This document shows, in pieces, positions 1-64,000 of a stretch of DNA of 64,000 bases (its first letter is position 1; the number at the start of each line of letters is the position of its first letter). The notes under the pieces were generated by a model. It did not search any database. It was not told the DNA's origin and saw only the letters and a list, made by a program, of their open reading frames with translations. Origin of the DNA: an uncultured Lentimicrobiaceae bacterium (GTDB lineage: Bacteria > Bacteroidota > Bacteroidia > Bacteroidales > WCHB1-69); NCBI GenBank assembly GCA_964610025.1, contig CAZSTX010000003.1:11080-75079 (forward strand). The letters are read 5' to 3'. A program made the translations under genes and the position numbers.

Positions 1-812
1 TTTACTTTTTCTCTTGTTTTAATCGAATCTTCGTAAGTTGCATTAGGAGGATATGAAATTAAGATTTGCGAAATGGCACATTTTCCTAAAGCTGGTTTTT
101 TATCTTGTAAATACATAAGATGATAGCCAAATTCTGTTCTAATAGGCATAGACACCTCTCCCACTTTTAATTTATATATCGCTGACTCAAACGAATAAAT
201 CATGTCAAAAACAGTAAAATATCCCAAGTCTCCTTTGTTTCCTGCTTGTCTAACAACACCTTCTGCCGTTTTTAAATCTCTTGCCGATGGGTCTTCTGAT
301 TCTTTTTCGGCTACACTGGCAAAATCTTCACCTGCTAAAATACGGTTACGTAATTGTATCATTTCTTTGTATGCTTTAAGCGTATCTTCTGCCTTAGCTT
401 CTGCAGGCAATTTTTTCATAATATGACTCGCTCTTAAATCCCATTGCATACGCTCTAAGGCTTCGTTAAGTAATTTTTCATTTACCTCTTTATCTGTAAG
501 ATAACTTTTTGTAGCTTGTAAACGATAGCCATCTAATTCTTTTTGTAATTCTTCGATTGTATCTAATCGAAGTGCCAATGCTTCTGCATAGCGTAAACGA
601 AAATTGATGTATAAATCAATATATTCGAGTAACTCTTTTTCTGTTGATTGCATTAAATCGTTGTTTTTTGAATAGGTATTTTCAAATTCAGCTAAACTTA
701 CATTTTCTTTCCCTATCTTTAAAACTATTGCATCGTTTTGTGCCGTTAAATTATAATGCGACAATATAAAAATCAAACTACTAATACTTAAAATACTTGC
801 TATTTTTCTCAT
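1..812 (-). CDS. SurA/PpiC-type peptidyl-prolyl isomerase, N-terminal ~270 aa (3' end runs off the window start)
   Basis: Not in the ORF track because there is no stop in the window. Own translation from ATG 810-812: MRKIASILSISSLIFILSHYNLTAQNDAIVLKIGKENVSLAEFENTY... (signal peptide). Further on comes the rotamase signature GDLGYFTVFDMIYSFESAIYKLKVGEVSMPIRTEFGYHLMYLQDKKP. The frame stays open to position 1. Confidence 0.75.
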   Translation of the reverse strand, partial: MRKIASILSISSLIFILSHYNLTAQNDAIVLKIGKENVSLAEFENTYSKNNDLMQSTEKELLEYIDLYINFRLRYAEALALRLDTIEELQKELDGYRLQATKSYLTDKEVNEKLLNEALERMQWDLRASHIMKKLPAEAKAEDTLKAYKEMIQLRNRILAGEDFASVAEKESEDPSARDLKTAEGVVRQAGNKGDLGYFTVFDMIYSFESAIYKLKVGEVSMPIRTEFGYHLMYLQDKKPALGKCAISQILISYPPNATYEDSIKTREKV

Positions 813-842
813 TTTTTTATATAATTAATTCTATATCTATTA

Positions 843-2321
843 TTATCTAGTGTAATTAGGTGCTTCTTTTGTTATAGTAACGTCATGAGGATGGTTTTCT
901 TGTATTCCAGCTTGGGTTACTTTGATAAAACGAGCCTTTTTTAATGCTGCTATATTGGGCGAGCCAGTGTAGCCCATTCCTGCACGTAAACCGCCTATCA
1001 TTTGCTGTATTACTTCCGACAACATTCCTTTAAAATGCACTCTGCCAACAATGCCTTCGGGAACAAATTTAGCAATATCTGTTTCAAAATCTTGAAAGTA
1101 CCTATCTTTCGACCCTTTTTCCATAGCTTCTAAAGACCCCATACCTCTGTAAGTTTTGTATTTTCTGCCTTCAAACAACACAGTTTCACCTGGTGACTCC
1201 TCTACTCCTGCAAATAAAGAACCTGCCATAATCGTTGATGCTCCTACAGCTAATGCTTTGATAATATCACCTGTATAACGAATGCCACCATCGGCTATAA
1301 TAGGAATTCCTGTGCCTTTTAACGCTTTTGCTACCGCATAAACAGCTGCCAATTGAGGCACACCCACACCGGCAATAATACGTGTTGTGCAAATAGAACC
1401 AGGACCTATGCCTACTTTTACCGCATCAACACCTATATTAGCTAAATCGATAGCTGCTTCGGGAGTTGCAATATTTCCTACTACTACTTGCAAATCGGGA
1501 TATTTTTTCTTTATCGCTTTTGTTATTTGCATTACCCCTAAGGAATGACCATGTGCAGTGTCGATTACGATAGCATCTACTTCCGATTTTTTCAATTCGT
1601 CTACTCTTTCCATAGTGTCGTGAGCTGTTCCAACAGCAGCAGCAACACGCAAACGCCCCCTACTGTCTTTGCAAGCATTCGGACGCGCTTTTATCTTGAT
1701 AATATCTTTATAGGTAATCAAGCCTATCACTTTGTTATCGCTGTCCACTACGGGTAGTTTTTCAATTTTATATTGTTGTAAAATTTCTGCTGCCTTTTCA
1801 AAATTAGTAAATTCAGTAATCGTAATTACTTTTTTTGTCATGATTTTATCTATAGACAAATTTAAATCTTTTTCAAAACGAAGGTCGCGATTGGTAACAA
1901 TCCCTTTTAATCGTTTTACTTTATCTACTACTGGAATACCTCCAATATGATATTCTTTCATCAATTGAAGTGCATCTTTTACTTTAGCTTTAGCATCTAT
2001 TGTAATAGGTTCGATAATCATTCCATTTTCGGCACGTTTTACTTTATTCACTTCAAATGCCTGTGCTTCTATCGACATATTTTTGTGTATAACGCCGATA
2101 CCCCCCTCTTGTGCAATAGCTATAGCTAATTTCGACTCAGTAACTGTATCCATAGCCGCCGATACAATGGGTATGTTTAAGGTTATTTCTTTTGTAAACA
2201 AAGTAGATAAATTTACGTCGCGAGGTAATATTTCGCTATAAGCTGGAAGAAGCAACACATCATCGTATGTAAACCCTTCTCCTACAAACTTTTCTTTTTC
2301 AAACTCAAAAGATGCATTCAT
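843..2321 (-). CDS. guaB: IMP dehydrogenase
   Basis: 492 aa. It has tandem CBS domains, the catalytic loop [11 protein letters not shown] and the GGIRYTGD motif. Confidence 0.97.
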
Positions 2322-2505
2322 GGCTCAATGTTTTTCATAAAAATTAATTTACAAAAATATATTTTTTTTTGATATTATTCCATCTTTATCATAATAAAAT
2401 GTTATTTTTTTTTCACCATAATGAAAATATAAATTATTTGATAGCTTGTATTACATTTATAAAAAAAAATCGTGTAATTTTGTAGACTTAATAAACCATA
2501 GCATT

Positions 2506-3813
2506 ATGACCAATTTAATTGCCTTAGTAGGAAGACCTAACACTGGAAAATCAACACTTTTTAACCGCTTGATAGGCACAAGAAAAGCCATAGTAGATGC
2601 CACTGCTGGGGTTACACGCGACAGAAATTATGGAAAATCGGAATGGAATGGTTTTGCATTTTCTGTTATCGACACAGGAGGTTATGTAGATGCCTCTAAA
2701 GATATTTACGAAAATGAAATAAAAAAACAAGTGCTTTTAGCTATAGACGAAGCCGATGTTATTTTATTTTTAGTTGATGGACGTGAAGGTATTACGCCTA
2801 TGGACGAAGACATAGCACGCATTCTTCGCACAACTACAAAACCTACCTATTTAGTAGTCAACAAAATCGACTCCCCTATAAATTACAACGACCAAATGGA
2901 GTTTTATGCTTTGGGTTTAGAACATCTTTTTGCTATTTCGGCGGCTTCGGGAAGTGGAACAGGTGATTTGTTAGACAGTGTAGTGCTACATTTTAATCGT
3001 CAAAAAGAAGATGAAGAAACAGACAATTTACCAAAAATTACTGTTGTAGGACGTCCAAATGTTGGCAAATCGTCTATTATCAATGTGTTGTTAGGAAAAG
3101 AGCGGCACATTGTATCTCATCTTTCAGGAACAACAAGAGATGCAATCTATTCACGCTATAAAGGTTTTGGCTTTGATTTTGATTTAGTTGATACTGCTGG
3201 CTTGCGTAAAAAGAAAAATGTAGAAGAAGACATTGAATTTTATTCTGTCATGCGAACCGTACGTGCTATTGAAAATAGCAATGTGTGTATAATAATGTGC
3301 GATGCCACACAAGGATTTGAAGCGCAAGACCTCAATATATTAAGTTTAGCACAACGCAACAAAAAAGGAATTGTAGTAGTAGTCAATAAATGGGATTTGA
3401 TAGATAAATCGAACAACACACACAAAGAATTTGAAACAGCTATACTGCATAAAATTGCTCCAGCTAAAGATGTACCCATCATTTTCACTTCTGTCATTAA
3501 AAAACAACGTATTTTTAATGTTATAAAAACTGCTATCGACGTGTATCAAAACATGAAACGAAAAATAAGCACTTCTGAATTAAACAATACACTTTTAGAA
3601 ATTATTAAAGAAAATCCGCCACCCATACAAAAAGATAAAACAGTAAGAATAAAATATATTACCCAACTTCCGACTGCTTATCCACAATTTGTATTTTTTT
3701 GTAATCTTCCTCAATATGTACGTGAAGATTATAAACGTTTTATTGAAAATAAAATACGAAGCATTTGGGACTTTCATGGCAGTCCTGTTGATATTTACTT
3801 CAGAAAAAAATAA
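2506..3813 (+). CDS. der: ribosome-associated GTPase Der/EngA
   Basis: Two G domains (GRPNTGKST and GRPNVGKSS P-loops; DTGG/DTAG; NKID/NKWD) plus a KH-like C-terminus. Start moved to ATG 2506 (MTNLIALVGRPN); the ORF-track start at 2446 adds a non-conserved 20 aa. A TAATTTTG box lies about 25 nt upstream. Confidence 0.95.
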   Translation: MTNLIALVGRPNTGKSTLFNRLIGTRKAIVDATAGVTRDRNYGKSEWNGFAFSVIDTGGYVDASKDIYENEIKKQVLLAIDEADVILFLVDGREGITPMDEDIARILRTTTKPTYLVVNKIDSPINYNDQMEFYALGLEHLFAISAASGSGTGDLLDSVVLHFNRQKEDEETDNLPKITVVGRPNVGKSSIINVLLGKERHIVSHLSGTTRDAIYSRYKGFGFDFDLVDTAGLRKKKNVEEDIEFYSVMRTVRAIENSNVCIIMCDATQGFEAQDLNILSLAQRNKKGIVVVVNKWDLIDKSNNTHKEFETAILHKIAPAKDVPIIFTSVIKKQRIFNVIKTAIDVYQNMKRKISTSELNNTLLEIIKENPPPIQKDKTVRIKYITQLPTAYPQFVFFCNLPQYVREDYKRFIENKIRSIWDFHGSPVDIYFRKK

Positions 3814-3821
3814 CACCTATT

Positions 3822-4286
3822 ATGAAAAAACATATTGTTCTATTTTTAATAATATCATTGGGCTTAACGGCATGCAATAATAAAAAAGTAATTTACGAAA
3901 AAAATATTTTCTTTTCTGATTTAAAATGGAATCGATTTAGTATATTGGAATTTACGCCAGAAATTAAAAACATAAAAAAAACTTATGACTTTATTGTAAG
4001 CGTAAAGTTTAAGGAAGGCTATCAACACAATACCCTCCCTATTAATACCATATTAATCTATCCAAATGGACAAAAAAATATAAATAGACATGTGTTTTTG
4101 ATGAAAAACGAATACGGCTATTTAGGAAATTCAGAAAATGACTCACGCTATATTGAAGCAATTATCCATAATAAAAAACAATTTACAGAAACTGGCACCT
4201 ACACTTTCACTGTACAACAAATCACGCAATATTATGATTTAGAAAATATAAAAGCAGTAGAATGCAAAGTAATATTATCCAATTAA
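3822..4286 (+). CDS. small lipoprotein, GldH-like (gliding motility lipoprotein family)
   Basis: 154 aa. Lipoprotein signal MKKHIVLFLIISLGLTAC. The size and spacing of conserved aromatic, W and P-x-G positions resemble GldH as I remember it. No search was run. Confidence 0.5.
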   Translation: MKKHIVLFLIISLGLTACNNKKVIYEKNIFFSDLKWNRFSILEFTPEIKNIKKTYDFIVSVKFKEGYQHNTLPINTILIYPNGQKNINRHVFLMKNEYGYLGNSENDSRYIEAIIHNKKQFTETGTYTFTVQQITQYYDLENIKAVECKVILSN

Positions 4287-4296
4287 AAAAAAACCA

Positions 4297-4755
4297 ATGA
4301 CAAAAATCAGAATTACAAAAATTTTTCATTTTGAAATGGCTCATGCACTTATCGACTATAAAGGATTGTGTAAAAACATACACGGACACTCTTATCAACT
4401 CAAAATAAGGGTAAGTGGCAATATAGAGCAACATCCAGACCCTTCGAAAAAAGGAATGGTAATGGATTTTACCGATTTAAAAGAAATTGTTGAAAAACAT
4501 ATTATTCAACGCTACGACCATGCACTTATTTTAAACGATAAAAGCAATCCTGAACTCATAAAACAGTTAAAAGCAAATTATCAAAATATATTGATTGTCA
4601 ACTTTCAACCAACCAGCGAGCAATTGCTTGTCGATTTTGCACAGCGCTTAAAACAACACCTTCCCAACTATGTAAGCCTGCATAGTATACAACTTTCTGA
4701 AACTCAAAACTCTTATGCAGAATGGTATGCCGATGACAATCAGCCTACTTTATAA
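4297..4755 (+). CDS. queD: 6-carboxy-5,6,7,8-tetrahydropterin synthase (PTPS family)
   Basis: 152 aa with FHFEMAHAL...CKNIHGHSY, the zinc-binding His/catalytic motif typical of QueD/PTPS. Confidence 0.88.
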   Translation: MTKIRITKIFHFEMAHALIDYKGLCKNIHGHSYQLKIRVSGNIEQHPDPSKKGMVMDFTDLKEIVEKHIIQRYDHALILNDKSNPELIKQLKANYQNILIVNFQPTSEQLLVDFAQRLKQHLPNYVSLHSIQLSETQNSYAEWYADDNQPTL

Positions 4756-5002
4756 ATATGCTTCCAGAATAAGTGTATAAATTCAAAAAAAAAATTGCAG
4801 AAACAAACACCTTTCGGCTACGCTCAGAGTGCAAACAATCAAAATGTTTTAATCCTTTACGTAAACAAACTGTATTTCTTCTGTTTAGTTCGCTTTTTAC
4901 GCAAACATGCCCATAACGTATTGTCGCTAAACGAAAAAATTGGTCCGATGAGCCCTTATTTTTTATTTGGAAACTTATTGTAGGAAGTCGTATTCTATTA
5001 TT

Positions 5003-5290
5003 CTATAAATCAATACAACCATAATTCTTTGCTTTTAATAAATCGTTTACTTCATCTTTATCAAAATATTCGGGATCAAATTCATTTCCTACCCATTCAA
5101 TGAAACTTTCATATTCTTCGTGGGTTGGTTGTTTTAGTATCTCAAGCATGTCTAAATAACCCCAAATTCCTCTACAATTCTCTGATGAACAATACATTTT
5201 ACCAGTCAAACAAATTGGATATTTAATCTTATTATCAAAAGGAAGTATCTTTTCTAGTATTATATCATGCTCCCACCCACATTTTATCGC
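5003..5290 (-). pseudogene. C-terminal remnant of a pRiA4b ORF-3-like (PF07929-type) gene
   Basis: The frame is open from the stop at 5291-5293. It reads AIKCGWEHDIILEKILPFDNKIKYPICLTGKMYCSSENCRGIWGYLDMLEILKQPTHEEYESFIEWVGNEFDPEYFDKDEVN. This matches the family C-terminus (GDxWEHxIxxE...YPxCxxGxRxCPPEDCGGxxGY...DPxHxE...W.G..FDP..F....VN). The N-terminal half is absent. The ORF track shows only 5003-5209 from a TTG start. Confidence 0.5.
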
Positions 5291-5310
5291 TTAAGCTATT
5301 TTCATTTTTT

Positions 5311-5904
5311 CTACAATAGCAAATCATCGTATGTTATTTCTAACCAAACTTTGTATTTTTTAGCCATTATTTTTGCACGTTCTCTCTCTGGGTCGCCAAG
5401 TGCATGTTTCAGGTTCAACCTTGTGCGGTTAAATGAATGAGCGGTATTGACTATTTTATTTTGCAATTCATACAATCTGCGTTCATGCCAATCGTTGCGA
5501 ATTTCGTATGCTTCATAATGCCAAAACGATGGATAAGCAATCAGAGCAGTCGTTTGAAAAGGAGACAGAAATTTGTATAAAAAAGCATGATAGCTCTTTT
5601 TTAGCAATTCAAAATCGATGATTACACGAAAAACAAAAGGGAAACGAAACTGTAGCAAATGTTTTGCTATACGTATTTCTATGTTATTAAACGAAAAATA
5701 AATCGTCCCATCTAAATCGGTATGCTTATAGCGAATTTTTTCAGCTATTTCTGGAATTTTATAGTTTTCGAGATGTGCTTGTACATTTAATGCATTTTGT
5801 AACACATCTTTAACATCTAAATTTAAGCATAAAGATATAATTTCATCTTTTTGTTTTATATTCAGCTGATGGTTGGCTATCCATATTAAATGAGCTTGTT
5901 GCAT
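5311..5904 (-). CDS. hypothetical protein (197 aa), no recognisable family
   Basis: Clean ORF. A CAAATATA (= TAnnTTTG on the minus strand) box lies about 35 nt upstream. No motif was recognised. Confidence 0.45.
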   Translation of the reverse strand: MQQAHLIWIANHQLNIKQKDEIISLCLNLDVKDVLQNALNVQAHLENYKIPEIAEKIRYKHTDLDGTIYFSFNNIEIRIAKHLLQFRFPFVFRVIIDFELLKKSYHAFLYKFLSPFQTTALIAYPSFWHYEAYEIRNDWHERRLYELQNKIVNTAHSFNRTRLNLKHALGDPERERAKIMAKKYKVWLEITYDDLLL

Positions 5905-6009
5905 AGTATTTCTCTATTTTTCATCTAAAAAAAATGCAAATATAAAGAAAATTATCGTTATTTGTCTTTAAAGATTTTCTTTTTATTACTTTTGCAAAAA
6001 AATATCACT

Positions 6010-6573
6010 ATGCACACAAGCGACCAAATCATCTTAGGCATTGACCCTGGTTCTAATATTATGGGTTATGGATTGATTCATATAAAAAACAATCAACCCT
6101 CGCTTATAAAGATGGACGTTCTTAAATTAAGCAAAACAGATAGTCAGTTGCTGCGAATGAAGCATATTTTTCATTTTACCTTGCAACTTATCGAAGATTA
6201 TTTACCAGATATCATGGCAATAGAAGCTCCTTTCTTTGGCAAAAACGTACAATCGATGTTAAAATTAGGCCGCGCACAAGGCACTGCTATAGCGGCAGCA
6301 CTCTATAAAAACATTCCTGTTTTTGAATATTCGCCAAAAAAAATAAAACAATCGATTACCGGACGAGGCAGCGCTTCTAAAGAACAACTATCTGCTATGC
6401 TCTACCGCATTCTCGACATCAAAGAGCCTTGCAGCATATACCTCGATGCTACTGATGCACTTGGAGTTGCTTTGTGTCATCATTATCAATCCAATACTAT
6501 CATAACATCTAACAAATACAATAGCTGGGAAAGTTTTATAAATAAAAACACTGATAGAATAATTAAATCATAA
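6010..6573 (+). CDS. ruvC: crossover junction endodeoxyribonuclease RuvC
   Basis: ILGIDPGSNIMGYGLI catalytic Asp motif and AIEAPFFGKNVQS. Start trimmed to ATG 6010; a TACTTTTG box lies just upstream. Confidence 0.92.
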   Translation: MHTSDQIILGIDPGSNIMGYGLIHIKNNQPSLIKMDVLKLSKTDSQLLRMKHIFHFTLQLIEDYLPDIMAIEAPFFGKNVQSMLKLGRAQGTAIAAALYKNIPVFEYSPKKIKQSITGRGSASKEQLSAMLYRILDIKEPCSIYLDATDALGVALCHHYQSNTIITSNKYNSWESFINKNTDRIIKS

Positions 6574-6626
6574 TTGCCAAATAAGAACATAACAATCAAC
6601 ACATTGCTATCATAACAAGTTGAAAC

Positions 6627-7487
6627 ATGACAGTAAAAGAAATATGGAACAATGTTTATCTTGCATTACAAGAGATAGAAGATAAAAGAGAGGCATCTGC
6701 AATAAGTTACTATTTAATAAAACATTACACTGGTTTCGATAAAATAACTATCAGTTTATATCCCGACAAAAAAATAAACAAAAAAACACTATTACAAATT
6801 GAAAATGCACTTCACAAGTTAAAGCAACATCAACCCATACAACACATTATCGGCAAGACAGACTTTGGCAATGCAACAATAAAAGTCAATAGGCATGTTT
6901 TAATTCCACGCTCCGAGACCGAAGAGTTGTTTTATTGGATAAAATCACACTTTCCCAATTTTAAAGGAAAAATGGCTGACTTATGCACAGGTAGTGGCTG
7001 TATTGCCATTGCTTTTGCAAAAGAATATCCTCAGGCTGAAATATTAGCTATCGACAATTCTACCAAAGCGTTAAAGTTAGCAAAAGAAAATGCAGCCTTA
7101 AACAATGTCAATATAATTTTTGAAAAACACGATATTTTAAGTCGAAAATTCATGGAAGGTTCTTTCCCTACTTACGCTATCATTGTAAGCAATCCGCCTT
7201 ATGTGCGAGAATCTGAAAAAAAAGAAATGAAAGCAAAAGTATTAGATTATGAGCCTTCGCAAGCTTTATTTGTAACAGATACACAAGCACTAATCTATTA
7301 TCAATCTATTTTTTTGTGGGCTAATCGACATCTTTGTAGCAATGGAAAACTCTTTATCGAAATAAATGAACATTTAGCCGACGAAACCATAGAACTTCTC
7401 AAGCATTTTGATTTCAATAATATTGAACTACGTTTCGATATGCAAAATAAAGCCCGAATGATTAAAGCAGAAAAAAAACAAGTTTAA
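6627..7487 (+). CDS. prmC: peptide chain release factor N5-glutamine methyltransferase
   Basis: 286 aa with LIPRSETEEL, SAM motif DLCTGSGCIAI and catalytic NPPY. Confidence 0.9.
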   Translation: MTVKEIWNNVYLALQEIEDKREASAISYYLIKHYTGFDKITISLYPDKKINKKTLLQIENALHKLKQHQPIQHIIGKTDFGNATIKVNRHVLIPRSETEELFYWIKSHFPNFKGKMADLCTGSGCIAIAFAKEYPQAEILAIDNSTKALKLAKENAALNNVNIIFEKHDILSRKFMEGSFPTYAIIVSNPPYVRESEKKEMKAKVLDYEPSQALFVTDTQALIYYQSIFLWANRHLCSNGKLFIEINEHLADETIELLKHFDFNNIELRFDMQNKARMIKAEKKQV

Positions 7488-7588
7488 AGTTTTTAAATAC
7501 TGTGATTATTATTTTTTTTTATAATAATATATATCTTTTATAAAAATTACGTTATATAATTTAAAACATATAAAATAATAACTGAATA

Positions 7589-8179
7589 ATGATAGCCTAT
7601 ATCCAAGGAAAATTGATTGAAAAAACTCCTACTTTTGCCGTAATAGATTGTGGTGGCGTAGGTTTTATGTTAAACATTTCTCTTAACACCTACTCTACTT
7701 TACCAGATATTAATCAAGACTGCAAATTGTTTACACATTTATCTGTCAAAGAAGATGCACAGACCTTATATGCTTTTTCCACTACCAGCGAAAGACAAAT
7801 TTTTCGCTTACTTATCACTGTATCGGGAATAGGTGTTAATACGGCACGCATGATTTTGTCTTCTATTAATCATAAAGATTTAGTAGGTTATATAAGCAGC
7901 GAGAACGCTGATATACTGCAAACTATAAAAGGAATAGGAGCAAAAACAGCACAACGTATCATTATCGATTTAAAAGATAAAATACTAAAAACAGATATCG
8001 ACCCAGGAGAAATATTAACAATAACAAGCAATAATAACGCCAACGAAGCGTTATCAGCACTAATATTATTGGGTTTTCCTAAACAAGTAGCAGGAAAAGC
8101 AATTGACAAAATTCTTAAATCATCTTCAAGCGATTTATCTATTGAAGAACTAATTAAACAGGCATTGAAAATATTGTAG
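7589..8179 (+). CDS. ruvA: Holliday junction branch migration protein RuvA
   Basis: 196 aa starting MIAYIQGKL, with HhH motifs (VSGIGVNTARMIL, IKGIGAKTAQRII). Confidence 0.93.
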   Translation: MIAYIQGKLIEKTPTFAVIDCGGVGFMLNISLNTYSTLPDINQDCKLFTHLSVKEDAQTLYAFSTTSERQIFRLLITVSGIGVNTARMILSSINHKDLVGYISSENADILQTIKGIGAKTAQRIIIDLKDKILKTDIDPGEILTITSNNNANEALSALILLGFPKQVAGKAIDKILKSSSSDLSIEELIKQALKIL

Positions 8180-8200
8180 TTGTTGGGTTAATATATAGAA

Positions 8201-11200
8201 ATGAAAATAATAAAAAAATCATACTACATATTTTATATATTATTGTATATTGGTGTTATTTATTTTATTACCCCAATAAGTCAAGCCAATAAAATTCCTA
8301 TTACTTCCCATCCTTTCATCACTATTTTTGCTGATGATAGTGGAAAAAAAGTAATTCCCCAACCTGCTACCAACCCATTTCAACAAGCACCTTCCAGTCC
8401 ATTTTATTTAAAAAACCCAAAAAATTTCTCAACAAAAATTGATTACGACCCTATTAACAAAAATTATAATTTCCAACAAAAAATAGGTGAAACCAATTTT
8501 GGAAACCCTGGCAGCATGTCGCTTGACGAATACCTCGACTACGACATACAAAAAGCCATGCGAGAATATTGGCGTCAACGTTCAGGCATTGGCATCAACA
8601 GCGAAAGTCAAAAAGGTATCATACCGCAAATACGTGTTCCAAGTGAAGCTTTTGAACATATTTTCGGGAGCAATCTAATCGCTATCAAACCTTCTGGCTC
8701 TGTTGAGTTAAAATTTGGATTAATACACACTAGAAACGACAACACCTCTTTAGCCATAGATGCACGCCGACAAACACGTTTCGATTTCGACCAAAATATT
8801 CAGATAAATCTAAAAGCCAGTATAGGCGACAAGATACATTATAACATGAGTTATAGCACCGAAACTTCTTTTAATTTTGAAAACAAATTCAAACTCGGTT
8901 ACGAAGGAAAAGAAGACGAAATTATAAAATTATTAGAATTTGGAGATGTCAACTTACCATTAAACAGCACTTTAATAGAAGGTTCTCAAACTTTATTTGG
9001 CGTTAAAACTCAAATGCAATTCGGCAAAACCACCCTCACAACCGTTATTTCGCAACAAAAAGGCGATAAAACAAATATTGTTGTAGAAAACGGTGCCGAA
9101 ATGACCGAATTTGAATTCAAAGCCGATGATTACGAAGAAAATAGGCACTTTTTCCTTGCGCAATATTTCTACGACACTTACGGCGAAGCAATGGCAACAA
9201 TTCCATTAATTAATTCAAAAGTTACTATTACAAAAATCGAAGTGTGGCGAACAAATATCGGTTCTGCTGTACAAGAAAATAGAAATATTGTAGCACTTGC
9301 CGATTTAGGAGAAATAACTCCCTATAATCCCAATGTGAAACGCAATCCGGCTTATCGTCACAACTATCCCGACAGCAATGCTAACGATTTAATGCAAAGC
9401 ATGGATTATAGTAAATTAAGAAATATCAACACCGTTAGCACTTATTTAGAAAGCAAAGGAATGGTGGCTGGTTTAGATTACGAAAAAATAGAATCAGCTC
9501 GATTGTTAAGTCCTAGCGAATACACCTTTAATAGCAAACTTGGGTTTATCTCTTTGACCTCAAAGCTAAATGCCGATCAAGTATTGGCAGTTGCTTTTCA
9601 GTATACCATTATTGGCGACCCTAATGTGTATCAAGTAGGACAATTTTCTAACGAAGTTCAAACACCTGGTTGTGTAATTGTTAAACTCTTAAAAAGCACT
9701 GCTGTCAACACCAAAATACCTATGTGGAAACTAATGATGAAAAACGTTTATTCGCTAAATGCCTATCAAGTTTCGTCAGAAGAATTTCGTTTAAATATTC
9801 TTTACAAAGGAGAAGAAGGAGGAATAGGTTTAGGTTACTTCTCTGATGTAAGCGAAGAGTTAAAAGGAGTTTCGCTCATACGTATAATGGGATTAGACCG
9901 CCTAAACTATCAGCAAGCAGCTATTCCCGACGGCGTTTTCGACTTTATTGATGGTGCTGCTACTACTGGAGGAACGGTACAAGCCGAATACGGACGCATT
10001 TATTTTCCTACCGTCGAACCTTTCGGAAAAGATTTAAGAGAAGCCTTGAAAAACAGTCCCGGTGCAGGCAATAAATATGCTTTCGACTCACTCTATACAA
10101 CTACAAAAACGCTCGCTCAACAATATTCTGAAAAAAATAAATATTATTTAGAAGGGCGTTATAAATCCACTTATGGAAACGACATCTCGCTCGGTGTATG
10201 GAATATAGCACAAGGTTCTGTTACTGTTACTGCCGGAGGCGTTACCCTTGTCGAAGGAGTTGATTTCTCTGTTGATTACAATGCAGGAACCTTACGCATA
10301 CTAAATCAAAATTATTTAAGTTCTGGTACTCCCATCAATATTTCTGTCGAAAGCACTAATATTATGGGGACAACAAAAACTATGTTTGGAATGCACGTAG
10401 ACTATGCACTAAACAAAGATATTATAATAGGTGCCACCTTTTTAAACTTGAGAGAACGAACAGAAACATTTAAAGTAAATTTTGGCGAAGAACCTATCAA
10501 TAACAGTATATGGGGATTGAATTTTGCTATGCAAAAAGACGTTCGATTAATTACTAAATTACTGAATTATTTGCCCATTTACAAAACAAAACAAGAGTCG
10601 AGCATACAATTCGATGGCGAATTTGCGCATTTTATTCCAGGACATGCCCGTTCGATAGGAAGAGGCGACAAAGCACAATTATATATCGACGACTTTGAGG
10701 CGACAAAAACAACCATTAATTTAACAACACCCGGTTTTTGGTTTTTAGCCAGCACCCCTCAACATCAAACCAAAAAAGGTATGTTCCCCGAAGCTGCGTT
10801 AGGTAGTGGGTTGCAATATGGATTTAATAGAGCTAAAATAGCATGGTATATTATCGACCCTCTTTTTCATAATAATAGTATGTCGACACCTTCTAATATT
10901 ACTGCTGACGATAAATCAGAAATATATGCACGACGTATTTTAATAAAAGAAGTCTTCCCATATAAAAGCGTAGACGCTACCAGCCAAGACCCTTATCTGT
11001 CCGTGTTAAATTTGGCTTTTTATCCAAGCGAACGCGGTCCTTATAATTATGACGCATTAGGAATTGCCGGTATTTCAGCAGGATTAAACAACGATGGAAG
11101 TTTAAAAAATCCAGAAAGTCGTTGGGGAGGAATCATGAGAAAATTAGAAAGTACCGACTTTGAAACATCAAATATTGAGTATATCGAATTTTGGATGATG

Positions 11201-14200
11201 GACCCTTTTTATGAAAACCCCACACATAGCGGCGGTAATTTATATTTTAATTTAGGCGATATATCAGAAGACATATTACGCGATGGAAGAAAAAGTTTCG
11301 AACACGGACTGCCACCTAACGGAAGCGATGAAAATGTTGACTACACAATATGGGGAAGAGTACCTAATACGCAATCTATCGTTTCTGCTTTCGACAATTC
11401 AGTAGCTTCACGAAAATACCAAGATGTTGGTTATGACGGATTATACGACTCATTAGAACGTATTCACTTTAACGATTATTTAACTACAGTAAAAGGTATT
11501 GTAACCCAAACGGTATATCAAGAAATAGAAAACGACCCCTCTGCCGACAATTACCATTTTTTTAGAGGTTCAGACTATGACAAAGACGATATTAAAATAT
11601 TAGACAGATACAAACATTTTAACAATACCGAAGGTAATTCACCAACCGACATTGATAATCACGAAAAATATCCTACACAATCGTCTTCTTATCCCAACAT
11701 GGAAGATATCAACAACGACAACACATTAAGCGAAGATGAAAGATATTATCAATATGTTGTTGAATTGCATCCCGACAAAATGCAAATTGGAGAAAACTAC
11801 ATTGTTGATATCATGGAAAATCAGAATGTACGTTTAGAAAATGGAAAAGTAGTACATGTAAAATGGTATCAATTTAAAATCCCCATTCGTGACCCTAACG
11901 AAGTAATAGGTAGTATTAGCGATTTTTCTTCTATTCGTTTTATGCGTATGTTTTTAAAAGGATTTAAAGAAGACGTTATTTGCCGCTTTGGGACTTTAGA
12001 ATTGGTGAGAGGCGATTGGAGACAATATACTAACGACCTTAGGCAAAGCGGAGATTATCCTGTAGGAATAACTGGCGACAACACTAATTTTACTGTCTCT
12101 ACTTTAAGCCTTGAAGAAAACTACCATCGCGAACCCATTCCCTATCGCATGCCTGGCGGTTTGCAAAGAGAAGAAATCTATTCGCCTACCAATACCATTA
12201 AAGAACTCAATGAGCAAAGTATTACCATGAAAGTAACCAACTTAATTGATGGAGATGCCCGCGCAATTTATAAAAATACCAATTTTGATTTCAGACGTTT
12301 CGAAGTCTTGCGTTTCTATCTACATGCCGAAAAGGTATTTTTAGAAGACCACCTTATACAAGGAGACGTTACTTTCTTTATTCGTTTAGGCTCCGATGCC
12401 TCCGAAAACTATTACGAATATGAAGTGCCTTTAAAAATAACAGATTGGTACACAAAAGACACTACCTTAATATGGCCTTCGGCTAACAACATAGAAATTG
12501 AATTGCAAAAACTCATAGAAGCTAAACAAGAAAGAAACATTGCCAATAGAAGCGGTGCCGGTTATCCTATCAATGAACCTTATTTGGCATACGATGCAAA
12601 AAATATCATCCGAGTTGTCGGAGCGCCTAATATAGGAGATGTCAATGTTATTGTGATGGGAATTAGAAATCCAAAAAAACGAAGCCTTGACGACAACGAC
12701 GACATGTTACCAAAATCAGTAGAAATATGGGTAAATGAATTAAGATTAGGCAATTTTGAAGAAAAAGGAGGTTGGGCAGCAAGAGGTAATTTAAAAGTAA
12801 ACCTTGCCGATTTAGGCGATGTATCTTTAGCAGGAAGCATCCGCACAGCAGGTTTTGGTGCTCTCGAATCTAATACATATACTCGTTTACAAAAAACAAT
12901 AACAACGATAGATGTTGCCACTAATTTGCAATTAGGAAAATTTTTACCAGAAAAATGGAGCGTTAGCATCCCATTTCATTACGATTATTCAAAAATTACC
13001 GGCACACCCGAATACAATCCCCTCAATCCAGACGTAAAATTAAAAGAAGATTTAAAAACCTATACATCACAACACGATATAGATTCTATTAAAAAACAAG
13101 CATTAGAAATTGTACAACGTCAAAATTTCAGTTTAATGAATGTAAGTAAAAACAGAACAGGAAGTGGAAAAAACTATATTTGGGGTCTTGAAAATTTTGA
13201 TTTTTCTTATGCTTATACCGAAAAAAACATACAAGATATCAATTACGAATACGACGACTTATCGACACATACGGGAGAAGTAGGATACGCATATAGCTGG
13301 AGTCCAAAAAACTATAAGCCTTTTAATAAATCTCAAAAATTAAAATCTATCAAATGGCTGCAATTGCTATACGATTTCAACTTTTATCTTTTACCTAAGT
13401 CATTTTCGTTCTCTACTGATATTTATCGCTATTATCAAGAAAGTAAATTACGCAATAAAAGTCGTGGAGTTATCATAACCGAACCCATGTATGTAAAAGC
13501 TTTCGAATGGTCAAGAAATTATGCAATCGCATGGGATATAACACAATCTCTCAAATTTGATTATGCAGCAAAAGCCGAATCGCTCATTGATGAGCCACAA
13601 GGCAGAATAGACACAAAAGTAAAAAAAGATTCAATATGGTATAATATAGGAAAATTTGGAAGAATCAATAATTATTCTCAAAACTTTAATGCAAGTTACC
13701 AAATCCCTATTAATAAAATACCTATATTTAGTTTTATAACAAGTAATATTCGCTATGCCTCTACTTATTTTTGGAGTTTAGCTCCTCCTGCTATTGATTA
13801 TCTTGGCAACGATATAGAAAATTCTAACACCAAACAATTCAATATAAATGCTGGATTTGCAGCTCTTTACAACAAATCAAAATATTTAAGAAAAGTCAAT
13901 CAAGGTACTTTTGGTAGCAGTTTATACGAAAAACCCATTTTAAAATCTAAACAAGAAAAATGGAACAAAGAACAACAAAAATTACGAACCGGCAAAAATA
14001 TACTTCAAAATGACTCAATCGCTAAAGATGAAAACGAAGAACCTAAAATAAGTAAAAATTACGGAAAAGAAGTTTTAGATAACTTTCTACGTTTAATAAT
14101 GTTAGTAAAAAACATTTCATTTGCTTATACCGAAGGAAATGGCATTTCGCTCCCTGGCTATATGCTCAATCCAAATATATTAGGTTTATCTACTAATGCT

Positions 14201-15457
14201 AATTTTGCTCCAGGTTTTCTATTTGTTTTTGGACATCAAGAAGATGATATTGTAGGAAAAGGTTCTCAAAACAATTGGCTCACTAATAGCGAATTACTCA
14301 ATACCCCTTATATGCAAAAACACAATAAAAACATACAAATGCAAGCAACCCTGCAACCTTTGAGTAATTTTAGGATACAACTCACAGCCACACGCAGCAA
14401 CTCCACAACCGATCAATTTTATTATCTTGCTGATAGCAACGGTATCTTCGACACATATACCCGCCAACAAATAGGAAATTTCAGTATAACAACAATTGGT
14501 ATTTCTACACTCTTTGAACCCAAAAAAGAAAAAAATACCAGTAAAAATTTTGAGACCTTCAAATTATACCGTTTAGCAGTAGCACAACGTTTAGCCGAAA
14601 ACAGAGCACTTAACCAAGCTGATTACACAAAAGGAAACGACGTATTTCCTGACGGTTATAGCAGTCTCAATCAAGATGTATTATTGTATTCATTTATTGC
14701 TGCTTATTTAGGTAAAACGCCCGAAAAAGTGAATATCACCTCTCCTTTTTTCACTATTCCGCTTCCCAATTGGAACGTTAATTATTCTGGATTATCAAAA
14801 ATTCCAACATTAAGCAAATACTTCCAAAATATCACCATTTCCCACGCCTATATGTGCACTTATCAAATAGGAGGCTATGCCACACATCTTTTATACAACC
14901 CCACAGATGGCGATTTACAAACCATACGCGACGCTTTAAATAATTTTATTCCAATAATAGAATATGGACAAGTAGCAATAATGGAAAATATGTCACCTGT
15001 TATTTCTCTAAATGTCAGTATGAAAAACAGCTTTGAGTTCAAAGCAGAATGGAGAAAATCGCGTAGTGTAACCATGAGCACTTCCAGTTTCCAAATATCA
15101 GAACAAACCAACAACGAATTTATAGTCGGAACTGGCTACCGATTTAAAGACATAAAAATCACTTATAACTTTTCAGGCTTAAAACGACAATCGATTAGTG
15201 ATTTAATACTCAAATTAGATTTTTCTATTCGCGACAATAAAACAATTTTGCGTAAAATAGAAGAAGGTGTAAACCAACCGTCAGCAGGTCAGATAATTTA
15301 TTCTGTCAACTTCCTTGCCGAGTATATGCTAACAAAAAATGTATCGCTCAAAGCTTATTATGATCATGTATTTAATAAACCTGTACTATCTGGAAGTATT
15401 TCTAGTTTGACGATTAATGCAGGTATTGGAATTAAAATTAATTTCACACAACTCTAA
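8201..15457 (+). CDS. sprA: T9SS translocon / gliding motility cell-surface protein SprA
   Basis: 2418-aa single ORF with an N-terminal signal and beta-rich composition ending in an aromatic residue-rich C-terminus. The size and sequence character are those of Bacteroidetes SprA (Sov). Confidence 0.85.
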   Translation: MKIIKKSYYIFYILLYIGVIYFITPISQANKIPITSHPFITIFADDSGKKVIPQPATNPFQQAPSSPFYLKNPKNFSTKIDYDPINKNYNFQQKIGETNFGNPGSMSLDEYLDYDIQKAMREYWRQRSGIGINSESQKGIIPQIRVPSEAFEHIFGSNLIAIKPSGSVELKFGLIHTRNDNTSLAIDARRQTRFDFDQNIQINLKASIGDKIHYNMSYSTETSFNFENKFKLGYEGKEDEIIKLLEFGDVNLPLNSTLIEGSQTLFGVKTQMQFGKTTLTTVISQQKGDKTNIVVENGAEMTEFEFKADDYEENRHFFLAQYFYDTYGEAMATIPLINSKVTITKIEVWRTNIGSAVQENRNIVALADLGEITPYNPNVKRNPAYRHNYPDSNANDLMQSMDYSKLRNINTVSTYLESKGMVAGLDYEKIESARLLSPSEYTFNSKLGFISLTSKLNADQVLAVAFQYTIIGDPNVYQVGQFSNEVQTPGCVIVKLLKSTAVNTKIPMWKLMMKNVYSLNAYQVSSEEFRLNILYKGEEGGIGLGYFSDVSEELKGVSLIRIMGLDRLNYQQAAIPDGVFDFIDGAATTGGTVQAEYGRIYFPTVEPFGKDLREALKNSPGAGNKYAFDSLYTTTKTLAQQYSEKNKYYLEGRYKSTYGNDISLGVWNIAQGSVTVTAGGVTLVEGVDFSVDYNAGTLRILNQNYLSSGTPINISVESTNIMGTTKTMFGMHVDYALNKDIIIGATFLNLRERTETFKVNFGEEPINNSIWGLNFAMQKDVRLITKLLNYLPIYKTKQESSIQFDGEFAHFIPGHARSIGRGDKAQLYIDDFEATKTTINLTTPGFWFLASTPQHQTKKGMFPEAALGSGLQYGFNRAKIAWYIIDPLFHNNSMSTPSNITADDKSEIYARRILIKEVFPYKSVDATSQDPYLSVLNLAFYPSERGPYNYDALGIAGISAGLNNDGSLKNPESRWGGIMRKLESTDFETSNIEYIEFWMMDPFYENPTHSGGNLYFNLGDISEDILRDGRKSFEHGLPPNGSDENVDYTIWGRVPNTQSIVSAFDNSVASRKYQDVGYDGLYDSLERIHFNDYLTTVKGIVTQTVYQEIENDPSADNYHFFRGSDYDKDDIKILDRYKHFNNTEGNSPTDIDNHEKYPTQSSSYPNMEDINNDNTLSEDERYYQYVVELHPDKMQIGENYIVDIMENQNVRLENGKVVHVKWYQFKIPIRDPNEVIGSISDFSSIRFMRMFLKGFKEDVICRFGTLELVRGDWRQYTNDLRQSGDYPVGITGDNTNFTVSTLSLEENYHREPIPYRMPGGLQREEIYSPTNTIKELNEQSITMKVTNLIDGDARAIYKNTNFDFRRFEVLRFYLHAEKVFLEDHLIQGDVTFFIRLGSDASENYYEYEVPLKITDWYTKDTTLIWPSANNIEIELQKLIEAKQERNIANRSGAGYPINEPYLAYDAKNIIRVVGAPNIGDVNVIVMGIRNPKKRSLDDNDDMLPKSVEIWVNELRLGNFEEKGGWAARGNLKVNLADLGDVSLAGSIRTAGFGALESNTYTRLQKTITTIDVATNLQLGKFLPEKWSVSIPFHYDYSKITGTPEYNPLNPDVKLKEDLKTYTSQHDIDSIKKQALEIVQRQNFSLMNVSKNRTGSGKNYIWGLENFDFSYAYTEKNIQDINYEYDDLSTHTGEVGYAYSWSPKNYKPFNKSQKLKSIKWLQLLYDFNFYLLPKSFSFSTDIYRYYQESKLRNKSRGVIITEPMYVKAFEWSRNYAIAWDITQSLKFDYAAKAESLIDEPQGRIDTKVKKDSIWYNIGKFGRINNYSQNFNASYQIPINKIPIFSFITSNIRYASTYFWSLAPPAIDYLGNDIENSNTKQFNINAGFAALYNKSKYLRKVNQGTFGSSLYEKPILKSKQEKWNKEQQKLRTGKNILQNDSIAKDENEEPKISKNYGKEVLDNFLRLIMLVKNISFAYTEGNGISLPGYMLNPNILGLSTNANFAPGFLFVFGHQEDDIVGKGSQNNWLTNSELLNTPYMQKHNKNIQMQATLQPLSNFRIQLTATRSNSTTDQFYYLADSNGIFDTYTRQQIGNFSITTIGISTLFEPKKEKNTSKNFETFKLYRLAVAQRLAENRALNQADYTKGNDVFPDGYSSLNQDVLLYSFIAAYLGKTPEKVNITSPFFTIPLPNWNVNYSGLSKIPTLSKYFQNITISHAYMCTYQIGGYATHLLYNPTDGDLQTIRDALNNFIPIIEYGQVAIMENMSPVISLNVSMKNSFEFKAEWRKSRSVTMSTSSFQISEQTNNEFIVGTGYRFKDIKITYNFSGLKRQSISDLILKLDFSIRDNKTILRKIEEGVNQPSAGQIIYSVNFLAEYMLTKNVSLKAYYDHVFNKPVLSGSISSLTINAGIGIKINFTQL

Positions 15458-15509
15458 TTAAATATCGAAAAAAATAAAAAAAAAGCCATTTTTATAACAA
15501 AAAATTTTA

Positions 15510-15517
15510 TACTTTTG
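15510..15517 (+). promoter_or_regulatory. Bacteroidetes -7 promoter box (TACTTTTG) upstream of rpmH
   Basis: Matches the TAnnTTTG consensus, 73 nt before the rpmH ATG. Confidence 0.4.
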
Positions 15518-15590
15518 CAGCCATTGTAAAAACAGTTTTTTCTGTTAAAACACAACTAATAATTAAAGGCATATATAATACAATATAAAA

Positions 15591-15755
15591 ATGAAGAGAA
15601 CATTTCAACCTTCAAATAGAAAAAGAAGTAATAAACACGGTTTTAGAGAAAGAATGTCAACAGCTAACGGACGTCGTGTAATAGCCGCTCGCAGAGCAAA
15701 AGGAAGAAAAAGACTGACAGTATCAGACGAAAAATTAGGTGGAAAAAAATTCTAA
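15591..15755 (+). CDS. rpmH: 50S ribosomal protein L34
   Basis: Absent from the ORF track (<60 aa). Own translation: [54 protein letters not shown]. This is the canonical L34 motif MKRT(F/Y)QPS..KR...HGFR.RM.T..GR.V...RR.KGRK.L with a roughly 9-aa tail. Confidence 0.95.
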
Positions 15756-15777
15756 TTTTAAAATTATGATAACATTA

Positions 15778-15815
15778 CAAAGGAGAAAGTAAATGAAACA
15801 TTACTTTCTCCTTTG
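15778..15815 (+). terminator. strong hairpin after rpmH (about 15-bp stem, 8-nt loop), no clear U-tract
   Basis: AGGAGAAAGTAA (15781-15792) pairs perfectly with TTACTTTCTCCT (15801-15812), and the flanking CAA/TTG extend the stem. Confidence 0.55.
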
Positions 15816-15859
15816 CAGTATACTACTACAGTAGACCTATCTTAACATCTTGCTAACTC

Positions 15860-18265
15860 ATGATTTACCCTTCTAACTTTGAAAAAAAAATAGATTTTCA
15901 CCAAATACGAAATTTTATAGTAGAAAATTGCATTAGCACTTTGGGAGAAAGCAAAGCAAACGAAATTAAAATACAAACAGATAGCAAAAAAATCATTCAT
16001 CTTCAAGAAACTACCGAAGAATTTCGACAAATATTACTTTTCGAATCTACTTTCCCAACACAAGACTATATCGATATACGCCATGCCTTATCGCACCTAC
16101 AAATTGAAGGAACAACTATAGATATAATTACACTTGGAGAACTACGAGCTGTATTGAAAACAATACAAGACTGTTTGGTTTTTTTTAGAGTAAAAAAAGA
16201 AGAAGAAAAATATCCATTTCTACAACAACTCAACGAAAATATAATAGTAGATAATACGCTAATTCAAAGCATCAATACTATAATAAACGACAAAGGAGAT
16301 ATAAAAAACAACGCTTCGGCTGAATTGCAAAGCATCCGTCAAAAAATACATAGTAAAGAAGTAGAAATACAAAAACAATTACATAAAATTATACTGCAAG
16401 CGAAAAAAGAAGAAATAATAGAAGCAAACACTAATTTCACTGTCCGCGAAGGACGATTAGTCATTCCTGTTCCTGCAACACACAAACGCCGTATAAAAGG
16501 CTTTATCCACAGCGAATCGGCAACAGGACAAACTTTTTTTATTGAACCACAAGAAGTATTTGATGCAAATAATTACCTTCTTGATTTACTTTCTATGGAA
16601 AAAAAAGAAATTCAACGTATTTTAAAAACTTTTACAGACATATTGCGCCCTTCTATCCCTCCTATTAAAGAATCTTTAGAGTATTTAGGAGAATTAGATT
16701 TTATAAGAGCTAAAGCCAAATTTGCTTTAAACATAGAAGCAGTAAAACCAATCATTACCGACAAAGCTATCGTTAATTGGCAAAAAGCAAGACATCCGAT
16801 ATTGTATTTAAACTTACAAAACCAACAAAAAAAAATTGTTCCCCTTGATATAACTATTGACAATGAAAATCGTATATTGATTATATCAGGTCCCAACGCA
16901 GGAGGCAAATCGGTATGTTTAAAAACCGTTGGCTTACTGCAATATATGTTTCAGTGCGGATTGTTAGTGCCAGTATCGCCGCTTTCAGAATTTGGAATAT
17001 TTCAACACTTTTTTATTGATATAGGAGACGAACAATCGATTGAAAATGATTTAAGCACTTATAGTTCCCATCTAAAAAACATGGACACCATTTTAACCCA
17101 TGCCGATAGCAATAGTCTTTTCTTAATCGATGAATTGGGAAGTGGTACCGATCCACAATATGGCGGAGCTATTGCCGAAGCATTTCTTGAAAATCTATTA
17201 CAAAAGAAAACATTCGGTGTTATTACTACTCATTTTAGCAACTTAAAATCGATGGCTAGCACTTCAAAAGGATTGCAAAATGCAGCTATGCTCTTTGACG
17301 AAACGACAATGAGTCCATTATTTATCCTTAAATCAGGAAAATGGGGAAGTTCTTTTACGTTTGAAATTGCAAAAAAAATAGGCTTTTCAACAGCTATACT
17401 GGACAGTGCTATTAAAAAAATTGGTACTAATCAAATAAATTATGAATTTTTGTTGCATCAACTTGAACATGAAAAAGTAACAATCGACAATCAAAAACGC
17501 ATGATAGATGCTGTAGATAATCAATTAAAAGAACTCATTGAAAAATATGAAACGTTAAACGACACCCTACAAGAAGAAAAAAATAAAATACTAAAAAATG
17601 CTAAAATTGAAGCAAAAAATATCATCGACAATGCCAATAAAATTATCGAAAAAACTATAAAAGAAATCAAAGAAAAAAAAGCTGATAAAGAAATAGTTAA
17701 AAAATTAAAAACCGAAATAAAAAAAGTAGAAGAAAGCATCAAACTCCCCCCTCTTCCAATAATAAAAAGAGAAAGAGAGAAAAAAAACAACGCAAAAATA
17801 AAACTATTTGATTATGTCATAATTAAAGACACTAATACAATAGGGCAAATCACTGCTATCAATAACGACACTATTGTTGTAACATTTAATTCTATCAATT
17901 TCAAAACAACGATAGACAAAGTCGAAAAAACCAACAACATACCTCAATCTATAACTAAAACCAATCCAACTATCAATAGTCAAAATATTTATGACGAAAT
18001 CCATGCTAAATCTATCAATTTTAAAGCTGAATTAGACATTCGTGGACTAAGAGTTGAAGAAGCTAACGAAAAATTAGTACGTTATATAGATAATGCTATT
18101 TTATTACACATAGGCGAAGTGAGCATCATACATGGCAAAGGAAATGGTATCTTACGCAATATAACACGCCATTTTCTTTCTAAAAACAATTATGTTACAG
18201 ATTATTATGACGACAACCCCTTGCTTGGAGGAACAGGAAAAACAATTGTTAAACTCAAACATTAA
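15860..18265 (+). CDS. mutS2: endonuclease MutS2 (MutS domain V ATPase + C-terminal Smr)
   Basis: 801 aa with Walker A GPNAGGKS, the DELGSGTDP motif, a K/E-rich coiled-coil linker and a Smr domain (LDIRGLRVEEA...IIHGKGNGILR). Confidence 0.93.
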   Translation: MIYPSNFEKKIDFHQIRNFIVENCISTLGESKANEIKIQTDSKKIIHLQETTEEFRQILLFESTFPTQDYIDIRHALSHLQIEGTTIDIITLGELRAVLKTIQDCLVFFRVKKEEEKYPFLQQLNENIIVDNTLIQSINTIINDKGDIKNNASAELQSIRQKIHSKEVEIQKQLHKIILQAKKEEIIEANTNFTVREGRLVIPVPATHKRRIKGFIHSESATGQTFFIEPQEVFDANNYLLDLLSMEKKEIQRILKTFTDILRPSIPPIKESLEYLGELDFIRAKAKFALNIEAVKPIITDKAIVNWQKARHPILYLNLQNQQKKIVPLDITIDNENRILIISGPNAGGKSVCLKTVGLLQYMFQCGLLVPVSPLSEFGIFQHFFIDIGDEQSIENDLSTYSSHLKNMDTILTHADSNSLFLIDELGSGTDPQYGGAIAEAFLENLLQKKTFGVITTHFSNLKSMASTSKGLQNAAMLFDETTMSPLFILKSGKWGSSFTFEIAKKIGFSTAILDSAIKKIGTNQINYEFLLHQLEHEKVTIDNQKRMIDAVDNQLKELIEKYETLNDTLQEEKNKILKNAKIEAKNIIDNANKIIEKTIKEIKEKKADKEIVKKLKTEIKKVEESIKLPPLPIIKREREKKNNAKIKLFDYVIIKDTNTIGQITAINNDTIVVTFNSINFKTTIDKVEKTNNIPQSITKTNPTINSQNIYDEIHAKSINFKAELDIRGLRVEEANEKLVRYIDNAILLHIGEVSIIHGKGNGILRNITRHFLSKNNYVTDYYDDNPLLGGTGKTIVKLKH

Positions 18266-18327
18266 ACATTATTAATAATTATTTTTTATTTCTTAAAAAA
18301 AATAGCATTTTATATTAAAAAAAAAGA

Positions 18328-18335
18328 TAATTTTG
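18328..18335 (+). promoter_or_regulatory. -7 promoter box TAATTTTG upstream of rplM-rpsI(-rpsB-tsf)
   Basis: TAnnTTTG match 94 nt upstream of the rplM ATG. The leader contains a 9-bp hairpin, ACAAACAAA...TTTGTTTGT. Confidence 0.45.
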
Positions 18336-18428
18336 CAAGCTCGATAAATATCCGATATTATCCACAAACAAAAAAGGTGAAATATTTGTTTGTAAATAAA
18401 TTAAAAGAAAAAATTAGATAAATTAAAA

Positions 18429-18884
18429 ATGGATACATTAAGTTACAAAACTGTTTCGGCTAACAAAGCAACAGTTGAAAAAGAATGGCTATTAGTTGAC
18501 GCAGAAGGCGAAATAGTAGGACGCCTAGCATCGGTTGTAGCAAAACTTTTAAGAGGAAAACATAAAACTAATTTTACTCCTCATGTTGACTGTGGCGATA
18601 ACATCGTCATTATCAATGCTGATAAAGTACGTTTAACCGGCAATAAATTAACCGATAAAATCTATATCAGGCACACTGGCTATCCTGGCGGACAACGATT
18701 TACTACTCCAAAAGAATTATTGCAAAAAAATTCTATTAAAGTAATAGAATCTGCTGTAAAAGGAATGCTTCCTAAAAATAAATTAGGCAGTCAATTATAC
18801 AGAAATCTATATGTTTATGCTGGTAGCGAACACAAACAAGCTGCACAAAAACCTAAATTAATCAACATTAAAGATATTAAATAA
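18429..18884 (+). CDS. rplM: 50S ribosomal protein L13
   Basis: 151 aa, W.LVDA.G..VGRLAS.VA..LRGKHK..FTPH.D.GD. Confidence 0.97.
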   Translation: MDTLSYKTVSANKATVEKEWLLVDAEGEIVGRLASVVAKLLRGKHKTNFTPHVDCGDNIVIINADKVRLTGNKLTDKIYIRHTGYPGGQRFTTPKELLQKNSIKVIESAVKGMLPKNKLGSQLYRNLYVYAGSEHKQAAQKPKLINIKDIK

Positions 18885-18889
18885 TAATT

Positions 18890-19276
18890 ATGGATACTAT
18901 CAATACCTCTGGCAGAAGAAAAACAGCTGTAGCGCGTATATACATGCAAGCTGGTAATGGTAACATTACCATAAACGGAAAAGATTACAAAGAATATTTC
19001 CCAACCGATACGCTTCAGTTTATTGTAAACCAACCATTTTCTATCTCAAAAGAAGACAACAAATACGATATAAAAGCACGTTTAAATGGTGGTGGAATAA
19101 CCGGACAAGCAGAAGCATTACGATTAGCAATATCTAAAGCTCTATGCGAAATTAATAGCGAACACAGACACGCATTAAAAGCAGAAGGCTTATTACGAAG
19201 AGATCCACGCATGGTAGAAAGAAAGAAACCAGGCAGACCAGGAGCTCGCAAAAGATTTCAATTTAGTAAACGTTAG
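18890..19276 (+). CDS. rpsI: 30S ribosomal protein S9
   Basis: 128 aa with GRRKTAVARI and the C-terminus RDPR.VERKK.G...ARK..QFSKR. Confidence 0.97.
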   Translation: MDTINTSGRRKTAVARIYMQAGNGNITINGKDYKEYFPTDTLQFIVNQPFSISKEDNKYDIKARLNGGGITGQAEALRLAISKALCEINSEHRHALKAEGLLRRDPRMVERKKPGRPGARKRFQFSKR

Positions 19277-19396
19277 CATTAGCATACAAGGCATCAATAA
19301 ATGTTTAGTATCTAAATTGCAAAGACTTTTTTTTAATTTAAAACTACTTTGCAGTTGCTTAATAAAATAAAGAATGTAAACATAAAAAAATTAAAA

Positions 19397-20272
19397 ATGG
19401 CAAAAATAACTTTTGAAGAATTATTAGAATCAGGTGCCCACTTTGGACACCTCACAAGAAAATGGAACCCTAATATGGCACCCTATATTTTTATGGAAAA
19501 AAATGGGATACATATCATCGACCTTCATAAAACAGTAACTAAAATAGAAGAAGCAAATAAAGTTTTAAAACACTTAGCCCGAACAGGAAAAAAAATTCTA
19601 TTTGTCTCAACTAAAAAACAAGCCAAAGAAATCCTTTCCGAACACGTAAAAGCAATCAATATGCCATACGTAACAGAACGTTGGGCAGGTGGAATGCTAA
19701 CAAATTTTAATACTATTCGTAAAGCAGTAAAAAAAATGTCGACCATTGACAATCTTATGAAAAGCCCCGAATGGAATAGTATTTCAAAACGTGAAAGACT
19801 TCAAATTCAAAGAGAAAGAACTAAATTAGAAAATAATTTAGGTTCTATTTCTGATTTAACAAGACTGCCAGCAGCTGTTTTTGTTGTTGATATAATGAAA
19901 GAACATATAGCAGTAGCTGAAGCGCGTAAATTAGATATTCCTATCTTCGCTATTGTAGACACTAATTCAAATCCTAATTTGGTAGACTACCCTATTCCGG
20001 CAAATGACGACGCATCAAAATCAATAAATATTATTATCAAATCTGTTTGCAATGCAGTTCAAGAAGGATTGAACGAAAAACTATTAGATAATAACAAAGA
20101 AGAAGAAGAAATTGACGATGAAATAATAGAAGAAGATAGCAAAAGCTTCAAAGAAGATGAAGAAAAAGTAGAAAAAACAGGAAGAAGAAAAAGAATAGGC
20201 GAAACAATCGGAGACAACCATCAAGAAGAAAAGAAAAGACGCCCAAGTAAGCGACCTGTTCCAAAAAAATAA
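19397..20272 (+). CDS. rpsB: 30S ribosomal protein S2 with an acidic/basic C-terminal extension
   Basis: Start set at MAKITFEELLESGAHFGH (ATG 19397). The conserved S2 core runs to about aa 235 and is followed by a roughly 55-aa E/D/K-rich tail. Confidence 0.95.
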   Translation: MAKITFEELLESGAHFGHLTRKWNPNMAPYIFMEKNGIHIIDLHKTVTKIEEANKVLKHLARTGKKILFVSTKKQAKEILSEHVKAINMPYVTERWAGGMLTNFNTIRKAVKKMSTIDNLMKSPEWNSISKRERLQIQRERTKLENNLGSISDLTRLPAAVFVVDIMKEHIAVAEARKLDIPIFAIVDTNSNPNLVDYPIPANDDASKSINIIIKSVCNAVQEGLNEKLLDNNKEEEEIDDEIIEEDSKSFKEDEEKVEKTGRRKRIGETIGDNHQEEKKRRPSKRPVPKK

Positions 20273-20299
20273 TGTATAAAATTAAATAATAGTATAAAA

Positions 20300-21130
20300 A
20301 TGGCAATTAAAGCAGCAGATGTTAATAAATTAAGACAAGCTACAGGTTCAGGAATAATGGATTGTAAAAATGCACTCGTTGAAGCTGATGGCGATTTTGA
20401 AAAAGCAATTGATATTTTAAGAAAAAAAGGACAAAAAGTAGCCGCTAAAAGAGCAGATTATTCTGCTAATGAAGGATTTGTTGTCGCAAAAACTTCTCAA
20501 GATAATACCTACGGAGCAGTATTAATACTCAATTGCGAAACCGATTTTGTGGCAAAGACAAACGATTTTACCAATTTAGCCAACGAAATTATTGATTTAG
20601 CAGTAGAGAAACGCATAAAAAATATAGACGAGCTAAAACAAAGTATTTTAAATGGAAAAACAATAGACGAACTGCTTATCGAAATAACAGGTAAAACAGG
20701 AGAAAAAATTGAATTAAATCAATTTGCAATCATCGAACAAGCATTTGTAACCTTCTACAATCATAATGGCAATAAATTAGCTGCTATTGTAGGCTTTAAT
20801 AAAAAATCTAACAATATTGAAGTAGTTGGACATGATATTGCAATGCAAATTGCTGCAATGAACCCTATTAGCATAAGCGAAAATAATGTACCACAAGATA
20901 TTATAGACCGCGAATTAGATATTGCACGCGAACAAATACGCAATGAAGGAAAACCCGAAAATATGGTAGATAAAATAGCACAAGGAAAATTAAATAAATT
21001 TTTCAAAGAAAATACTCTTGTGCATCAAGATTTTATTAAAGATAACAAAAAAACAGTTGCTCAATATATGAGCGAAACAGATAAAGACTTACATTGCGAA
21101 AGTTTTTATCGTTTTCAATTAGGAGCATAA
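20300..21130 (+). CDS. tsf: translation elongation factor Ts
   Basis: 276 aa with an N-terminal UBA-like LRQATGSGIMDCKNAL and NCETDFVAK. Confidence 0.96.
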   Translation: MAIKAADVNKLRQATGSGIMDCKNALVEADGDFEKAIDILRKKGQKVAAKRADYSANEGFVVAKTSQDNTYGAVLILNCETDFVAKTNDFTNLANEIIDLAVEKRIKNIDELKQSILNGKTIDELLIEITGKTGEKIELNQFAIIEQAFVTFYNHNGNKLAAIVGFNKKSNNIEVVGHDIAMQIAAMNPISISENNVPQDIIDRELDIAREQIRNEGKPENMVDKIAQGKLNKFFKENTLVHQDFIKDNKKTVAQYMSETDKDLHCESFYRFQLGA

Positions 21131-21150
21131 TAAATAATTTTTGATTATAC

Positions 21151-21187
21151 AAAAGCACTTTTTTTATCAAAGAGTGCTTTTTTTTTG
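21151..21187 (+). terminator. Rho-independent terminator after tsf
   Basis: AAAAGCACT (21151-21159) pairs with AGTGCTTTT (21173-21181) and is followed by a T-run. Confidence 0.7.
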
Positions 21188-21260
21188 ACTTAATTTATCC
21201 TATATCTAATCTTCACTTACGTCAAACTCTCCTAAGAAGAATGTCGAAGGGAAAAGTGTC

Positions 21261-22253
21261 TCAATCCCTGACACAACGAACAGAAAAACCATCTTCTTTA
21301 CTATAATAATTTCTGACTACATTACCATAATCATAATTCATATAACGATACCAAGCACTATCTGTATCAAACTCTGTTGCATTCCACCAACAACCATAAT
21401 AGCCAAGAGAGTAAAATTTACCATCGTTACCACGATAAGCACTTGGCAAAGCCGTAAAGCCGCTTTCATTAGTTGCACCGGTATTAGGGCTATTCCAATG
21501 CGTTATACCAACCTCTTTTAACTTACCTCCTGCAATAAGTTCACCTCCCAAATAATTAATTAATTGTGTCCATTCGGGATCAGTCGAAACATGCCAACCT
21601 GTAGGGCAGAGCTTATCGGTATTTACTGCATACCAATTATACAAACGTCCATAAGTTGCTACTTTATTTTGATCATTTTCATAATCACAATATGCTCCAG
21701 TTGTTAAACTTATCCATTTAATATCATCACTTATTTTTGGGATAGATATGCCGTCCTTGTATTTGGTAGTTTTTAGGTTTTCAGCCATCCATGTTTGTGT
21801 ACCAATAGTTACCGTTTTGTAAACGTTGCCATCAATATCGGTCATTGTTCCATAATTAATATTAGGATTAAACACAATATCTTCAAGTGTTACAAACGAG
21901 ATTTCATTGCCATATGCCGTTCCTTTACTATTAGTGGCATAAGCTCGTACATAATAAGTTGTATTTGTTTTTAAATCTGAAATGGTACTTGTAAAACTAC
22001 CTACTCCACTGCCATCTACGGTTTTATTATCGGCAATTGTAGGATTTGGGTTGGTACTCCAACACACTCCACGCTCTGTTACTGTTGCACCACCATCATT
22101 AGAAATATCACCTCCACTCATTGCGGTAGTTAAGGTTATTTCTGTTATTTTCTTCGTTGTTAATGTGGGTGTTTTATCACAATTTGTTAGCAAAAATACT
22201 AAGAGAAGGGAAAAAATTGTTGCTTGCAAGCATTTTCTAATTTTCTTTTTCAT
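21261..22253 (-). CDS. lipoprotein: one Fn3/Ig-like repeat + Fibrobacter succinogenes major paralogous (FISUMP) domain
   Basis: 330 aa. Lipobox LLTNC. Repeat GGxISxDGGxxxxxRGVCWSTxxxPTIxxxKT...NTTYYVRAYATNxxGTAYGN. FISUMP signature DGNVYKTVTIGTQTWMAENLK...YGRLYNW...CPTGWH.....EW..L...GGKLK...W......TNESGF.ALP...R..GFSVRCV. Confidence 0.85.
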   Translation of the reverse strand: MKKKIRKCLQATIFSLLLVFLLTNCDKTPTLTTKKITEITLTTAMSGGDISNDGGATVTERGVCWSTNPNPTIADNKTVDGSGVGSFTSTISDLKTNTTYYVRAYATNSKGTAYGNEISFVTLEDIVFNPNINYGTMTDIDGNVYKTVTIGTQTWMAENLKTTKYKDGISIPKISDDIKWISLTTGAYCDYENDQNKVATYGRLYNWYAVNTDKLCPTGWHVSTDPEWTQLINYLGGELIAGGKLKEVGITHWNSPNTGATNESGFTALPSAYRGNDGKFYSLGYYGCWWNATEFDTDSAWYRYMNYDYGNVVRNYYSKEDGFSVRCVRD

Positions 22254-22396
22254 TTTTTTTTATTTTAAAGTATATAAAAGTTCTTTTTATTTTTTTATAT
22301 TGCAAAGATAAAATTTTTGGACTTATCTTACTATCCAGAATTTATTAGGAACATTACACTCCTTTCGGTTTCGTTTAGAGTGCAGTAATACAAAAC

Positions 22397-23656
22397 TTAA
22401 TTTTTTACGCAACGAGCAGAAAGTCCCCAATGTGTATTTAAATCCTCTTTCTTTACATTGTTAACATGGTGGAACATGGTAATAGCAAATGCTATTTTAC
22501 AAGCACCACAGCCTGTCTTTGTCCACCAATAACCGCGGGATCTCATATAGATAAACTTATTCTCATCATGGTAGCCACCCGGAAGTGCTGTAAAACCGGT
22601 TTCGTTGGTTGCGCCAGCATTAGGATTATACCAATGCGTTGTGTCGGTTTCTTTTAACTTGCCCCCAGCAACGCTTAAGCCTCCCAAATAATCGATTAAT
22701 TTTTCCCATTCATCAAGAAAAGGCATATGCCAGCCTGTTGGACAAATCTTGTCGCTAATAGCATACCAATTATACAAGGCTCCATAGGTATCTTTTGCAT
22801 GTTGGCTATTGCTGTACCAGCAATAGCTTGGAGTAGTAATATTTGCCCACAAAGTGATTTCATTAGGAATTTCTGTTCCATCATTGTATTTCGTAGTTTT
22901 TAAGTTTTCAGCCATCCATGTTTGTGTGCCAATAGTTACCGTTTTATAAACATTGCCATCAATATCGATTACTTTATCTTTTTCTTCTTTAAGTGTTGTA
23001 AACGAGAGAACATTTCCATATCCTGTTCCTACATTATTAGTGGCATAGGCTCGTACATAATAAGTTGTATTGGCTGTTAAGTGTGTAGCATAACTTGTAA
23101 AAGCACCTACTCCACTACTATCTATTGTTTTATTATTAGCAATTGTAGGTTTTGAATGGGTACTCCAACACACTCCTTGTTCTATTATTGCTGCACCTCC
23201 ATCACTTGAAATATTACCACCACTTTTTGCTGTAGCATGAGTTATTACTGTTATTTTGTCTGTTGTTACTATAGGAATTTTATTATTTTCAATTATAAAC
23301 GAGATTTCATTACCATATGCCGTTCCTTTACTATTAGTAGCATATGAACGTAGATAATAAGTTGTATTGATAGTTAAACCCGTAATAACACTTGTAAAAC
23401 TACCTACTCCACTGCCATTTATGGTTTTCTTATCGGCAATTGTAGGATTTGGGTTGGTACTCCAACATACTCCTCTTTCTGTTATTACTGTACCACCATC
23501 ATTAGAAATATCGCCTCCACTCTTTGCGGTAGTTAAGGTTATTTCTGTTATTTTCTTCGTTGTTAATGTGGGTGTTTTATCACAATTTGTTAGCAAAAAT
23601 ACTGAGAAAAGAGAAAAAATTGTTACTTGCAAACATTTTCTAATTTTCTTTTTCAT
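22397..23656 (-). CDS. lipoprotein paralog: two Fn3/Ig-like repeats + FISUMP domain
   Basis: 419 aa. Same signal peptide, lipobox and first repeat as 21261-22253, including a 78-nt identical block. It has an extra internal repeat and a diverged FISUMP domain ending GLSARCVKN. Confidence 0.85.
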   Translation of the reverse strand: MKKKIRKCLQVTIFSLFSVFLLTNCDKTPTLTTKKITEITLTTAKSGGDISNDGGTVITERGVCWSTNPNPTIADKKTINGSGVGSFTSVITGLTINTTYYLRSYATNSKGTAYGNEISFIIENNKIPIVTTDKITVITHATAKSGGNISSDGGAAIIEQGVCWSTHSKPTIANNKTIDSSGVGAFTSYATHLTANTTYYVRAYATNNVGTGYGNVLSFTTLKEEKDKVIDIDGNVYKTVTIGTQTWMAENLKTTKYNDGTEIPNEITLWANITTPSYCWYSNSQHAKDTYGALYNWYAISDKICPTGWHMPFLDEWEKLIDYLGGLSVAGGKLKETDTTHWYNPNAGATNETGFTALPGGYHDENKFIYMRSRGYWWTKTGCGACKIAFAITMFHHVNNVKKEDLNTHWGLSARCVKN

Positions 23657-23811
23657 TTTTTTTATTTTAAAGTATATAAAAAATATTTTTTCTTTTTTTT
23701 TGCAAAATTAAACATTTTTTAAATATTACATTTTTTTTTATAACTGTTTTTTCTTAAAATCAACATTTTCTTTTAATTCTTTACAGCCATATACAATATT
23801 TTCGATATCCA

Positions 23812-24378
23812 TTATAAGACTTCCTTTAGCATACTACTATAAGCGGCTGCCTTATCGACTAAGGATTTAGGGTAAGCACGTGAGGTAGAAGGCAAACGAT
23901 ACCAACGCATTTTTCTATCAAGATAATTAAAATGAGTTGGCTCGTTAAAAGTAGGTGCTTTTTCATTTAAAATAGAAGATAAAATTTCAGTAGCCTTTCC
24001 GCCAGTAGTAGCTATTGCATAACAAGAAGGCAATAGCAATAAAGTGGCTGATAAGTCTATTGTTTCTAATACTTCTAAAAAATTATCGGAGGAATTATTT
24101 TTAGTTCTATGCACTTTTATTGCTGTATCTCCTAAGGCAATTCGTTTTTCTTCTAAGAAAGCAATTATTTTATCTTTATCAAAGGCTTTTTGAGATGGGA
24201 TTAAAAAATGATTTTTATCATTAAAAAACACCAACCCCATAATACGCCACATATCGTTTTGTAAATTAGGATAATAAAAATCTATTGACCAGCGATTTTT
24301 AGTTGGTGGAAAACTTCCTAATAATAAAACTTTAGCTTTTTTTGGCAAGAAAAACGGGAGTGGATGCAATTCAAACAT
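23812..24378 (-). CDS. uracil-DNA glycosylase superfamily protein (hypoxanthine/deoxyinosine glycosylase-like)
   Basis: 188 aa with LLLGSFPP....W..DFYYPN.QNDMWRIMG near the N-terminus and LPSTSRAYP near the C-terminus. Confidence 0.7.
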   Translation of the reverse strand: MFELHPLPFFLPKKAKVLLLGSFPPTKNRWSIDFYYPNLQNDMWRIMGLVFFNDKNHFLIPSQKAFDKDKIIAFLEEKRIALGDTAIKVHRTKNNSSDNFLEVLETIDLSATLLLLPSCYAIATTGGKATEILSSILNEKAPTFNEPTHFNYLDRKMRWYRLPSTSRAYPKSLVDKAAAYSSMLKEVL

Positions 24379-24454
24379 AAGATTGTTTTTAATGAAAAAA
24401 AGTTGCCTGCATTAATCAACAAGCAACTTTTTCTGTATCAATAAATATAAGGAT

Positions 24455-25705
24455 TTATTTTAATTCATGTATCACTAAGCCTGAACGTAATTTGGGTTCG
24501 AACCAAGTTGTTTTGGGAGGCATAATATTTCCTGTATCGGCTATATTAATAAGTTGTTGCATAGAAACAGGATACAAAGCAAAAGCCACAGTCATTTCGC
24601 CACTGTCAACACGTCGTTTCAATTCTCCTAATCCTCTTATTCCTCCTATAAAATCGATACGCTTTGAAGTTCTTAAATCTTTAATACCCAAAATATTATC
24701 TAATACTAAATTGGATAATATCGTAACATCTAATACACCAATAGGGTCGCTATCGTCAAAAGTGGAAGGTTTAGCGACTAAACGGTACCATTTTCCATCG
24801 ATATACATACTAAACTCATGCAATTTGGCTGGTCTATAAATATCTTTTCCGATTTCTTCAACATCGAAAGAGTGTTTTAGTTTATCTATAAATTCTTCTT
24901 TTGACAGACCATTTAAATCTTTTATTACTCGGTTGTAATCTATGATTTTCAATTGATTATCAGGAAAAATAACGGTCATAAAATAATTATACTCTTCTTT
25001 TCCTGTATGATTTTTATTTTTTGCTTTTTGTTCTTGTCCTACCAATGCTGCGGCAGCTGTACGGTGGTGTCCATCGGCTACGTATAAACGTGGAATTTCT
25101 TTTTCAAAAATATCTACGACACGTTGTATGATTGCTTTATCGCTTACTACCCAAAGAGTATGGCCAAAACCTTCATCAGCAACAAAGTCATATACAGGCT
25201 TTTGTGTAGCTACTACATTAGCAACGATAGCATCTATATTCTTATTAGCTGGGTAAGTAAAAAATACAGGTTCAACATTGGCATTTGTAATACGTATATG
25301 CATCATACGGTCTTCTTCTTTTTCTTTCAGAGTGAGTTCGTGTTTTTTTATTTTTTCACTCACATAATCGTCAGTATGTGAACAAGTTAATATTCCGTAC
25401 TGTGTTCTTCCATCCATGGTTTGAGCATAGATATACAAATTTTCTTGTTCATCTTGAATCAACCATTTGTTAGCTTTAAATTTATTATAATTTTCTAGTA
25501 CTTTATCATAGACTTCTTGGCTATGCTCATCTGTTCCTACCGGAAGGTTTATTTCTGCTTTTGTTATATGTAATAGAGAATACGGATTATTAGCAGCTTC
25601 TACACGAGCTTCTTCCGAATTCAACACGTCATAAGGACGAGATGCTAATTGTTTAACAATTTCTTTTGGTGGACGTAATCCTTTGAAAGGTTTTATGATT
25701 GCCAT
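24455..25705 (-). CDS. DUF1015 family protein
   Basis: 416 aa. The N-terminus MAIIKPFKGLRPPKE...SRPYDVL and the ADGHHR motif are typical of DUF1015. Confidence 0.75.
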   Translation of the reverse strand: MAIIKPFKGLRPPKEIVKQLASRPYDVLNSEEARVEAANNPYSLLHITKAEINLPVGTDEHSQEVYDKVLENYNKFKANKWLIQDEQENLYIYAQTMDGRTQYGILTCSHTDDYVSEKIKKHELTLKEKEEDRMMHIRITNANVEPVFFTYPANKNIDAIVANVVATQKPVYDFVADEGFGHTLWVVSDKAIIQRVVDIFEKEIPRLYVADGHHRTAAAALVGQEQKAKNKNHTGKEEYNYFMTVIFPDNQLKIIDYNRVIKDLNGLSKEEFIDKLKHSFDVEEIGKDIYRPAKLHEFSMYIDGKWYRLVAKPSTFDDSDPIGVLDVTILSNLVLDNILGIKDLRTSKRIDFIGGIRGLGELKRRVDSGEMTVAFALYPVSMQQLINIADTGNIMPPKTTWFEPKLRSGLVIHELK

Positions 25706-25740
25706 ATTTTTAAAATTATATTTATATAGTTAATTAATTG

Positions 25741-25891
25741 ATTTTCAATGAAAAAATTTATTATTTTAGGATATGCAAAAATACAAAATAATTCAATGAA
25801 ATAAAAGGTATTTCGTAAATTGTTATCACAAATAAAAAGAATTTAATTCAATGAAATAAAAACCTACAATTATTTAAGAATCATTGAATTT
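25741..25891. repeat. cluster of TTCAATGA-containing repeats in the DUF1015 upstream region
   Basis: Perfect 18-nt direct repeat TAATTCAATGAAATAAAA at 25789-25806 and 25844-25861. There is a partial copy at 25741-25756 and an inverted partial copy (AATCATTGAATTT) at 25879-25891. A minus-strand -7 box (CAAAAATA) lies at 25776-25783. Confidence 0.6.
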
Positions 25892-25920
25892 AATCTATAT
25901 TACTTCCTGTTCTTAGAAGT

Positions 25921-26265
25921 TTACTTTAACTTATTATTTATTGGAATAACAACAGTTGGCTGGAATGTTTTTGCTTCTTCTACTGTCATCATTGCATATG
26001 AAATAATTATAACAGTATCTCCTACAACGGCTTTACGAGCTGCCGCACCATTTAAGCATATTATCCCACTATTAGGCTCGCCCTCTATTACATACGTCTC
26101 TATTCTCTCTCCATTATTAATATTGAGGACTTGTACTATTTCAAATTCTATTAAATTGGCAGCTTTCATTAATGTTTTATCAATAGTAATACTTCCTTTA
26201 TAGTGAATATTAGCTTCTGTTATTATCGCTCCATGAATTTTTGATTTTAACAGATTTATTTGCAT
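25921..26265 (-). CDS. panD: aspartate 1-decarboxylase
   Basis: 114 aa with [24 protein letters not shown] (Gly-Ser self-processing site). Confidence 0.96.
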
Positions 26266-26277
26266 TGCCTTATTTTT

Positions 26278-27114
26278 TTACAGTTCTAAATTATCAATTA
26301 ATCGTATATTATCTATATAGACTGCTATGCACAGAATGTTTTTTTCAGTTTCATTGAAAAAATGCAGTGGCATTAAAGTTTCAGCGTCTACAATTTTTGC
26401 ATATTCTAGCTTTAAGAAGGATTGTTGTTGAAATTGAGCAACAATCCATTGTTCTATTTCGGCAGGTAATAATTTGTATTTTAATTTTTTAGCTTCATTC
26501 ATTATTTTATAAATAAAACTAGCTTTTTCTTTTTTATCTTCTGTCAATAGCATATTACGAGAGCTAAAAGCCAACCCATTGCTTTCTCTAACAGTATCGA
26601 CCAGCACAAGTTGTATAGGAAAAGAATATAAATCTATCAATTTCTTTACTATTAGTGCTTGTTGATAGTCTTTTTTACCAAAAAAAGCTATATCAGGGTT
26701 TATAATTTCAAATAAACGTTTTACGACTTGAACAACTCCATTAAAATGCCCTTTGCGGTATTCTCCCTCCATTGTCTTGTCTAAGTGTCCAAAATCATAA
26801 TTATCTGTAGGCGGGATTGGATATATTTCGTTAATTGTAGGAATAAATACACTGTCGCATACATCTTCTATAAAAACAATGTCTTGCTCTACATTGCGAG
26901 GATATTTTTTTAGATCTTCGGGATTATTAAATTGTGTTGGATTTATAAAAATACTTCCTACTACAACATCTACACTTTGCTTTGCTTTTTGAAATAAAGC
27001 ATAGTGTCCTTTATGCAAAGCACCCATCGTTGGCACAAAACCTATCGTTTTGTTTTGTGCTTTCAACTCATATATGGTTGCTTTTATATCTTTTGCTTTA
27101 TGTAAGATTTTCAT
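26278..27114 (-). CDS. panC: pantoate-beta-alanine ligase
   Basis: 278 aa with GFVPTMGALHKGH (HIGH-like) and FGKKDYQQ motifs. Confidence 0.96.
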   Translation of the reverse strand: MKILHKAKDIKATIYELKAQNKTIGFVPTMGALHKGHYALFQKAKQSVDVVVGSIFINPTQFNNPEDLKKYPRNVEQDIVFIEDVCDSVFIPTINEIYPIPPTDNYDFGHLDKTMEGEYRKGHFNGVVQVVKRLFEIINPDIAFFGKKDYQQALIVKKLIDLYSFPIQLVLVDTVRESNGLAFSSRNMLLTEDKKEKASFIYKIMNEAKKLKYKLLPAEIEQWIVAQFQQQSFLKLEYAKIVDAETLMPLHFFNETEKNILCIAVYIDNIRLIDNLEL

Positions 27115-28132
27115 CTTTTTCTCTTATCTCTGTAATAATTTTCTTACTGTTATTGCTTAAAGTAATATTTTTTTTTGCAATTATCATTTCATAAAATATA
27201 AATGCCATAGATGTTATAATAAACATAAACAATGAAATAATGATAGCTGTTTTCATAGAATGTGGATATGATTTATCTTTGCTGGGATAGGGATATAAAA
27301 TTATACTTAAAAATTCATTTTTCTTTAATATATTTACATTTACAGCATCATATTTTATTTGTAATTCATTTCGCTGCGACACTAAGGCATATAATTCTTG
27401 CTGAGTGGCTATAGCTAAAGGTCCCTTTTCTTCGATATTGGTTTTCATTTTTTTAAGGGCTTCTTTGTTTACTATATGCGAACCTTCATTCGTCCCCAAA
27501 TAGCCTTTGGTAACTTCTACTCCTTGCAGGGTTTGCATTATTAATTCATGATTTACTCCAAAAGCAACTAACTTATCAACAATAGAATCTATTTGAATAT
27601 TTTTACTATCAATTGCTTTTTGTAAAGCAAGCAAATTTAATTTATATGTTTTTTTTATATCATTTTCTATTTTTTCATTAAGCAAAACAGGTATTTCTTT
27701 AGCTATTTCACAAGCTATCAAAGGGTCTTTATCTAAGACTTCGAGAACGATGTTGCCGTAGAATTTATTGAGTGTAATTTCAACATTTTCGTCATATTTA
27801 TCTAATATAGCAATAATATCATTTGAAATATTGTACCTTTCTAAATAGTTATATTTAGTAGCAATAGCTTGCTTAATGTCGTTAGCCTCACACCACAGCA
27901 TTAATTGTTTAACGGGAGTTTCGTCTGATTTTGGCGCAACATTATTCGGATAAAATGCTACTGTAGATTTATACAATGGTGTTATAAACAAAGAAGAAGT
28001 AAAAAACATACTTGCTATAAAAGAAATCGCAACAATACCCAGTATCCAATATTTTCTTTTCCAAATAATAGCAATACATTTTACTATATCTATTAAATAA
28101 ATATCTTCATCTTTTATTTTTTTATTTTTCAT
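27098..28132 (-). CDS. Wzz/polysaccharide co-polymerase-like membrane protein
   Basis: 344 aa. One TM follows the N-terminal Wzz-like segment (IDIVKCIAIIWKRKYWILGIVAISFIASMFF..PLYKSTV). Then come a long helical periplasmic region and a C-terminal TM. Its 3' end overlaps the panC start by 17 nt. Confidence 0.6.
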   Translation of the reverse strand: MKNKKIKDEDIYLIDIVKCIAIIWKRKYWILGIVAISFIASMFFTSSLFITPLYKSTVAFYPNNVAPKSDETPVKQLMLWCEANDIKQAIATKYNYLERYNISNDIIAILDKYDENVEITLNKFYGNIVLEVLDKDPLIACEIAKEIPVLLNEKIENDIKKTYKLNLLALQKAIDSKNIQIDSIVDKLVAFGVNHELIMQTLQGVEVTKGYLGTNEGSHIVNKEALKKMKTNIEEKGPLAIATQQELYALVSQRNELQIKYDAVNVNILKKNEFLSIILYPYPSKDKSYPHSMKTAIIISLFMFIITSMAFIFYEMIIAKKNITLSNNSKKIITEIREKDENLT

Positions 28133-28245
28133 TTATCAAATAATTTACTCAATATCAAATTTTTAAAATAAATTAACACCTTTATAGTATTGGCTGCAAA
28201 AGTACTTATTTATTTAATATATTTTGGTATTTATTATTAAATCTT

Positions 28246-29631
28246 TTATAGTTCTGGTATGTCTATTTCAAAAGTAATATTTTTCTTATCACAATGCTGG
28301 ACGCAACTATTGCATGTTATCATTTCTCCTGCCAATCTTTTTCTCACTAAACGCTCTGTACGTTCAGACAAGGCTTTTATACTTATTTTATCTACAATTT
28401 CTTTTGCAAAAGCATACATTAGTAATAATCTTGCATTTTGCCTGCAAATGCCACGTGTACGCAAATAAAACATTGCATTGTCATCTAATTGTCCTACTGT
28501 CGATCCATGGCTACATTTGACATCATCAGTATAAATTTCTAAGAAAGGCTTGGTAGTAACTTTGGCTTCGTCTGTCAATAAAATATTACGATTGGTTTGA
28601 CGAGCTTCTGTTTTAACAGCATCTTTTTCTACATACACATGACCGATAAAATGTGCTTTGGCACTATCGTCTATAATTCCTTTATATAATTGATTGCTTA
28701 CACATTCAGGAGCATTATGTTTGATGTATAAGGCATTTGAAATCTCTTGTTTTTTATCTACTAAATACAAACCATTCGTATTTATTTCAGCTTTAGGTTC
28801 AGTCAAATTTACTGCTATTGTATTGTGTACTAATCCGCCATTAAACACTGTAGTATTAGTATTTACGACACTGCTTTCTTCTTGATGTATTAAAAGATGA
28901 TTGATAAGTGTTGTTTGATTGTCTTTATTTTCCAATTTAAAATAATCGCATTGTGCCGATTTTCCTACATATATTTCTGTAACAGTATTAATAAGTGTTT
29001 CTTTACTTTCAATAGAATCATCACAATGTACTATTTTTACAGAAGCATTATTTCCAACAGAGATAACATTTCTGGGTTGTATTAATATATTTTCGTTTGC
29101 ATTAACAATATATACAATTTGAATAGGGCGTTTAACATGCACATTATCGGGAATATAAGCAAAAAAACCATCTTTCCAAGAAGCTAAGTTAAATTCTGTT
29201 AACCCATTAAAATAGTCTTTATTTTTCCCTAAACATGCTGCCACTAAATCGGGAAAACGTACTATCGCTTCGCACAAGCTGCCAAAAATAGACCCATCGG
29301 GAAAAATTGTTAGTGGCGCATTATGATGTATGTACCACCCATTTAAAAAAGCAAACATTTCAGCATTTATATCTTGGGTCGAACACTGAAAGTAATTTTC
29401 TATTGGTTGATATTCGTCTGCTCTTTTTTGAACAATAAACTTTTTACTTTTAATAATATTATTCCAATTTACATCTCGCCAAATTTCCGATTTTTTATCA
29501 TACATTCCTAATTCTCGAAATTTATTAGCTGCTTCGTTACGCTGCTTTGAGAAAAAGTCTAAATCTTTATTATTATCAAATAAAGGTAAATATTGTAAAA
29601 AATAGTGATTTATATCTGCTAATGTTACCAT
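28246..29631 (-). CDS. sufD: Fe-S cluster assembly protein SufD
   Basis: Start trimmed to MVTLADINHYF (ATG 29629-29631). The beta-helix core ends in ...KPFLEIYTDDVKCSHGSTVGQLDDNAMFYLRTRGI..ARLLLMYAF. There is a C-terminal extra segment with CNSCVQHC. Confidence 0.8.
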   Translation of the reverse strand: MVTLADINHYFLQYLPLFDNNKDLDFFSKQRNEAANKFRELGMYDKKSEIWRDVNWNNIIKSKKFIVQKRADEYQPIENYFQCSTQDINAEMFAFLNGWYIHHNAPLTIFPDGSIFGSLCEAIVRFPDLVAACLGKNKDYFNGLTEFNLASWKDGFFAYIPDNVHVKRPIQIVYIVNANENILIQPRNVISVGNNASVKIVHCDDSIESKETLINTVTEIYVGKSAQCDYFKLENKDNQTTLINHLLIHQEESSVVNTNTTVFNGGLVHNTIAVNLTEPKAEINTNGLYLVDKKQEISNALYIKHNAPECVSNQLYKGIIDDSAKAHFIGHVYVEKDAVKTEARQTNRNILLTDEAKVTTKPFLEIYTDDVKCSHGSTVGQLDDNAMFYLRTRGICRQNARLLLMYAFAKEIVDKISIKALSERTERLVRKRLAGEMITCNSCVQHCDKKNITFEIDIPEL

Positions 29632-29785
29632 AAAAAAGATTTTCTTATTTTCTTTTATGTTTTTATTACAAATGCAAAAGTACATTAAATTTAAAGACAA
29701 TTTATCATTATTCACACTAAATAAATTCTATTTTATCTTATTATTATTTATAAAAATTCACTACTTTTGTAAAAAATTAATAATA

Positions 29786-30841
29786 ATGATTGAAAATACT
29801 AAAACAACTCCTCTCTCAGCATATGGAGAGTTTGGACTAATAGAGTTATTAACAAAAAATATTCAAATTAAAAATAAGAGTACACTATTAGGTGTTGGAG
29901 ACGATGCCGCTATCATAGACACTCAAGGACGTTGTCAAGTTGTTGCTAAAGATATGCTGATAGAAGGTATACATTTCGACATGAGTTACACCCCATTAAA
30001 ACATTTAGGATATAAATCAATTGCCAGCAATTTGTCAGACATTGCCGCTATGAATGCTACACCTGAACAAGTGCTCGTTGGGATAGCTGCTTCAAGTCGC
30101 TATACAGTAGAAGCTATTGAAGAACTATACGAAGGTATTTATTTGTGTTGCAATCGTTATGGTGTCGATTTAGTGGGTGGCGACACCTGTTCAAGTGTAA
30201 GTGGTTTATATATTAGTGTAACTGTAATGGGATATGGAGCCCCTGATCAAATTGTGAGACGTAACACAGCTAAAACAAATGATTTAATATGCGTTAGTGG
30301 AGATTTGGGAGCTGCTTATTTAGGATTACTTATCTTAGAACGTGAAAAAAAAGTATTTATGGAAAATCCAAACAGTCAACCTGATTTAGAAGATTTCGAT
30401 TATCTTATACAACGTCAATTAAAGCCAGAGCCACGTTTAGATATTGTTGATATTCTTAAGAAAAAAAACATTCTTCCTACTTCTATGATTGATATTTCAG
30501 ACGGTTTAGCATCTGAAATTTTACATATTTGCAAAAATTCTAAAAAAGGATGTGCACTTTTTGAAGACAAACTCCCTATCGACACCTTGACATATAATAC
30601 TGCTATGGATTTTAAACTCATACCCTCTACGATTGCTCTAAATGGAGGAGAAGATTATGAATTACTGTTTACTGTTGGGCAAGAGCATTACGAAACTATT
30701 CGGCAAATAGAAGCTATTTCTATTATTGGCTATATTACAGAAGAAAGCGAAGGGTGTAATTTTATTTCTAACGACAAAAAATCAATACCAATCAATGCAC
30801 AAGGTTGGGATGCCTACTTAAAAAAAACAACACCTAAATGA
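29786..30841 (+). CDS. thiL: thiamine-monophosphate kinase
   Basis: Start trimmed to MIENTKTTPLSAYGEFGLIELL (ATG 29786). Motifs GVGDDAAI and LVGGDT are present. A TACTTTTG box lies about 20 nt upstream. Confidence 0.92.
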   Translation: MIENTKTTPLSAYGEFGLIELLTKNIQIKNKSTLLGVGDDAAIIDTQGRCQVVAKDMLIEGIHFDMSYTPLKHLGYKSIASNLSDIAAMNATPEQVLVGIAASSRYTVEAIEELYEGIYLCCNRYGVDLVGGDTCSSVSGLYISVTVMGYGAPDQIVRRNTAKTNDLICVSGDLGAAYLGLLILEREKKVFMENPNSQPDLEDFDYLIQRQLKPEPRLDIVDILKKKNILPTSMIDISDGLASEILHICKNSKKGCALFEDKLPIDTLTYNTAMDFKLIPSTIALNGGEDYELLFTVGQEHYETIRQIEAISIIGYITEESEGCNFISNDKKSIPINAQGWDAYLKKTTPK

Positions 30842-32271
30842 AAAAAATCATTGGATTATTTATTTGTTTCTGTTTTCAATTAAGTTTTTCACAAACTCTC
30901 TCTGAAAAATTAACAGTAGCGATTCAACATTTTTTTTCGGATAAAGACTTGTCTGTTTCCACATTGGGAATATGCGTAATAGATGCCAATTCTAATAAAA
31001 TTGTCTTTGATTATAATGCCACAAAAAACTTTGTGCCTGCATCGCTGCAAAAAATTCCTATTACGGCTATTGCCTTGCAAAAATTAAGTAGTAATTATAA
31101 ATTTAAGACATTTATTTTAAATTCTGGAAGTATTGAAAATGGTGTTTTAAATGGCAATATTTATATTATTGGTGGTGGCGACCCAAGTTTAGGCAGCACT
31201 TATTTTAGAGCAACACATCCTGATACTGTATTAAAAAAATGGCACGAAGCACTACTAAAAAAAGGTATACATACTATTAAAGGAAATATTTATATAGACC
31301 CCTCTTTTTTCGACGCACATACATTAAACGATACGTGGATGTGGGGCGACATCGGCAATTATTACGGTGCTGGTGTTAGTGGATTAAATTGGCAAGAAAA
31401 CATGTTTCAAATCACTGTAAGTCCTGCTGATAGTATTAATAAAAAAGCTATAATTACTAATATATCCCCTACTCTTCCAAAAAGTTATATAATCAACAAT
31501 CATATTATAACCAGCCGAAAAGAAATAGAAAGCTATATGATGGGATATGGCGATTTTTATACGAAACGCCGAGATATAGAAGGATATATTGCTATCAATA
31601 AATCATCTATGACAGCGAAAATTGCTATGCCCTGTCCTGAATATGTATGTGCATCGCATTTTAAAGAGTTTTTAGAAAACAAAGAAATTCAAGTCAAAGG
31701 AAACATCGCTTATATAGACGTTGACACATTAGATATAAAACTTGATACTATTTACATACATTATTCGCCACCTTTACTTTCGATTATCAATCATATTAAC
31801 AAAACCAGCAATAATCTTTATGCAGAATCTGTATTCAAACTATTAGGAAATGGGTCGTATATAAGAGCAAGTAGTACAATAAAAGCAGGATTAAAACATA
31901 TTAACATTCCTACAGAAAACATTAATATAGCTGATGGAAGTGGCTTATCGTCAGCTAATTTAATTTCTCCTCTTGCTATTTGCAATGTGCTTTCTTTTGT
32001 TTATTCTACTTCTTTTTACAAACAATATCTACTTTCTTTATCAGAAGCAGGCGTGTCGGGAACAATGAGAAATATTATAAAAAACAAACCAAAAGGCAGT
32101 AATATTTATGCTAAATCAGGCACTATGAGTGGGGTAAAAGGATATGCAGGTTATGCCATTAATGCCAATGGCAACACTTATTGTTTTACTATTATAGCCA
32201 ATAACTTTACTTGTAAATCGGCAATGGTGAGAGATAAATTAGAAAATATTCTATTATTACTAATAGAATAA
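30838..32271 (+). CDS. dacB: D-alanyl-D-alanine carboxypeptidase/endopeptidase (PBP4, peptidase S13)
   Basis: 477 aa with a signal peptide, SxxK (PASLQK), DGSGLS and KSG (YAKSGTMSG) motifs. ATGA overlap with thiL. Confidence 0.88.
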   Translation: MKKIIGLFICFCFQLSFSQTLSEKLTVAIQHFFSDKDLSVSTLGICVIDANSNKIVFDYNATKNFVPASLQKIPITAIALQKLSSNYKFKTFILNSGSIENGVLNGNIYIIGGGDPSLGSTYFRATHPDTVLKKWHEALLKKGIHTIKGNIYIDPSFFDAHTLNDTWMWGDIGNYYGAGVSGLNWQENMFQITVSPADSINKKAIITNISPTLPKSYIINNHIITSRKEIESYMMGYGDFYTKRRDIEGYIAINKSSMTAKIAMPCPEYVCASHFKEFLENKEIQVKGNIAYIDVDTLDIKLDTIYIHYSPPLLSIINHINKTSNNLYAESVFKLLGNGSYIRASSTIKAGLKHINIPTENINIADGSGLSSANLISPLAICNVLSFVYSTSFYKQYLLSLSEAGVSGTMRNIIKNKPKGSNIYAKSGTMSGVKGYAGYAINANGNTYCFTIIANNFTCKSAMVRDKLENILLLLIE

Positions 32272-32285
32272 TATTCTTAAAATAA
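32256..32285. repeat. left copy of a perfect 30-bp direct repeat (ATTACTAATAGAATAATATTCTTAAAATAA)
   Basis: Covers the last codons and stop of dacB. An identical copy lies at 36828-36857. It contains the palindrome AGAATA-A-TATTCT. Confidence 0.95.
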
Positions 32286-32329
32286 GGCTTAATAGACAAA
32301 AATAATGGTAAAAATCTCGTAAAAGTTTG

Positions 32330-32524
32330 CTATTGTTGCATTGACCTATCGGTAAGGTATCCCGAATAATTGGGTTCTATAATATCTACATTATCGCAGA
32401 GATTTCCATTAAATCCACTGCCGATTTTGCTGGCAATTCCTTGTCTTGCCACAGCACACTGCTTTAACGCTCTACTCTTTTGTAAAGGTTTTGTGTTTCC
32501 CGTTTGTGTGCTGTAGTTTTTCAT
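32330..32524 (-). pseudogene. cassette 3: Rhs cassette stub (leader + IASKIGSGF, then unrelated 27 aa and stop)
   Basis: MKNYSTQTGNTKPLQKSRALKQCAVARQGIASKIGSGFNGNLCDNVDIIEPNYSGYLTDRSMQQ. The first 38 aa are homologous to cassette 2. No Rhs core or toxin follows. Confidence 0.55.
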
Positions 32525-32608
32525 TTTGCAAATGTATACTTTTTTTTGGTTGTTTTTTGTGTTTTTTAAATTTTTTGTGTTTTTATTTTGATTTTTTGTT
32601 TTTACGGC
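32411..32608 (-). repeat. cassette junction module, copy 3 (A-rich spacer + promoter + ATG + leader)
   Basis: About 198 nt alignable by eye with 33874-34068. It contains the 30-nt core shared by all three copies at 32518-32547. Confidence 0.85.
32529..32536 (-). promoter_or_regulatory. -7 promoter box TACATTTG (minus strand), 4 nt before the cassette-3 ATG
   Basis: Plus strand CAAATGTA, a perfect TAnnTTTG match. Confidence 0.45.
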
Positions 32609-32834
32609 GATTTGCAAAGAACTTTATCAAACTGTCGCCAACTCCGCTCCATGTCATCCACGCTGCAAATCCCAAAGAACAAATAATTGATAAAGGTAAA
32701 TATTGACCTATTTCTTCCCAACTGGAAGGTCCCATTTTAAAAATATCAAGAAATTTTGACGAAAGAGTAATAAAAACCAGAATGCAAAAAAAACTACAAG
32801 TGAAAAGAATGGCTTTATTTTTTCTTGTTTTCAT
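32583..32834 (-). CDS. small two-TM membrane protein, candidate immunity protein of cassette 2
   Basis: Start taken at MKTRKNKAILFTCSFFCILVFITL (83 aa). A second hydrophobic helix is LPLSIICSLGFAAWMTW. It overlaps the 3' end of the cassette-2 ORF by 20 nt, and its basic tail runs into junction module 3. Confidence 0.5.
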   Translation of the reverse strand: MKTRKNKAILFTCSFFCILVFITLSSKFLDIFKMGPSSWEEIGQYLPLSIICSLGFAAWMTWSGVGDSLIKFFANRRKNKKSK

Positions 32835-33987
32835 TATTATTTTGTTTTTTATACCCTGCTCTTGTTGTTTGATACACTGTCCAAGCATTTATCGCCTTGT
32901 CAATCCCTTTTGCAACTGTAGACACGACCCCGCTGGCGGCTTTACCCACTCCTCCTGCAACCACACCCACTCCTGAAATTATCCTATTTGCAGTGCTGGC
33001 TTCATTTCTATAAATATCTTCACCTGCAATGGCTGTATATACGCCGTTAGGAACACCCACAAGCGGATTAAGTAATACTAAACCTTGTGCAATGGGTGCT
33101 GCGGCATCTATGGCTTTTTTTTCATCAAATCCAACGAACTCACCAGCACTTTTCAATCCGTATTCTACTTTCTTTTCCCATGTTTCTGCATTTTTAAATT
33201 CATTTTTATAATGGTCTAACATAGGCGTTGTTTCATTCTGTTTTGGCGGTGGTGGTGTTTTAGATTCTGTTTTAGTCTCTGTATTAGGAATAGCGTAAGG
33301 TACTTTTATGGCTATATTTGATTTAGTATTTGAAGGTGCATATTGTCCATTTACAGGAGGCTCACCGTCTATTGCTATTGTTTCCATCCCCGTCGGATCT
33401 ACATATCGCAAGGGGTTATTCTTCGTAAACGCATAAGGGCTTATAGAAGGATACTTCTCAAACATCGGGTCCCGACCTCTGAACACTATATCTTCATCAC
33501 TATAATACCTTGCCTCAAAGTAATACATTCCTGATTCTTCGTCTTTTTCTTTTGCTGAGAATAAATACCTCGGTATGGTATCTAACTTCCAATCTGCTCT
33601 ATATTCGCTTATTATCGTACCCCAAGGATTGTAAAGAACTGCCTGCGAGATAGAGCCGTTAATGTCGGTAATAAGTTGGGTTGAGGAAAGATGGTTAGCG
33701 TAATAGAAATACAAACCATTCTCATATTTGCAGGAATCTCCGCCCAAATAGCGTAACTGGTCAAAAGCGTACACAACGTTATCTATGGTGTCGTTGGTAG
33801 TTTCTCCTAACTCTTTTATCATCACATCATACGCAAGCGTGTTGCCAACTGTACCACCACTTATGGAATCGGCAAAACCGCTGCCTATTTTGCTGGCAAT
33901 CCCTTGCCTCGCCACAGCACACTTTTCTACCGCTTTACTCTTTTGTAAAGGTTTTGTGTTTCCCGTGTGTGTGCTGTAGTTTTTCAT
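32815..33987 (-). CDS. cassette 2: orphan Rhs repeat-associated core + C-terminal region with PT-TG-like / glycine-rich segment
   Basis: 390 aa from MKNYSTHTG (ATG 33985-33987). The Rhs core is GLYFYYANHLSSTQLITDINGS..AVLYNPWGTIISEY...EESGMYYFEARYYS...RGRDPMFEKYP...NNPLRYVDPTG. The C-terminal 190 aa include NPLVGVPNGVYTAIAGEDIYRNEASTANRIISGVGVVAGGVGKAASG. The ORF-track version (to 34074, GTG start) adds a K/N-rich, probably untranslated stretch. Confidence 0.7.
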   Translation of the reverse strand: MKNYSTHTGNTKPLQKSKAVEKCAVARQGIASKIGSGFADSISGGTVGNTLAYDVMIKELGETTNDTIDNVVYAFDQLRYLGGDSCKYENGLYFYYANHLSSTQLITDINGSISQAVLYNPWGTIISEYRADWKLDTIPRYLFSAKEKDEESGMYYFEARYYSDEDIVFRGRDPMFEKYPSISPYAFTKNNPLRYVDPTGMETIAIDGEPPVNGQYAPSNTKSNIAIKVPYAIPNTETKTESKTPPPPKQNETTPMLDHYKNEFKNAETWEKKVEYGLKSAGEFVGFDEKKAIDAAAPIAQGLVLLNPLVGVPNGVYTAIAGEDIYRNEASTANRIISGVGVVAGGVGKAASGVVSTVAKGIDKAINAWTVYQTTRAGYKKQNNNENKKK

Positions 33988-34068
33988 TTTGCAAATGTAT
34001 ACTTTTTTTTCTAATTGTTTTTTTGTGTATTTATTAAGTTTTGTGTGTTTATTTTTTGTTTTTACGGC
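33874..34068 (-). repeat. cassette junction module, copy 2
   Basis: Homologous to 32411-32608. The 30-nt core lies at 33981-34010. Confidence 0.85.
33992..33999 (-). promoter_or_regulatory. -7 promoter box TACATTTG, 4 nt before the cassette-2 ATG
   Basis: Plus strand CAAATGTA, same context as the other two copies. Confidence 0.45.
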
Positions 34069-34070
34069 TT

Positions 34071-34553
34071 TCACATATTACCACGAATATTCACATCATC
34101 GCTATCCTTTACATCTCTAAATTCCTTATTGCTATAATCAGCAAATTCTTTCATCGAAAAAATTTTATAAATATTCTCTTTGTTTTTATTCCTCTTAAAG
34201 GTACAAACAAAATCAAAAGTTTTTAAAACAACAAAATTAAAATTAAACTGAATGGGTATTTGTATTGTCAAATTACGTTTAGCTATCCCATACCCCTGTG
34301 AAATGACTATTGTTCCTCGTTCGTCCTTATAAAATTTTCTTGTATCCTGTAAGCGTATAAATAAGGTGTCTTTATCTTTATAGATGCTATCAATACAATC
34401 AGTGATTTGTAAACATGGAAAAGACAACTCCTTTTTATTGATATTTTTGAACATAAGTGTTAATTCAGAACTTTGTGCATAAGAATCACATAAACATATC
34501 ATTAGAAATGTGCTAATAATAAACGACTTACCGACACTGACATTAATTTTCAT
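34071..34553 (-). CDS. secreted 160-aa protein, candidate immunity protein of cassette 1
   Basis: Signal peptide MKINVSVGKSFIISTFLMICLCDSYAQS. It overlaps the stop of the upstream toxin ORF by 11 nt (translational coupling). No family was recognised. Confidence 0.5.
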   Translation of the reverse strand: MKINVSVGKSFIISTFLMICLCDSYAQSSELTLMFKNINKKELSFPCLQITDCIDSIYKDKDTLFIRLQDTRKFYKDERGTIVISQGYGIAKRNLTIQIPIQFNFNFVVLKTFDFVCTFKRNKNKENIYKIFSMKEFADYSNKEFRDVKDSDDVNIRGNM

Positions 34554-36491
34554 GGTCTAACCCATTTCTAGGGCGAAGCCCTTTATTTTGTAATGCTGCA
34601 TTTTGGTATTGTACTTTGTCTATTTGAGGAGAATTTTCATTTACCGTTTTTGATGATGAATAAAAATTCAGAAATTCATCAAGCAATTCGTGCATGAATA
34701 AAGAACTTGCACTCTTTCCTGTGCTTGTGGAGACTTGGTCATCTTTTCCTATTGTCGTTGTTGCAGACATCGTCTCATTTCTTGCTGCTGCATCATTTAT
34801 GCCAATCATAGTATATGACATATTCTCTGCTTGACCAGCAAAACCGCCACCATTCCAAATTACTGTACCTCCATTATCATTGTATTCCTTAAATCCCTCA
34901 TTATTATAACCAACAAATTGAGGGTCTTTAAAGCTAAACTTATTAGAATTTTCATTAACTTTTACTTTTGCCACATCATCAATGTTAATTGCATTTTGTA
35001 TTCCTCTAAGTAAAGTTCTTTGATGCGAATTAGCAGATGTCATTGCCTTATTAAACCTTCCTTGATTAATTTTCAACTCTCTTTGAGAATTAAATCTAAA
35101 CATTTTATTCGAACCAAATTGGTCTTTAAAATAGCTCTTCATATATTTTTTAGAACTTCTATCATGTGCAAAAACTCTTCTTCCATCAGGGTCAACCAAT
35201 TTTACCGGATTATTTAGGCAGTAAACATACGGCGAGGTCGCTGGATATTCTTCAAACAGCGGGTCTCTACTAATAAACGTTGGCGGAGCATAGTACCTTG
35301 CGGAGTAATAGTACATGCTGTTCCCTCGTCTAATTCTTTGGCATTGAATAAGTATCTTGGTATGGTATCTAACTTCCAATCTGCTCTATATTCGCTTATT
35401 ATCGTACCCCAAGGAGTATATAAAACAGCTTGTTTTACATTAGCGTTTATGTCTGTTATCAGTTGGGTGGAACTCAAATGATTTCCGTGATAGAAATACA
35501 GACCTTCTTCATATTTGCAGGAATCTCCCTGCAAATGCGTTATTTGAGTAAAGTTGCAACTAATATTTTCAATGGTGTCGTTAGTTACTTCGCCTAATTC
35601 CTTTTGCATTAATTCAAGGGCTTCAAGCATTTTCAGGCTGTCTGTACCGGCAGTTATTGAGGGTTCGTATCCGCTGCCTATTTTGCTGGCAATGCGAGCA
35701 TCTTCGGCGTAGTAATGTTTAGTATAGTTTCCGTCTTGGTTAATATTAATGTAACCGTTGGGGTAAAGCATCAGCTTTTCTATTTCCAGCACATTATCTC
35801 CCAATGCATTGGTTCTGGATAAGGCATTGTTTAACGTAACCTTATACATTCGTTGTCCTGCATCATCGTAACTGTAATACCCGTATTTTTCCCCATTTTC
35901 ACTGTAGGCTTTCATCTGGTCAAAGGCATTGTAGAGATAGTATTCTGTCTTGTCGGGTGCTGTGCGTTTACGCATACTGCCGTTTATGCCGTATTCAAAA
36001 GCAATATCGCCATTGTTGGCGCTTACGGGAGCAAAGCTATTGGAAGCCGGATTATTTACGTTATAAGCATAACTGTTGCTTAGCTGCGTAGAAATATTTG
36101 TCTGCGGGTCGGTGAAACTTGTATTATTAGTGTTTATCCGTCCGTAGTTACCGTAAGACATCTTCACAGTGTAGAGGCTGCCGTTGTTTCCGCTTGCACT
36201 ATCTAACTGGTCTGCTGCATCGTAGGCAAACGTTTCATTGGATGAGAAATCATTTACTTGTGAATTGCTTGTATTTATCCCTGTGATATTTCCTTTGGGG
36301 TCGTAGGTATAGGATACATGCATGTAATTTATAGGAACAGTTGTATTATTCACAATATTTTGTGTGCTAAGCCGCAGGTTTTGCGGGTTATAACTATAGG
36401 TTGTCGTCAGGTTATTGCCGTATTTTACAAGCGTTTTAGCCCCGAACTTGTTGTATTTTACATCATTTACCTTATTGAATGCTTTCGCCAT
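34543..36491 (-). pseudogene. cassette 1: 5'-truncated Rhs/YD-repeat protein with core and about 212-aa C-terminal toxin domain, split by a 1-nt frameshift
   Basis: ORF 35214-36491 carries YD repeats (YSYNPQNLRL, YTYDPKGNITG, FAYDAADQL, YSYDDAGQRMYK) and the core up to DTIPRYLFNAKELDE. ORF 34543-35379 continues with GNSMYYYSARYYAPPTFISRDPLFEEYP...NNPVKLVDPDG plus a C-terminal domain. The frames join with +1 nt near 35320-35326. Confidence 0.8.
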
Positions 36492-36512
36492 ACCTTCGTT
36501 TGTTGTTTTTTA

Positions 36513-36542
36513 TTTTCATTTTGCAAATGTATACTTTTTTTT
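36513..36542 (-). repeat. cassette junction module, copy 1 (30-nt core only; includes -7 box at 36524-36531)
   Basis: TTTTCATTTTGCAAATGTATACTTTTTTTT is identical to 33981-34010 and 32518-32547. Here the ATG opens only a 15-codon uORF overlapping the MAKAF start at 36491. Confidence 0.85.
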
Positions 36543-36827
36543 CTAATGCAGAATCTAAATTTTAATAAAAATAAAATATTAATATTTACAGTATAAACTT
36601 ACGATAGTCTATATTTTGTCTTAAATTGTAGTTAATAGTAACTTTTGTTGAATAATCTTGTTGTCGATAAATGAAGTGAGCTATTGGGAAACAGCATTTT
36701 CAAAAAAACATGTACTTTTGTCCATTGTAGATTTATATCGTAAGAAAATACAAAAGTACAAAAAATAATGGGGTTAGATAGAAAAATCACCTCCTTATTT
36801 TAAAATTATTTTTATCGTACAATAGTG

Positions 36828-36857
36828 ATTACTAATAGAATAATATTCTTAAAATAA
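36828..36857. repeat. right copy of the perfect 30-bp direct repeat
   Basis: Identical to 32256-32285. It lies 26 nt from the yitT stop codon. Confidence 0.95.
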
Positions 36858-36883
36858 CAACATATTTTTTGAGATACTTCCTA

Positions 36884-37816
36884 CTATTCAATTGCTTTTG
36901 CTCTCAGCGATGCAAATCCTTCTCCAAAAATTTCACTTGCATCAATAATAGACATAAAAGCATTTAAATCTATTTCATGGATAATATGAATAAGTTGTGG
37001 TATTTGTTTTTTAGACAAAGTAGTAAAAATGATTTTTTTTTCAGCACCACTATACATTCCCTCTCCGTTAAAAAAAGTTCCTCCTCTATTCAAATCTTTG
37101 AGTATACGCTGTTTAATTTCTTCATGTTTATCAGAAACAATAATAACTGCTTTTCCTGAGCTAAATCCTAAAATAGTTTTATCAACGACAACGCCTGTAA
37201 CATAAATAATTAACCATGAATACAATGGAATAGTCCAATCTTCAAATGCTATTAATGCACCGAGTACAATAAAAGAATCGATAAATATCAACAAAGTTCC
37301 TAATGGTATATGTTTAAAATATTTATTTGCTATCATTGCAATAATATCAGTTCCTCCAGATGTAGCTCTAGTTTTAAAGATAAGTCCTAATCCAAATCCT
37401 AACAAAACTCCTCCGCATAAGGCAATAATAAAATTAGCAGCAGGATCAGGAATAGATGCATCGACAGAGGAAGGGATTAATGGAGCATAGCCATAAATTT
37501 TTTCAAGTATTGTTATAAATGCCGACAAAGAGAATACTCCAATTAAAGTTTTCCATCCAAACTTTGGTCCAAGCCACAAAGTTCCAATAATAAGTAACGG
37601 AATGTCTAACGTTATTCCTGATAGTCCAATTTTAAAATCAAAAAGATGATGCAAAATGATAGCTATTCCATAAACGCCTCCTGGTGCAAGTTTCAAGGGA
37701 GATATAAATATCACTAAACTTACTGCCATCAAGAAAGTTCCTAATAATATCAAGCCATAAGTTTTGATTAACTCTTTAGCATTTAATTTTTCTTTTTTTA
37801 TAGCAAAAGATTTCAT
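36884..37816 (-). CDS. YitT family membrane protein (DUF2179 C-terminal domain)
   Basis: 310 aa with five or six TMs, GGVYGIAIILHH and SGGTDIIAMI motifs, and a soluble C-terminal domain. Confidence 0.8.
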   Translation of the reverse strand: MKSFAIKKEKLNAKELIKTYGLILLGTFLMAVSLVIFISPLKLAPGGVYGIAIILHHLFDFKIGLSGITLDIPLLIIGTLWLGPKFGWKTLIGVFSLSAFITILEKIYGYAPLIPSSVDASIPDPAANFIIALCGGVLLGFGLGLIFKTRATSGGTDIIAMIANKYFKHIPLGTLLIFIDSFIVLGALIAFEDWTIPLYSWLIIYVTGVVVDKTILGFSSGKAVIIVSDKHEEIKQRILKDLNRGGTFFNGEGMYSGAEKKIIFTTLSKKQIPQLIHIIHEIDLNAFMSIIDASEIFGEGFASLRAKAIE

Positions 37817-37828
37817 ATTTAATTAGAT

Positions 37829-37863
37829 TAAAAAAAAGAGATACTTTACAATGCATCTCTTTT
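37829..37863 (-). terminator. Rho-independent terminator closing the rpoBC-DUF3467 transcription unit
   Basis: Minus strand AAAAGAGAT-loop-ATCTCTTTT followed by a T-run. Confidence 0.65.
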
Positions 37864-37877
37864 CACTTTTATGATTT

Positions 37878-38189
37878 TTATGCTTCTCCTTTATTTTTGA
37901 CCATTTGAATTGGAACTCCTTTCATAGGATCAAAATCATTTATCTTTCCATTAAAAGATTCAAATCTTTTAATATTATCTTCTAATGCTAACAACAATCG
38001 TTTTGCATGTTGAGGAGTTAATATAATACGAGATTTCACTTTTCCTTTTGGTACTCCGGGCATTAGGGCTACAAAATCGACAATAAATTCTGAATTTGAA
38101 TGAGTTATTATAGCTAAATTTGAATACGTACCTTCGGCAACATCGTCGCTTAAGGCAATATCTATTTTTTGTTCTTTATTTTCTTCCAT
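37878..38189 (-). CDS. DUF3467 domain protein (conserved rpoC-downstream gene in Bacteroidetes)
   Basis: 103 aa with AEGTYSNLAIITHSNSEFIVDF...SRIILTPQHAKRLLLAL. Confidence 0.75.
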   Translation of the reverse strand: MEENKEQKIDIALSDDVAEGTYSNLAIITHSNSEFIVDFVALMPGVPKGKVKSRIILTPQHAKRLLLALEDNIKRFESFNGKINDFDPMKGVPIQMVKNKGEA

Positions 38190-38194
38190 TTCAA

Positions 38195-41100
38195 TTATTC
38201 TTTTTTAGATGCTAATAAATTTTTATATTCTTCCATTGATCCAACAATGATATTTTCATATTCTTTAAGTCCTGTTCCGCTCGGTATAAGATGCCCAACA
38301 ATTACATTTTCTTTTAGTCCTTCAAGCTCATCAGATTTAGCATAAACAGCAGCTTCGGTTAAGATTTTTGTTGTTTCTTGGAAAGAAGCAGCAGAAATCC
38401 AACTGCGAGTTTGTAGCGATGCGCGTGTAATTCCTTGAAGTATTTGTTTACTTGTTGCAGATTGTGCATCTCTGACTTCTATTTCAGCTTTATCTTGACG
38501 TTTTAGGTATGAATTTTCATCTCTTAATTCACGCATTGAAATGATTTGCCCTTTTTGATATTTCATTGATTCGCCTGCATTAAGTACTATTTTTTTATCC
38601 CAAATATAATCGTTTTCTTCTTGAAATTCTTGCTTGTTTATTATTTCTTTTTCCAAAAAGCGTGTATCGCCTGGATCAATAATTTCAACTTTTCGCATCA
38701 TTTGCCGAACAATAACTTCAAAATGTTTGTCATTAATTTTAACTCCTTGCAGTCGATAAACTTCTTGTATTTCATTAACGATATATTCTTGCACTTTCAT
38801 AGGTCCTCTAATAGCTAATATATCAGCTGGCGTAAGTGCTCCTTCAGACAAGGGTGTTCCAGCATGTACAAAGTCATTTTCTTGTGCTAAAATTTGTTTT
38901 TTAGTTGATACAAGGTATTTTTTTTCTTCTCCTGTTTTAGAAGTAATTATAACTTCACGATTGCCACGTTTTAGTTTTTTACTAAAAGAAACTATTCCCT
39001 CTATTTCAGATACAACAGCTGGGTCGGAAGGGTTTCTTGCTTCAAACAATTCAGTAACACGCGGAAGTCCTCCGGTAATATCGCCTGATTTTCCGAATAT
39101 ACGTGGTATTTTAACTAACACACTTCCAGCTTTAACACTATCTCCATCAGCTACTTCTAAACGTGCACCAACAGGCATATCATATTCTTTGATTATTTCA
39201 TCAAATTCATTTAATATACGAATAGTTGGATTTTTTCCTTTATGCCTACTCTCAATTATTATTTTAGATGTCATACCTGTCTGATCATCTGTTTCAGTTC
39301 TATAAGTAACAGATTCTATAATGGAATCAAAAGCAACTTTCCCTGAGGCTTCTGCTATAATTAAAGCGTTAAAAGCTTCCCAATCGGCTACCAAAGTACC
39401 TTTTGTTATTTCATCGCCTGTTTGTTTATAAAGAATTGAACCATATGGTATATGATTGGTTGTTAAAACAATGCGTGTGGTTTTATCTAATATACGCATT
39501 TCGGCTGAACGCCCTACTACTCTTTGGCAAGGTTTTCCATTTTTTTCTATAGCTATCGCTCTGAGTTCGTCGATTTCTATTATTCCATCGTATTTTGCCT
39601 TAATATTTGTTTGGACACTCAAACTTCCAGCAGCTCCTCCAACGTGAAATGTACGTAATGTAAGCTGTGTTCCAGGTTCACCAATAGATTGAGCAGCAAT
39701 AACACCTACTGCTTCTCCTTTTTTTACCATTTTAGAAGTAGAAAGATTACGTCCATAGCATTTTGCACAAACGCCATGTTTGGATTCACATGTTAATACT
39801 GAACGTATTTCCATTTCTTCAATACCAGCATCTTCTATTTCCTTACTTATTTCTTCTGTTAATTCTTCGCCAGCTCTCGCTATCAATTCTCCCGTTTGCG
39901 GATGGTAAGTGTCGTGCAAAGCAGTACGCCCTAATATTCTTTCATATAGTGATTCTACTACATTATCATTTTTCTTAAGAACGTCTACTAAAAGTCCTCT
40001 CAAAGTACCACAATCTTCTTCAGAAATAATAACATCGTGAGCTACGTCGACAAGTCTACGAGTTAAATAACCAGCATCGGCAGTTTTAAGAGCTGTATCA
40101 GCTAATCCTTTACGTGCTCCGTGTGTCGAAATAAAATATTCTAAGACTGAAAGTCCTTCTTTAAAGTTAGCAAGAATTGGATTTTCAATAATTTCGCCTC
40201 CTGTCGAACCTGCTTTTGAAGGTTTTGCCATTAATCCACGCATACCCGATAATTGTCGTATTTGTTCTTGTGAACCACGTGCTCCCGAATCAATCATCAT
40301 ATATACAGAATTAAATCCTTGGCGATTTTCAGAGAGTTTTTCCAATAAAATGCGGCTTAATTTAGCATTGGTATGTGTCCATATATCAATTATTTGATTA
40401 TAACGTTCATTATCTGTAATTAATCCACTATGATAATTGAACATGACTTCGTCTACTTGTTGATTAGCATCATTTATTAAGGTTTCTTTTTCTTCTGGAA
40501 TAATAACATCGCCTAAGTTAAACGAAAGTCCTCCTTTAAATGCCATTTTAAATCCTAAATCTTTAATATCGTCAAGAAATTTTGCTGTTTGAGCTGTTCC
40601 TGACTTCTTTAAAATACTTCCTATAATATCACGTAAAGATTTTTTAGTTAATAATTCGTTGATATAAGGATGTCCTTTGGGTACTACTTCATTAAAAAGA
40701 ATACGTCCAACAGTGGTTTCAATTATTTTTAAAGTATTGTCTCCTTTTATATCAACTTTACATTTAATAATTGCATTTAAGTGTAGTTTATTTTCATTGT
40801 ATGCCATAATGACTTCTTCTGGAGAATAAAATAATTTCCCTTCTCCTTTAATCAATACACTATCAGAAGATTTTAGTTCTTTAGTCATATAATATAATCC
40901 TAAAACCATATCTTGCGATGGAACTGTAATTGGTGCTCCATTTGCAGGGTTTAATATATTATGAGAAGCTAACATAAGCAGCTGTGCCTCTAAAATAGCA
41001 GCGTTTCCTAATGGTACGTGTACAGCCATTTGGTCTCCATCAAAGTCGGCGTTAAAAGCAGTACAGGTTAAAGGGTGTAATTGAATAGCTTTTCCTTCTA

Positions 41101-42463
41101 CTAATTTAGGTTGAAAGGCTTGAATTCCTAAACGGTGTAGTGTAGGAGCTCTATTGAGTAATACAGGATGCCCTTTTAAAATATTTTCTAATATATCCCA
41201 TATAACAGGATCTTTTCTATCAACAATTTTTTTTGCCGATTTAACAGTTTTTACAATTCCTCTTTCTAATAGTTTTCTTATAATAAATGGTTTAAATAAT
41301 TCAGATGCCATGTATTTAGGTAAACCACACTCGTTTAATCTAAGTTCTGGACCTACAACAATTACTGAACGTCCTGAATAATCAACACGTTTTCCTAATA
41401 AATTTTGACGGAAACGTCCTTGCTTTCCTTTTAAACTATCAGACAAAGATTTTAAGGCTCTAGCATCTGACCTATAAGCATTTGTCTTACGTGAATTATC
41501 AAACAATGAATCTACAGCTTCTTGTAACATACGTTTTTCATTACGCATAATAACGTCGGGAGCTTTAATATCCATTAGTCTTTTCAAACGATTATTACGG
41601 ATAATAACTCTACGATAGAGTTCGTTTAAATCAGAAGTTGCAAAGCGACCTCCATCTAAAGGTACTAATGGTCGTAGTTCTGGTGGCATAACAGGAATGA
41701 CTTTCATTATCATCCATTCTGGTTTATTTTCAATTCTTTTTCTGCTATCTCTAAAGGCTTCGAAAACATGCAATCGTTTAAGTATATCTTGTTTTCTTTG
41801 TTGTGAGGTTTCTGTACTTGCTTTGTATCGCAAATCGAACGATTCTTTATCTATATCTATCTGTAGCACTATATCCAAAATGGCTTCAGCTCCCATTTTA
41901 GCAATAAATTTATTAGGGTCGCTGTCTTCTAAGAAAGCATTTTCTTTCGGTATTCTTTCGATTATTTCATAATATTCTTCTTCGGATAAAAGGTCTAATT
42001 TATTAATACCTAATTCTACGGCAGCGCCAGCTTGAATTACAACTAATTTTTCATAATAGATGACAGCTTCTAATTCTTTAGATGCCATTCCAACAAAAGC
42101 GCCAAGTTTATTAGGTAATGATTTAAAAAACCAAATATGAACAATTGGGATTATTAATTGGATATGTCCCATGCGTTCTCTTCTTACTTTTCTTTCTGTA
42201 ACTTCAACTCCACAGTGATCACAAACTATTCCTTTATAGCGAATCCGTTTATATTTTCCACAATGGCATTCCCAATCTTTTACTGGACCAAAAATGCGTT
42301 CACAAAACAAACCGTCGCGTTCTGCTCTATAAGTGCGATAATTAATGGTTTCTGGTTTGGTAACTTCTCCTTTAGATTGTTCAAATATCGATTCCGGAGA
42401 GGCTAAACTAATTGTAATTTTCGAAAAATCTTTTCTTATATTTGTATCTTTTCTAAATGCCAT
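38195..42463 (-). CDS. rpoC: DNA-directed RNA polymerase subunit beta'
   Basis: 1422 aa with the zinc motif [23 protein letters not shown], the catalytic NADFDGDQM, and trigger loop/bridge helix regions. Confidence 0.99.
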
Positions 42464-42513
42464 GAGTTATATTTTTTTCTAAAAAATTCAAAATTAAATT
42501 ATACATTAGTAAA

Positions 42514-45500
42514 TTATTCAAAAGTTATATTTAAACACAAACTTTTTAATTCATTTACTAAAACATTAAATGATTCTGGTAAGTTAGGTTTTGGCATATT
42601 GTCTCCTTTAACAATTGCTTCGTAAGCCTTAGCTCTTCCTACTACATCATCCGATTTAACAGTAAGGATTTCTTGTAAAATATTAGACGCTCCAAAAGCT
42701 TCAAGCGCCCACACTTCCATTTCTCCAAAACGTTGTCCTCCAAATTGTGCTTTTCCTCCTAAAGGTTGTTGCGTTATTAATGAATAAGGACCTATAGAAC
42801 GGGCGTGCATCTTATCGTCAACAAGATGGTGGAGTTTCATCATATAAATACAACCTACTGTAATTGCTTGCTCAAATCGTTCACCTGTTCCTCCATCATA
42901 TAAATACACACTTCCATTTTCAGGCAATTCGGCTTTTTTAAGATATTCATTGACTTGTTCGATGTTTGCACCATCAAAAATAGGTGTTGAAAAATGCAAT
43001 CCTAATTTTTTTCCAGCCCATCCCAATATTGTTTCATAAATCTGACCAATATTCATACGCGAAGGTACTCCTAATGGATTAAGTACTATATCAACAGGTG
43101 TCCCATCTTCCATAAATGGCATGTCTTCTTCGCGAACTATACGTGCAATAATTCCTTTATTACCGTGTCGTCCTGCCATTTTATCTCCAATTTTCAACTT
43201 TCGTTTATTTGCTACATATACTTTTGCCATTTGCACAATACCTGCTGGCAATTCATCGCCAATAGTAATAGCAAATTTTTTGCGTGTATAGAGAGCATTT
43301 AATATTCTAATTTTTTCATTATAATTAGAAACCACTTGCGCCACCAAATTATTCACTTTAGCATCTGTAGTCCAAGCTGTTAAAATAGCACTATTAAAAT
43401 CTATTGTGTTCAGTATTTTTTGAGAAAATTTAATTCCTTTAGGGACAAAGATATTATTAAGATTGTCATGTACTCCATGCGATAATTTTCCTTCTAAAAT
43501 CTTATATAATTTTAAAACTAATTTTTCTTTTAATATTTCGCACTCTTTTTCTTGTTGTAACTCAATATCATTAATGGTATCTTTTTCTTTAACTTTTCGT
43601 TTTTGAGTTTTTACCATACGAGAGAAAAGACGATTTTCTAATACAATTCCTTCCATAGATGGAGGTGCTTTTAAAGAAGCGTCTTTTACGTCTCCTGCTT
43701 TATCGCCAAAAATAGCTCTTAATAATTTTTCTTCTGGCGTAGGATACGATTCTCCTTTTGGAGTAATCTTTCCGATTAAAATATCGCCTTCTTTTACATG
43801 TGCACCAACGCATACAATTCCATTTTCGTCAAGATCTTTTGTTACGTCTGAACTTACATTAGGAATATCGTTTGTTAATTCTTCTATTCCACGTTTTGTA
43901 TCTCTTACTTCCAAAGTAAACTCATCAATATGTATAGAAGTAAAAATATCTTCTTTTACAATTTTTTCAGAAATAACGATAGCGTCTTCAAAATTATAGC
44001 CTTTCCATGGCATAAATGCTACCATTAAATTTTTCCCTAATGCTAACTCTCCTTGCGCTGTTCCGTATCCTTCTGTAAGCACTTGTCCTTTTTCAACTTT
44101 TTGTCCTTTTTTTACTATTGGAATAATATTAATAGTAGTACTTTGATTAGTGCGTTGAAATTTGGATAAATAATATATTTTAGTATTTGAATCGAAGCTG
44201 ACAAGTTCTTCTTTTTGACTTCTATTATATTTAATACGAATTTGTGCTGCATCAACATATTCTACAACGCCATCACTTTCAGCATATATCTGAGAACGTG
44301 AATATTTAGCGACTTTGCTTTCGATTCCTGTTCCTACTATTGGTGCTTCTGTTTTCAACAAAGGCACAGCTTGACGCATCATATTTGAGCCCATTAAAGC
44401 ACGGTTAGCATCGTCATGTTCTAAAAAAGGAATGAGCGAAGCGGCAATAGAAGTAATTTGGTTAGGAGCAACATCAATAGCATTAACTTCTTCTGGTTTT
44501 ACTATCGGAAAGTCTGCCAATTGTCTAGCTTTCAATCTTTGTTGATTAAAAACTCCTGTTTTTTCATTAATATCTTCTGTTGCTTGTGCAATAACTAAAT
44601 TTTCTTCTTCTGCACTCAAATAAACTGCTGGCTGGTCATAAAACACCTTTCCATTTTCAACTTTTCTGTAAGGTGTTTCTATAAATCCTAAACGATTTAT
44701 TTTAGCATATACACATAAAGAAGATATTAAACCAATATTAGGTCCTTCAGGTGTTTCTATTGTACACAAACGACCATAGTGGGTATAGTGCACATCACGG
44801 ACTTCAAATCCTGCTCTTTCTCGCGATAGCCCACCTTGCCCTAATGCCGAAATACGTCTTTTATGAGTTATTTCTGCTAATGTATTGGTTTGATCCATAA
44901 ATTGAGAAAGTGCATTTGTTCCAAAAAACGAATTAATGACTGAGGATAAAGTTTTGGCATTAATAAGATCGGCAGGTGTAAACAATTCATTATCGCGTAC
45001 ATTCATTCTATCTCGAATAGTACGTGCCATGCGTGACATACCTATGCTAAATAAATTTATTAATTGCTCTCCTACAGTTCTAACTCTACGATTACTAAGG
45101 TGATCTATATCGTCAACTTCAGCTTTTGAATTTATAAGTTCAATCAAGTATTTAATAATAGATATAATATCTTCTTTGGTTAAAATACGTATATCATCTG
45201 AAATATTTAACCCTAATTTTCTATTAATTTTAAATCTTCCCATTTCTCCTAAGTCATAACGCTTGTCAGAGAAAAATAATCTTTCAAATACTGATCTAGC
45301 CGTTTCCTCATCGGGGGGTGCGGTATTACGTAATTGAAAATAAATATATTCAATAGCCTGCTTTTCAGAATTAGTTGGGTCTTTCTGTAAAGTATTAAAA
45401 ATCACAGAATAATCTAATGAATCAGCATCTACTTTATGAATAAAAATAGTTTTTATTTTATTATTTGCAATTAAATTAATATGTTTTTCTTCTAGAATTG

Positions 45501-46314
45501 ATTCTCTTTCAATTAAAATTTCAGTACGTGGGATAGTTACTATCTCACCTGTTTCTTCGTCAACAAAGTCTTCGTCCCAAGTTTTAACAACACGAGCAGC
45601 TAGTTTTTGCCCTAGTAATTTTTTCAAATTCGACTTGGTAGCTTTTTCTTCTTTTGCCATATTAAATATGGTAAGAATATCTTTATCAGATTCATATCCT
45701 ATAGCACGAAGTAATGTCGTTACAGGTAATTTCTTTTTTCTGTCAATATAAGCATACATTACATTCGAAATATCAGTAGTAAATTCTATCCATGATCCTT
45801 TGAATGGAATAATACGTGCTGAGTAGAGTTTGCTTCCATTAGTGTGAAATGACAATCCAAAGAACACTCCAGGCGATCTATGCAATTGAGAGACAATGAC
45901 TCTTTCTGCTCCATTAATAATAAATGTGCCTTTTTCTGTCATATAGGGAATGAGTCCTAAATACACTTCTTGAATAATGGTTTCAAAATCTTCGTGATCT
46001 ACGTCTGTACAATAAAGTTTTAGTTTAGCTTTAAGGGTAACGCTATAGGTTAAGCCTCTTTCAATACATTCTGTTGTAGAATAGCGAGGTGCATCAACAA
46101 AATAATCTAAAAATTCAAGTACAAAATTATTTTGAGTATCTGATATAGGAAAGTTTTCTTGAAAAACTTTATACAACTCCTCTTGGTATCTTAATTCTGG
46201 ACTAGTATTTATTTGAAAAAAATCTTTGAACGATTTTAGTTGAATATCTAAAAAATCAGGATATTCAAATTGTGCCGACGAGGCAAAGCTTATACGTTTT
46301 GTATTATTAACCAA
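42514..46314 (-). CDS. rpoB: DNA-directed RNA polymerase subunit beta
   Basis: 1266 aa with the Rif-region [30 protein letters not shown] and C-terminal [18 protein letters not shown]. Confidence 0.99.
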
Positions 46315-46375
46315 TGTTATAGTTTTTTAATGTTTACGATAAGAAAAATTTAAAGAACGTTTATTTTTTTAGAAT

Positions 46376-46410
46376 ACATATAAGATCCCAACGTTTGGAA
46401 TCTTATATGT
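46376..46410 (-). promoter_or_regulatory. 11-bp-stem hairpin in the rplL-rpoB intergenic region (candidate attenuator)
   Basis: ACATATAAGAT (46376-46386) pairs with ATCTTATATGT (46400-46410). Its position is analogous to the rplL-rpoB attenuator of other bacteria. There is no clear U-tract. Confidence 0.4.
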
Positions 46411-46428
46411 AAAAGGGATAATATTTAA

Positions 46429-46803
46429 TTATTTAATTTCTACTTCAGCTCCGATTTCTTCTAAAGATTTTTTTAATCCTTCGGCTTCATCTTTAGTAAC
46501 ACCTTCTTTTAATGGTTTTGGAGCAGCATCAACTAATTCTTTTGATTCTTTCAAACCAAGACTAGTTAATTCTTTTACTAACTTAACAACTGCTAATTTT
46601 TGTGCACCCGCTGCTTTTAAAATAACATCGAAAGATGTTTTTTCTTCTACTTCTTCTGCTGCGCCAGCTGCTACTGCTGGACCTGCTACTACTGTTGCTG
46701 CTGGTTCAATTCCATACTCTTCTTTTAAAATTTGTGCTAATTCATTAACTTCTTTAACTGTTAAGTTAACTAATTGTTCTGCAAAAGCTTTTAAATCTGC
46801 CAT
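46429..46803 (-). CDS. rplL: 50S ribosomal protein L7/L12
   Basis: 124 aa with an Ala-rich hinge and the C-terminal domain [19 protein letters not shown]. Confidence 0.98.
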
Positions 46804-46848
46804 TTTTTTTATTTTTTTAAATTGTTTTTTTTTACTTTATTTAATTAA

Positions 46849-47364
46849 TTATTTTTCAGAGAGTGTCTTTACGATACCTGCTAGTTTGTCTCCACCTGAT
46901 TGTAATGCTGAAATTACATTTTTAGCTGGGGATTGCAACATGCCAATAATATCTCCAATAAGTTCCTCTCTTGATTTAAGATTGTATAACACATCTATTT
47001 GATTGTCTCCCAAATAAATTGATTGCTCAATAAATGCTGCTTTTAAAACAGGGGTAGAAAGTTTTTTACGGAAGTCTTTAATTATTTTTGCTGGTAAATT
47101 ACTTGTTTCAGACAACATAATTGCAGAGTTTCCTTTGAGAGCTGGATACATTTCTGAATAGTCCGTATCTAATTGTTGCATAGCTTTCTTTAAAAGTGTA
47201 TTTTTTACTACTTTTAATTTCACTTTTCTACGAAAACAAATTCTTCGTAATTCGTTACTTTTAGCGACGGTTAATCCAGTTAGGTCAGCTACATAAATGT
47301 TATTACAAGTTGATAATAGACTTGCTATTTCATTAATGGTTTTTATTTTTTCTTCTTTTCGCAT
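46849..47364 (-). CDS. rplJ: 50S ribosomal protein L10
   Basis: 171 aa, sitting between rplA and rplL, with an L10-like sequence. Confidence 0.93.
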   Translation of the reverse strand: MRKEEKIKTINEIASLLSTCNNIYVADLTGLTVAKSNELRRICFRRKVKLKVVKNTLLKKAMQQLDTDYSEMYPALKGNSAIMLSETSNLPAKIIKDFRKKLSTPVLKAAFIEQSIYLGDNQIDVLYNLKSREELIGDIIGMLQSPAKNVISALQSGGDKLAGIVKTLSEK

Positions 47365-47375
47365 AATAGATTTTG

Positions 47376-48071
47376 TTATAATGTAACTGATTTCACATCT
47401 ACTTGCACACCTGAACTCATAGTGCTTGATAAGTAAATACTTTTAATATAAGTACCTTTAGCAGCTGTTGGTTTTAATTTGATAATGGTTTGGATTATTT
47501 CTTTTGCATTATCAACAATTTTATCATTTGTAAATGATACTTTTGCAATTGCTGCATGAATAATACCATATTTATCAACTTTAAAATCTATTTTTCCAGC
47601 TTTTACATCTTCTATAGCCTTAGCAATATCCATAGTAACGGTACCTGCTTTTGGATTAGGCATTAACCCACGTGGTCCTAATATTTTACCCAATGCCCCT
47701 ATTTTAGGCATAACATTAGGCATAGTAATTATCACGTCCACATCGGTCCATCCTTCTTTGATTTTTTGGATATATTCGTCCAAACCAACATAATCGGCTC
47801 CCGCAGCTTTTGCCTCATCTTCTTTTTCAGGAGAAATAAGTGCAAGCACTCGTTTAACTTTTCCTGTGCCATGCGGTAATGTAACAATACCTCTTACCAT
47901 TTGATTAGCTTTTCGTGGGTCTACGCCTAATCGTACATCAATATCCACTGAAGCATCAAATTTCGTATAGGTAATGTCTTTCATAATTTGAATTGCATCA
48001 GCTAAAGCATAGATTTTTGATAAATCATGTTTTGCTAAAGCTTCTTTGCGTTTCTTTGGTATTTTTGCCAT
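47376..48071 (-). CDS. rplA: 50S ribosomal protein L1
   Basis: 231 aa with [16 protein letters not shown]. Confidence 0.98.
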
Positions 48072-48101
48072 TTTTTGATTTTTTGTGATTTTGTTTAAGA
48101 A

Positions 48102-48545
48102 TTAATTTACAAAAGGATTTGCTCCTTTAACAGTAACGCCCATACTACGTGCTGTACCAGCCACCATTTTCATTGCCGACTCGACAGTAAAACAATTTAA
48201 GTCGTTCATTTTTGATTCAGCAATAGTGCGTACCTGCTCCCATGTAATAGCTGCTACTTTTGCGCGGTTAGGTTCTGCAGAACCTTTTTTAAGTTTTGCA
48301 TTTTCCATAATCTGAATAGCAACTGGCGATGTTTTTAAGATAAAGTCAAATGACTTATCTTTATAAACAGTAATAATTACAGGGATTACCTTCCCGGCTT
48401 GGTCTTGTGTACGAGTATTAAACTGTTTGCAAAATTCCATAATATTAACGCCTTTTGCTCCCAGTGCTGGGCCAACAGGCGGTGATGGATTTGCAGCACC
48501 TCCTTTAATTTGTAATTTTATAAGTCCTGCTACTTCTTTTGCCAT
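48102..48545 (-). CDS. rplK: 50S ribosomal protein L11
   Basis: 147 aa with [15 protein letters not shown]. Confidence 0.98.
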
Positions 48546-48593
48546 TTTTTAATTAATTTAATATTAATAATAATGTATTATTCCTTTCAATTT

Positions 48594-49145
48594 TTAAGAT
48601 TCTTTTGTAACTTGATTAAATCTTAGTTCTAATGGTGTCTTTCTGCCAAAAATTTTCACCGTAACTTTTAGCTTCTTTTTTTCATCATTAATCTCTTCTA
48701 TAATACCACTAAAACTATTGAAAGGTCCATCAATAACTGTAATAGCTTCTCCTACAATGAAAGAGGGTACTAATTCTTCTTCCATTTCCATAAGCTCATC
48801 AACTTTTCCTAACAATCGCATGACTTCTGTTTCTCGCAATGCTTCAGGGTCGTTAGTTCCAAGAAAACCCATTACACCAGGAGCTTGTCGTAGCAAATGC
48901 TTTACTTCTAATAGCGACATATCGGCTTCTACAAATACATAGCCGGGATAAAAGTTTTTTTCTTTCGTTATTTTTTTTCCATTTCGAATTTGATAAACTT
49001 TTTCGACAGGAACTAATACTTGCGATACATAATCTTGTAATCCTTTCTTTAAAACTTCACTTTCGATGTGTTGTTTTATTTTTCTTTCATGACCTGTAAT
49101 GGCTCTTAAAACGTACCATTTCTTTTCTGTCTCGCTCATATTCAA
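48594..49145 (-). CDS. nusG: transcription termination/antitermination factor NusG
   Basis: 183 aa with KKWYVLRA at the NGN start and a KOW domain near the C-terminus. Confidence 0.95.
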   Translation of the reverse strand: MNMSETEKKWYVLRAITGHERKIKQHIESEVLKKGLQDYVSQVLVPVEKVYQIRNGKKITKEKNFYPGYVFVEADMSLLEVKHLLRQAPGVMGFLGTNDPEALRETEVMRLLGKVDELMEMEEELVPSFIVGEAITVIDGPFNSFSGIIEEINDEKKKLKVTVKIFGRKTPLELRFNQVTKES

Positions 49146-49232
49146 AAAACGTTATTAATAGATTTATTTATGCAACACATCTTTCAAAAAAAAATATTTT
49201 TTGGGAAGCAAGACGTGTTGTTTTTTTCTTTT

Positions 49233-49457
49233 TTAAGCACCATATAAAAACCCTAACAATCCTTTCCAAATAAATTGACCAAAATGTATTTTTTGGATAC
49301 CAAATGAAAAATCCATAATGAATATAATAACTGCAATAATTAAAGAAGCTATTGAAACAACTATAGCACTATTTTGCAGTTCATTCCAAGAAGGCCAAGA
49401 GACCTTTTGTGTTAATTCAAGATATGAATCTTTAAAGTATGAAATTATTTTTTTCAT
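49233..49457 (-). CDS. secE: preprotein translocase subunit SecE
   Basis: 74 aa with ELTQKVSWPSWNEL followed by a single TM. It sits between tRNA-Trp and nusG. Confidence 0.85.
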   Translation of the reverse strand: MKKIISYFKDSYLELTQKVSWPSWNELQNSAIVVSIASLIIAVIIFIMDFSFGIQKIHFGQFIWKGLLGFLYGA

Positions 49458-49489
49458 TATATTGTTATATTTTTATATTCCTTATATTG

Positions 49490-49560
49490 CAGGAGCAGTA
49501 AGACTCGAACTCACATCTACGGTTTTGGAGACCGCTATTCTACCTTTGAACTATGCTCCT
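49490..49560 (-). tRNA. tRNA-Trp (anticodon CCA)
   Basis: Minus strand AGGAGCATAGTTCAAAGGTAGAATAGCGGTCTCCAAAACCGTAGATGTGAGTTCGAGTCTTACTGCTCCTG folds as a cloverleaf. The anticodon loop is CTCCAAA and the T-loop is TTCGAGT. Confidence 0.9.
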
Positions 49561-49608
49561 TTACACTAAGAAATTACTAAACAATAATTTCTAATGTAAT
49601 AATAGCTC

Positions 49609-50796
49609 TTAATCTAATATTTCAGTAACTTGCCCAGCACCTACAGTTCTACCACCTTCTCTGATAGCAAAACGTAAGTTCATGTTCATAGCAATTTCTG
49701 CAATCAAATGTACTTCAATAGTTAAGTTGTCTCCTGGCATAACCATTTCAACTCCTTCGGGCAATGTTATTTCGCCTGTAACGTCTGTAGTTCTAAAATA
49801 GAATTGAGGACGATATTTATTATGAAATGGTGTATGACGGCCACCTTCTTCTTTTTTCAATATATATACTTCTGCTTTAAAATGTTTATGAGGTTTAATA
49901 GAACCTGGTTTAGCAATAACCATTCCACGGCGTATTTCATCTTTATCTATTCCTCTCAATAACAAACCTGCATTATCACCTGCTTCACCTTCGTCTAATA
50001 TTTTACGAAACATTTCAACTCCTGTAACAACAGATTTTAATTTTTCTGCACCCATACCGATAATATCAACAGGTTCGCCAGTTTTAATAATACCTGTTTC
50101 GATACGTCCTGTGGCTACTGTTCCACGTCCAGTAATAGAAAATACGTCTTCGATAGGCATTAAAAATGGTTTGTCTTTATCGCGTACTGGCAATGGAATC
50201 CAAGTATCAACAGCATTCATAAGTTCCATAATAGAATCAGTCCATTTGGGCTCACCATTAAGTCCGCCTAATGCAGAACCTCTAATAACGGGGGTATTGT
50301 CTCCGTCAAATTTATAAAAGCTTAATAGATCACGTATTTCCATTTCAACTAGTTCTAACAATTCTTCATCGTCGACCATGTCTACTTTGTTCATAAAAAC
50401 GACTAATCTTTTTACCCCAACTTGACCAGCTAAAAGAATATGCTCTCTTGTTTGTGGCATAGGTCCGTCAGTAGCAGCTACTACTAATATAGCACCGTCC
50501 ATTTGAGCTGCTCCTGTAACCATATTTTTAATATAGTCAGCGTGTCCAGGACAATCAACGTGTGCATAGTGTCGATTTTCAGTTTGATATTCTACGTGAG
50601 ATGTGTTAATAGTAATACCACGTTCTTTTTCTTCAGGTGCATTATCAATAGAATCGAAAGAGCGAGCTTCTGAAAATCCTTTTTCAGCTAATACTTTTGT
50701 AATAGCGGTTGTTAAAGTTGTTTTACCATGGTCTATATGACCAATTGTTCCGATATTTACGTGTGCTTTGGAACGTTCAAATTTTTCTTTTGCCAT
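49609..50796 (-). CDS. tuf: translation elongation factor Tu
   Basis: 395 aa with [17 protein letters not shown] and NKVD motifs. Confidence 0.99.
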
Positions 50797-50853
50797 TTTA
50801 ATTGATTTTTGGGTGTTTTTTTATATTCAAAATTATTTTTTACGAGAATTTAG

Positions 50854-50925
<72 letters not shown>

Positions 50926-50933
50926 TTCCCTTG

Positions 50934-51006
50934 AGCGGAAGACGGGGCTCGAACCCGCCACCTAAAGCTTGGAAGGCTTTCGCTCTACCAAATGAGCTAC
51001 TTCCGC
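50934..51006 (-). tRNA. tRNA-Gly (anticodon TCC)
   Basis: GCGGAAGTAGCTCATTTGGTAGAGCGAAAGCCTTCCAAGCTTTAGGTGGCGGGTTCGAGCCCCGTCTTCCGCT, with anticodon loop CTTCCAA. Confidence 0.92.
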
Positions 51007-51033
51007 TTGTGAGATAAAAATGTTTTTTTAAAG

Positions 51034-51115
51034 TGGGGGGAGGAGGATTCGAACCTCCGAAGGCTTCGCCAACAGATTTACAGTCTGCCCCATTTGACCG
51101 CTCTGGTATCCCCCC
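51034..51115 (-). tRNA. tRNA-Tyr (anticodon GTA), long variable arm
   Basis: GGGGGGATACCAGAGCGGTCAAATGGGGCAGACTGTAAATCTGTTGGCGAAGCCTTCGGAGGTTCGAATCCTCCTCCCCCCA, with anticodon loop CTGTAAA. Confidence 0.92.
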
Positions 51116-51143
51116 AGTTAAAAGTTTTATTTCAAAGAACTTG

Positions 51144-51217
51144 AGCCACTAGAGGGATTCGAACCCCCGACCCGCTGATTACAAATCAGCTGCTCTGGCC
51201 AGCTGAGCTACAGTGGC
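51144..51217 (-). tRNA. tRNA-Thr (anticodon TGT)
   Basis: GCCACTGTAGCTCAGCTGGCCAGAGCAGCTGATTTGTAATCAGCGGGTCGGGGGTTCGAATCCCTCTAGTGGCT, with anticodon loop TTTGTAA. Confidence 0.92.
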
Positions 51218-51254
51218 TTTTTCATCCTAAAACTTAGAATAAAAAAACGGATTG

Positions 51255-51262
51255 CAAATGTA
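51255..51262 (-). promoter_or_regulatory. -7 promoter box TACATTTG for the tRNA-tuf operon
   Basis: Plus strand CAAATGTA, 38 nt upstream of the first tRNA 5' end. Confidence 0.45.
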
Positions 51263-51644
51263 CAACTTTTTTAAATAGCAAATAACTTTTTTTATAAAAA
51301 AAACACATTTATTATAATTGAATGAAAATCAAATAATAAAGCTAATATATGAAAACAAAAACTACCTTAAATCAAAATAAAATTATAAAAATCGTTTTCC
51401 TTTTGGAAACTTTTTATATTTAAAGCTAAAAAAATGAAATTCTTTTTTTTTGATAATTCGTTTAAATTTTACAAAATATTAAGACCTAAATCTACATTAA
51501 AATATAACTTAATATTATTTTAATTTAAAAAACTAAAAATAAATAATAGCAACATTTTTTTTTTGATAAAGAAAAAAAATGTAATTTTGCATGTTTGTTT
51601 ATTTTAACATTTTATTTTATTTTAATTCTCGAAAAGAATTTAGT

Positions 51645-52283
51645 ATGAGAAGAATTATACTTCTAATATGTTTTGTTTTATTTTGTAAAATAGTAATATT
51701 TGCCACAATTGCTATTCCTCCCGGGACAATAACACTCGATAAAAAAACAAAAACATATATCGATGCTACCGAAACTACTGTTGCCAATTGGGCAGAATAC
51801 CTATATTGGTTACAAACAACTAAAGGAATACAATCCGAAGAGTATATCAATGCCCTACCCGACTCTGCTACTTGCGAAAAATTATACGGTGCAACCCGCT
51901 ACTTTCAACATCCAAAATACAAAGATTATCCAATTGTAGGACTTACTTACGAACAAGCTGTTAATTACTGCAAATGGAGAACTGATAGGGTAAATGAAAT
52001 CACAAAAAAAGGGAAAGTAACCTATTCGCTTCCTGATGTATATGATTTTCAAGCTGCTTATAGTAAGCAAAAAAATAATAAAAATTTTTCTTTAACAATT
52101 ATTCCTGTCAATCAAAAAAGTAAAAAAATTACTGGAATAGGTTATAATGTACAAGAATACACATCAGATCCTAATGTTATATTGATTGGTTCAAAAGAAA
52201 ACACACTCTTATTCGATGATTTTATTGGCATTAATCATTTATTAGGGTTTCGATGCAAGGCTGTAAAAATCAATAATAAATAG
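51645..52283 (+). CDS. small FGE-sulfatase (SUMF1/formylglycine-generating enzyme-like) domain protein
   Basis: Start trimmed to MRRIILLICF (signal/anchor). Motifs: IDATETTVANWAEYLYW, DYPIVGLTYEQAVNYCKWRTDR, YSLPDVYDFQAAY, GYNVQEYTSD and C-terminal LGFRC. Confidence 0.65.
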   Translation: MRRIILLICFVLFCKIVIFATIAIPPGTITLDKKTKTYIDATETTVANWAEYLYWLQTTKGIQSEEYINALPDSATCEKLYGATRYFQHPKYKDYPIVGLTYEQAVNYCKWRTDRVNEITKKGKVTYSLPDVYDFQAAYSKQKNNKNFSLTIIPVNQKSKKITGIGYNVQEYTSDPNVILIGSKENTLLFDDFIGINHLLGFRCKAVKINNK

Positions 52284-52311
52284 CGAATAAATGTTGCGAT
52301 ATTATGTTAAT

Positions 52312-53343
52312 ATGAAAATAAAAAACTTATTCATTATAGGAATATTATTTTTTTTATTTTTCTCTTGCCAAGAGAAAAAAACTAAATCTGTACCCAAAGT
52401 AAATAAGATAAAAATTAAAAACATAGAAAAAACAACACATGTCAATATATTACGTTATGAAGACTTGTTATTTACAATGAATCAAGATAGTATCGCTAAT
52501 ATATTAGAAAAATCTAAAAATGACTATACGGTATTTTTAGGCGATCACCCATCTACTCCCGAAAACATTAAACAGCTCAAAAGTTTTATTAATTATAATG
52601 TACATCAAGATGTGTACAAGGCTGTAAAAAAACAATACCCTAATTTAATTGACTTAGAAAAAGAATTTTCATCTGCATTCTCTTTGATTAAATACCATTT
52701 TGCCGATACAGCTCTTCCAAAAATTTATACTACGATATCAGGGTTTAACTTCGAAAGACCTATCATCTATGAAGATACTTTTTTAATTATATGTATTGAT
52801 ATGTATTTAGGACCCAATTACACTTATTATAAAAAATTAGGGAATATGGTACCTCAATTCATTATAAATCGGTATTCAAAAGAATATATAATGCGAGATT
52901 GCATGAAAGAAATGGCTTATAAATATATGAAATACAATTTCAACACCAGCAATTTACTCGAAGAAATGATAATAGAAGGGAAACGCTGGATGTTTGTCGA
53001 AACAATATTACCCAAACTACACGACAGTATTATTACAGGCTATTCGTTCGAGAAACTAACATGGGCACAACAAAACGAATCGAACATTTGGGCATACCTA
53101 ATTGATAAGCAATATTTATATTCTAACGATAACACGATGATAAGAAAATTGATATACGAAGCTCCTTTTACAGCTTATTTTGGCAATACGTCTCCTGGTC
53201 AATTAGGTGCTTGGATTGGATGGCAGATATGCCGTTCTTGGATTAAAAACAATCCTGACAAAAAAATAACAGAGCTAATGAACAATAAAGACTCACAAAC
53301 AATATTGAAAGAATCAAAATACAAACCACATAAAAAACATTAA
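52312..53343 (+). CDS. gldB: gliding motility lipoprotein GldB
   Basis: Lipoprotein signal MKIKNLFIIGILFFLFFSC (alternative upstream ATG at 52291). The C-terminal region W..QNESNIW.YLIDKQYLYS...APFT.YF....PGQLGAWIGWQICRSWIKNN....ELM....QTILKESKYKP matches my memory of GldB. Confidence 0.7.
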   Translation: MKIKNLFIIGILFFLFFSCQEKKTKSVPKVNKIKIKNIEKTTHVNILRYEDLLFTMNQDSIANILEKSKNDYTVFLGDHPSTPENIKQLKSFINYNVHQDVYKAVKKQYPNLIDLEKEFSSAFSLIKYHFADTALPKIYTTISGFNFERPIIYEDTFLIICIDMYLGPNYTYYKKLGNMVPQFIINRYSKEYIMRDCMKEMAYKYMKYNFNTSNLLEEMIIEGKRWMFVETILPKLHDSIITGYSFEKLTWAQQNESNIWAYLIDKQYLYSNDNTMIRKLIYEAPFTAYFGNTSPGQLGAWIGWQICRSWIKNNPDKKITELMNNKDSQTILKESKYKPHKKH

Positions 53344-53355
53344 ACACATAAGACT

Positions 53356-54183
53356 ATGGTATTACTGATAAGTTTTATAAAAATTAATTTTATTGATGTA
53401 TTAGATATTATATTAGTTGGATTTTTATTTTATCAATTATATCGTTTAGTAAAAGGAACGGCTGCACTAAATATATTTATTGGATTATTACTATTTTATA
53501 TACTATGGAAAATAGTCGTTTTATTTCACTTAAACCTGCTTTCAGAGATATTTGGTCAGTTTGTAAGCGTAGGTGTGATAGCTTTAGTAGTTGTTTTTCA
53601 ACCTGAAATACGTAAATTTCTTTTATTTATTGGGAGCAATAATCCATTAAAAAAAGCAAATATTTCGATATGGAGAGAAAGAAAAGAAAAAGCAGAATAT
53701 CCTAAAATAAACACGATTGTCAAAGCCTGTTTTCATATGTCGGCAACTAAAACAGGTGCTTTGATTGTAATAACAAAAGACAATTTATTAGAAGAATATA
53801 CTCAAACAGGCGATATTATTAATGCAAGAACATCTTTAGATTTAATTGAAACTATTTTTTTTAAAAACACCCCTTTACACGATGGCGCCTTAATTATTTC
53901 TAAAAAAACAATGGTAGCAGCACGATGTGTTTTACCTATCACTCGCAAAAGCAACATTCCTTCCAATTTGGGATTACGACACAGAGCAGCCATAGGCATT
54001 AGCGAAAATACAGATTGTGTAGCTATTATCGTTTCGGAACAAACAGGAAGAGTTTCATTTTGTTATGAAGGCAACATCAAGCAAGACCTAACAGCCGATG
54101 AGCTAAAACTCATATTAAAAAAACACTTTCTAAAACAAGAAATAAAAGAAAAAATAAAAGAAAAAATAAAAAAACAATATTAA
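53356..54183 (+). CDS. cdaA: diadenylate cyclase CdaA (DisA_N domain, three N-terminal TMs)
   Basis: 275 aa with TGALIVI, TPLHDGALII, LGLRHRAAIGISE and VSEQTGRVS. Confidence 0.9.
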   Translation: MVLLISFIKINFIDVLDIILVGFLFYQLYRLVKGTAALNIFIGLLLFYILWKIVVLFHLNLLSEIFGQFVSVGVIALVVVFQPEIRKFLLFIGSNNPLKKANISIWRERKEKAEYPKINTIVKACFHMSATKTGALIVITKDNLLEEYTQTGDIINARTSLDLIETIFFKNTPLHDGALIISKKTMVAARCVLPITRKSNIPSNLGLRHRAAIGISENTDCVAIIVSEQTGRVSFCYEGNIKQDLTADELKLILKKHFLKQEIKEKIKEKIKKQY

Positions 54184-54195
54184 AGTCGTTAGATT

Positions 54196-55677
54196 ATGGA
54201 AAAATTTAAAAATTACATCAACGGACAATGGGTTGATGCTGTATCAGGAAAAACATTTAAAAATATAAATCCTGCTAATCAAGAAGATATTATTGGTGAA
54301 TTTGCCTTTTCAGAACAAGCTGATGTCAACAATGCAGTGGCAGCAGCAAAAACTGCTTTTGAAAGCTGGCGTTTAATGCCTGCACCTAAACGTGGCGATT
54401 TATTACGAAAAGTTGGCGATATTTTTAATCGTAGAAAAAAAGAATTAGCAAGCATTATGACACGTGAAATGGGAAAACCAACTTTTGAAACAGAAGGCGA
54501 TGTACAAGAAGCAATAGATACAGCTTATTATGCTGCCTCTGAAACACGTCGTTTATTTGGACACACTGTGCCAAGTGAAATGGATAATAAAATGAATCTT
54601 TCGTTTCGCGTTCCAATAGGAGTAGTAGGAGTAATTACAGCATGGAATTTCCCAATTGCAGTACCATCGTGGAAAATATTGCCTGCATTAGCTGCTGGCA
54701 ATACAATAGTGTTTAAACCATCGAAAGATGCACCACATTCTGGTGTTATTTTTGCCGAAATCATGGAAGAAGCAGGCTTCCCAAAAGGAGTGTTTAACCT
54801 ACTTCTTGGCACCGGAAGCATGGGAGATATGATAGTTAATCATACTGATGTAAAAGTAATTGGATTTACAGGCTCGACTGAAATCGGATGTAAAATAGCT
54901 GAAGTATGTGGGCGATTAAATAAAAGAGTTTCATTAGAAATGGGTGGAAAAAATGCTCAAATTGTTATGGAAGACGCTAATTTAGAATTAGCATTAGAAG
55001 GAGTATTATGGGGAGCTTTTGGAACAACAGGTCAACGCTGCACGGCTACTTCTAGATTGATAATACACAAAGATGTATACGATAAATTTCTTCATATGTT
55101 GAAAGAACGCACCGAAAAACTTAAGATAGGCGATGGACTGATAATAGGAACAGAAATGGGACCTGTTATTCATATTAAATCACTCGAAAACTGTGAACGC
55201 ATGGTGAAACTTGCCATCAAAGAAGGTGGAAAATTAATTACAGGAGGCAAACGCTGCACAAAAACAGAACTACAAAAAGGATGCTTCTTCCAACCGACAA
55301 TTATTGCAGATGTAGACGAAAAACATACTATATTTAATGAAGAAATTTTCGGGCCAGTACTCTGTGTAGCTAAAGCCGATTCATTTGAACATGCTTTGTT
55401 TTTACAAAACCATTGCGAATATGGACTTTCGGGTTCGATTTACACTAAAGACGTCAATAAAGCATGGGTGGCTGCACGTGAAATACAAACAGGTATTTGC
55501 TACATCAACGCTCCTACTATAGGTGCAGAAGCACATATGCCTTTTGGTGGAATAAAAGGAACAGGAAATGGACATCGTGAAGGTGGATGGACAGCTTTTG
55601 ATATTTTTACAGAGTGGAAAACAGTTTATTTCGACTATTCTGATAAATTGCAAAGAGCACAAATTGATAATTATTAA
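54196..55677 (+). CDS. NAD(P)-dependent aldehyde dehydrogenase family protein
   Basis: 493 aa with the FTGST motif, catalytic Glu in LEMGGKN, catalytic Cys in GQRCTATSR and EEIFGPV. Confidence 0.9.
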   Translation: MEKFKNYINGQWVDAVSGKTFKNINPANQEDIIGEFAFSEQADVNNAVAAAKTAFESWRLMPAPKRGDLLRKVGDIFNRRKKELASIMTREMGKPTFETEGDVQEAIDTAYYAASETRRLFGHTVPSEMDNKMNLSFRVPIGVVGVITAWNFPIAVPSWKILPALAAGNTIVFKPSKDAPHSGVIFAEIMEEAGFPKGVFNLLLGTGSMGDMIVNHTDVKVIGFTGSTEIGCKIAEVCGRLNKRVSLEMGGKNAQIVMEDANLELALEGVLWGAFGTTGQRCTATSRLIIHKDVYDKFLHMLKERTEKLKIGDGLIIGTEMGPVIHIKSLENCERMVKLAIKEGGKLITGGKRCTKTELQKGCFFQPTIIADVDEKHTIFNEEIFGPVLCVAKADSFEHALFLQNHCEYGLSGSIYTKDVNKAWVAAREIQTGICYINAPTIGAEAHMPFGGIKGTGNGHREGGWTAFDIFTEWKTVYFDYSDKLQRAQIDNY

Positions 55678-55796
55678 AAAGCTAATATTATTGTCCGATA
55701 AAAGTTAAAAATTATTTTCCAAAAATTTAAAAAGTAAGCCCACTAAAAGAGTGTTAAAGCATTTATACTCCTTGCTAAATTCCTTAATAAACTTGA

Positions 55797-55841
55797 ATTT
55801 ACCTGTTTATAAATCATAACACGATTTATAAACAGGTAAAT
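55797..55841. repeat. perfect 19-bp-stem palindrome (7-nt loop) between convergent aldehyde dehydrogenase and methyltransferase genes
   Basis: ATTTACCTGTTTATAAATC (55797-55815) pairs with GATTTATAAACAGGTAAAT (55823-55841). No flanking T/A-tract. Confidence 0.9.
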
Positions 55842-55852
55842 CACTATGTAAC

Positions 55853-56983
55853 TTATGTATTATAAACAACGTTAATTGGATGTACTTCACTCGAATTAAG
55901 CACTGCCTGCCTACTTGCATTTAGCCTTTGTTGGCTACTGGGCATAGTGTCAATCAGTTCTATAAATTCGTAATCAGGTTTAGCAATAAAAAGGTCTCCT
56001 TTAACTGTTTCAAGTTTCTCCTTTGTGGCTTTAATAGCATGTTCAGATTGGTCAATTCCAATCCATTTTCTATTATTAGTTTGGGCTGATTTTAATGTTG
56101 TTCCCGAACCGCAAAAACAATCTAAAACTATACTTTCATTATTTGAGGAAGTTTTGATAATTAAATCTAATAAGTCTGGATTTTTTTCAGTTGGATAAGT
56201 CGGATATTGAGGGTCTTTATACTCCCAAATATCTTGTACTCGTTTACCCTCTCGCTCGTCTGCAAATATAATTTTTCTGGGATTTCCATTCGATGACCAT
56301 TCAATTAACCCGTCTTTATCCCATTGTTCTAATGTTTCTACATCAACTCTCCAATGCCTTCCTTTTGGAGGTAATATTCCTTTAAATGGTTGACTCGATT
56401 TTCCGTTTTCCGTTTCGCCTGGCGCATGAATTGGGACTGTAGTATATCTTCTGCTTAGTTTATCTTTTTTAGGAAATAATTTTTCAAAATCTTTTTCGGT
56501 ATATTTTTCTCTCGGCTCATTCCAAATAGGGGTTGTGGTTTTTGAATAGAATAAAATTAAATCCTTAATGTTTCCATAACCAATTCTATCAAAGTTTTTT
56601 GGATTACATTTAATTCTTGTAATATCGTTCTTGAAATTTTCTATCCCAAAAACTTCGTCCATCATAACTTTTACGTAATGACCAATTTTATAGTCAATAT
56701 GCAAATATATTGAACCTTGTTCTGACAATAATTCTTTTAATAAAACTAATCGTTCTCTCAAAAACTCAATAAAATCTTTTCCTTTTAATGTATCTGAATA
56801 AGCAACATTTCCATTTTTAGAATTACTTATTGTTGTTGCCCTACCGTCAGTAATTGTAAAATTACCACCAGTTGCAAAAGGTGGGTCAATATATACTAAA
56901 TCAATTTTGCCTTTTAAGTTTTTTTTGTTTAAAAGGTGCTTGAGACCGGCAATATTATCTCCATGTATTAAAATACTTTTCAT
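55853..56983 (-). CDS. beta-class N6-adenine (or N4-cytosine) DNA methyltransferase, Type II R-M
   Basis: 376 aa. Motif IV (VYIDPPFATG) lies near the N-terminus, and YPTEKNPDLLDLII...VLDCFCGSGTT (motif I) near the C-terminus. This is the PF01555-like order. DPPF favours m6A. Confidence 0.88.
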   Translation of the reverse strand: MKSILIHGDNIAGLKHLLNKKNLKGKIDLVYIDPPFATGGNFTITDGRATTISNSKNGNVAYSDTLKGKDFIEFLRERLVLLKELLSEQGSIYLHIDYKIGHYVKVMMDEVFGIENFKNDITRIKCNPKNFDRIGYGNIKDLILFYSKTTTPIWNEPREKYTEKDFEKLFPKKDKLSRRYTTVPIHAPGETENGKSSQPFKGILPPKGRHWRVDVETLEQWDKDGLIEWSSNGNPRKIIFADEREGKRVQDIWEYKDPQYPTYPTEKNPDLLDLIIKTSSNNESIVLDCFCGSGTTLKSAQTNNRKWIGIDQSEHAIKATKEKLETVKGDLFIAKPDYEFIELIDTMPSSQQRLNASRQAVLNSSEVHPINVVYNT

Positions 56984-56986
56984 GGG

Positions 56987-57769
56987 TTAAATTTGGTATA
57001 AAAATTCACGTAAAACCAATGCACTCATAATATTATAATTCTTGTAGGTTTCGGTGATGGACTTGTACATCTTATTTTTACCTTTAATATACAATACTCC
57101 GTCTAAAATGGCAATTTTAATTGCATTTACTTTCTTAGCTTCAACAGTACTGATTGCATCATTAAACTGGGCATTTTGATGTCCCCCAAAATCAGTTAAG
57201 AATTTTGCTTCACCTATTACATATTTCCCATTGAAACGACCAACAAAATCAAGTCCTTTATTGTGATTGTAGCCCAATTCATTTTTTGCAAAATCCATCA
57301 TGGACTTATCACTCCCGTCTAAAATGGCATCCTTTTTATTTGAAAGAAATTTATTTAATTCAACTGGAGTTATTCCTAAAGATTTTTTACGTAACCATTC
57401 TCGAAACATTGGTCCGATTTGACGATTTGTTTCTTTAGGCTCACTACACCTTTCATATAATTTATCAAGTCCGATTTCGTATATTCTACCGCATATTCTA
57501 TTTATAGTTCGAGGATTGCGGTCAATAGAAGAACTGTCTCTTTTTAAATATGCAATGTAACTATCTTTAATTGGGAATAAGTCAAGTTTTAAAAGTTCTC
57601 TAATTAGCAATCCATTATTTTTGCGTTTAAATGCTTTTTCTACTTCAGTCCAAACTTTTTCATCAATTTCTCTTATCCCTTCTGGAATTGTCGGATATAC
57701 TTGAAACAAGTCATCAAGATATGACCTTTGATTTGCGTATTCTATGCTTAAATTAGTCCATTTACTCAT
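56987..57769 (-). CDS. putative Type II restriction endonuclease (PD-(D/E)xK-like)
   Basis: 260 aa. Its stop is 3 nt before the methyltransferase start. Candidate catalytic core LDFVGRFNGKYVIGEAKF (D...E-x-K). Specificity unknown. Confidence 0.55.
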   Translation of the reverse strand: MSKWTNLSIEYANQRSYLDDLFQVYPTIPEGIREIDEKVWTEVEKAFKRKNNGLLIRELLKLDLFPIKDSYIAYLKRDSSSIDRNPRTINRICGRIYEIGLDKLYERCSEPKETNRQIGPMFREWLRKKSLGITPVELNKFLSNKKDAILDGSDKSMMDFAKNELGYNHNKGLDFVGRFNGKYVIGEAKFLTDFGGHQNAQFNDAISTVEAKKVNAIKIAILDGVLYIKGKNKMYKSITETYKNYNIMSALVLREFLYQI

Positions 57770-58118
57770 TATTCGTTTTTTTTTAAAGATACGAATTTTC
57801 TATCGTGTTTCAATTTTTCGTTTTCTTGACTTGTTACCAACTTATTTATCTCCCCACAAACTCCCGCTTACGCAACATAATAGTTGGCTTGGCGTAGTAT
57901 ATTTGTATTTGTAAATATATAAAAATTTTTGTTCAAAATAAAAGTTATTTTCAATTGCAAAAATAAACTTTTTTTTAATACTATACGCATTTTTTGAAAA
58001 TCAATGGATATTTTCTGATAATATTCAACAATAACCTATAAATTTCCTTAGATTTTTGATGTAAATTTAATGTTTTTTGAATATCGTGAAGTGATAATAA
58101 TAAAAAAATAAGCAATAA

Positions 58119-58610
58119 TTATTTTTGTTGAAGCGAACGATTAGTTTCTATTACTTTAGTTTTCATAGCCTCTTTAAACTCCAACAACTTATTATATAAT
58201 TGTTTGTTATTAGTAGCTATTATTTGCGTTGCAAGTATCCCCGCATTTCGGGCTGCATTTAATGCTACTGTCGCTACAGGAATCCCTGATGGCATTTGAA
58301 GAATAGACAATACCGAATCCCATCCATCAATAGAATTAGACGACTTGATAGGTACGCCAATAACAGGAAGAGATGTAAAAGCAGCAACAACTCCCGGCAA
58401 ATGAGCCGCACCGCCTGCACCGGCAATAATGACTTGCACTCCTCGTTTTTTTGCTTTTTTAGCAAAATCCATTACCAATTCAGGTGTTCGATGAGCTGAA
58501 AGAGCCTGAATTTCATAATCTATTCCCATTTCTTTTAGAAAATTTGCTGCTTCTTCCATAATAGGTAAATCAGAAGAGCTACCCATAATTATACTTACAA
58601 ATGCTTTCAT
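58119..58610 (-). CDS. purE: 5-(carboxyamino)imidazole ribonucleotide mutase
   Basis: 163 aa with IIMGSSSDLP, SAHRTP and AGGAAHLPG motifs. Confidence 0.96.
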   Translation of the reverse strand: MKAFVSIIMGSSSDLPIMEEAANFLKEMGIDYEIQALSAHRTPELVMDFAKKAKKRGVQVIIAGAGGAAHLPGVVAAFTSLPVIGVPIKSSNSIDGWDSVLSILQMPSGIPVATVALNAARNAGILATQIIATNNKQLYNKLLEFKEAMKTKVIETNRSLQQK

Positions 58611-58859
58611 TTTTTTTAAATTTTATTATGTTTTTTGCAAAAATATATTTTTTTTGCTTTTGTCTTATCAATAAAAGCACATTTATAGTAAATAGAAAAA
58701 TAAAGAAATAAAATTCTTCTCAAAACTCTTTTATTAATTACATACAATAAATTAACTATTATCACAATGTGCTATTTTTATAAAAAAAACATATAAATAA
58801 TTATTCTATAAAAAGATGCTATTTAATTGATTATTTTTGTAAAAATTTTTTTTATTGAA

Positions 58860-59891
58860 ATGACAAATTTAAAATTTACAGTTAAGCAAATAGCCAACAT
58901 CTTAGGAGGAACTACCGAAGGTAATGCTAACCTCATTATTCATAAAATCACTAAAATTGATGCAGGCGAAGAAGGTGGATTAGCATTTTTAATTGATAAA
59001 AAATTTGAGTCATATATTTATACTACAACGGCTAGTGCTGTTATTGTTAAAGATACTTTTATAGCTCAGCAAGCACTTCCTTGTACTTTAATACGTTTAG
59101 AAAATCCGCAAATGGGACTTATCAAATTATTACAATTTTATGAAAGTATAAGACCACAAAAATTAGGAATTGCTAAAAATGCCTATATTGCTAAAAGTGC
59201 AAAAATAGGAAATGGCATCTATATAGGCGAAGGGGTTGTAATAGGTGAAAATGTAACAATTGGCGATAACACTAAAATACATCCATTAAGCTATATTGGT
59301 GATAATGTAACAATTGGAGAAGACAACATATTATATGCTGGTGTGAAACTTTACGAAAACACCGTCATAGGTTCTAACTGTATTTTACATTCAGGAGCAG
59401 TTATTGGCGCTGATGGCTTTGGTTTTATGCCAGACGAAAATTATATCTATGAAAAAATTCCACAATTAGGGAATGTAATTATAGAAGACGATGTAGAAAT
59501 TGGTGCCAACACCTGTATTGATTGCGCTACTTTTAGTGCTACTATTATACGCAAAGGCGTTAAAATAGACAATCTTACACAAATAGCACACAACTGCGAA
59601 ATAGGAGAAAATACTGTTATTGCAGCATGTTGCGGAATAGCAGGTTCTGTAAAAATAGGGAAAAATTGTGTCTTAGCCGGACAAGTTGGCATTAAAGATC
59701 ATATCACTATCGGCGACCGAGCAATGGTAGGCTCGCAAGCTGGAATTCATAGAAATGTAAAAAAAGGCGACAAAGTAATTGGCAGTCCAGCTATATCAAT
59801 GGAAAAAGGATTAAAAGCACTTGGTAGCATACAGTTTTTACCTGATTTATTGCATAGAGTCAATGAATTAGAAAAAAACAAAAATAAATAA
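58860..59891 (+). CDS. lpxD: UDP-3-O-acylglucosamine N-acyltransferase
   Basis: Start trimmed to [17 protein letters not shown] (ATG 58860), with a TATTTTTG box about 20 nt upstream. Hexapeptide left-handed beta-helix repeats are followed by a C-terminal helix. Confidence 0.93.
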
Positions 59892-59902
59892 TTTATTAAA
59901 AA

Positions 59903-62900
59903 CTACTCTATTTCATATTTTTCAGAAAACTTAGGAAGTCTGATAATAAAGGTTGTACCTTGTCCTAAAACAGATTCCACATCAATGGTTCCATTCCAAT
60001 CATTGATAATATTTTTCACCATCACTAAACCCAATCCCATGCCTGTCGATTTCGTAGTAAAACGTGGAACAAAAGCGTGTTTTACTGTGTTTTGGTCCAT
60101 CCCTTTTCCGAAGTCTTTAATTTGAATTTCCCACATTTGACTGCCATAGTCCTTAAGTCCAATAATAATTTTTTGTATTTCGTGTTCTTTTCTCGCTTGA
60201 GCTGCATTTCGTATCAAATTATTAAATACTCTTATCAATTGTGTTTTTTGTATATAAACAAAAGCATAGTCTTTGTTTGTTTGGTTATCAAATATCACTA
60301 CATATGATTTTTGTTGTAAGTGCAAATTTAATACGTTTTTAATAATCGCAATCAAATTTTCTTTCATTCCTTCGCCTTGATGAATTTTTGTTAGAATATA
60401 AAACGAAGAGGTAATATCGTTGATAGTTTCAATTTGATTGAGCAACATATTGGTATATTGTTCAATTTTTTCCATTTCAATTTTGCCATCTTCAATTTCT
60501 TTTCTAATTTGTTGTGTTCTTAATTTCATTGGTGTTAGAGGGTTTTTAATATCGTGTGCTATTTGTTGAGCCAATTCTTTCCATGCCAATTCTCTTTCAG
60601 AACGGCTCAATAGTTCGACACTTATTTCTAATTCGTCTATCAATCGATTGTATTCTTGTATCAACAATCCTATTTCATCTTTGCGTTTCCATTCGATTTT
60701 TTCATTGATAGACAATAATTTAACTTTCGCTAAATGATTTGAAATCTTTGTTAACGACATCGACACATAGCGTGTCATGAGAGTTCCAACAAGGATAGCA
60801 AATAAAATAAATAATCCATAAAAACTCAAAAACGTTGAAAAGAAACTTGTTAATTGATAATCCATTCGCGATTTTCGTTCCAAATTAGAATAAGAAAGAT
60901 AGGCAACTATTTCACCTTTTTTATTTATTATAGGCTTATAAAGTATGATATATTGATTATCGCCTTTTATGTTTTCTTCGATATACATAGAAGAAGCATC
61001 GTAATTAATAGCTTGTAAAGCATAGGGATTTATCAATGTGTTTTCGAAAGAGACAATGGTTGCTTTTTTTTGTTTAATAGAAATTTTATTTCCTTTCAGA
61101 TGAAAAATGCTAATACTGGGTATATAATCTTGCAGCACGCCTGAAGAACAAGTAAAATCTATTTCTTTCATATCTGTTGATGACAACAAATTACAATCAT
61201 CAAGAGACGACATTATCATGTTATTAATAAGATTAATGCGATAAATAGAGTTTCTGAGCATTTCGCTCTTATTAGAAGACAATGTGTAATGTATAAAAAA
61301 CACAGCTCCTAAAACTGTAGAAATAAGCAATAGCGAAATAACTAAACGTTGCATTTGTCCTCTAAATGAAGTAAAAGAAGATTTAAGACCTATTAAGTAA
61401 TAAATAAAAAAAGGAATGATAGCAAAAATAAGTAAGATTACAAAAATAAATGAAACAGAAGAGAGTTTTTTTACAAACGAATCTTTTATCGTTGATAGCA
61501 AAAGCACATTATTGGTCGAAGTTTTATAAATTGTATGAGAAAAGCCATCTGCATCAAAAGTTAAACCAGTATATATGGTATCTAAATTGTATTTTTTAAG
61601 AGATAATTTATAAAAAGCCCTTGTTTCTCTATATGTTTTAAGAGTATCGTTTTCATATTCTGCATACGACAAAGTGGTAAGTTCTTTTTCGATACGATGA
61701 GGATTTTTATTGATAATAGGTTTTGTAAAATTAGCATTGGTTTCCATTTCAAAAAATAAAAAAGCTGTGTCATTTTCTGCCTTAGTATTTATAAAAGGAA
61801 AACTAATTTTAATAATATAATAAGGTTTTCCTAATCCTATTCTTAAAAAGCCAACATTTTTATCTTGTGATAATTTTTCTGATTTTACAAATTGGTCATT
61901 ATACGTTTTAATTACTTCCGAATCTTGTTCTTGCGAACTATATGCTATTTGAAATCCAATTTTATATTGTTCTATATATTTATAAAAATAATAAGTATTA
62001 AGATATGCTTCAATATCATCAGTTATATGATTAGATTGTTTTAAAAAATTTGCTATTTTAATATCAGAGTGTAGGCTATCTTCTATTTCACATAAGTCAT
62101 ACACCATCAAAGGGTCTTCGGTAAGCAATAGCATTTCGGCAAAATTTTCTTTTTGCCGTTCTAATTTCATTGTATTTATTTTTTCACTAATAAAAAAGAT
62201 AATCAATCCAAAAAGCAGAAAAAGAATTGAATAATAAATATAAGAAGAAAATTTATGAGAGTATATTATTTTTAAAACAACTACCACTACAAATAAAATT
62301 AATATCCCTAAATAAACAAAATACATATAATAAAAAGTAAAAATATTACTGTAAATCAAAGATGCAATAGCTATTATAGGGATAGAAATAAAGATTAAAT
62401 TATACACAAACGATTTTAATGAAGAAAACAATTTCAAGGTCTCTTCCATTATTTTCTTAAAAATAAAAGTTAAAATCCAAAATAGCGAAGAGATAGAAAA
62501 TAAAATCATTAAGCTCAACTCATCATATTTGTACAATAATACAGGCGATATCGTAATGGTAGTATCATTAATAATACTATAAAGGAATATAAATACGTAT
62601 ATATACAAGCATATAGCCACTATAATCATAAAATACCTTAGCATATATTTCATTACTTTTTCTTTAAAGTGAAAGTTTAAAGAAAAGGTATTTTCAAAAA
62701 ATATAGCAAATATAAAAAGAAAATATGTTTGTATAATCAGCGTCCCGAGCGACGACAAATAAGATGCATAATAGAGAGAGCTAAAAAGATTAGAAGCATA
62801 GAGCGAAAAAGGCATTTTAAAAAAATACAAAACAGACATAACTAATACGATAAGTAAACCGAGTGTTAGCCATATCCAATTTGTATTTTCACTAAAACAT

Positions 62901-63586
62901 TTCATATCTAATAGCAGAAAAAACACACTTAATAAAATCAAAGTGAAAGCAAACAGCCACAATATCAACTCAAATATCACTGTTTTATCGCTAAGTTTTA
63001 TTTCATCGGGATATTCAATCGAAAAAACAATGTCGCCTTTATTGTTTACTATACGGTATTGACCCGTTTGCTGATACAATTCAATATCTTGATCAACAGT
63101 TTTTTGAGAAAGAAAATTAAGCGCAAAAAATGTATTTTTGGTATATTCTTTTTTCTTTAACACATACACAGCTACTATTGTTAAAGAATCCAGTTGTTTT
63201 TCTTTATAATACACATAATCAGCCCCTACTCTTTGTATAGTTGTTGAAGGCAATGTTTTTTGTAATTTATAAGGCAAAGCTATACTATTAGACGACCAAG
63301 ACACAAGTTCTGATTGACGGTAAACATAAAAAACAAACTCATTCGTATTAATCTTATTTTTATTGCAAAAAGAAAGTAAATCAGCTAATGCTACTATTTT
63401 ATCTTCGGCTATAATCGTCAAATAATTATCCAATTTTTTTTCTTTTTTTAAAAATTTATCTTGCAATATAGCAGTCAATTTTTCAGGTTTCACTCTTTGC
63501 TCATTTTTATATGACAACATAAAGCAAAGTATTAACATCAACAATCCAAATGCTAGATAAACAAAAGATTTCTTTTTAATTTTCAT
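59903..63586 (-). CDS. very large multi-pass membrane sensor histidine kinase
   Basis: 1227 aa. An N-terminal anchor is followed by an extracytoplasmic domain of about 170 aa. Then come a block of about 9-10 TMs, two further soluble segments separated by TMs, and a C-terminal HisKA (AHDIKNPLTPM) plus HATPase_c (N-box NLIRNAAQA, DFGKGM, GMGLGL). No response regulator lies in the window. Confidence 0.85.
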   Translation of the reverse strand: MKIKKKSFVYLAFGLLMLILCFMLSYKNEQRVKPEKLTAILQDKFLKKEKKLDNYLTIIAEDKIVALADLLSFCNKNKINTNEFVFYVYRQSELVSWSSNSIALPYKLQKTLPSTTIQRVGADYVYYKEKQLDSLTIVAVYVLKKKEYTKNTFFALNFLSQKTVDQDIELYQQTGQYRIVNNKGDIVFSIEYPDEIKLSDKTVIFELILWLFAFTLILLSVFFLLLDMKCFSENTNWIWLTLGLLIVLVMSVLYFFKMPFSLYASNLFSSLYYASYLSSLGTLIIQTYFLFIFAIFFENTFSLNFHFKEKVMKYMLRYFMIIVAICLYIYVFIFLYSIINDTTITISPVLLYKYDELSLMILFSISSLFWILTFIFKKIMEETLKLFSSLKSFVYNLIFISIPIIAIASLIYSNIFTFYYMYFVYLGILILFVVVVVLKIIYSHKFSSYIYYSILFLLFGLIIFFISEKINTMKLERQKENFAEMLLLTEDPLMVYDLCEIEDSLHSDIKIANFLKQSNHITDDIEAYLNTYYFYKYIEQYKIGFQIAYSSQEQDSEVIKTYNDQFVKSEKLSQDKNVGFLRIGLGKPYYIIKISFPFINTKAENDTAFLFFEMETNANFTKPIINKNPHRIEKELTTLSYAEYENDTLKTYRETRAFYKLSLKKYNLDTIYTGLTFDADGFSHTIYKTSTNNVLLLSTIKDSFVKKLSSVSFIFVILLIFAIIPFFIYYLIGLKSSFTSFRGQMQRLVISLLLISTVLGAVFFIHYTLSSNKSEMLRNSIYRINLINNMIMSSLDDCNLLSSTDMKEIDFTCSSGVLQDYIPSISIFHLKGNKISIKQKKATIVSFENTLINPYALQAINYDASSMYIEENIKGDNQYIILYKPIINKKGEIVAYLSYSNLERKSRMDYQLTSFFSTFLSFYGLFILFAILVGTLMTRYVSMSLTKISNHLAKVKLLSINEKIEWKRKDEIGLLIQEYNRLIDELEISVELLSRSERELAWKELAQQIAHDIKNPLTPMKLRTQQIRKEIEDGKIEMEKIEQYTNMLLNQIETINDITSSFYILTKIHQGEGMKENLIAIIKNVLNLHLQQKSYVVIFDNQTNKDYAFVYIQKTQLIRVFNNLIRNAAQARKEHEIQKIIIGLKDYGSQMWEIQIKDFGKGMDQNTVKHAFVPRFTTKSTGMGLGLVMVKNIINDWNGTIDVESVLGQGTTFIIRLPKFSEKYEIE

Positions 63587-63596
63587 ATCAATACAA

Positions 63597-64000
63597 TTAT
63601 AATAAATGACGAATAGGCATAATTAATAAGGCTAAAAATCGCTTAAAAAATGGTCGTTCTTTCCATTGTTCAAAATCAAAAGGAATACTATCAATTAATG
63701 TTTGTTCAATGTGGTTTTTAACTAAATTTTTCACTTGTTCATTACTGCTAATTAAGGCTATCTCAAACATATATTTAAAACTTCTATGGTCAAAATTAGT
63801 AGAACCTATTGAAAAAATAGCCTCATCGATAAACAGTAATTTTGAATGTAAATTGCTTTTAGTATAAAAATAAATTTTAACTCCTTTTTTATGCAAATTT
63901 TCCCAAAGTGCATCGCGTAAATAATCAACCATTTTCAAATCAGAAGTTTGAGGTACTATTACTTTCACATCTACAGCTCTTTTCGAAGCATTAATTAGCT
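63597..64000 (-). CDS. phospholipase D / cardiolipin synthase family protein, C-terminal part (5' end beyond the window)
   Basis: HKD motif LHSKLLFIDEAIFSIGSTNFDHRSF. The frame stays open upstream of the ORF-track GTG through position 64000 (...LINASKRAVDVKVIVPQ). Confidence 0.8.
   Translation of the reverse strand, partial: LINASKRAVDVKVIVPQTSDLKMVDYLRDALWENLHKKGVKIYFYTKSNLHSKLLFIDEAIFSIGSTNFDHRSFKYMFEIALISSNEQVKNLVKNHIEQTLIDSIPFDFEQWKERPFFKRFLALLIMPIRHLL

Follow-up and report, generated by a model that had tools for sequence, protein, structure and literature searches.

Genes and cassettes between dacB and yitT

In the genome of an uncultured Bacteroidales bacterium, an islet of Rhs-related genes lies between two housekeeping genes, dacB and yitT. 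The window analysed is a single stretch of 64 kb, and all positions refer to the whole of it. The features at the locus are listed by coordinates, strand and description, with the basis of each assignment in brackets.

30838..32271, plus strand, dacB-type D-Ala-D-Ala carboxypeptidase, Peptidase_S13 (Pfam PF02113, E=1.1e-78)
32256..32285, no strand, direct repeat copy 1, attL-like (exact match, sequence reading)
32295..32313, plus strand, left arm GACAAAAATAATGGTAAAA of the subterminal inverted repeat (9 nt inward from copy 1)
32330..32524, minus strand, cassette C remnant, 64 codons (repeat family, alignment)
32583..32888, minus strand, candidate immunity gene B, small membrane protein (open reading frame; weak DUF7670 match)
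32815..33987, minus strand, cassette B, intact short orphan Rhs (Rhs_assc_core, TIGR03696, E=1.6e-14)
34071..34553, minus strand, candidate immunity gene A, 160 aa (position, open reading frame)
34543..35379, minus strand, cassette A part 2, Rhs-associated core end (..VDPDGRR) and C-terminal toxin domain (TIGR03696, E=5.2e-11)
35214..36491, minus strand, cassette A part 1, N-terminally truncated Rhs (YD-repeat) core, 425 aa (RHS_repeat)
36513..36542, minus strand, promoter-like 30-nt block AAAAAAAAGTATACATTTGCAAAATGAAAA heading cassette A
36543..36827, minus strand, non-coding AT-rich spacer from cassette A to copy 2
36798..36816, minus strand, right arm GATAAAAATAATTTTAAAA of the subterminal inverted repeat (11 nt inward from copy 2)
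36828..36857, no strand, direct repeat copy 2, attR-like (separated by 26 nt from the stop of yitT)
36884..37816, minus strand, yitT-family membrane protein, right flank of the islet (PF02588, YitT_membrane, E=2.6e-57, with DUF2179)

The 4,542 bp between the two repeat copies hold three co-oriented orphan Rhs-CT/immunity cassettes, one intact, one frameshifted and one truncated. An earlier sequence-only reading had described this interval as entirely minus-strand, built of Rhs-core and toxin pieces with small open reading frames downstream, and devoid of integrase, transposase and tRNA, all of which proved correct. Every credible open reading frame is on the minus strand, those of at least 60 aa on the plus strand gave no Pfam match, and the Rhs_assc_core domains are followed by unrelated C-terminal domains and small open reading frames. 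A tRNA scan of the islet returned none and Rfam nothing at threshold; no recombinase was found among the scanned open reading frames of the window, nor any trace of integrase, excisionase or transfer genes in the cargo.

Cassette A is broken by a 1-nt frameshift near 35320, located by comparing frames with cassette B and present also in the independent contig L023. Its first part shares 70% identity over 91% of its length with 700-aa short Rhs proteins; the second, out of frame with the first, ends in a predicted toxin domain of 212 aa with no match in Pfam or PDB. The candidate immunity gene A overlaps the end of toxin A, and its product, which has an N-terminal signal/lipoprotein-like peptide and no match in family searches, occurs also on the Logan contigs L023 and L024. 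Cassette B encodes 390 aa from an ATG at 33987, with a core ending in ..VDPTGME and a glycine-rich C-terminal domain of 190 aa that matches PT-TG weakly and is common to only 6 short Bacteroidales proteins. The gene for its candidate immunity protein (83–101 aa, depending on the start chosen) overlaps the end of toxin B. Cassette C matches the start of cassette B at 91% identity in its 5' part, diverges afterwards, and ends 44 nt from copy 1 with neither toxin tip nor immunity gene. The frameshift in cassette A and the truncation of cassette C thus mark an islet in decay. Each cassette is headed by an identical AAAAAAAAGTATACATTTGCAAAATGAAAA block (the others at 33981–34010 and 32518–32547), these three exact copies being the only ones in the window. 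The block includes TAcaTTTG, which fits the Bacteroidota -7 promoter consensus TAnnTTTG, and from its sequence it may act as a promoter.

Higher G+C than in the flanks, also claimed for the islet, holds for the Rhs-core segments (0.40–0.42) but not for the toxin tips and immunity genes (0.28–0.33), with an overall value of 0.356 vs 0.319 in the remaining window. The cores are foreign-looking in composition, with a GC3 of 0.42 vs 0.17–0.28 in host genes; the upstream spacer, measured over 36492–36827, has a G+C of 0.23.

The 30-bp repeat at the islet borders

The 30-mer ATTACTAATAGAATAATATTCTTAAAATAA occurs exactly at 32256–32285 and 36828–36857 on the plus strand, as first reported, and these remain its only sites in the window when up to 3 mismatches are allowed, where chance would supply none. 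Its 23-nt core finds the identical two sites, and its edges are sharp, with T and GG flanking one copy vs G and CA flanking the other. Copy 1 comprises the final 16 nt of dacB, TAA stop included, and 14 nt downstream, so that its coding share is four full codons, a single base of a fifth and the stop, where five codons and the stop had originally been counted; the distance of copy 2 from the yitT stop was borne out. Stop codons precede copy 2 in the dacB frame, and copy 2 is therefore not the remnant of a longer dacB. The coding part of the 30-mer, ..ATAGAATAA, is conserved at the end of dacB in relatives, which identifies copy 2 as a duplicated gene end, as had been proposed, and not a member of an independent repeat family. 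The 3' end of dacB is thus the duplicated target.

Both junctions were examined in Logan contigs from SRR8925753, SRR8925748 and SRR8925720, assembled per sample and apart from the source assembly. They are present at 100% identity in all three samples, with contigs L003–L005 crossing copy 2 at 100% identity and the junction contigs reaching at least 175 nt into the islet, and the repeat is therefore not an assembly artefact. The contigs of the three samples cross both junctions unbranched, with no empty site or circle junction visible, although this view of excision depends on how k=31 graph contigs break. Contigs of all three samples end at 36653, in the spacer; together with breaks at 32474, this indicates that array sequence has additional copies beyond the window.

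The palindrome AGAATA-A-TATTCT noted within the repeat is present, with a 1-nt spacer, but folds no better than shuffled sequence and has no special stability; its proposed role as the core of a recombinase site is speculative. A perfect 10-bp hairpin, TATTCTATTA/TAATAGAATA, spans the left edge of copy 1 (z=-2.5), and both copies of the 30-mer lie where convergent genes end, in 3' regions that are AT-rich and form hairpins. Just inside the repeats, the 19-nt inverted-repeat arms match imperfectly, at 16/19 positions (Markov-shuffle P ~0.002, or ~0.0003 if symmetric position is required), with only one further match to the left arm in the window at 2 mismatches.

Relatives and comparable systems

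The databases hold no close relatives, the best dacB match being at 75% aa identity. The nearest dacB relatives (75–57% aa) all have another convergent gene after dacB, in the closest of them a conserved 240-aa gene and not yitT, so that the postulated attB (dacB-30mer-yitT) is unobserved. The two repeats had been read as an attL/attR footprint; the pattern does fit a Campbell-type insertion, but neither an empty dacB-yitT junction nor a second context for the 30-mer was found in the collections searched, and we infer integration from the pattern. The JGI metagenome and viral collections do not contain the 30-mer, and no collection searched contained a related element carrying it, or the islet ends elsewhere. 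Gene order in this clade is fluid, and orphan arrays coincide with synteny breaks.

The homologues of the cassettes form a large family of short Rhs proteins, 400–740 aa long, whose toxin tips are of many kinds; in L017 one of these proteins is a textbook orphan downstream of a 4,519-aa SpvB/TcdB/Rhs main gene. Arrays in two related MAGs, L014 (GCA_040436515.1) and L025 (GCA_017994425.1), belong to the same short-Rhs family (70–88% nt identity in cores) and likewise consist of co-oriented pairs, each headed by a TAnnTTTG-type block, between housekeeping genes and with neither a main rhs gene nor a recombinase. Unlike the islet, they are punctuated by a 34-nt palindromic element and have no duplicated gene end at their borders, which means that orphan arrays need not arise by the mechanism considered here. 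A near-identical array end runs into different housekeeping genes in L014 and L015.

The islet fits an older concept, that of the orphan rhs-CT/rhsI modules in Enterobacteriaceae (Poole et al. 2011; Koskiniemi et al. 2014, PMC3967940), with which it shares N-terminally truncated Rhs cores, different toxin tips after a DPxG(L) motif, a small immunity gene after each, head-to-tail order, signs of decay, and cores that are G+C-rich relative to the tips. It differs in having no full-length main rhs upstream, where yitT is the next gene, and in being bracketed by a 30-bp duplicated gene end. Initiation signals are usually missing from enterobacterial orphans, but each cassette here has an ATG and a promoter-like block that is conserved. 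The main genes of its relatives are giant SpvB/TcdB-Rhs fusions, as in L017.

A likeness to acquired interbacterial defence had also been suggested. The defining features of rAID systems are a tyrosine recombinase, arrayed short orphan immunity genes and intergenic motifs that are conserved (PMC12247911). The islet resembles them (Ross et al. 2019; PMC12247911) in its Bacteroidales host, its co-oriented short cassettes tied to interbacterial toxins, the presence of a conserved block at each cassette head, and a probable benefit through immunity. The resemblance is loose, and the islet is not a rAID system, since it has no tyrosine recombinase and keeps toxin genes, one of them intact; its genes are also longer than 100–300 codons.

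Cis-mobilisable elements (CIMEs) are decayed ICE/IME remnants that keep attL/attR and have no integrase (PMC5704250), for example, in Streptococcus thermophilus, the elements related to ICESt1 that sit at the fda 3' end (PMC5704250, references 79, 80 therein). The concept describes exactly the integrase-less, att-retaining state (PMC5704250). Like a CIME, the islet is integrase-less DNA between direct repeats, one of them over the 3' end of a housekeeping gene, with no integration or transfer genes left. Unlike one, its att repeats are putative, no related ICE/IME sharing the att site is known, and its phylum and cargo differ from those of the CIME examples.

Origin and likely role of the islet

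The islet is of a known kind and involves no new mechanism. We give about an even chance to its being a decayed, integrase-less, CIME-like element, the fossil of a Campbell-type insertion at the dacB end carrying an orphan Rhs array. A foreign segment with co-oriented orphan Rhs toxin/immunity cassettes would have entered the chromosome by a Campbell-type crossover, most likely catalysed by a tyrosine recombinase, inside a 30-bp identity overlapping the 3' end of dacB; the crossover would have restored the end of dacB, and the 30-bp core would remain on either side as attL and attR. As no recombination or transfer genes are left, the element would now be integrase-less and CIME-like.

It is possible, though unlikely, that the insertion needed no dedicated recombinase, and that the repeats are the scar of a RecA-dependent or illegitimate single crossover over ~30 bp shared with the dacB end, or of a template switch during repair or replication. 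The absence of a recombinase would suit this, as would the finding of the 30-mer and islet ends nowhere else in the searched collections and the related orphan arrays at many loci without att-like borders, and 30 bp is near the minimum length for homologous recombination. Against it, sharp 30-bp identity over a gene 3' end with symmetric inverted repeats is an integrase-type signature, and incoming DNA would hardly share 30 bp with a host gene end by chance.

We consider it rather improbable that a recombinase encoded elsewhere still moves the islet in trans, or by accretion in cis, in analogy to rAID arrays or ICE-mobilised CIMEs. The att-like copies are perfectly identical despite the decay of the cargo, the subterminal inverted repeats could be protein-binding sites, and the array-end contexts of L014 and L015 hint at relocation, but that difference could stem from chimeric assembly at a repeat, and the unbranched junctions, the lack of a recombinase in the window and the absence of the 30-mer from the JGI collections speak against present movement. 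There is a similarly small chance that the array is an old resident and the 30-mer pair an unrelated local duplication, such as a terminator piece copied in an Rhs-mediated rearrangement of the kind common at these 'rearrangement hot spots'. The synteny breaks at orphan arrays, the hairpin-forming surroundings of both copies, and the array copies outside the window, which could drive recombination, are consistent with this; however, recombination between Rhs copies makes no duplicated dacB end beyond the array, and the repeat edges are exact and non-decaying, with 16/30 nt being dacB coding sequence.

A Xer-dependent element (IMEX) between duplicated dif sites is very improbable: the islet is integrase-less, and its direct repeats have about the length of dif and an internal palindrome, but the sign of the GC skew is constant across the locus, which is therefore not the replication terminus, half of the repeat is coding sequence, and its arms and spacer, as read from the sequence, fit the 11-6-11 layout poorly. 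Equally little credence is due to an assembly artefact or a generic multi-copy repeat, since, although 30 nt is k-1 for assemblers with k=31, separate assemblies of three runs show both junctions, and the 30-mer is found only twice in 64 kb and in none of 20 related loci.

The cargo is a standard polymorphic-toxin reserve with its own Bacteroidota-type promoter-like block per cassette; from a start inside the Rhs core, each cassette continues through a distinct toxin tip after the DPxG motif into a small, presumably cognate immunity gene. From this layout and these blocks, the islet would probably serve to express immunity proteins and one intact short toxin and to hold a stock of toxin tips. 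If so, the stored tips could likely recombine into a full-length rhs gene elsewhere.

Direct repeats at the islet borders

The 4,542-bp islet between the dacB-type Peptidase_S13 gene and the YitT-family gene is bracketed by two exact copies of a 30-mer, just inside which lie a pair of inverted 19-mers.

32256-32285: copy 1 of the 30-mer ATTACTAATAGAATAATATTCTTAAAATAA, on the dacB side
36828-36857: copy 2 of the 30-mer, an exact match to copy 1, on the yitT side
9 nt inside copy 1: 19-mer GACAAAAATAATGGTAAAA
11 nt inside copy 2: 19-mer GATAAAAATAATTTTAAAA, inverted, matching the first at 16/19 positions

The 30-mer occurs at these two sites only in the window when up to 3 mismatches are allowed, against a chance expectation of none, and a search with its 23-nt core returned the identical two sites. 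When all 30-mers of the window were compared with one another, only three kinds of exact repeat other than this pair emerged, belonging to a pair of paralogues near 22-23.6 kb and to the repeats internal to the islet's cassettes. Long exact stretches (22027-22260 and 23430-23663) are common to the adjacent Fib_succ_major-domain genes at 21261-22253 and 22397-23656, indicating a recent tandem duplication or gene conversion.

Similarity between the two copies is lost abruptly at either edge. Copy 1 consists of the final 16 nt of dacB plus 14 nt; the overlap with the stop codon described in the sequence-only reading is correct, while the coding part amounts to four codons and one base before the stop, not five codons. 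Copy 2 lies 26 nt from the stop of the YitT-family gene. The dacB coding end (..ATAGAATAA / LIE*) is kept in the relatives examined, hence the first 16 nt of the 30-mer are taken as native dacB sequence and copy 2 as a duplicated gene end. A longer degenerate dacB remnant containing copy 2 was rejected, with stop codons in the dacB frame just before it.

Logan contigs from three runs (SRR8925753, SRR8925748 and SRR8925720) are 100% identical to the window over both junctions, reaching 189 and 175 nt into the islet, which rules out an artefact of the source assembly as the origin of the repeat structure. They cross the 30-mers unbroken, which, judging from how k=31 graph contigs terminate, means that no alternative junction is abundant enough to split the graph. 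In all three samples these contigs (L001-L005) end exactly at 32474 and 36653, positions that window-internal repeats explain only in part. Other contigs of the same samples end 30 nt into known repeats, and on this basis the ends imply further exact copies, outside the window, of two stretches: the 5' region of cassettes C and B and the spacer preceding cassette A. Such copies could lie in another part of the genome or in other community members, a main rhs locus being one possible place; given them, the unique sequence adjoining each 30-mer would be roughly 145-160 nt.

Beyond the window, the 30-mer had no match in JGI metagenome contigs or viral contigs and is absent from 20 related loci, and no element bearing it was found in metagenome, viral, plasmid and phage collections. 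An empty site would read dacB-30mer-CAACATATTTT and an excised circle ..CAATAGTG-30mer-GGCTTAATAG.

When the terminal 60 nt were Markov-shuffled, an inverted match as good as that of the 19-mers had P ~0.002, or ~0.0003 if symmetric placement is required; the window holds a single further match to the 19-mer, at 2 mismatches. A perfect 10-bp hairpin inside dacB spans the left edge of copy 1 (z=-2.5), and the internal palindrome of the 30-mer gains no stability over shuffled sequence. Being common in the window (18 sites), the short motif AATAAT-N(2-5)-TAAAA was set aside.

Cargo of the islet

All islet ORFs judged credible lie on the minus strand and form three co-oriented cassettes, A, B and C.

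35214-36491, minus strand: cassette A, Rhs core fragment of 425 aa (RHS_repeat)
34543-35379, minus strand: cassette A, second part in another frame (TIGR03696, E=5.2e-11; VDPDGRR; 212-aa tip)
34071-34553, minus strand: candidate immunity ORF A, 160 aa, signal-peptide-like N-terminus, after toxin tip A
33987-32815, minus strand: cassette B, intact 390-aa gene (Rhs_assc_core TIGR03696, E=1.6e-14; VDPTGME)
32583-32888, minus strand: candidate immunity ORF B, small membrane protein, after toxin B
32524-32330, minus strand: cassette C, 64-codon stump, its first part 91% identical to the start of B

Cassette A is split by a 1-nt frameshift near 35320 that is also present in an independent Logan contig (L023). 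Its 212-aa tip has no relatives in Pfam or PDB; the glycine-rich tip of cassette B is common to six short Bacteroidales proteins only and has no sequence match in PDB. The C-terminal domains of A and B are unrelated to each other, to Pfam and to PDB entries. The two small ORFs (34071-34553 and 32583-32888) overlap the ends of the toxin tips and have no family assignment. Between the end of cassette C and copy 1 lie 44 nt.

An invariant 30-nt block, AAAAAAAAGTATACATTTGCAAAATGAAAA, heads all three cassettes and had no match in the metagenome scan. The block is promoter-like and contains TAcaTTTG, which fits the Bacteroidota -7 promoter consensus. The ATG of this block is the gene start in cassettes B and C; in cassette A (36519-36491) it opens a mere 15-codon ORF, and the Rhs frame has its own ATG 28 nt further on in a different frame.

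The islet as a whole has a G+C content of 0.356 against 0.319 in the rest of the window, a value reached by 3.6% of equal-sized windows elsewhere. The impression that the islet is G+C-richer than its flanks holds for the Rhs-core segments (0.40-0.42), but not for the toxin tips and immunity ORFs (0.28-0.33) or the upstream spacer (0.23). GC3 is 0.42 in the Rhs-core segments and 0.17-0.28 in host genes. Rhs genes classically combine a G+C-rich core with AT-rich tips, and the excess therefore argues only weakly, as an independent line, for recent import.

No tRNA, Rfam family or PADLOC defence-system model was matched in the islet, Pfam scans of ORFs on both strands found no recombinase, transposase, integration, excision or transfer gene, and the whole islet had no blastn match among plasmids and phages. 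The other window ORFs scanned yielded no Rhs match and no site-specific recombinase; they comprise housekeeping genes (SprA, MutS2, RuvAC, rpoBC, GldB and others) and one Tsp45I-type restriction-modification pair. The latter (55853-57769) couples a gene for a type II restriction enzyme with one for an N6/N4 DNA methylase; it has housekeeping genes on either side and no flanking direct repeats.

We regard the cargo, with high confidence, as an orphan Rhs array. Like known orphan rhs-CT/immunity modules, it combines an Rhs-associated core, a DPxG(L)-type motif and a variable C-terminal domain, in fragments far below the length of a complete rhs gene. Two features set it apart from them: its own initiation signals, and the absence of a main gene upstream, where yitT is the direct neighbour. 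The sequence-only reading had also likened the islet to acquired interbacterial defence clusters, whose recombinase-associated form (rAID) includes by definition a tyrosine recombinase at the array head (PMC12247911). That likeness is loose, and the islet falls outside the rAID definition, as no recombinase is present in the islet or the scanned window ORFs and toxin genes are retained. Further, an rAID array is made up of orphan immunity genes that are short (100-300 codons) and share one orientation, whereas the co-oriented genes of the islet alternate between Rhs toxin genes (390-~690 codons) and small ORFs. Conserved intergenic motifs are another rAID trait; the invariant 30-nt block at all three cassette heads may or may not correspond to them.

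Related Rhs arrays and relatives of the dacB locus

A search with the cassette A core returned 195 proteins, most of them 400-740 aa long, singletons and from digester or fermentation metagenomes, with tips as diverse as Peptidase_M23, Toxin-JAB1, Peptidase_M91, NlpC/P60, CHAP and others. One family member, at locus L017, lies with a small downstream ORF behind a 4,519-aa SpvB/TcdB_toxin_midN/FG-GAP/RHS protein and its own small ORF, which is the textbook main-plus-orphan arrangement (PMC3967940). The window cassettes, at 390 aa and ~690 aa (frameshifted), contrast in size with this 4,519-aa main gene. A scan of the viral collection with the Rhs protein gave one match at 27% identity, in a 49-kb predicted viral contig (L026, IMGVR_UViG_2894185313_000007: 24194-41543).

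Two related Bacteroidales MAG loci carry orphan arrays with neither a main rhs gene nor a recombinase. In L014 (GCA_040436515.1) five orphan pairs lie between a thioesterase gene and recJ, and in L025 (GCA_017994425.1) three to four lie between acyl-CoA ligase genes and rlmN. Both arrays have TAnnTTTG-type heads and borders without duplicated gene ends. In this clade, orphan arrays that stand apart from a main gene and lack a recombinase are thus nothing unusual, and what distinguishes the window is its 30-bp bracket. A 34-nt palindromic element, CCACCCCTCTAAATCTCCCCAAATGGGGAGACTT, identical in two Bacteroidales MAG assemblies, recurs between cassettes and at array borders, where its best-conserved copies are found.

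L014: 3111-3144, 7045-7069, 8653-8677 and 11543-11576, 34-nt palindromic element
L015: 2267-2291, 34-nt palindromic element
L025: 8240-8264, 8419-8452 and 12447-12480, 34-nt palindromic element

The window lacks this element, which might serve as a junction between cassettes, a recombination site or a regulatory site; in L025 it also stands directly ahead of very short orphans starting at MMFEKYPSISPY. The array end common to L014 (9283-12256) and L015 (1-2974) is 99.8% identical over 2,974 nt, beyond which L014 continues into recJ and L015 into a type II dehydroquinase/ftsZ region, reflecting either relocation of the array or a contig that is chimeric at a repeat. In L025 (7512-12854) the orphan array follows two acyl-CoA ligase genes, where L011 and L013 have SufD-ThiL-dacB, so orphan arrays coincide with synteny breaks in the clade.

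Exact-protein look-ups of dacB and yitT returned same-strain contigs only, every one with islet edges. The organism belongs to an uncultured Bacteroidales lineage, and the dacB homologues that bear a name come from Bacteroidales MAGs. The next-best dacB among 5.8 billion proteins has 75% amino acid identity, and a scan of GTDB species gave one match only, 'Bacteroidetes bacterium ADurb.Bin234' at 57%. The order SufD-ThiL-dacB is kept in five relatives (75, 62, 61, 57% and others). In four of the five, a conserved gene of ~240 aa, with a signal peptide and a C-terminal ..GLQLNF, lies convergent to dacB and 1-23 nt after it; the fifth, L013, has a different gene, and none has yitT as the dacB neighbour.

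L007: 4619-5326, ~240-aa gene, convergent to dacB
L011: 11436-12155, ~240-aa gene, convergent to dacB
L006: 6478-7206, ~240-aa gene, convergent to dacB
L009: 2209-2916, ~240-aa gene, convergent to dacB

A remnant of this gene beside copy 1 was sought and rejected, with no tblastn match in the window and stops in the candidate frame. None of the five dacB relatives is informative about an empty site with a single repeat copy, the closest being at 75% amino acid identity; at such distances no genome is able to show an unoccupied site.

Origin and significance of the islet

The sharp, perfect 30-bp repeat including the dacB 3' end, together with the symmetric subterminal inverted repeats, favours a decayed integrative islet, a reading to which we give roughly even credence. 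Conservative site-specific (Campbell-type) integration at the dacB 3' end would have left the 30-bp repeats at both borders, and integration and transfer genes would have been lost later while the att sites were kept. We infer this integration step from sequence, the analysis having found no attB, attP, recombinase or excision product. The outcome would resemble a cis-mobilisable element (CIME), in which att sites are retained and integration and transfer genes are lost (PMC5704250). The border direct repeats, one of them over the 3' end of the target gene, and the lack of internal integration, excision and transfer genes fit that description. A CIME in the functional sense would also derive from a related ICE/IME whose integrase uses the repeats as att sites.

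Recombinase-independent insertion via 30 bp of identity is a possible alternative, as is an origin of the 30-mer pair as a by-product of rearrangement, and the islet may possibly be mobilised in trans. Generalised to uncultured Bacteroidales, this last idea would make orphan Rhs arrays discrete integrase-less mobile cassettes, inserted at the 3' ends of housekeeping genes via a 30-bp att core with symmetrically placed subterminal inverted repeats, a recombinase from another locus moving them in trans; we consider this quite improbable. Homologous exchange between Rhs copies is disfavoured, since it duplicates no flanking gene end. A Xer/dif-dependent element (IMEX) is rejected: GC skew keeps one sign throughout the 64-kb window, which places the site away from the replication terminus and makes dif sites an unlikely identity for the repeats; moreover, dacB coding sequence accounts for half of the repeat. 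A transposon or insertion sequence is likewise rejected, as no transposase was found and transposase-type target duplications are far shorter than 30 bp.

The islet is a well-documented ordinary genomic islet of known kinds and implies no new system. Were the trans-moved cassettes real, they would be the toxin-carrying counterpart of rAID arrays. If decayed integration is the right reading, the islet would offer a clear-cut case, from beyond the Firmicutes and Proteobacteria, of an interbacterial toxin/immunity reserve that was inserted site-specifically and then stranded, and would illustrate one route by which orphan Rhs arrays detach from any main rhs gene. Having promoter-like heads of their own, the orphan Rhs cassettes of this Bacteroidales lineage bear on the question whether orphan immunity and short toxin genes are expressed without recombination into a main gene.
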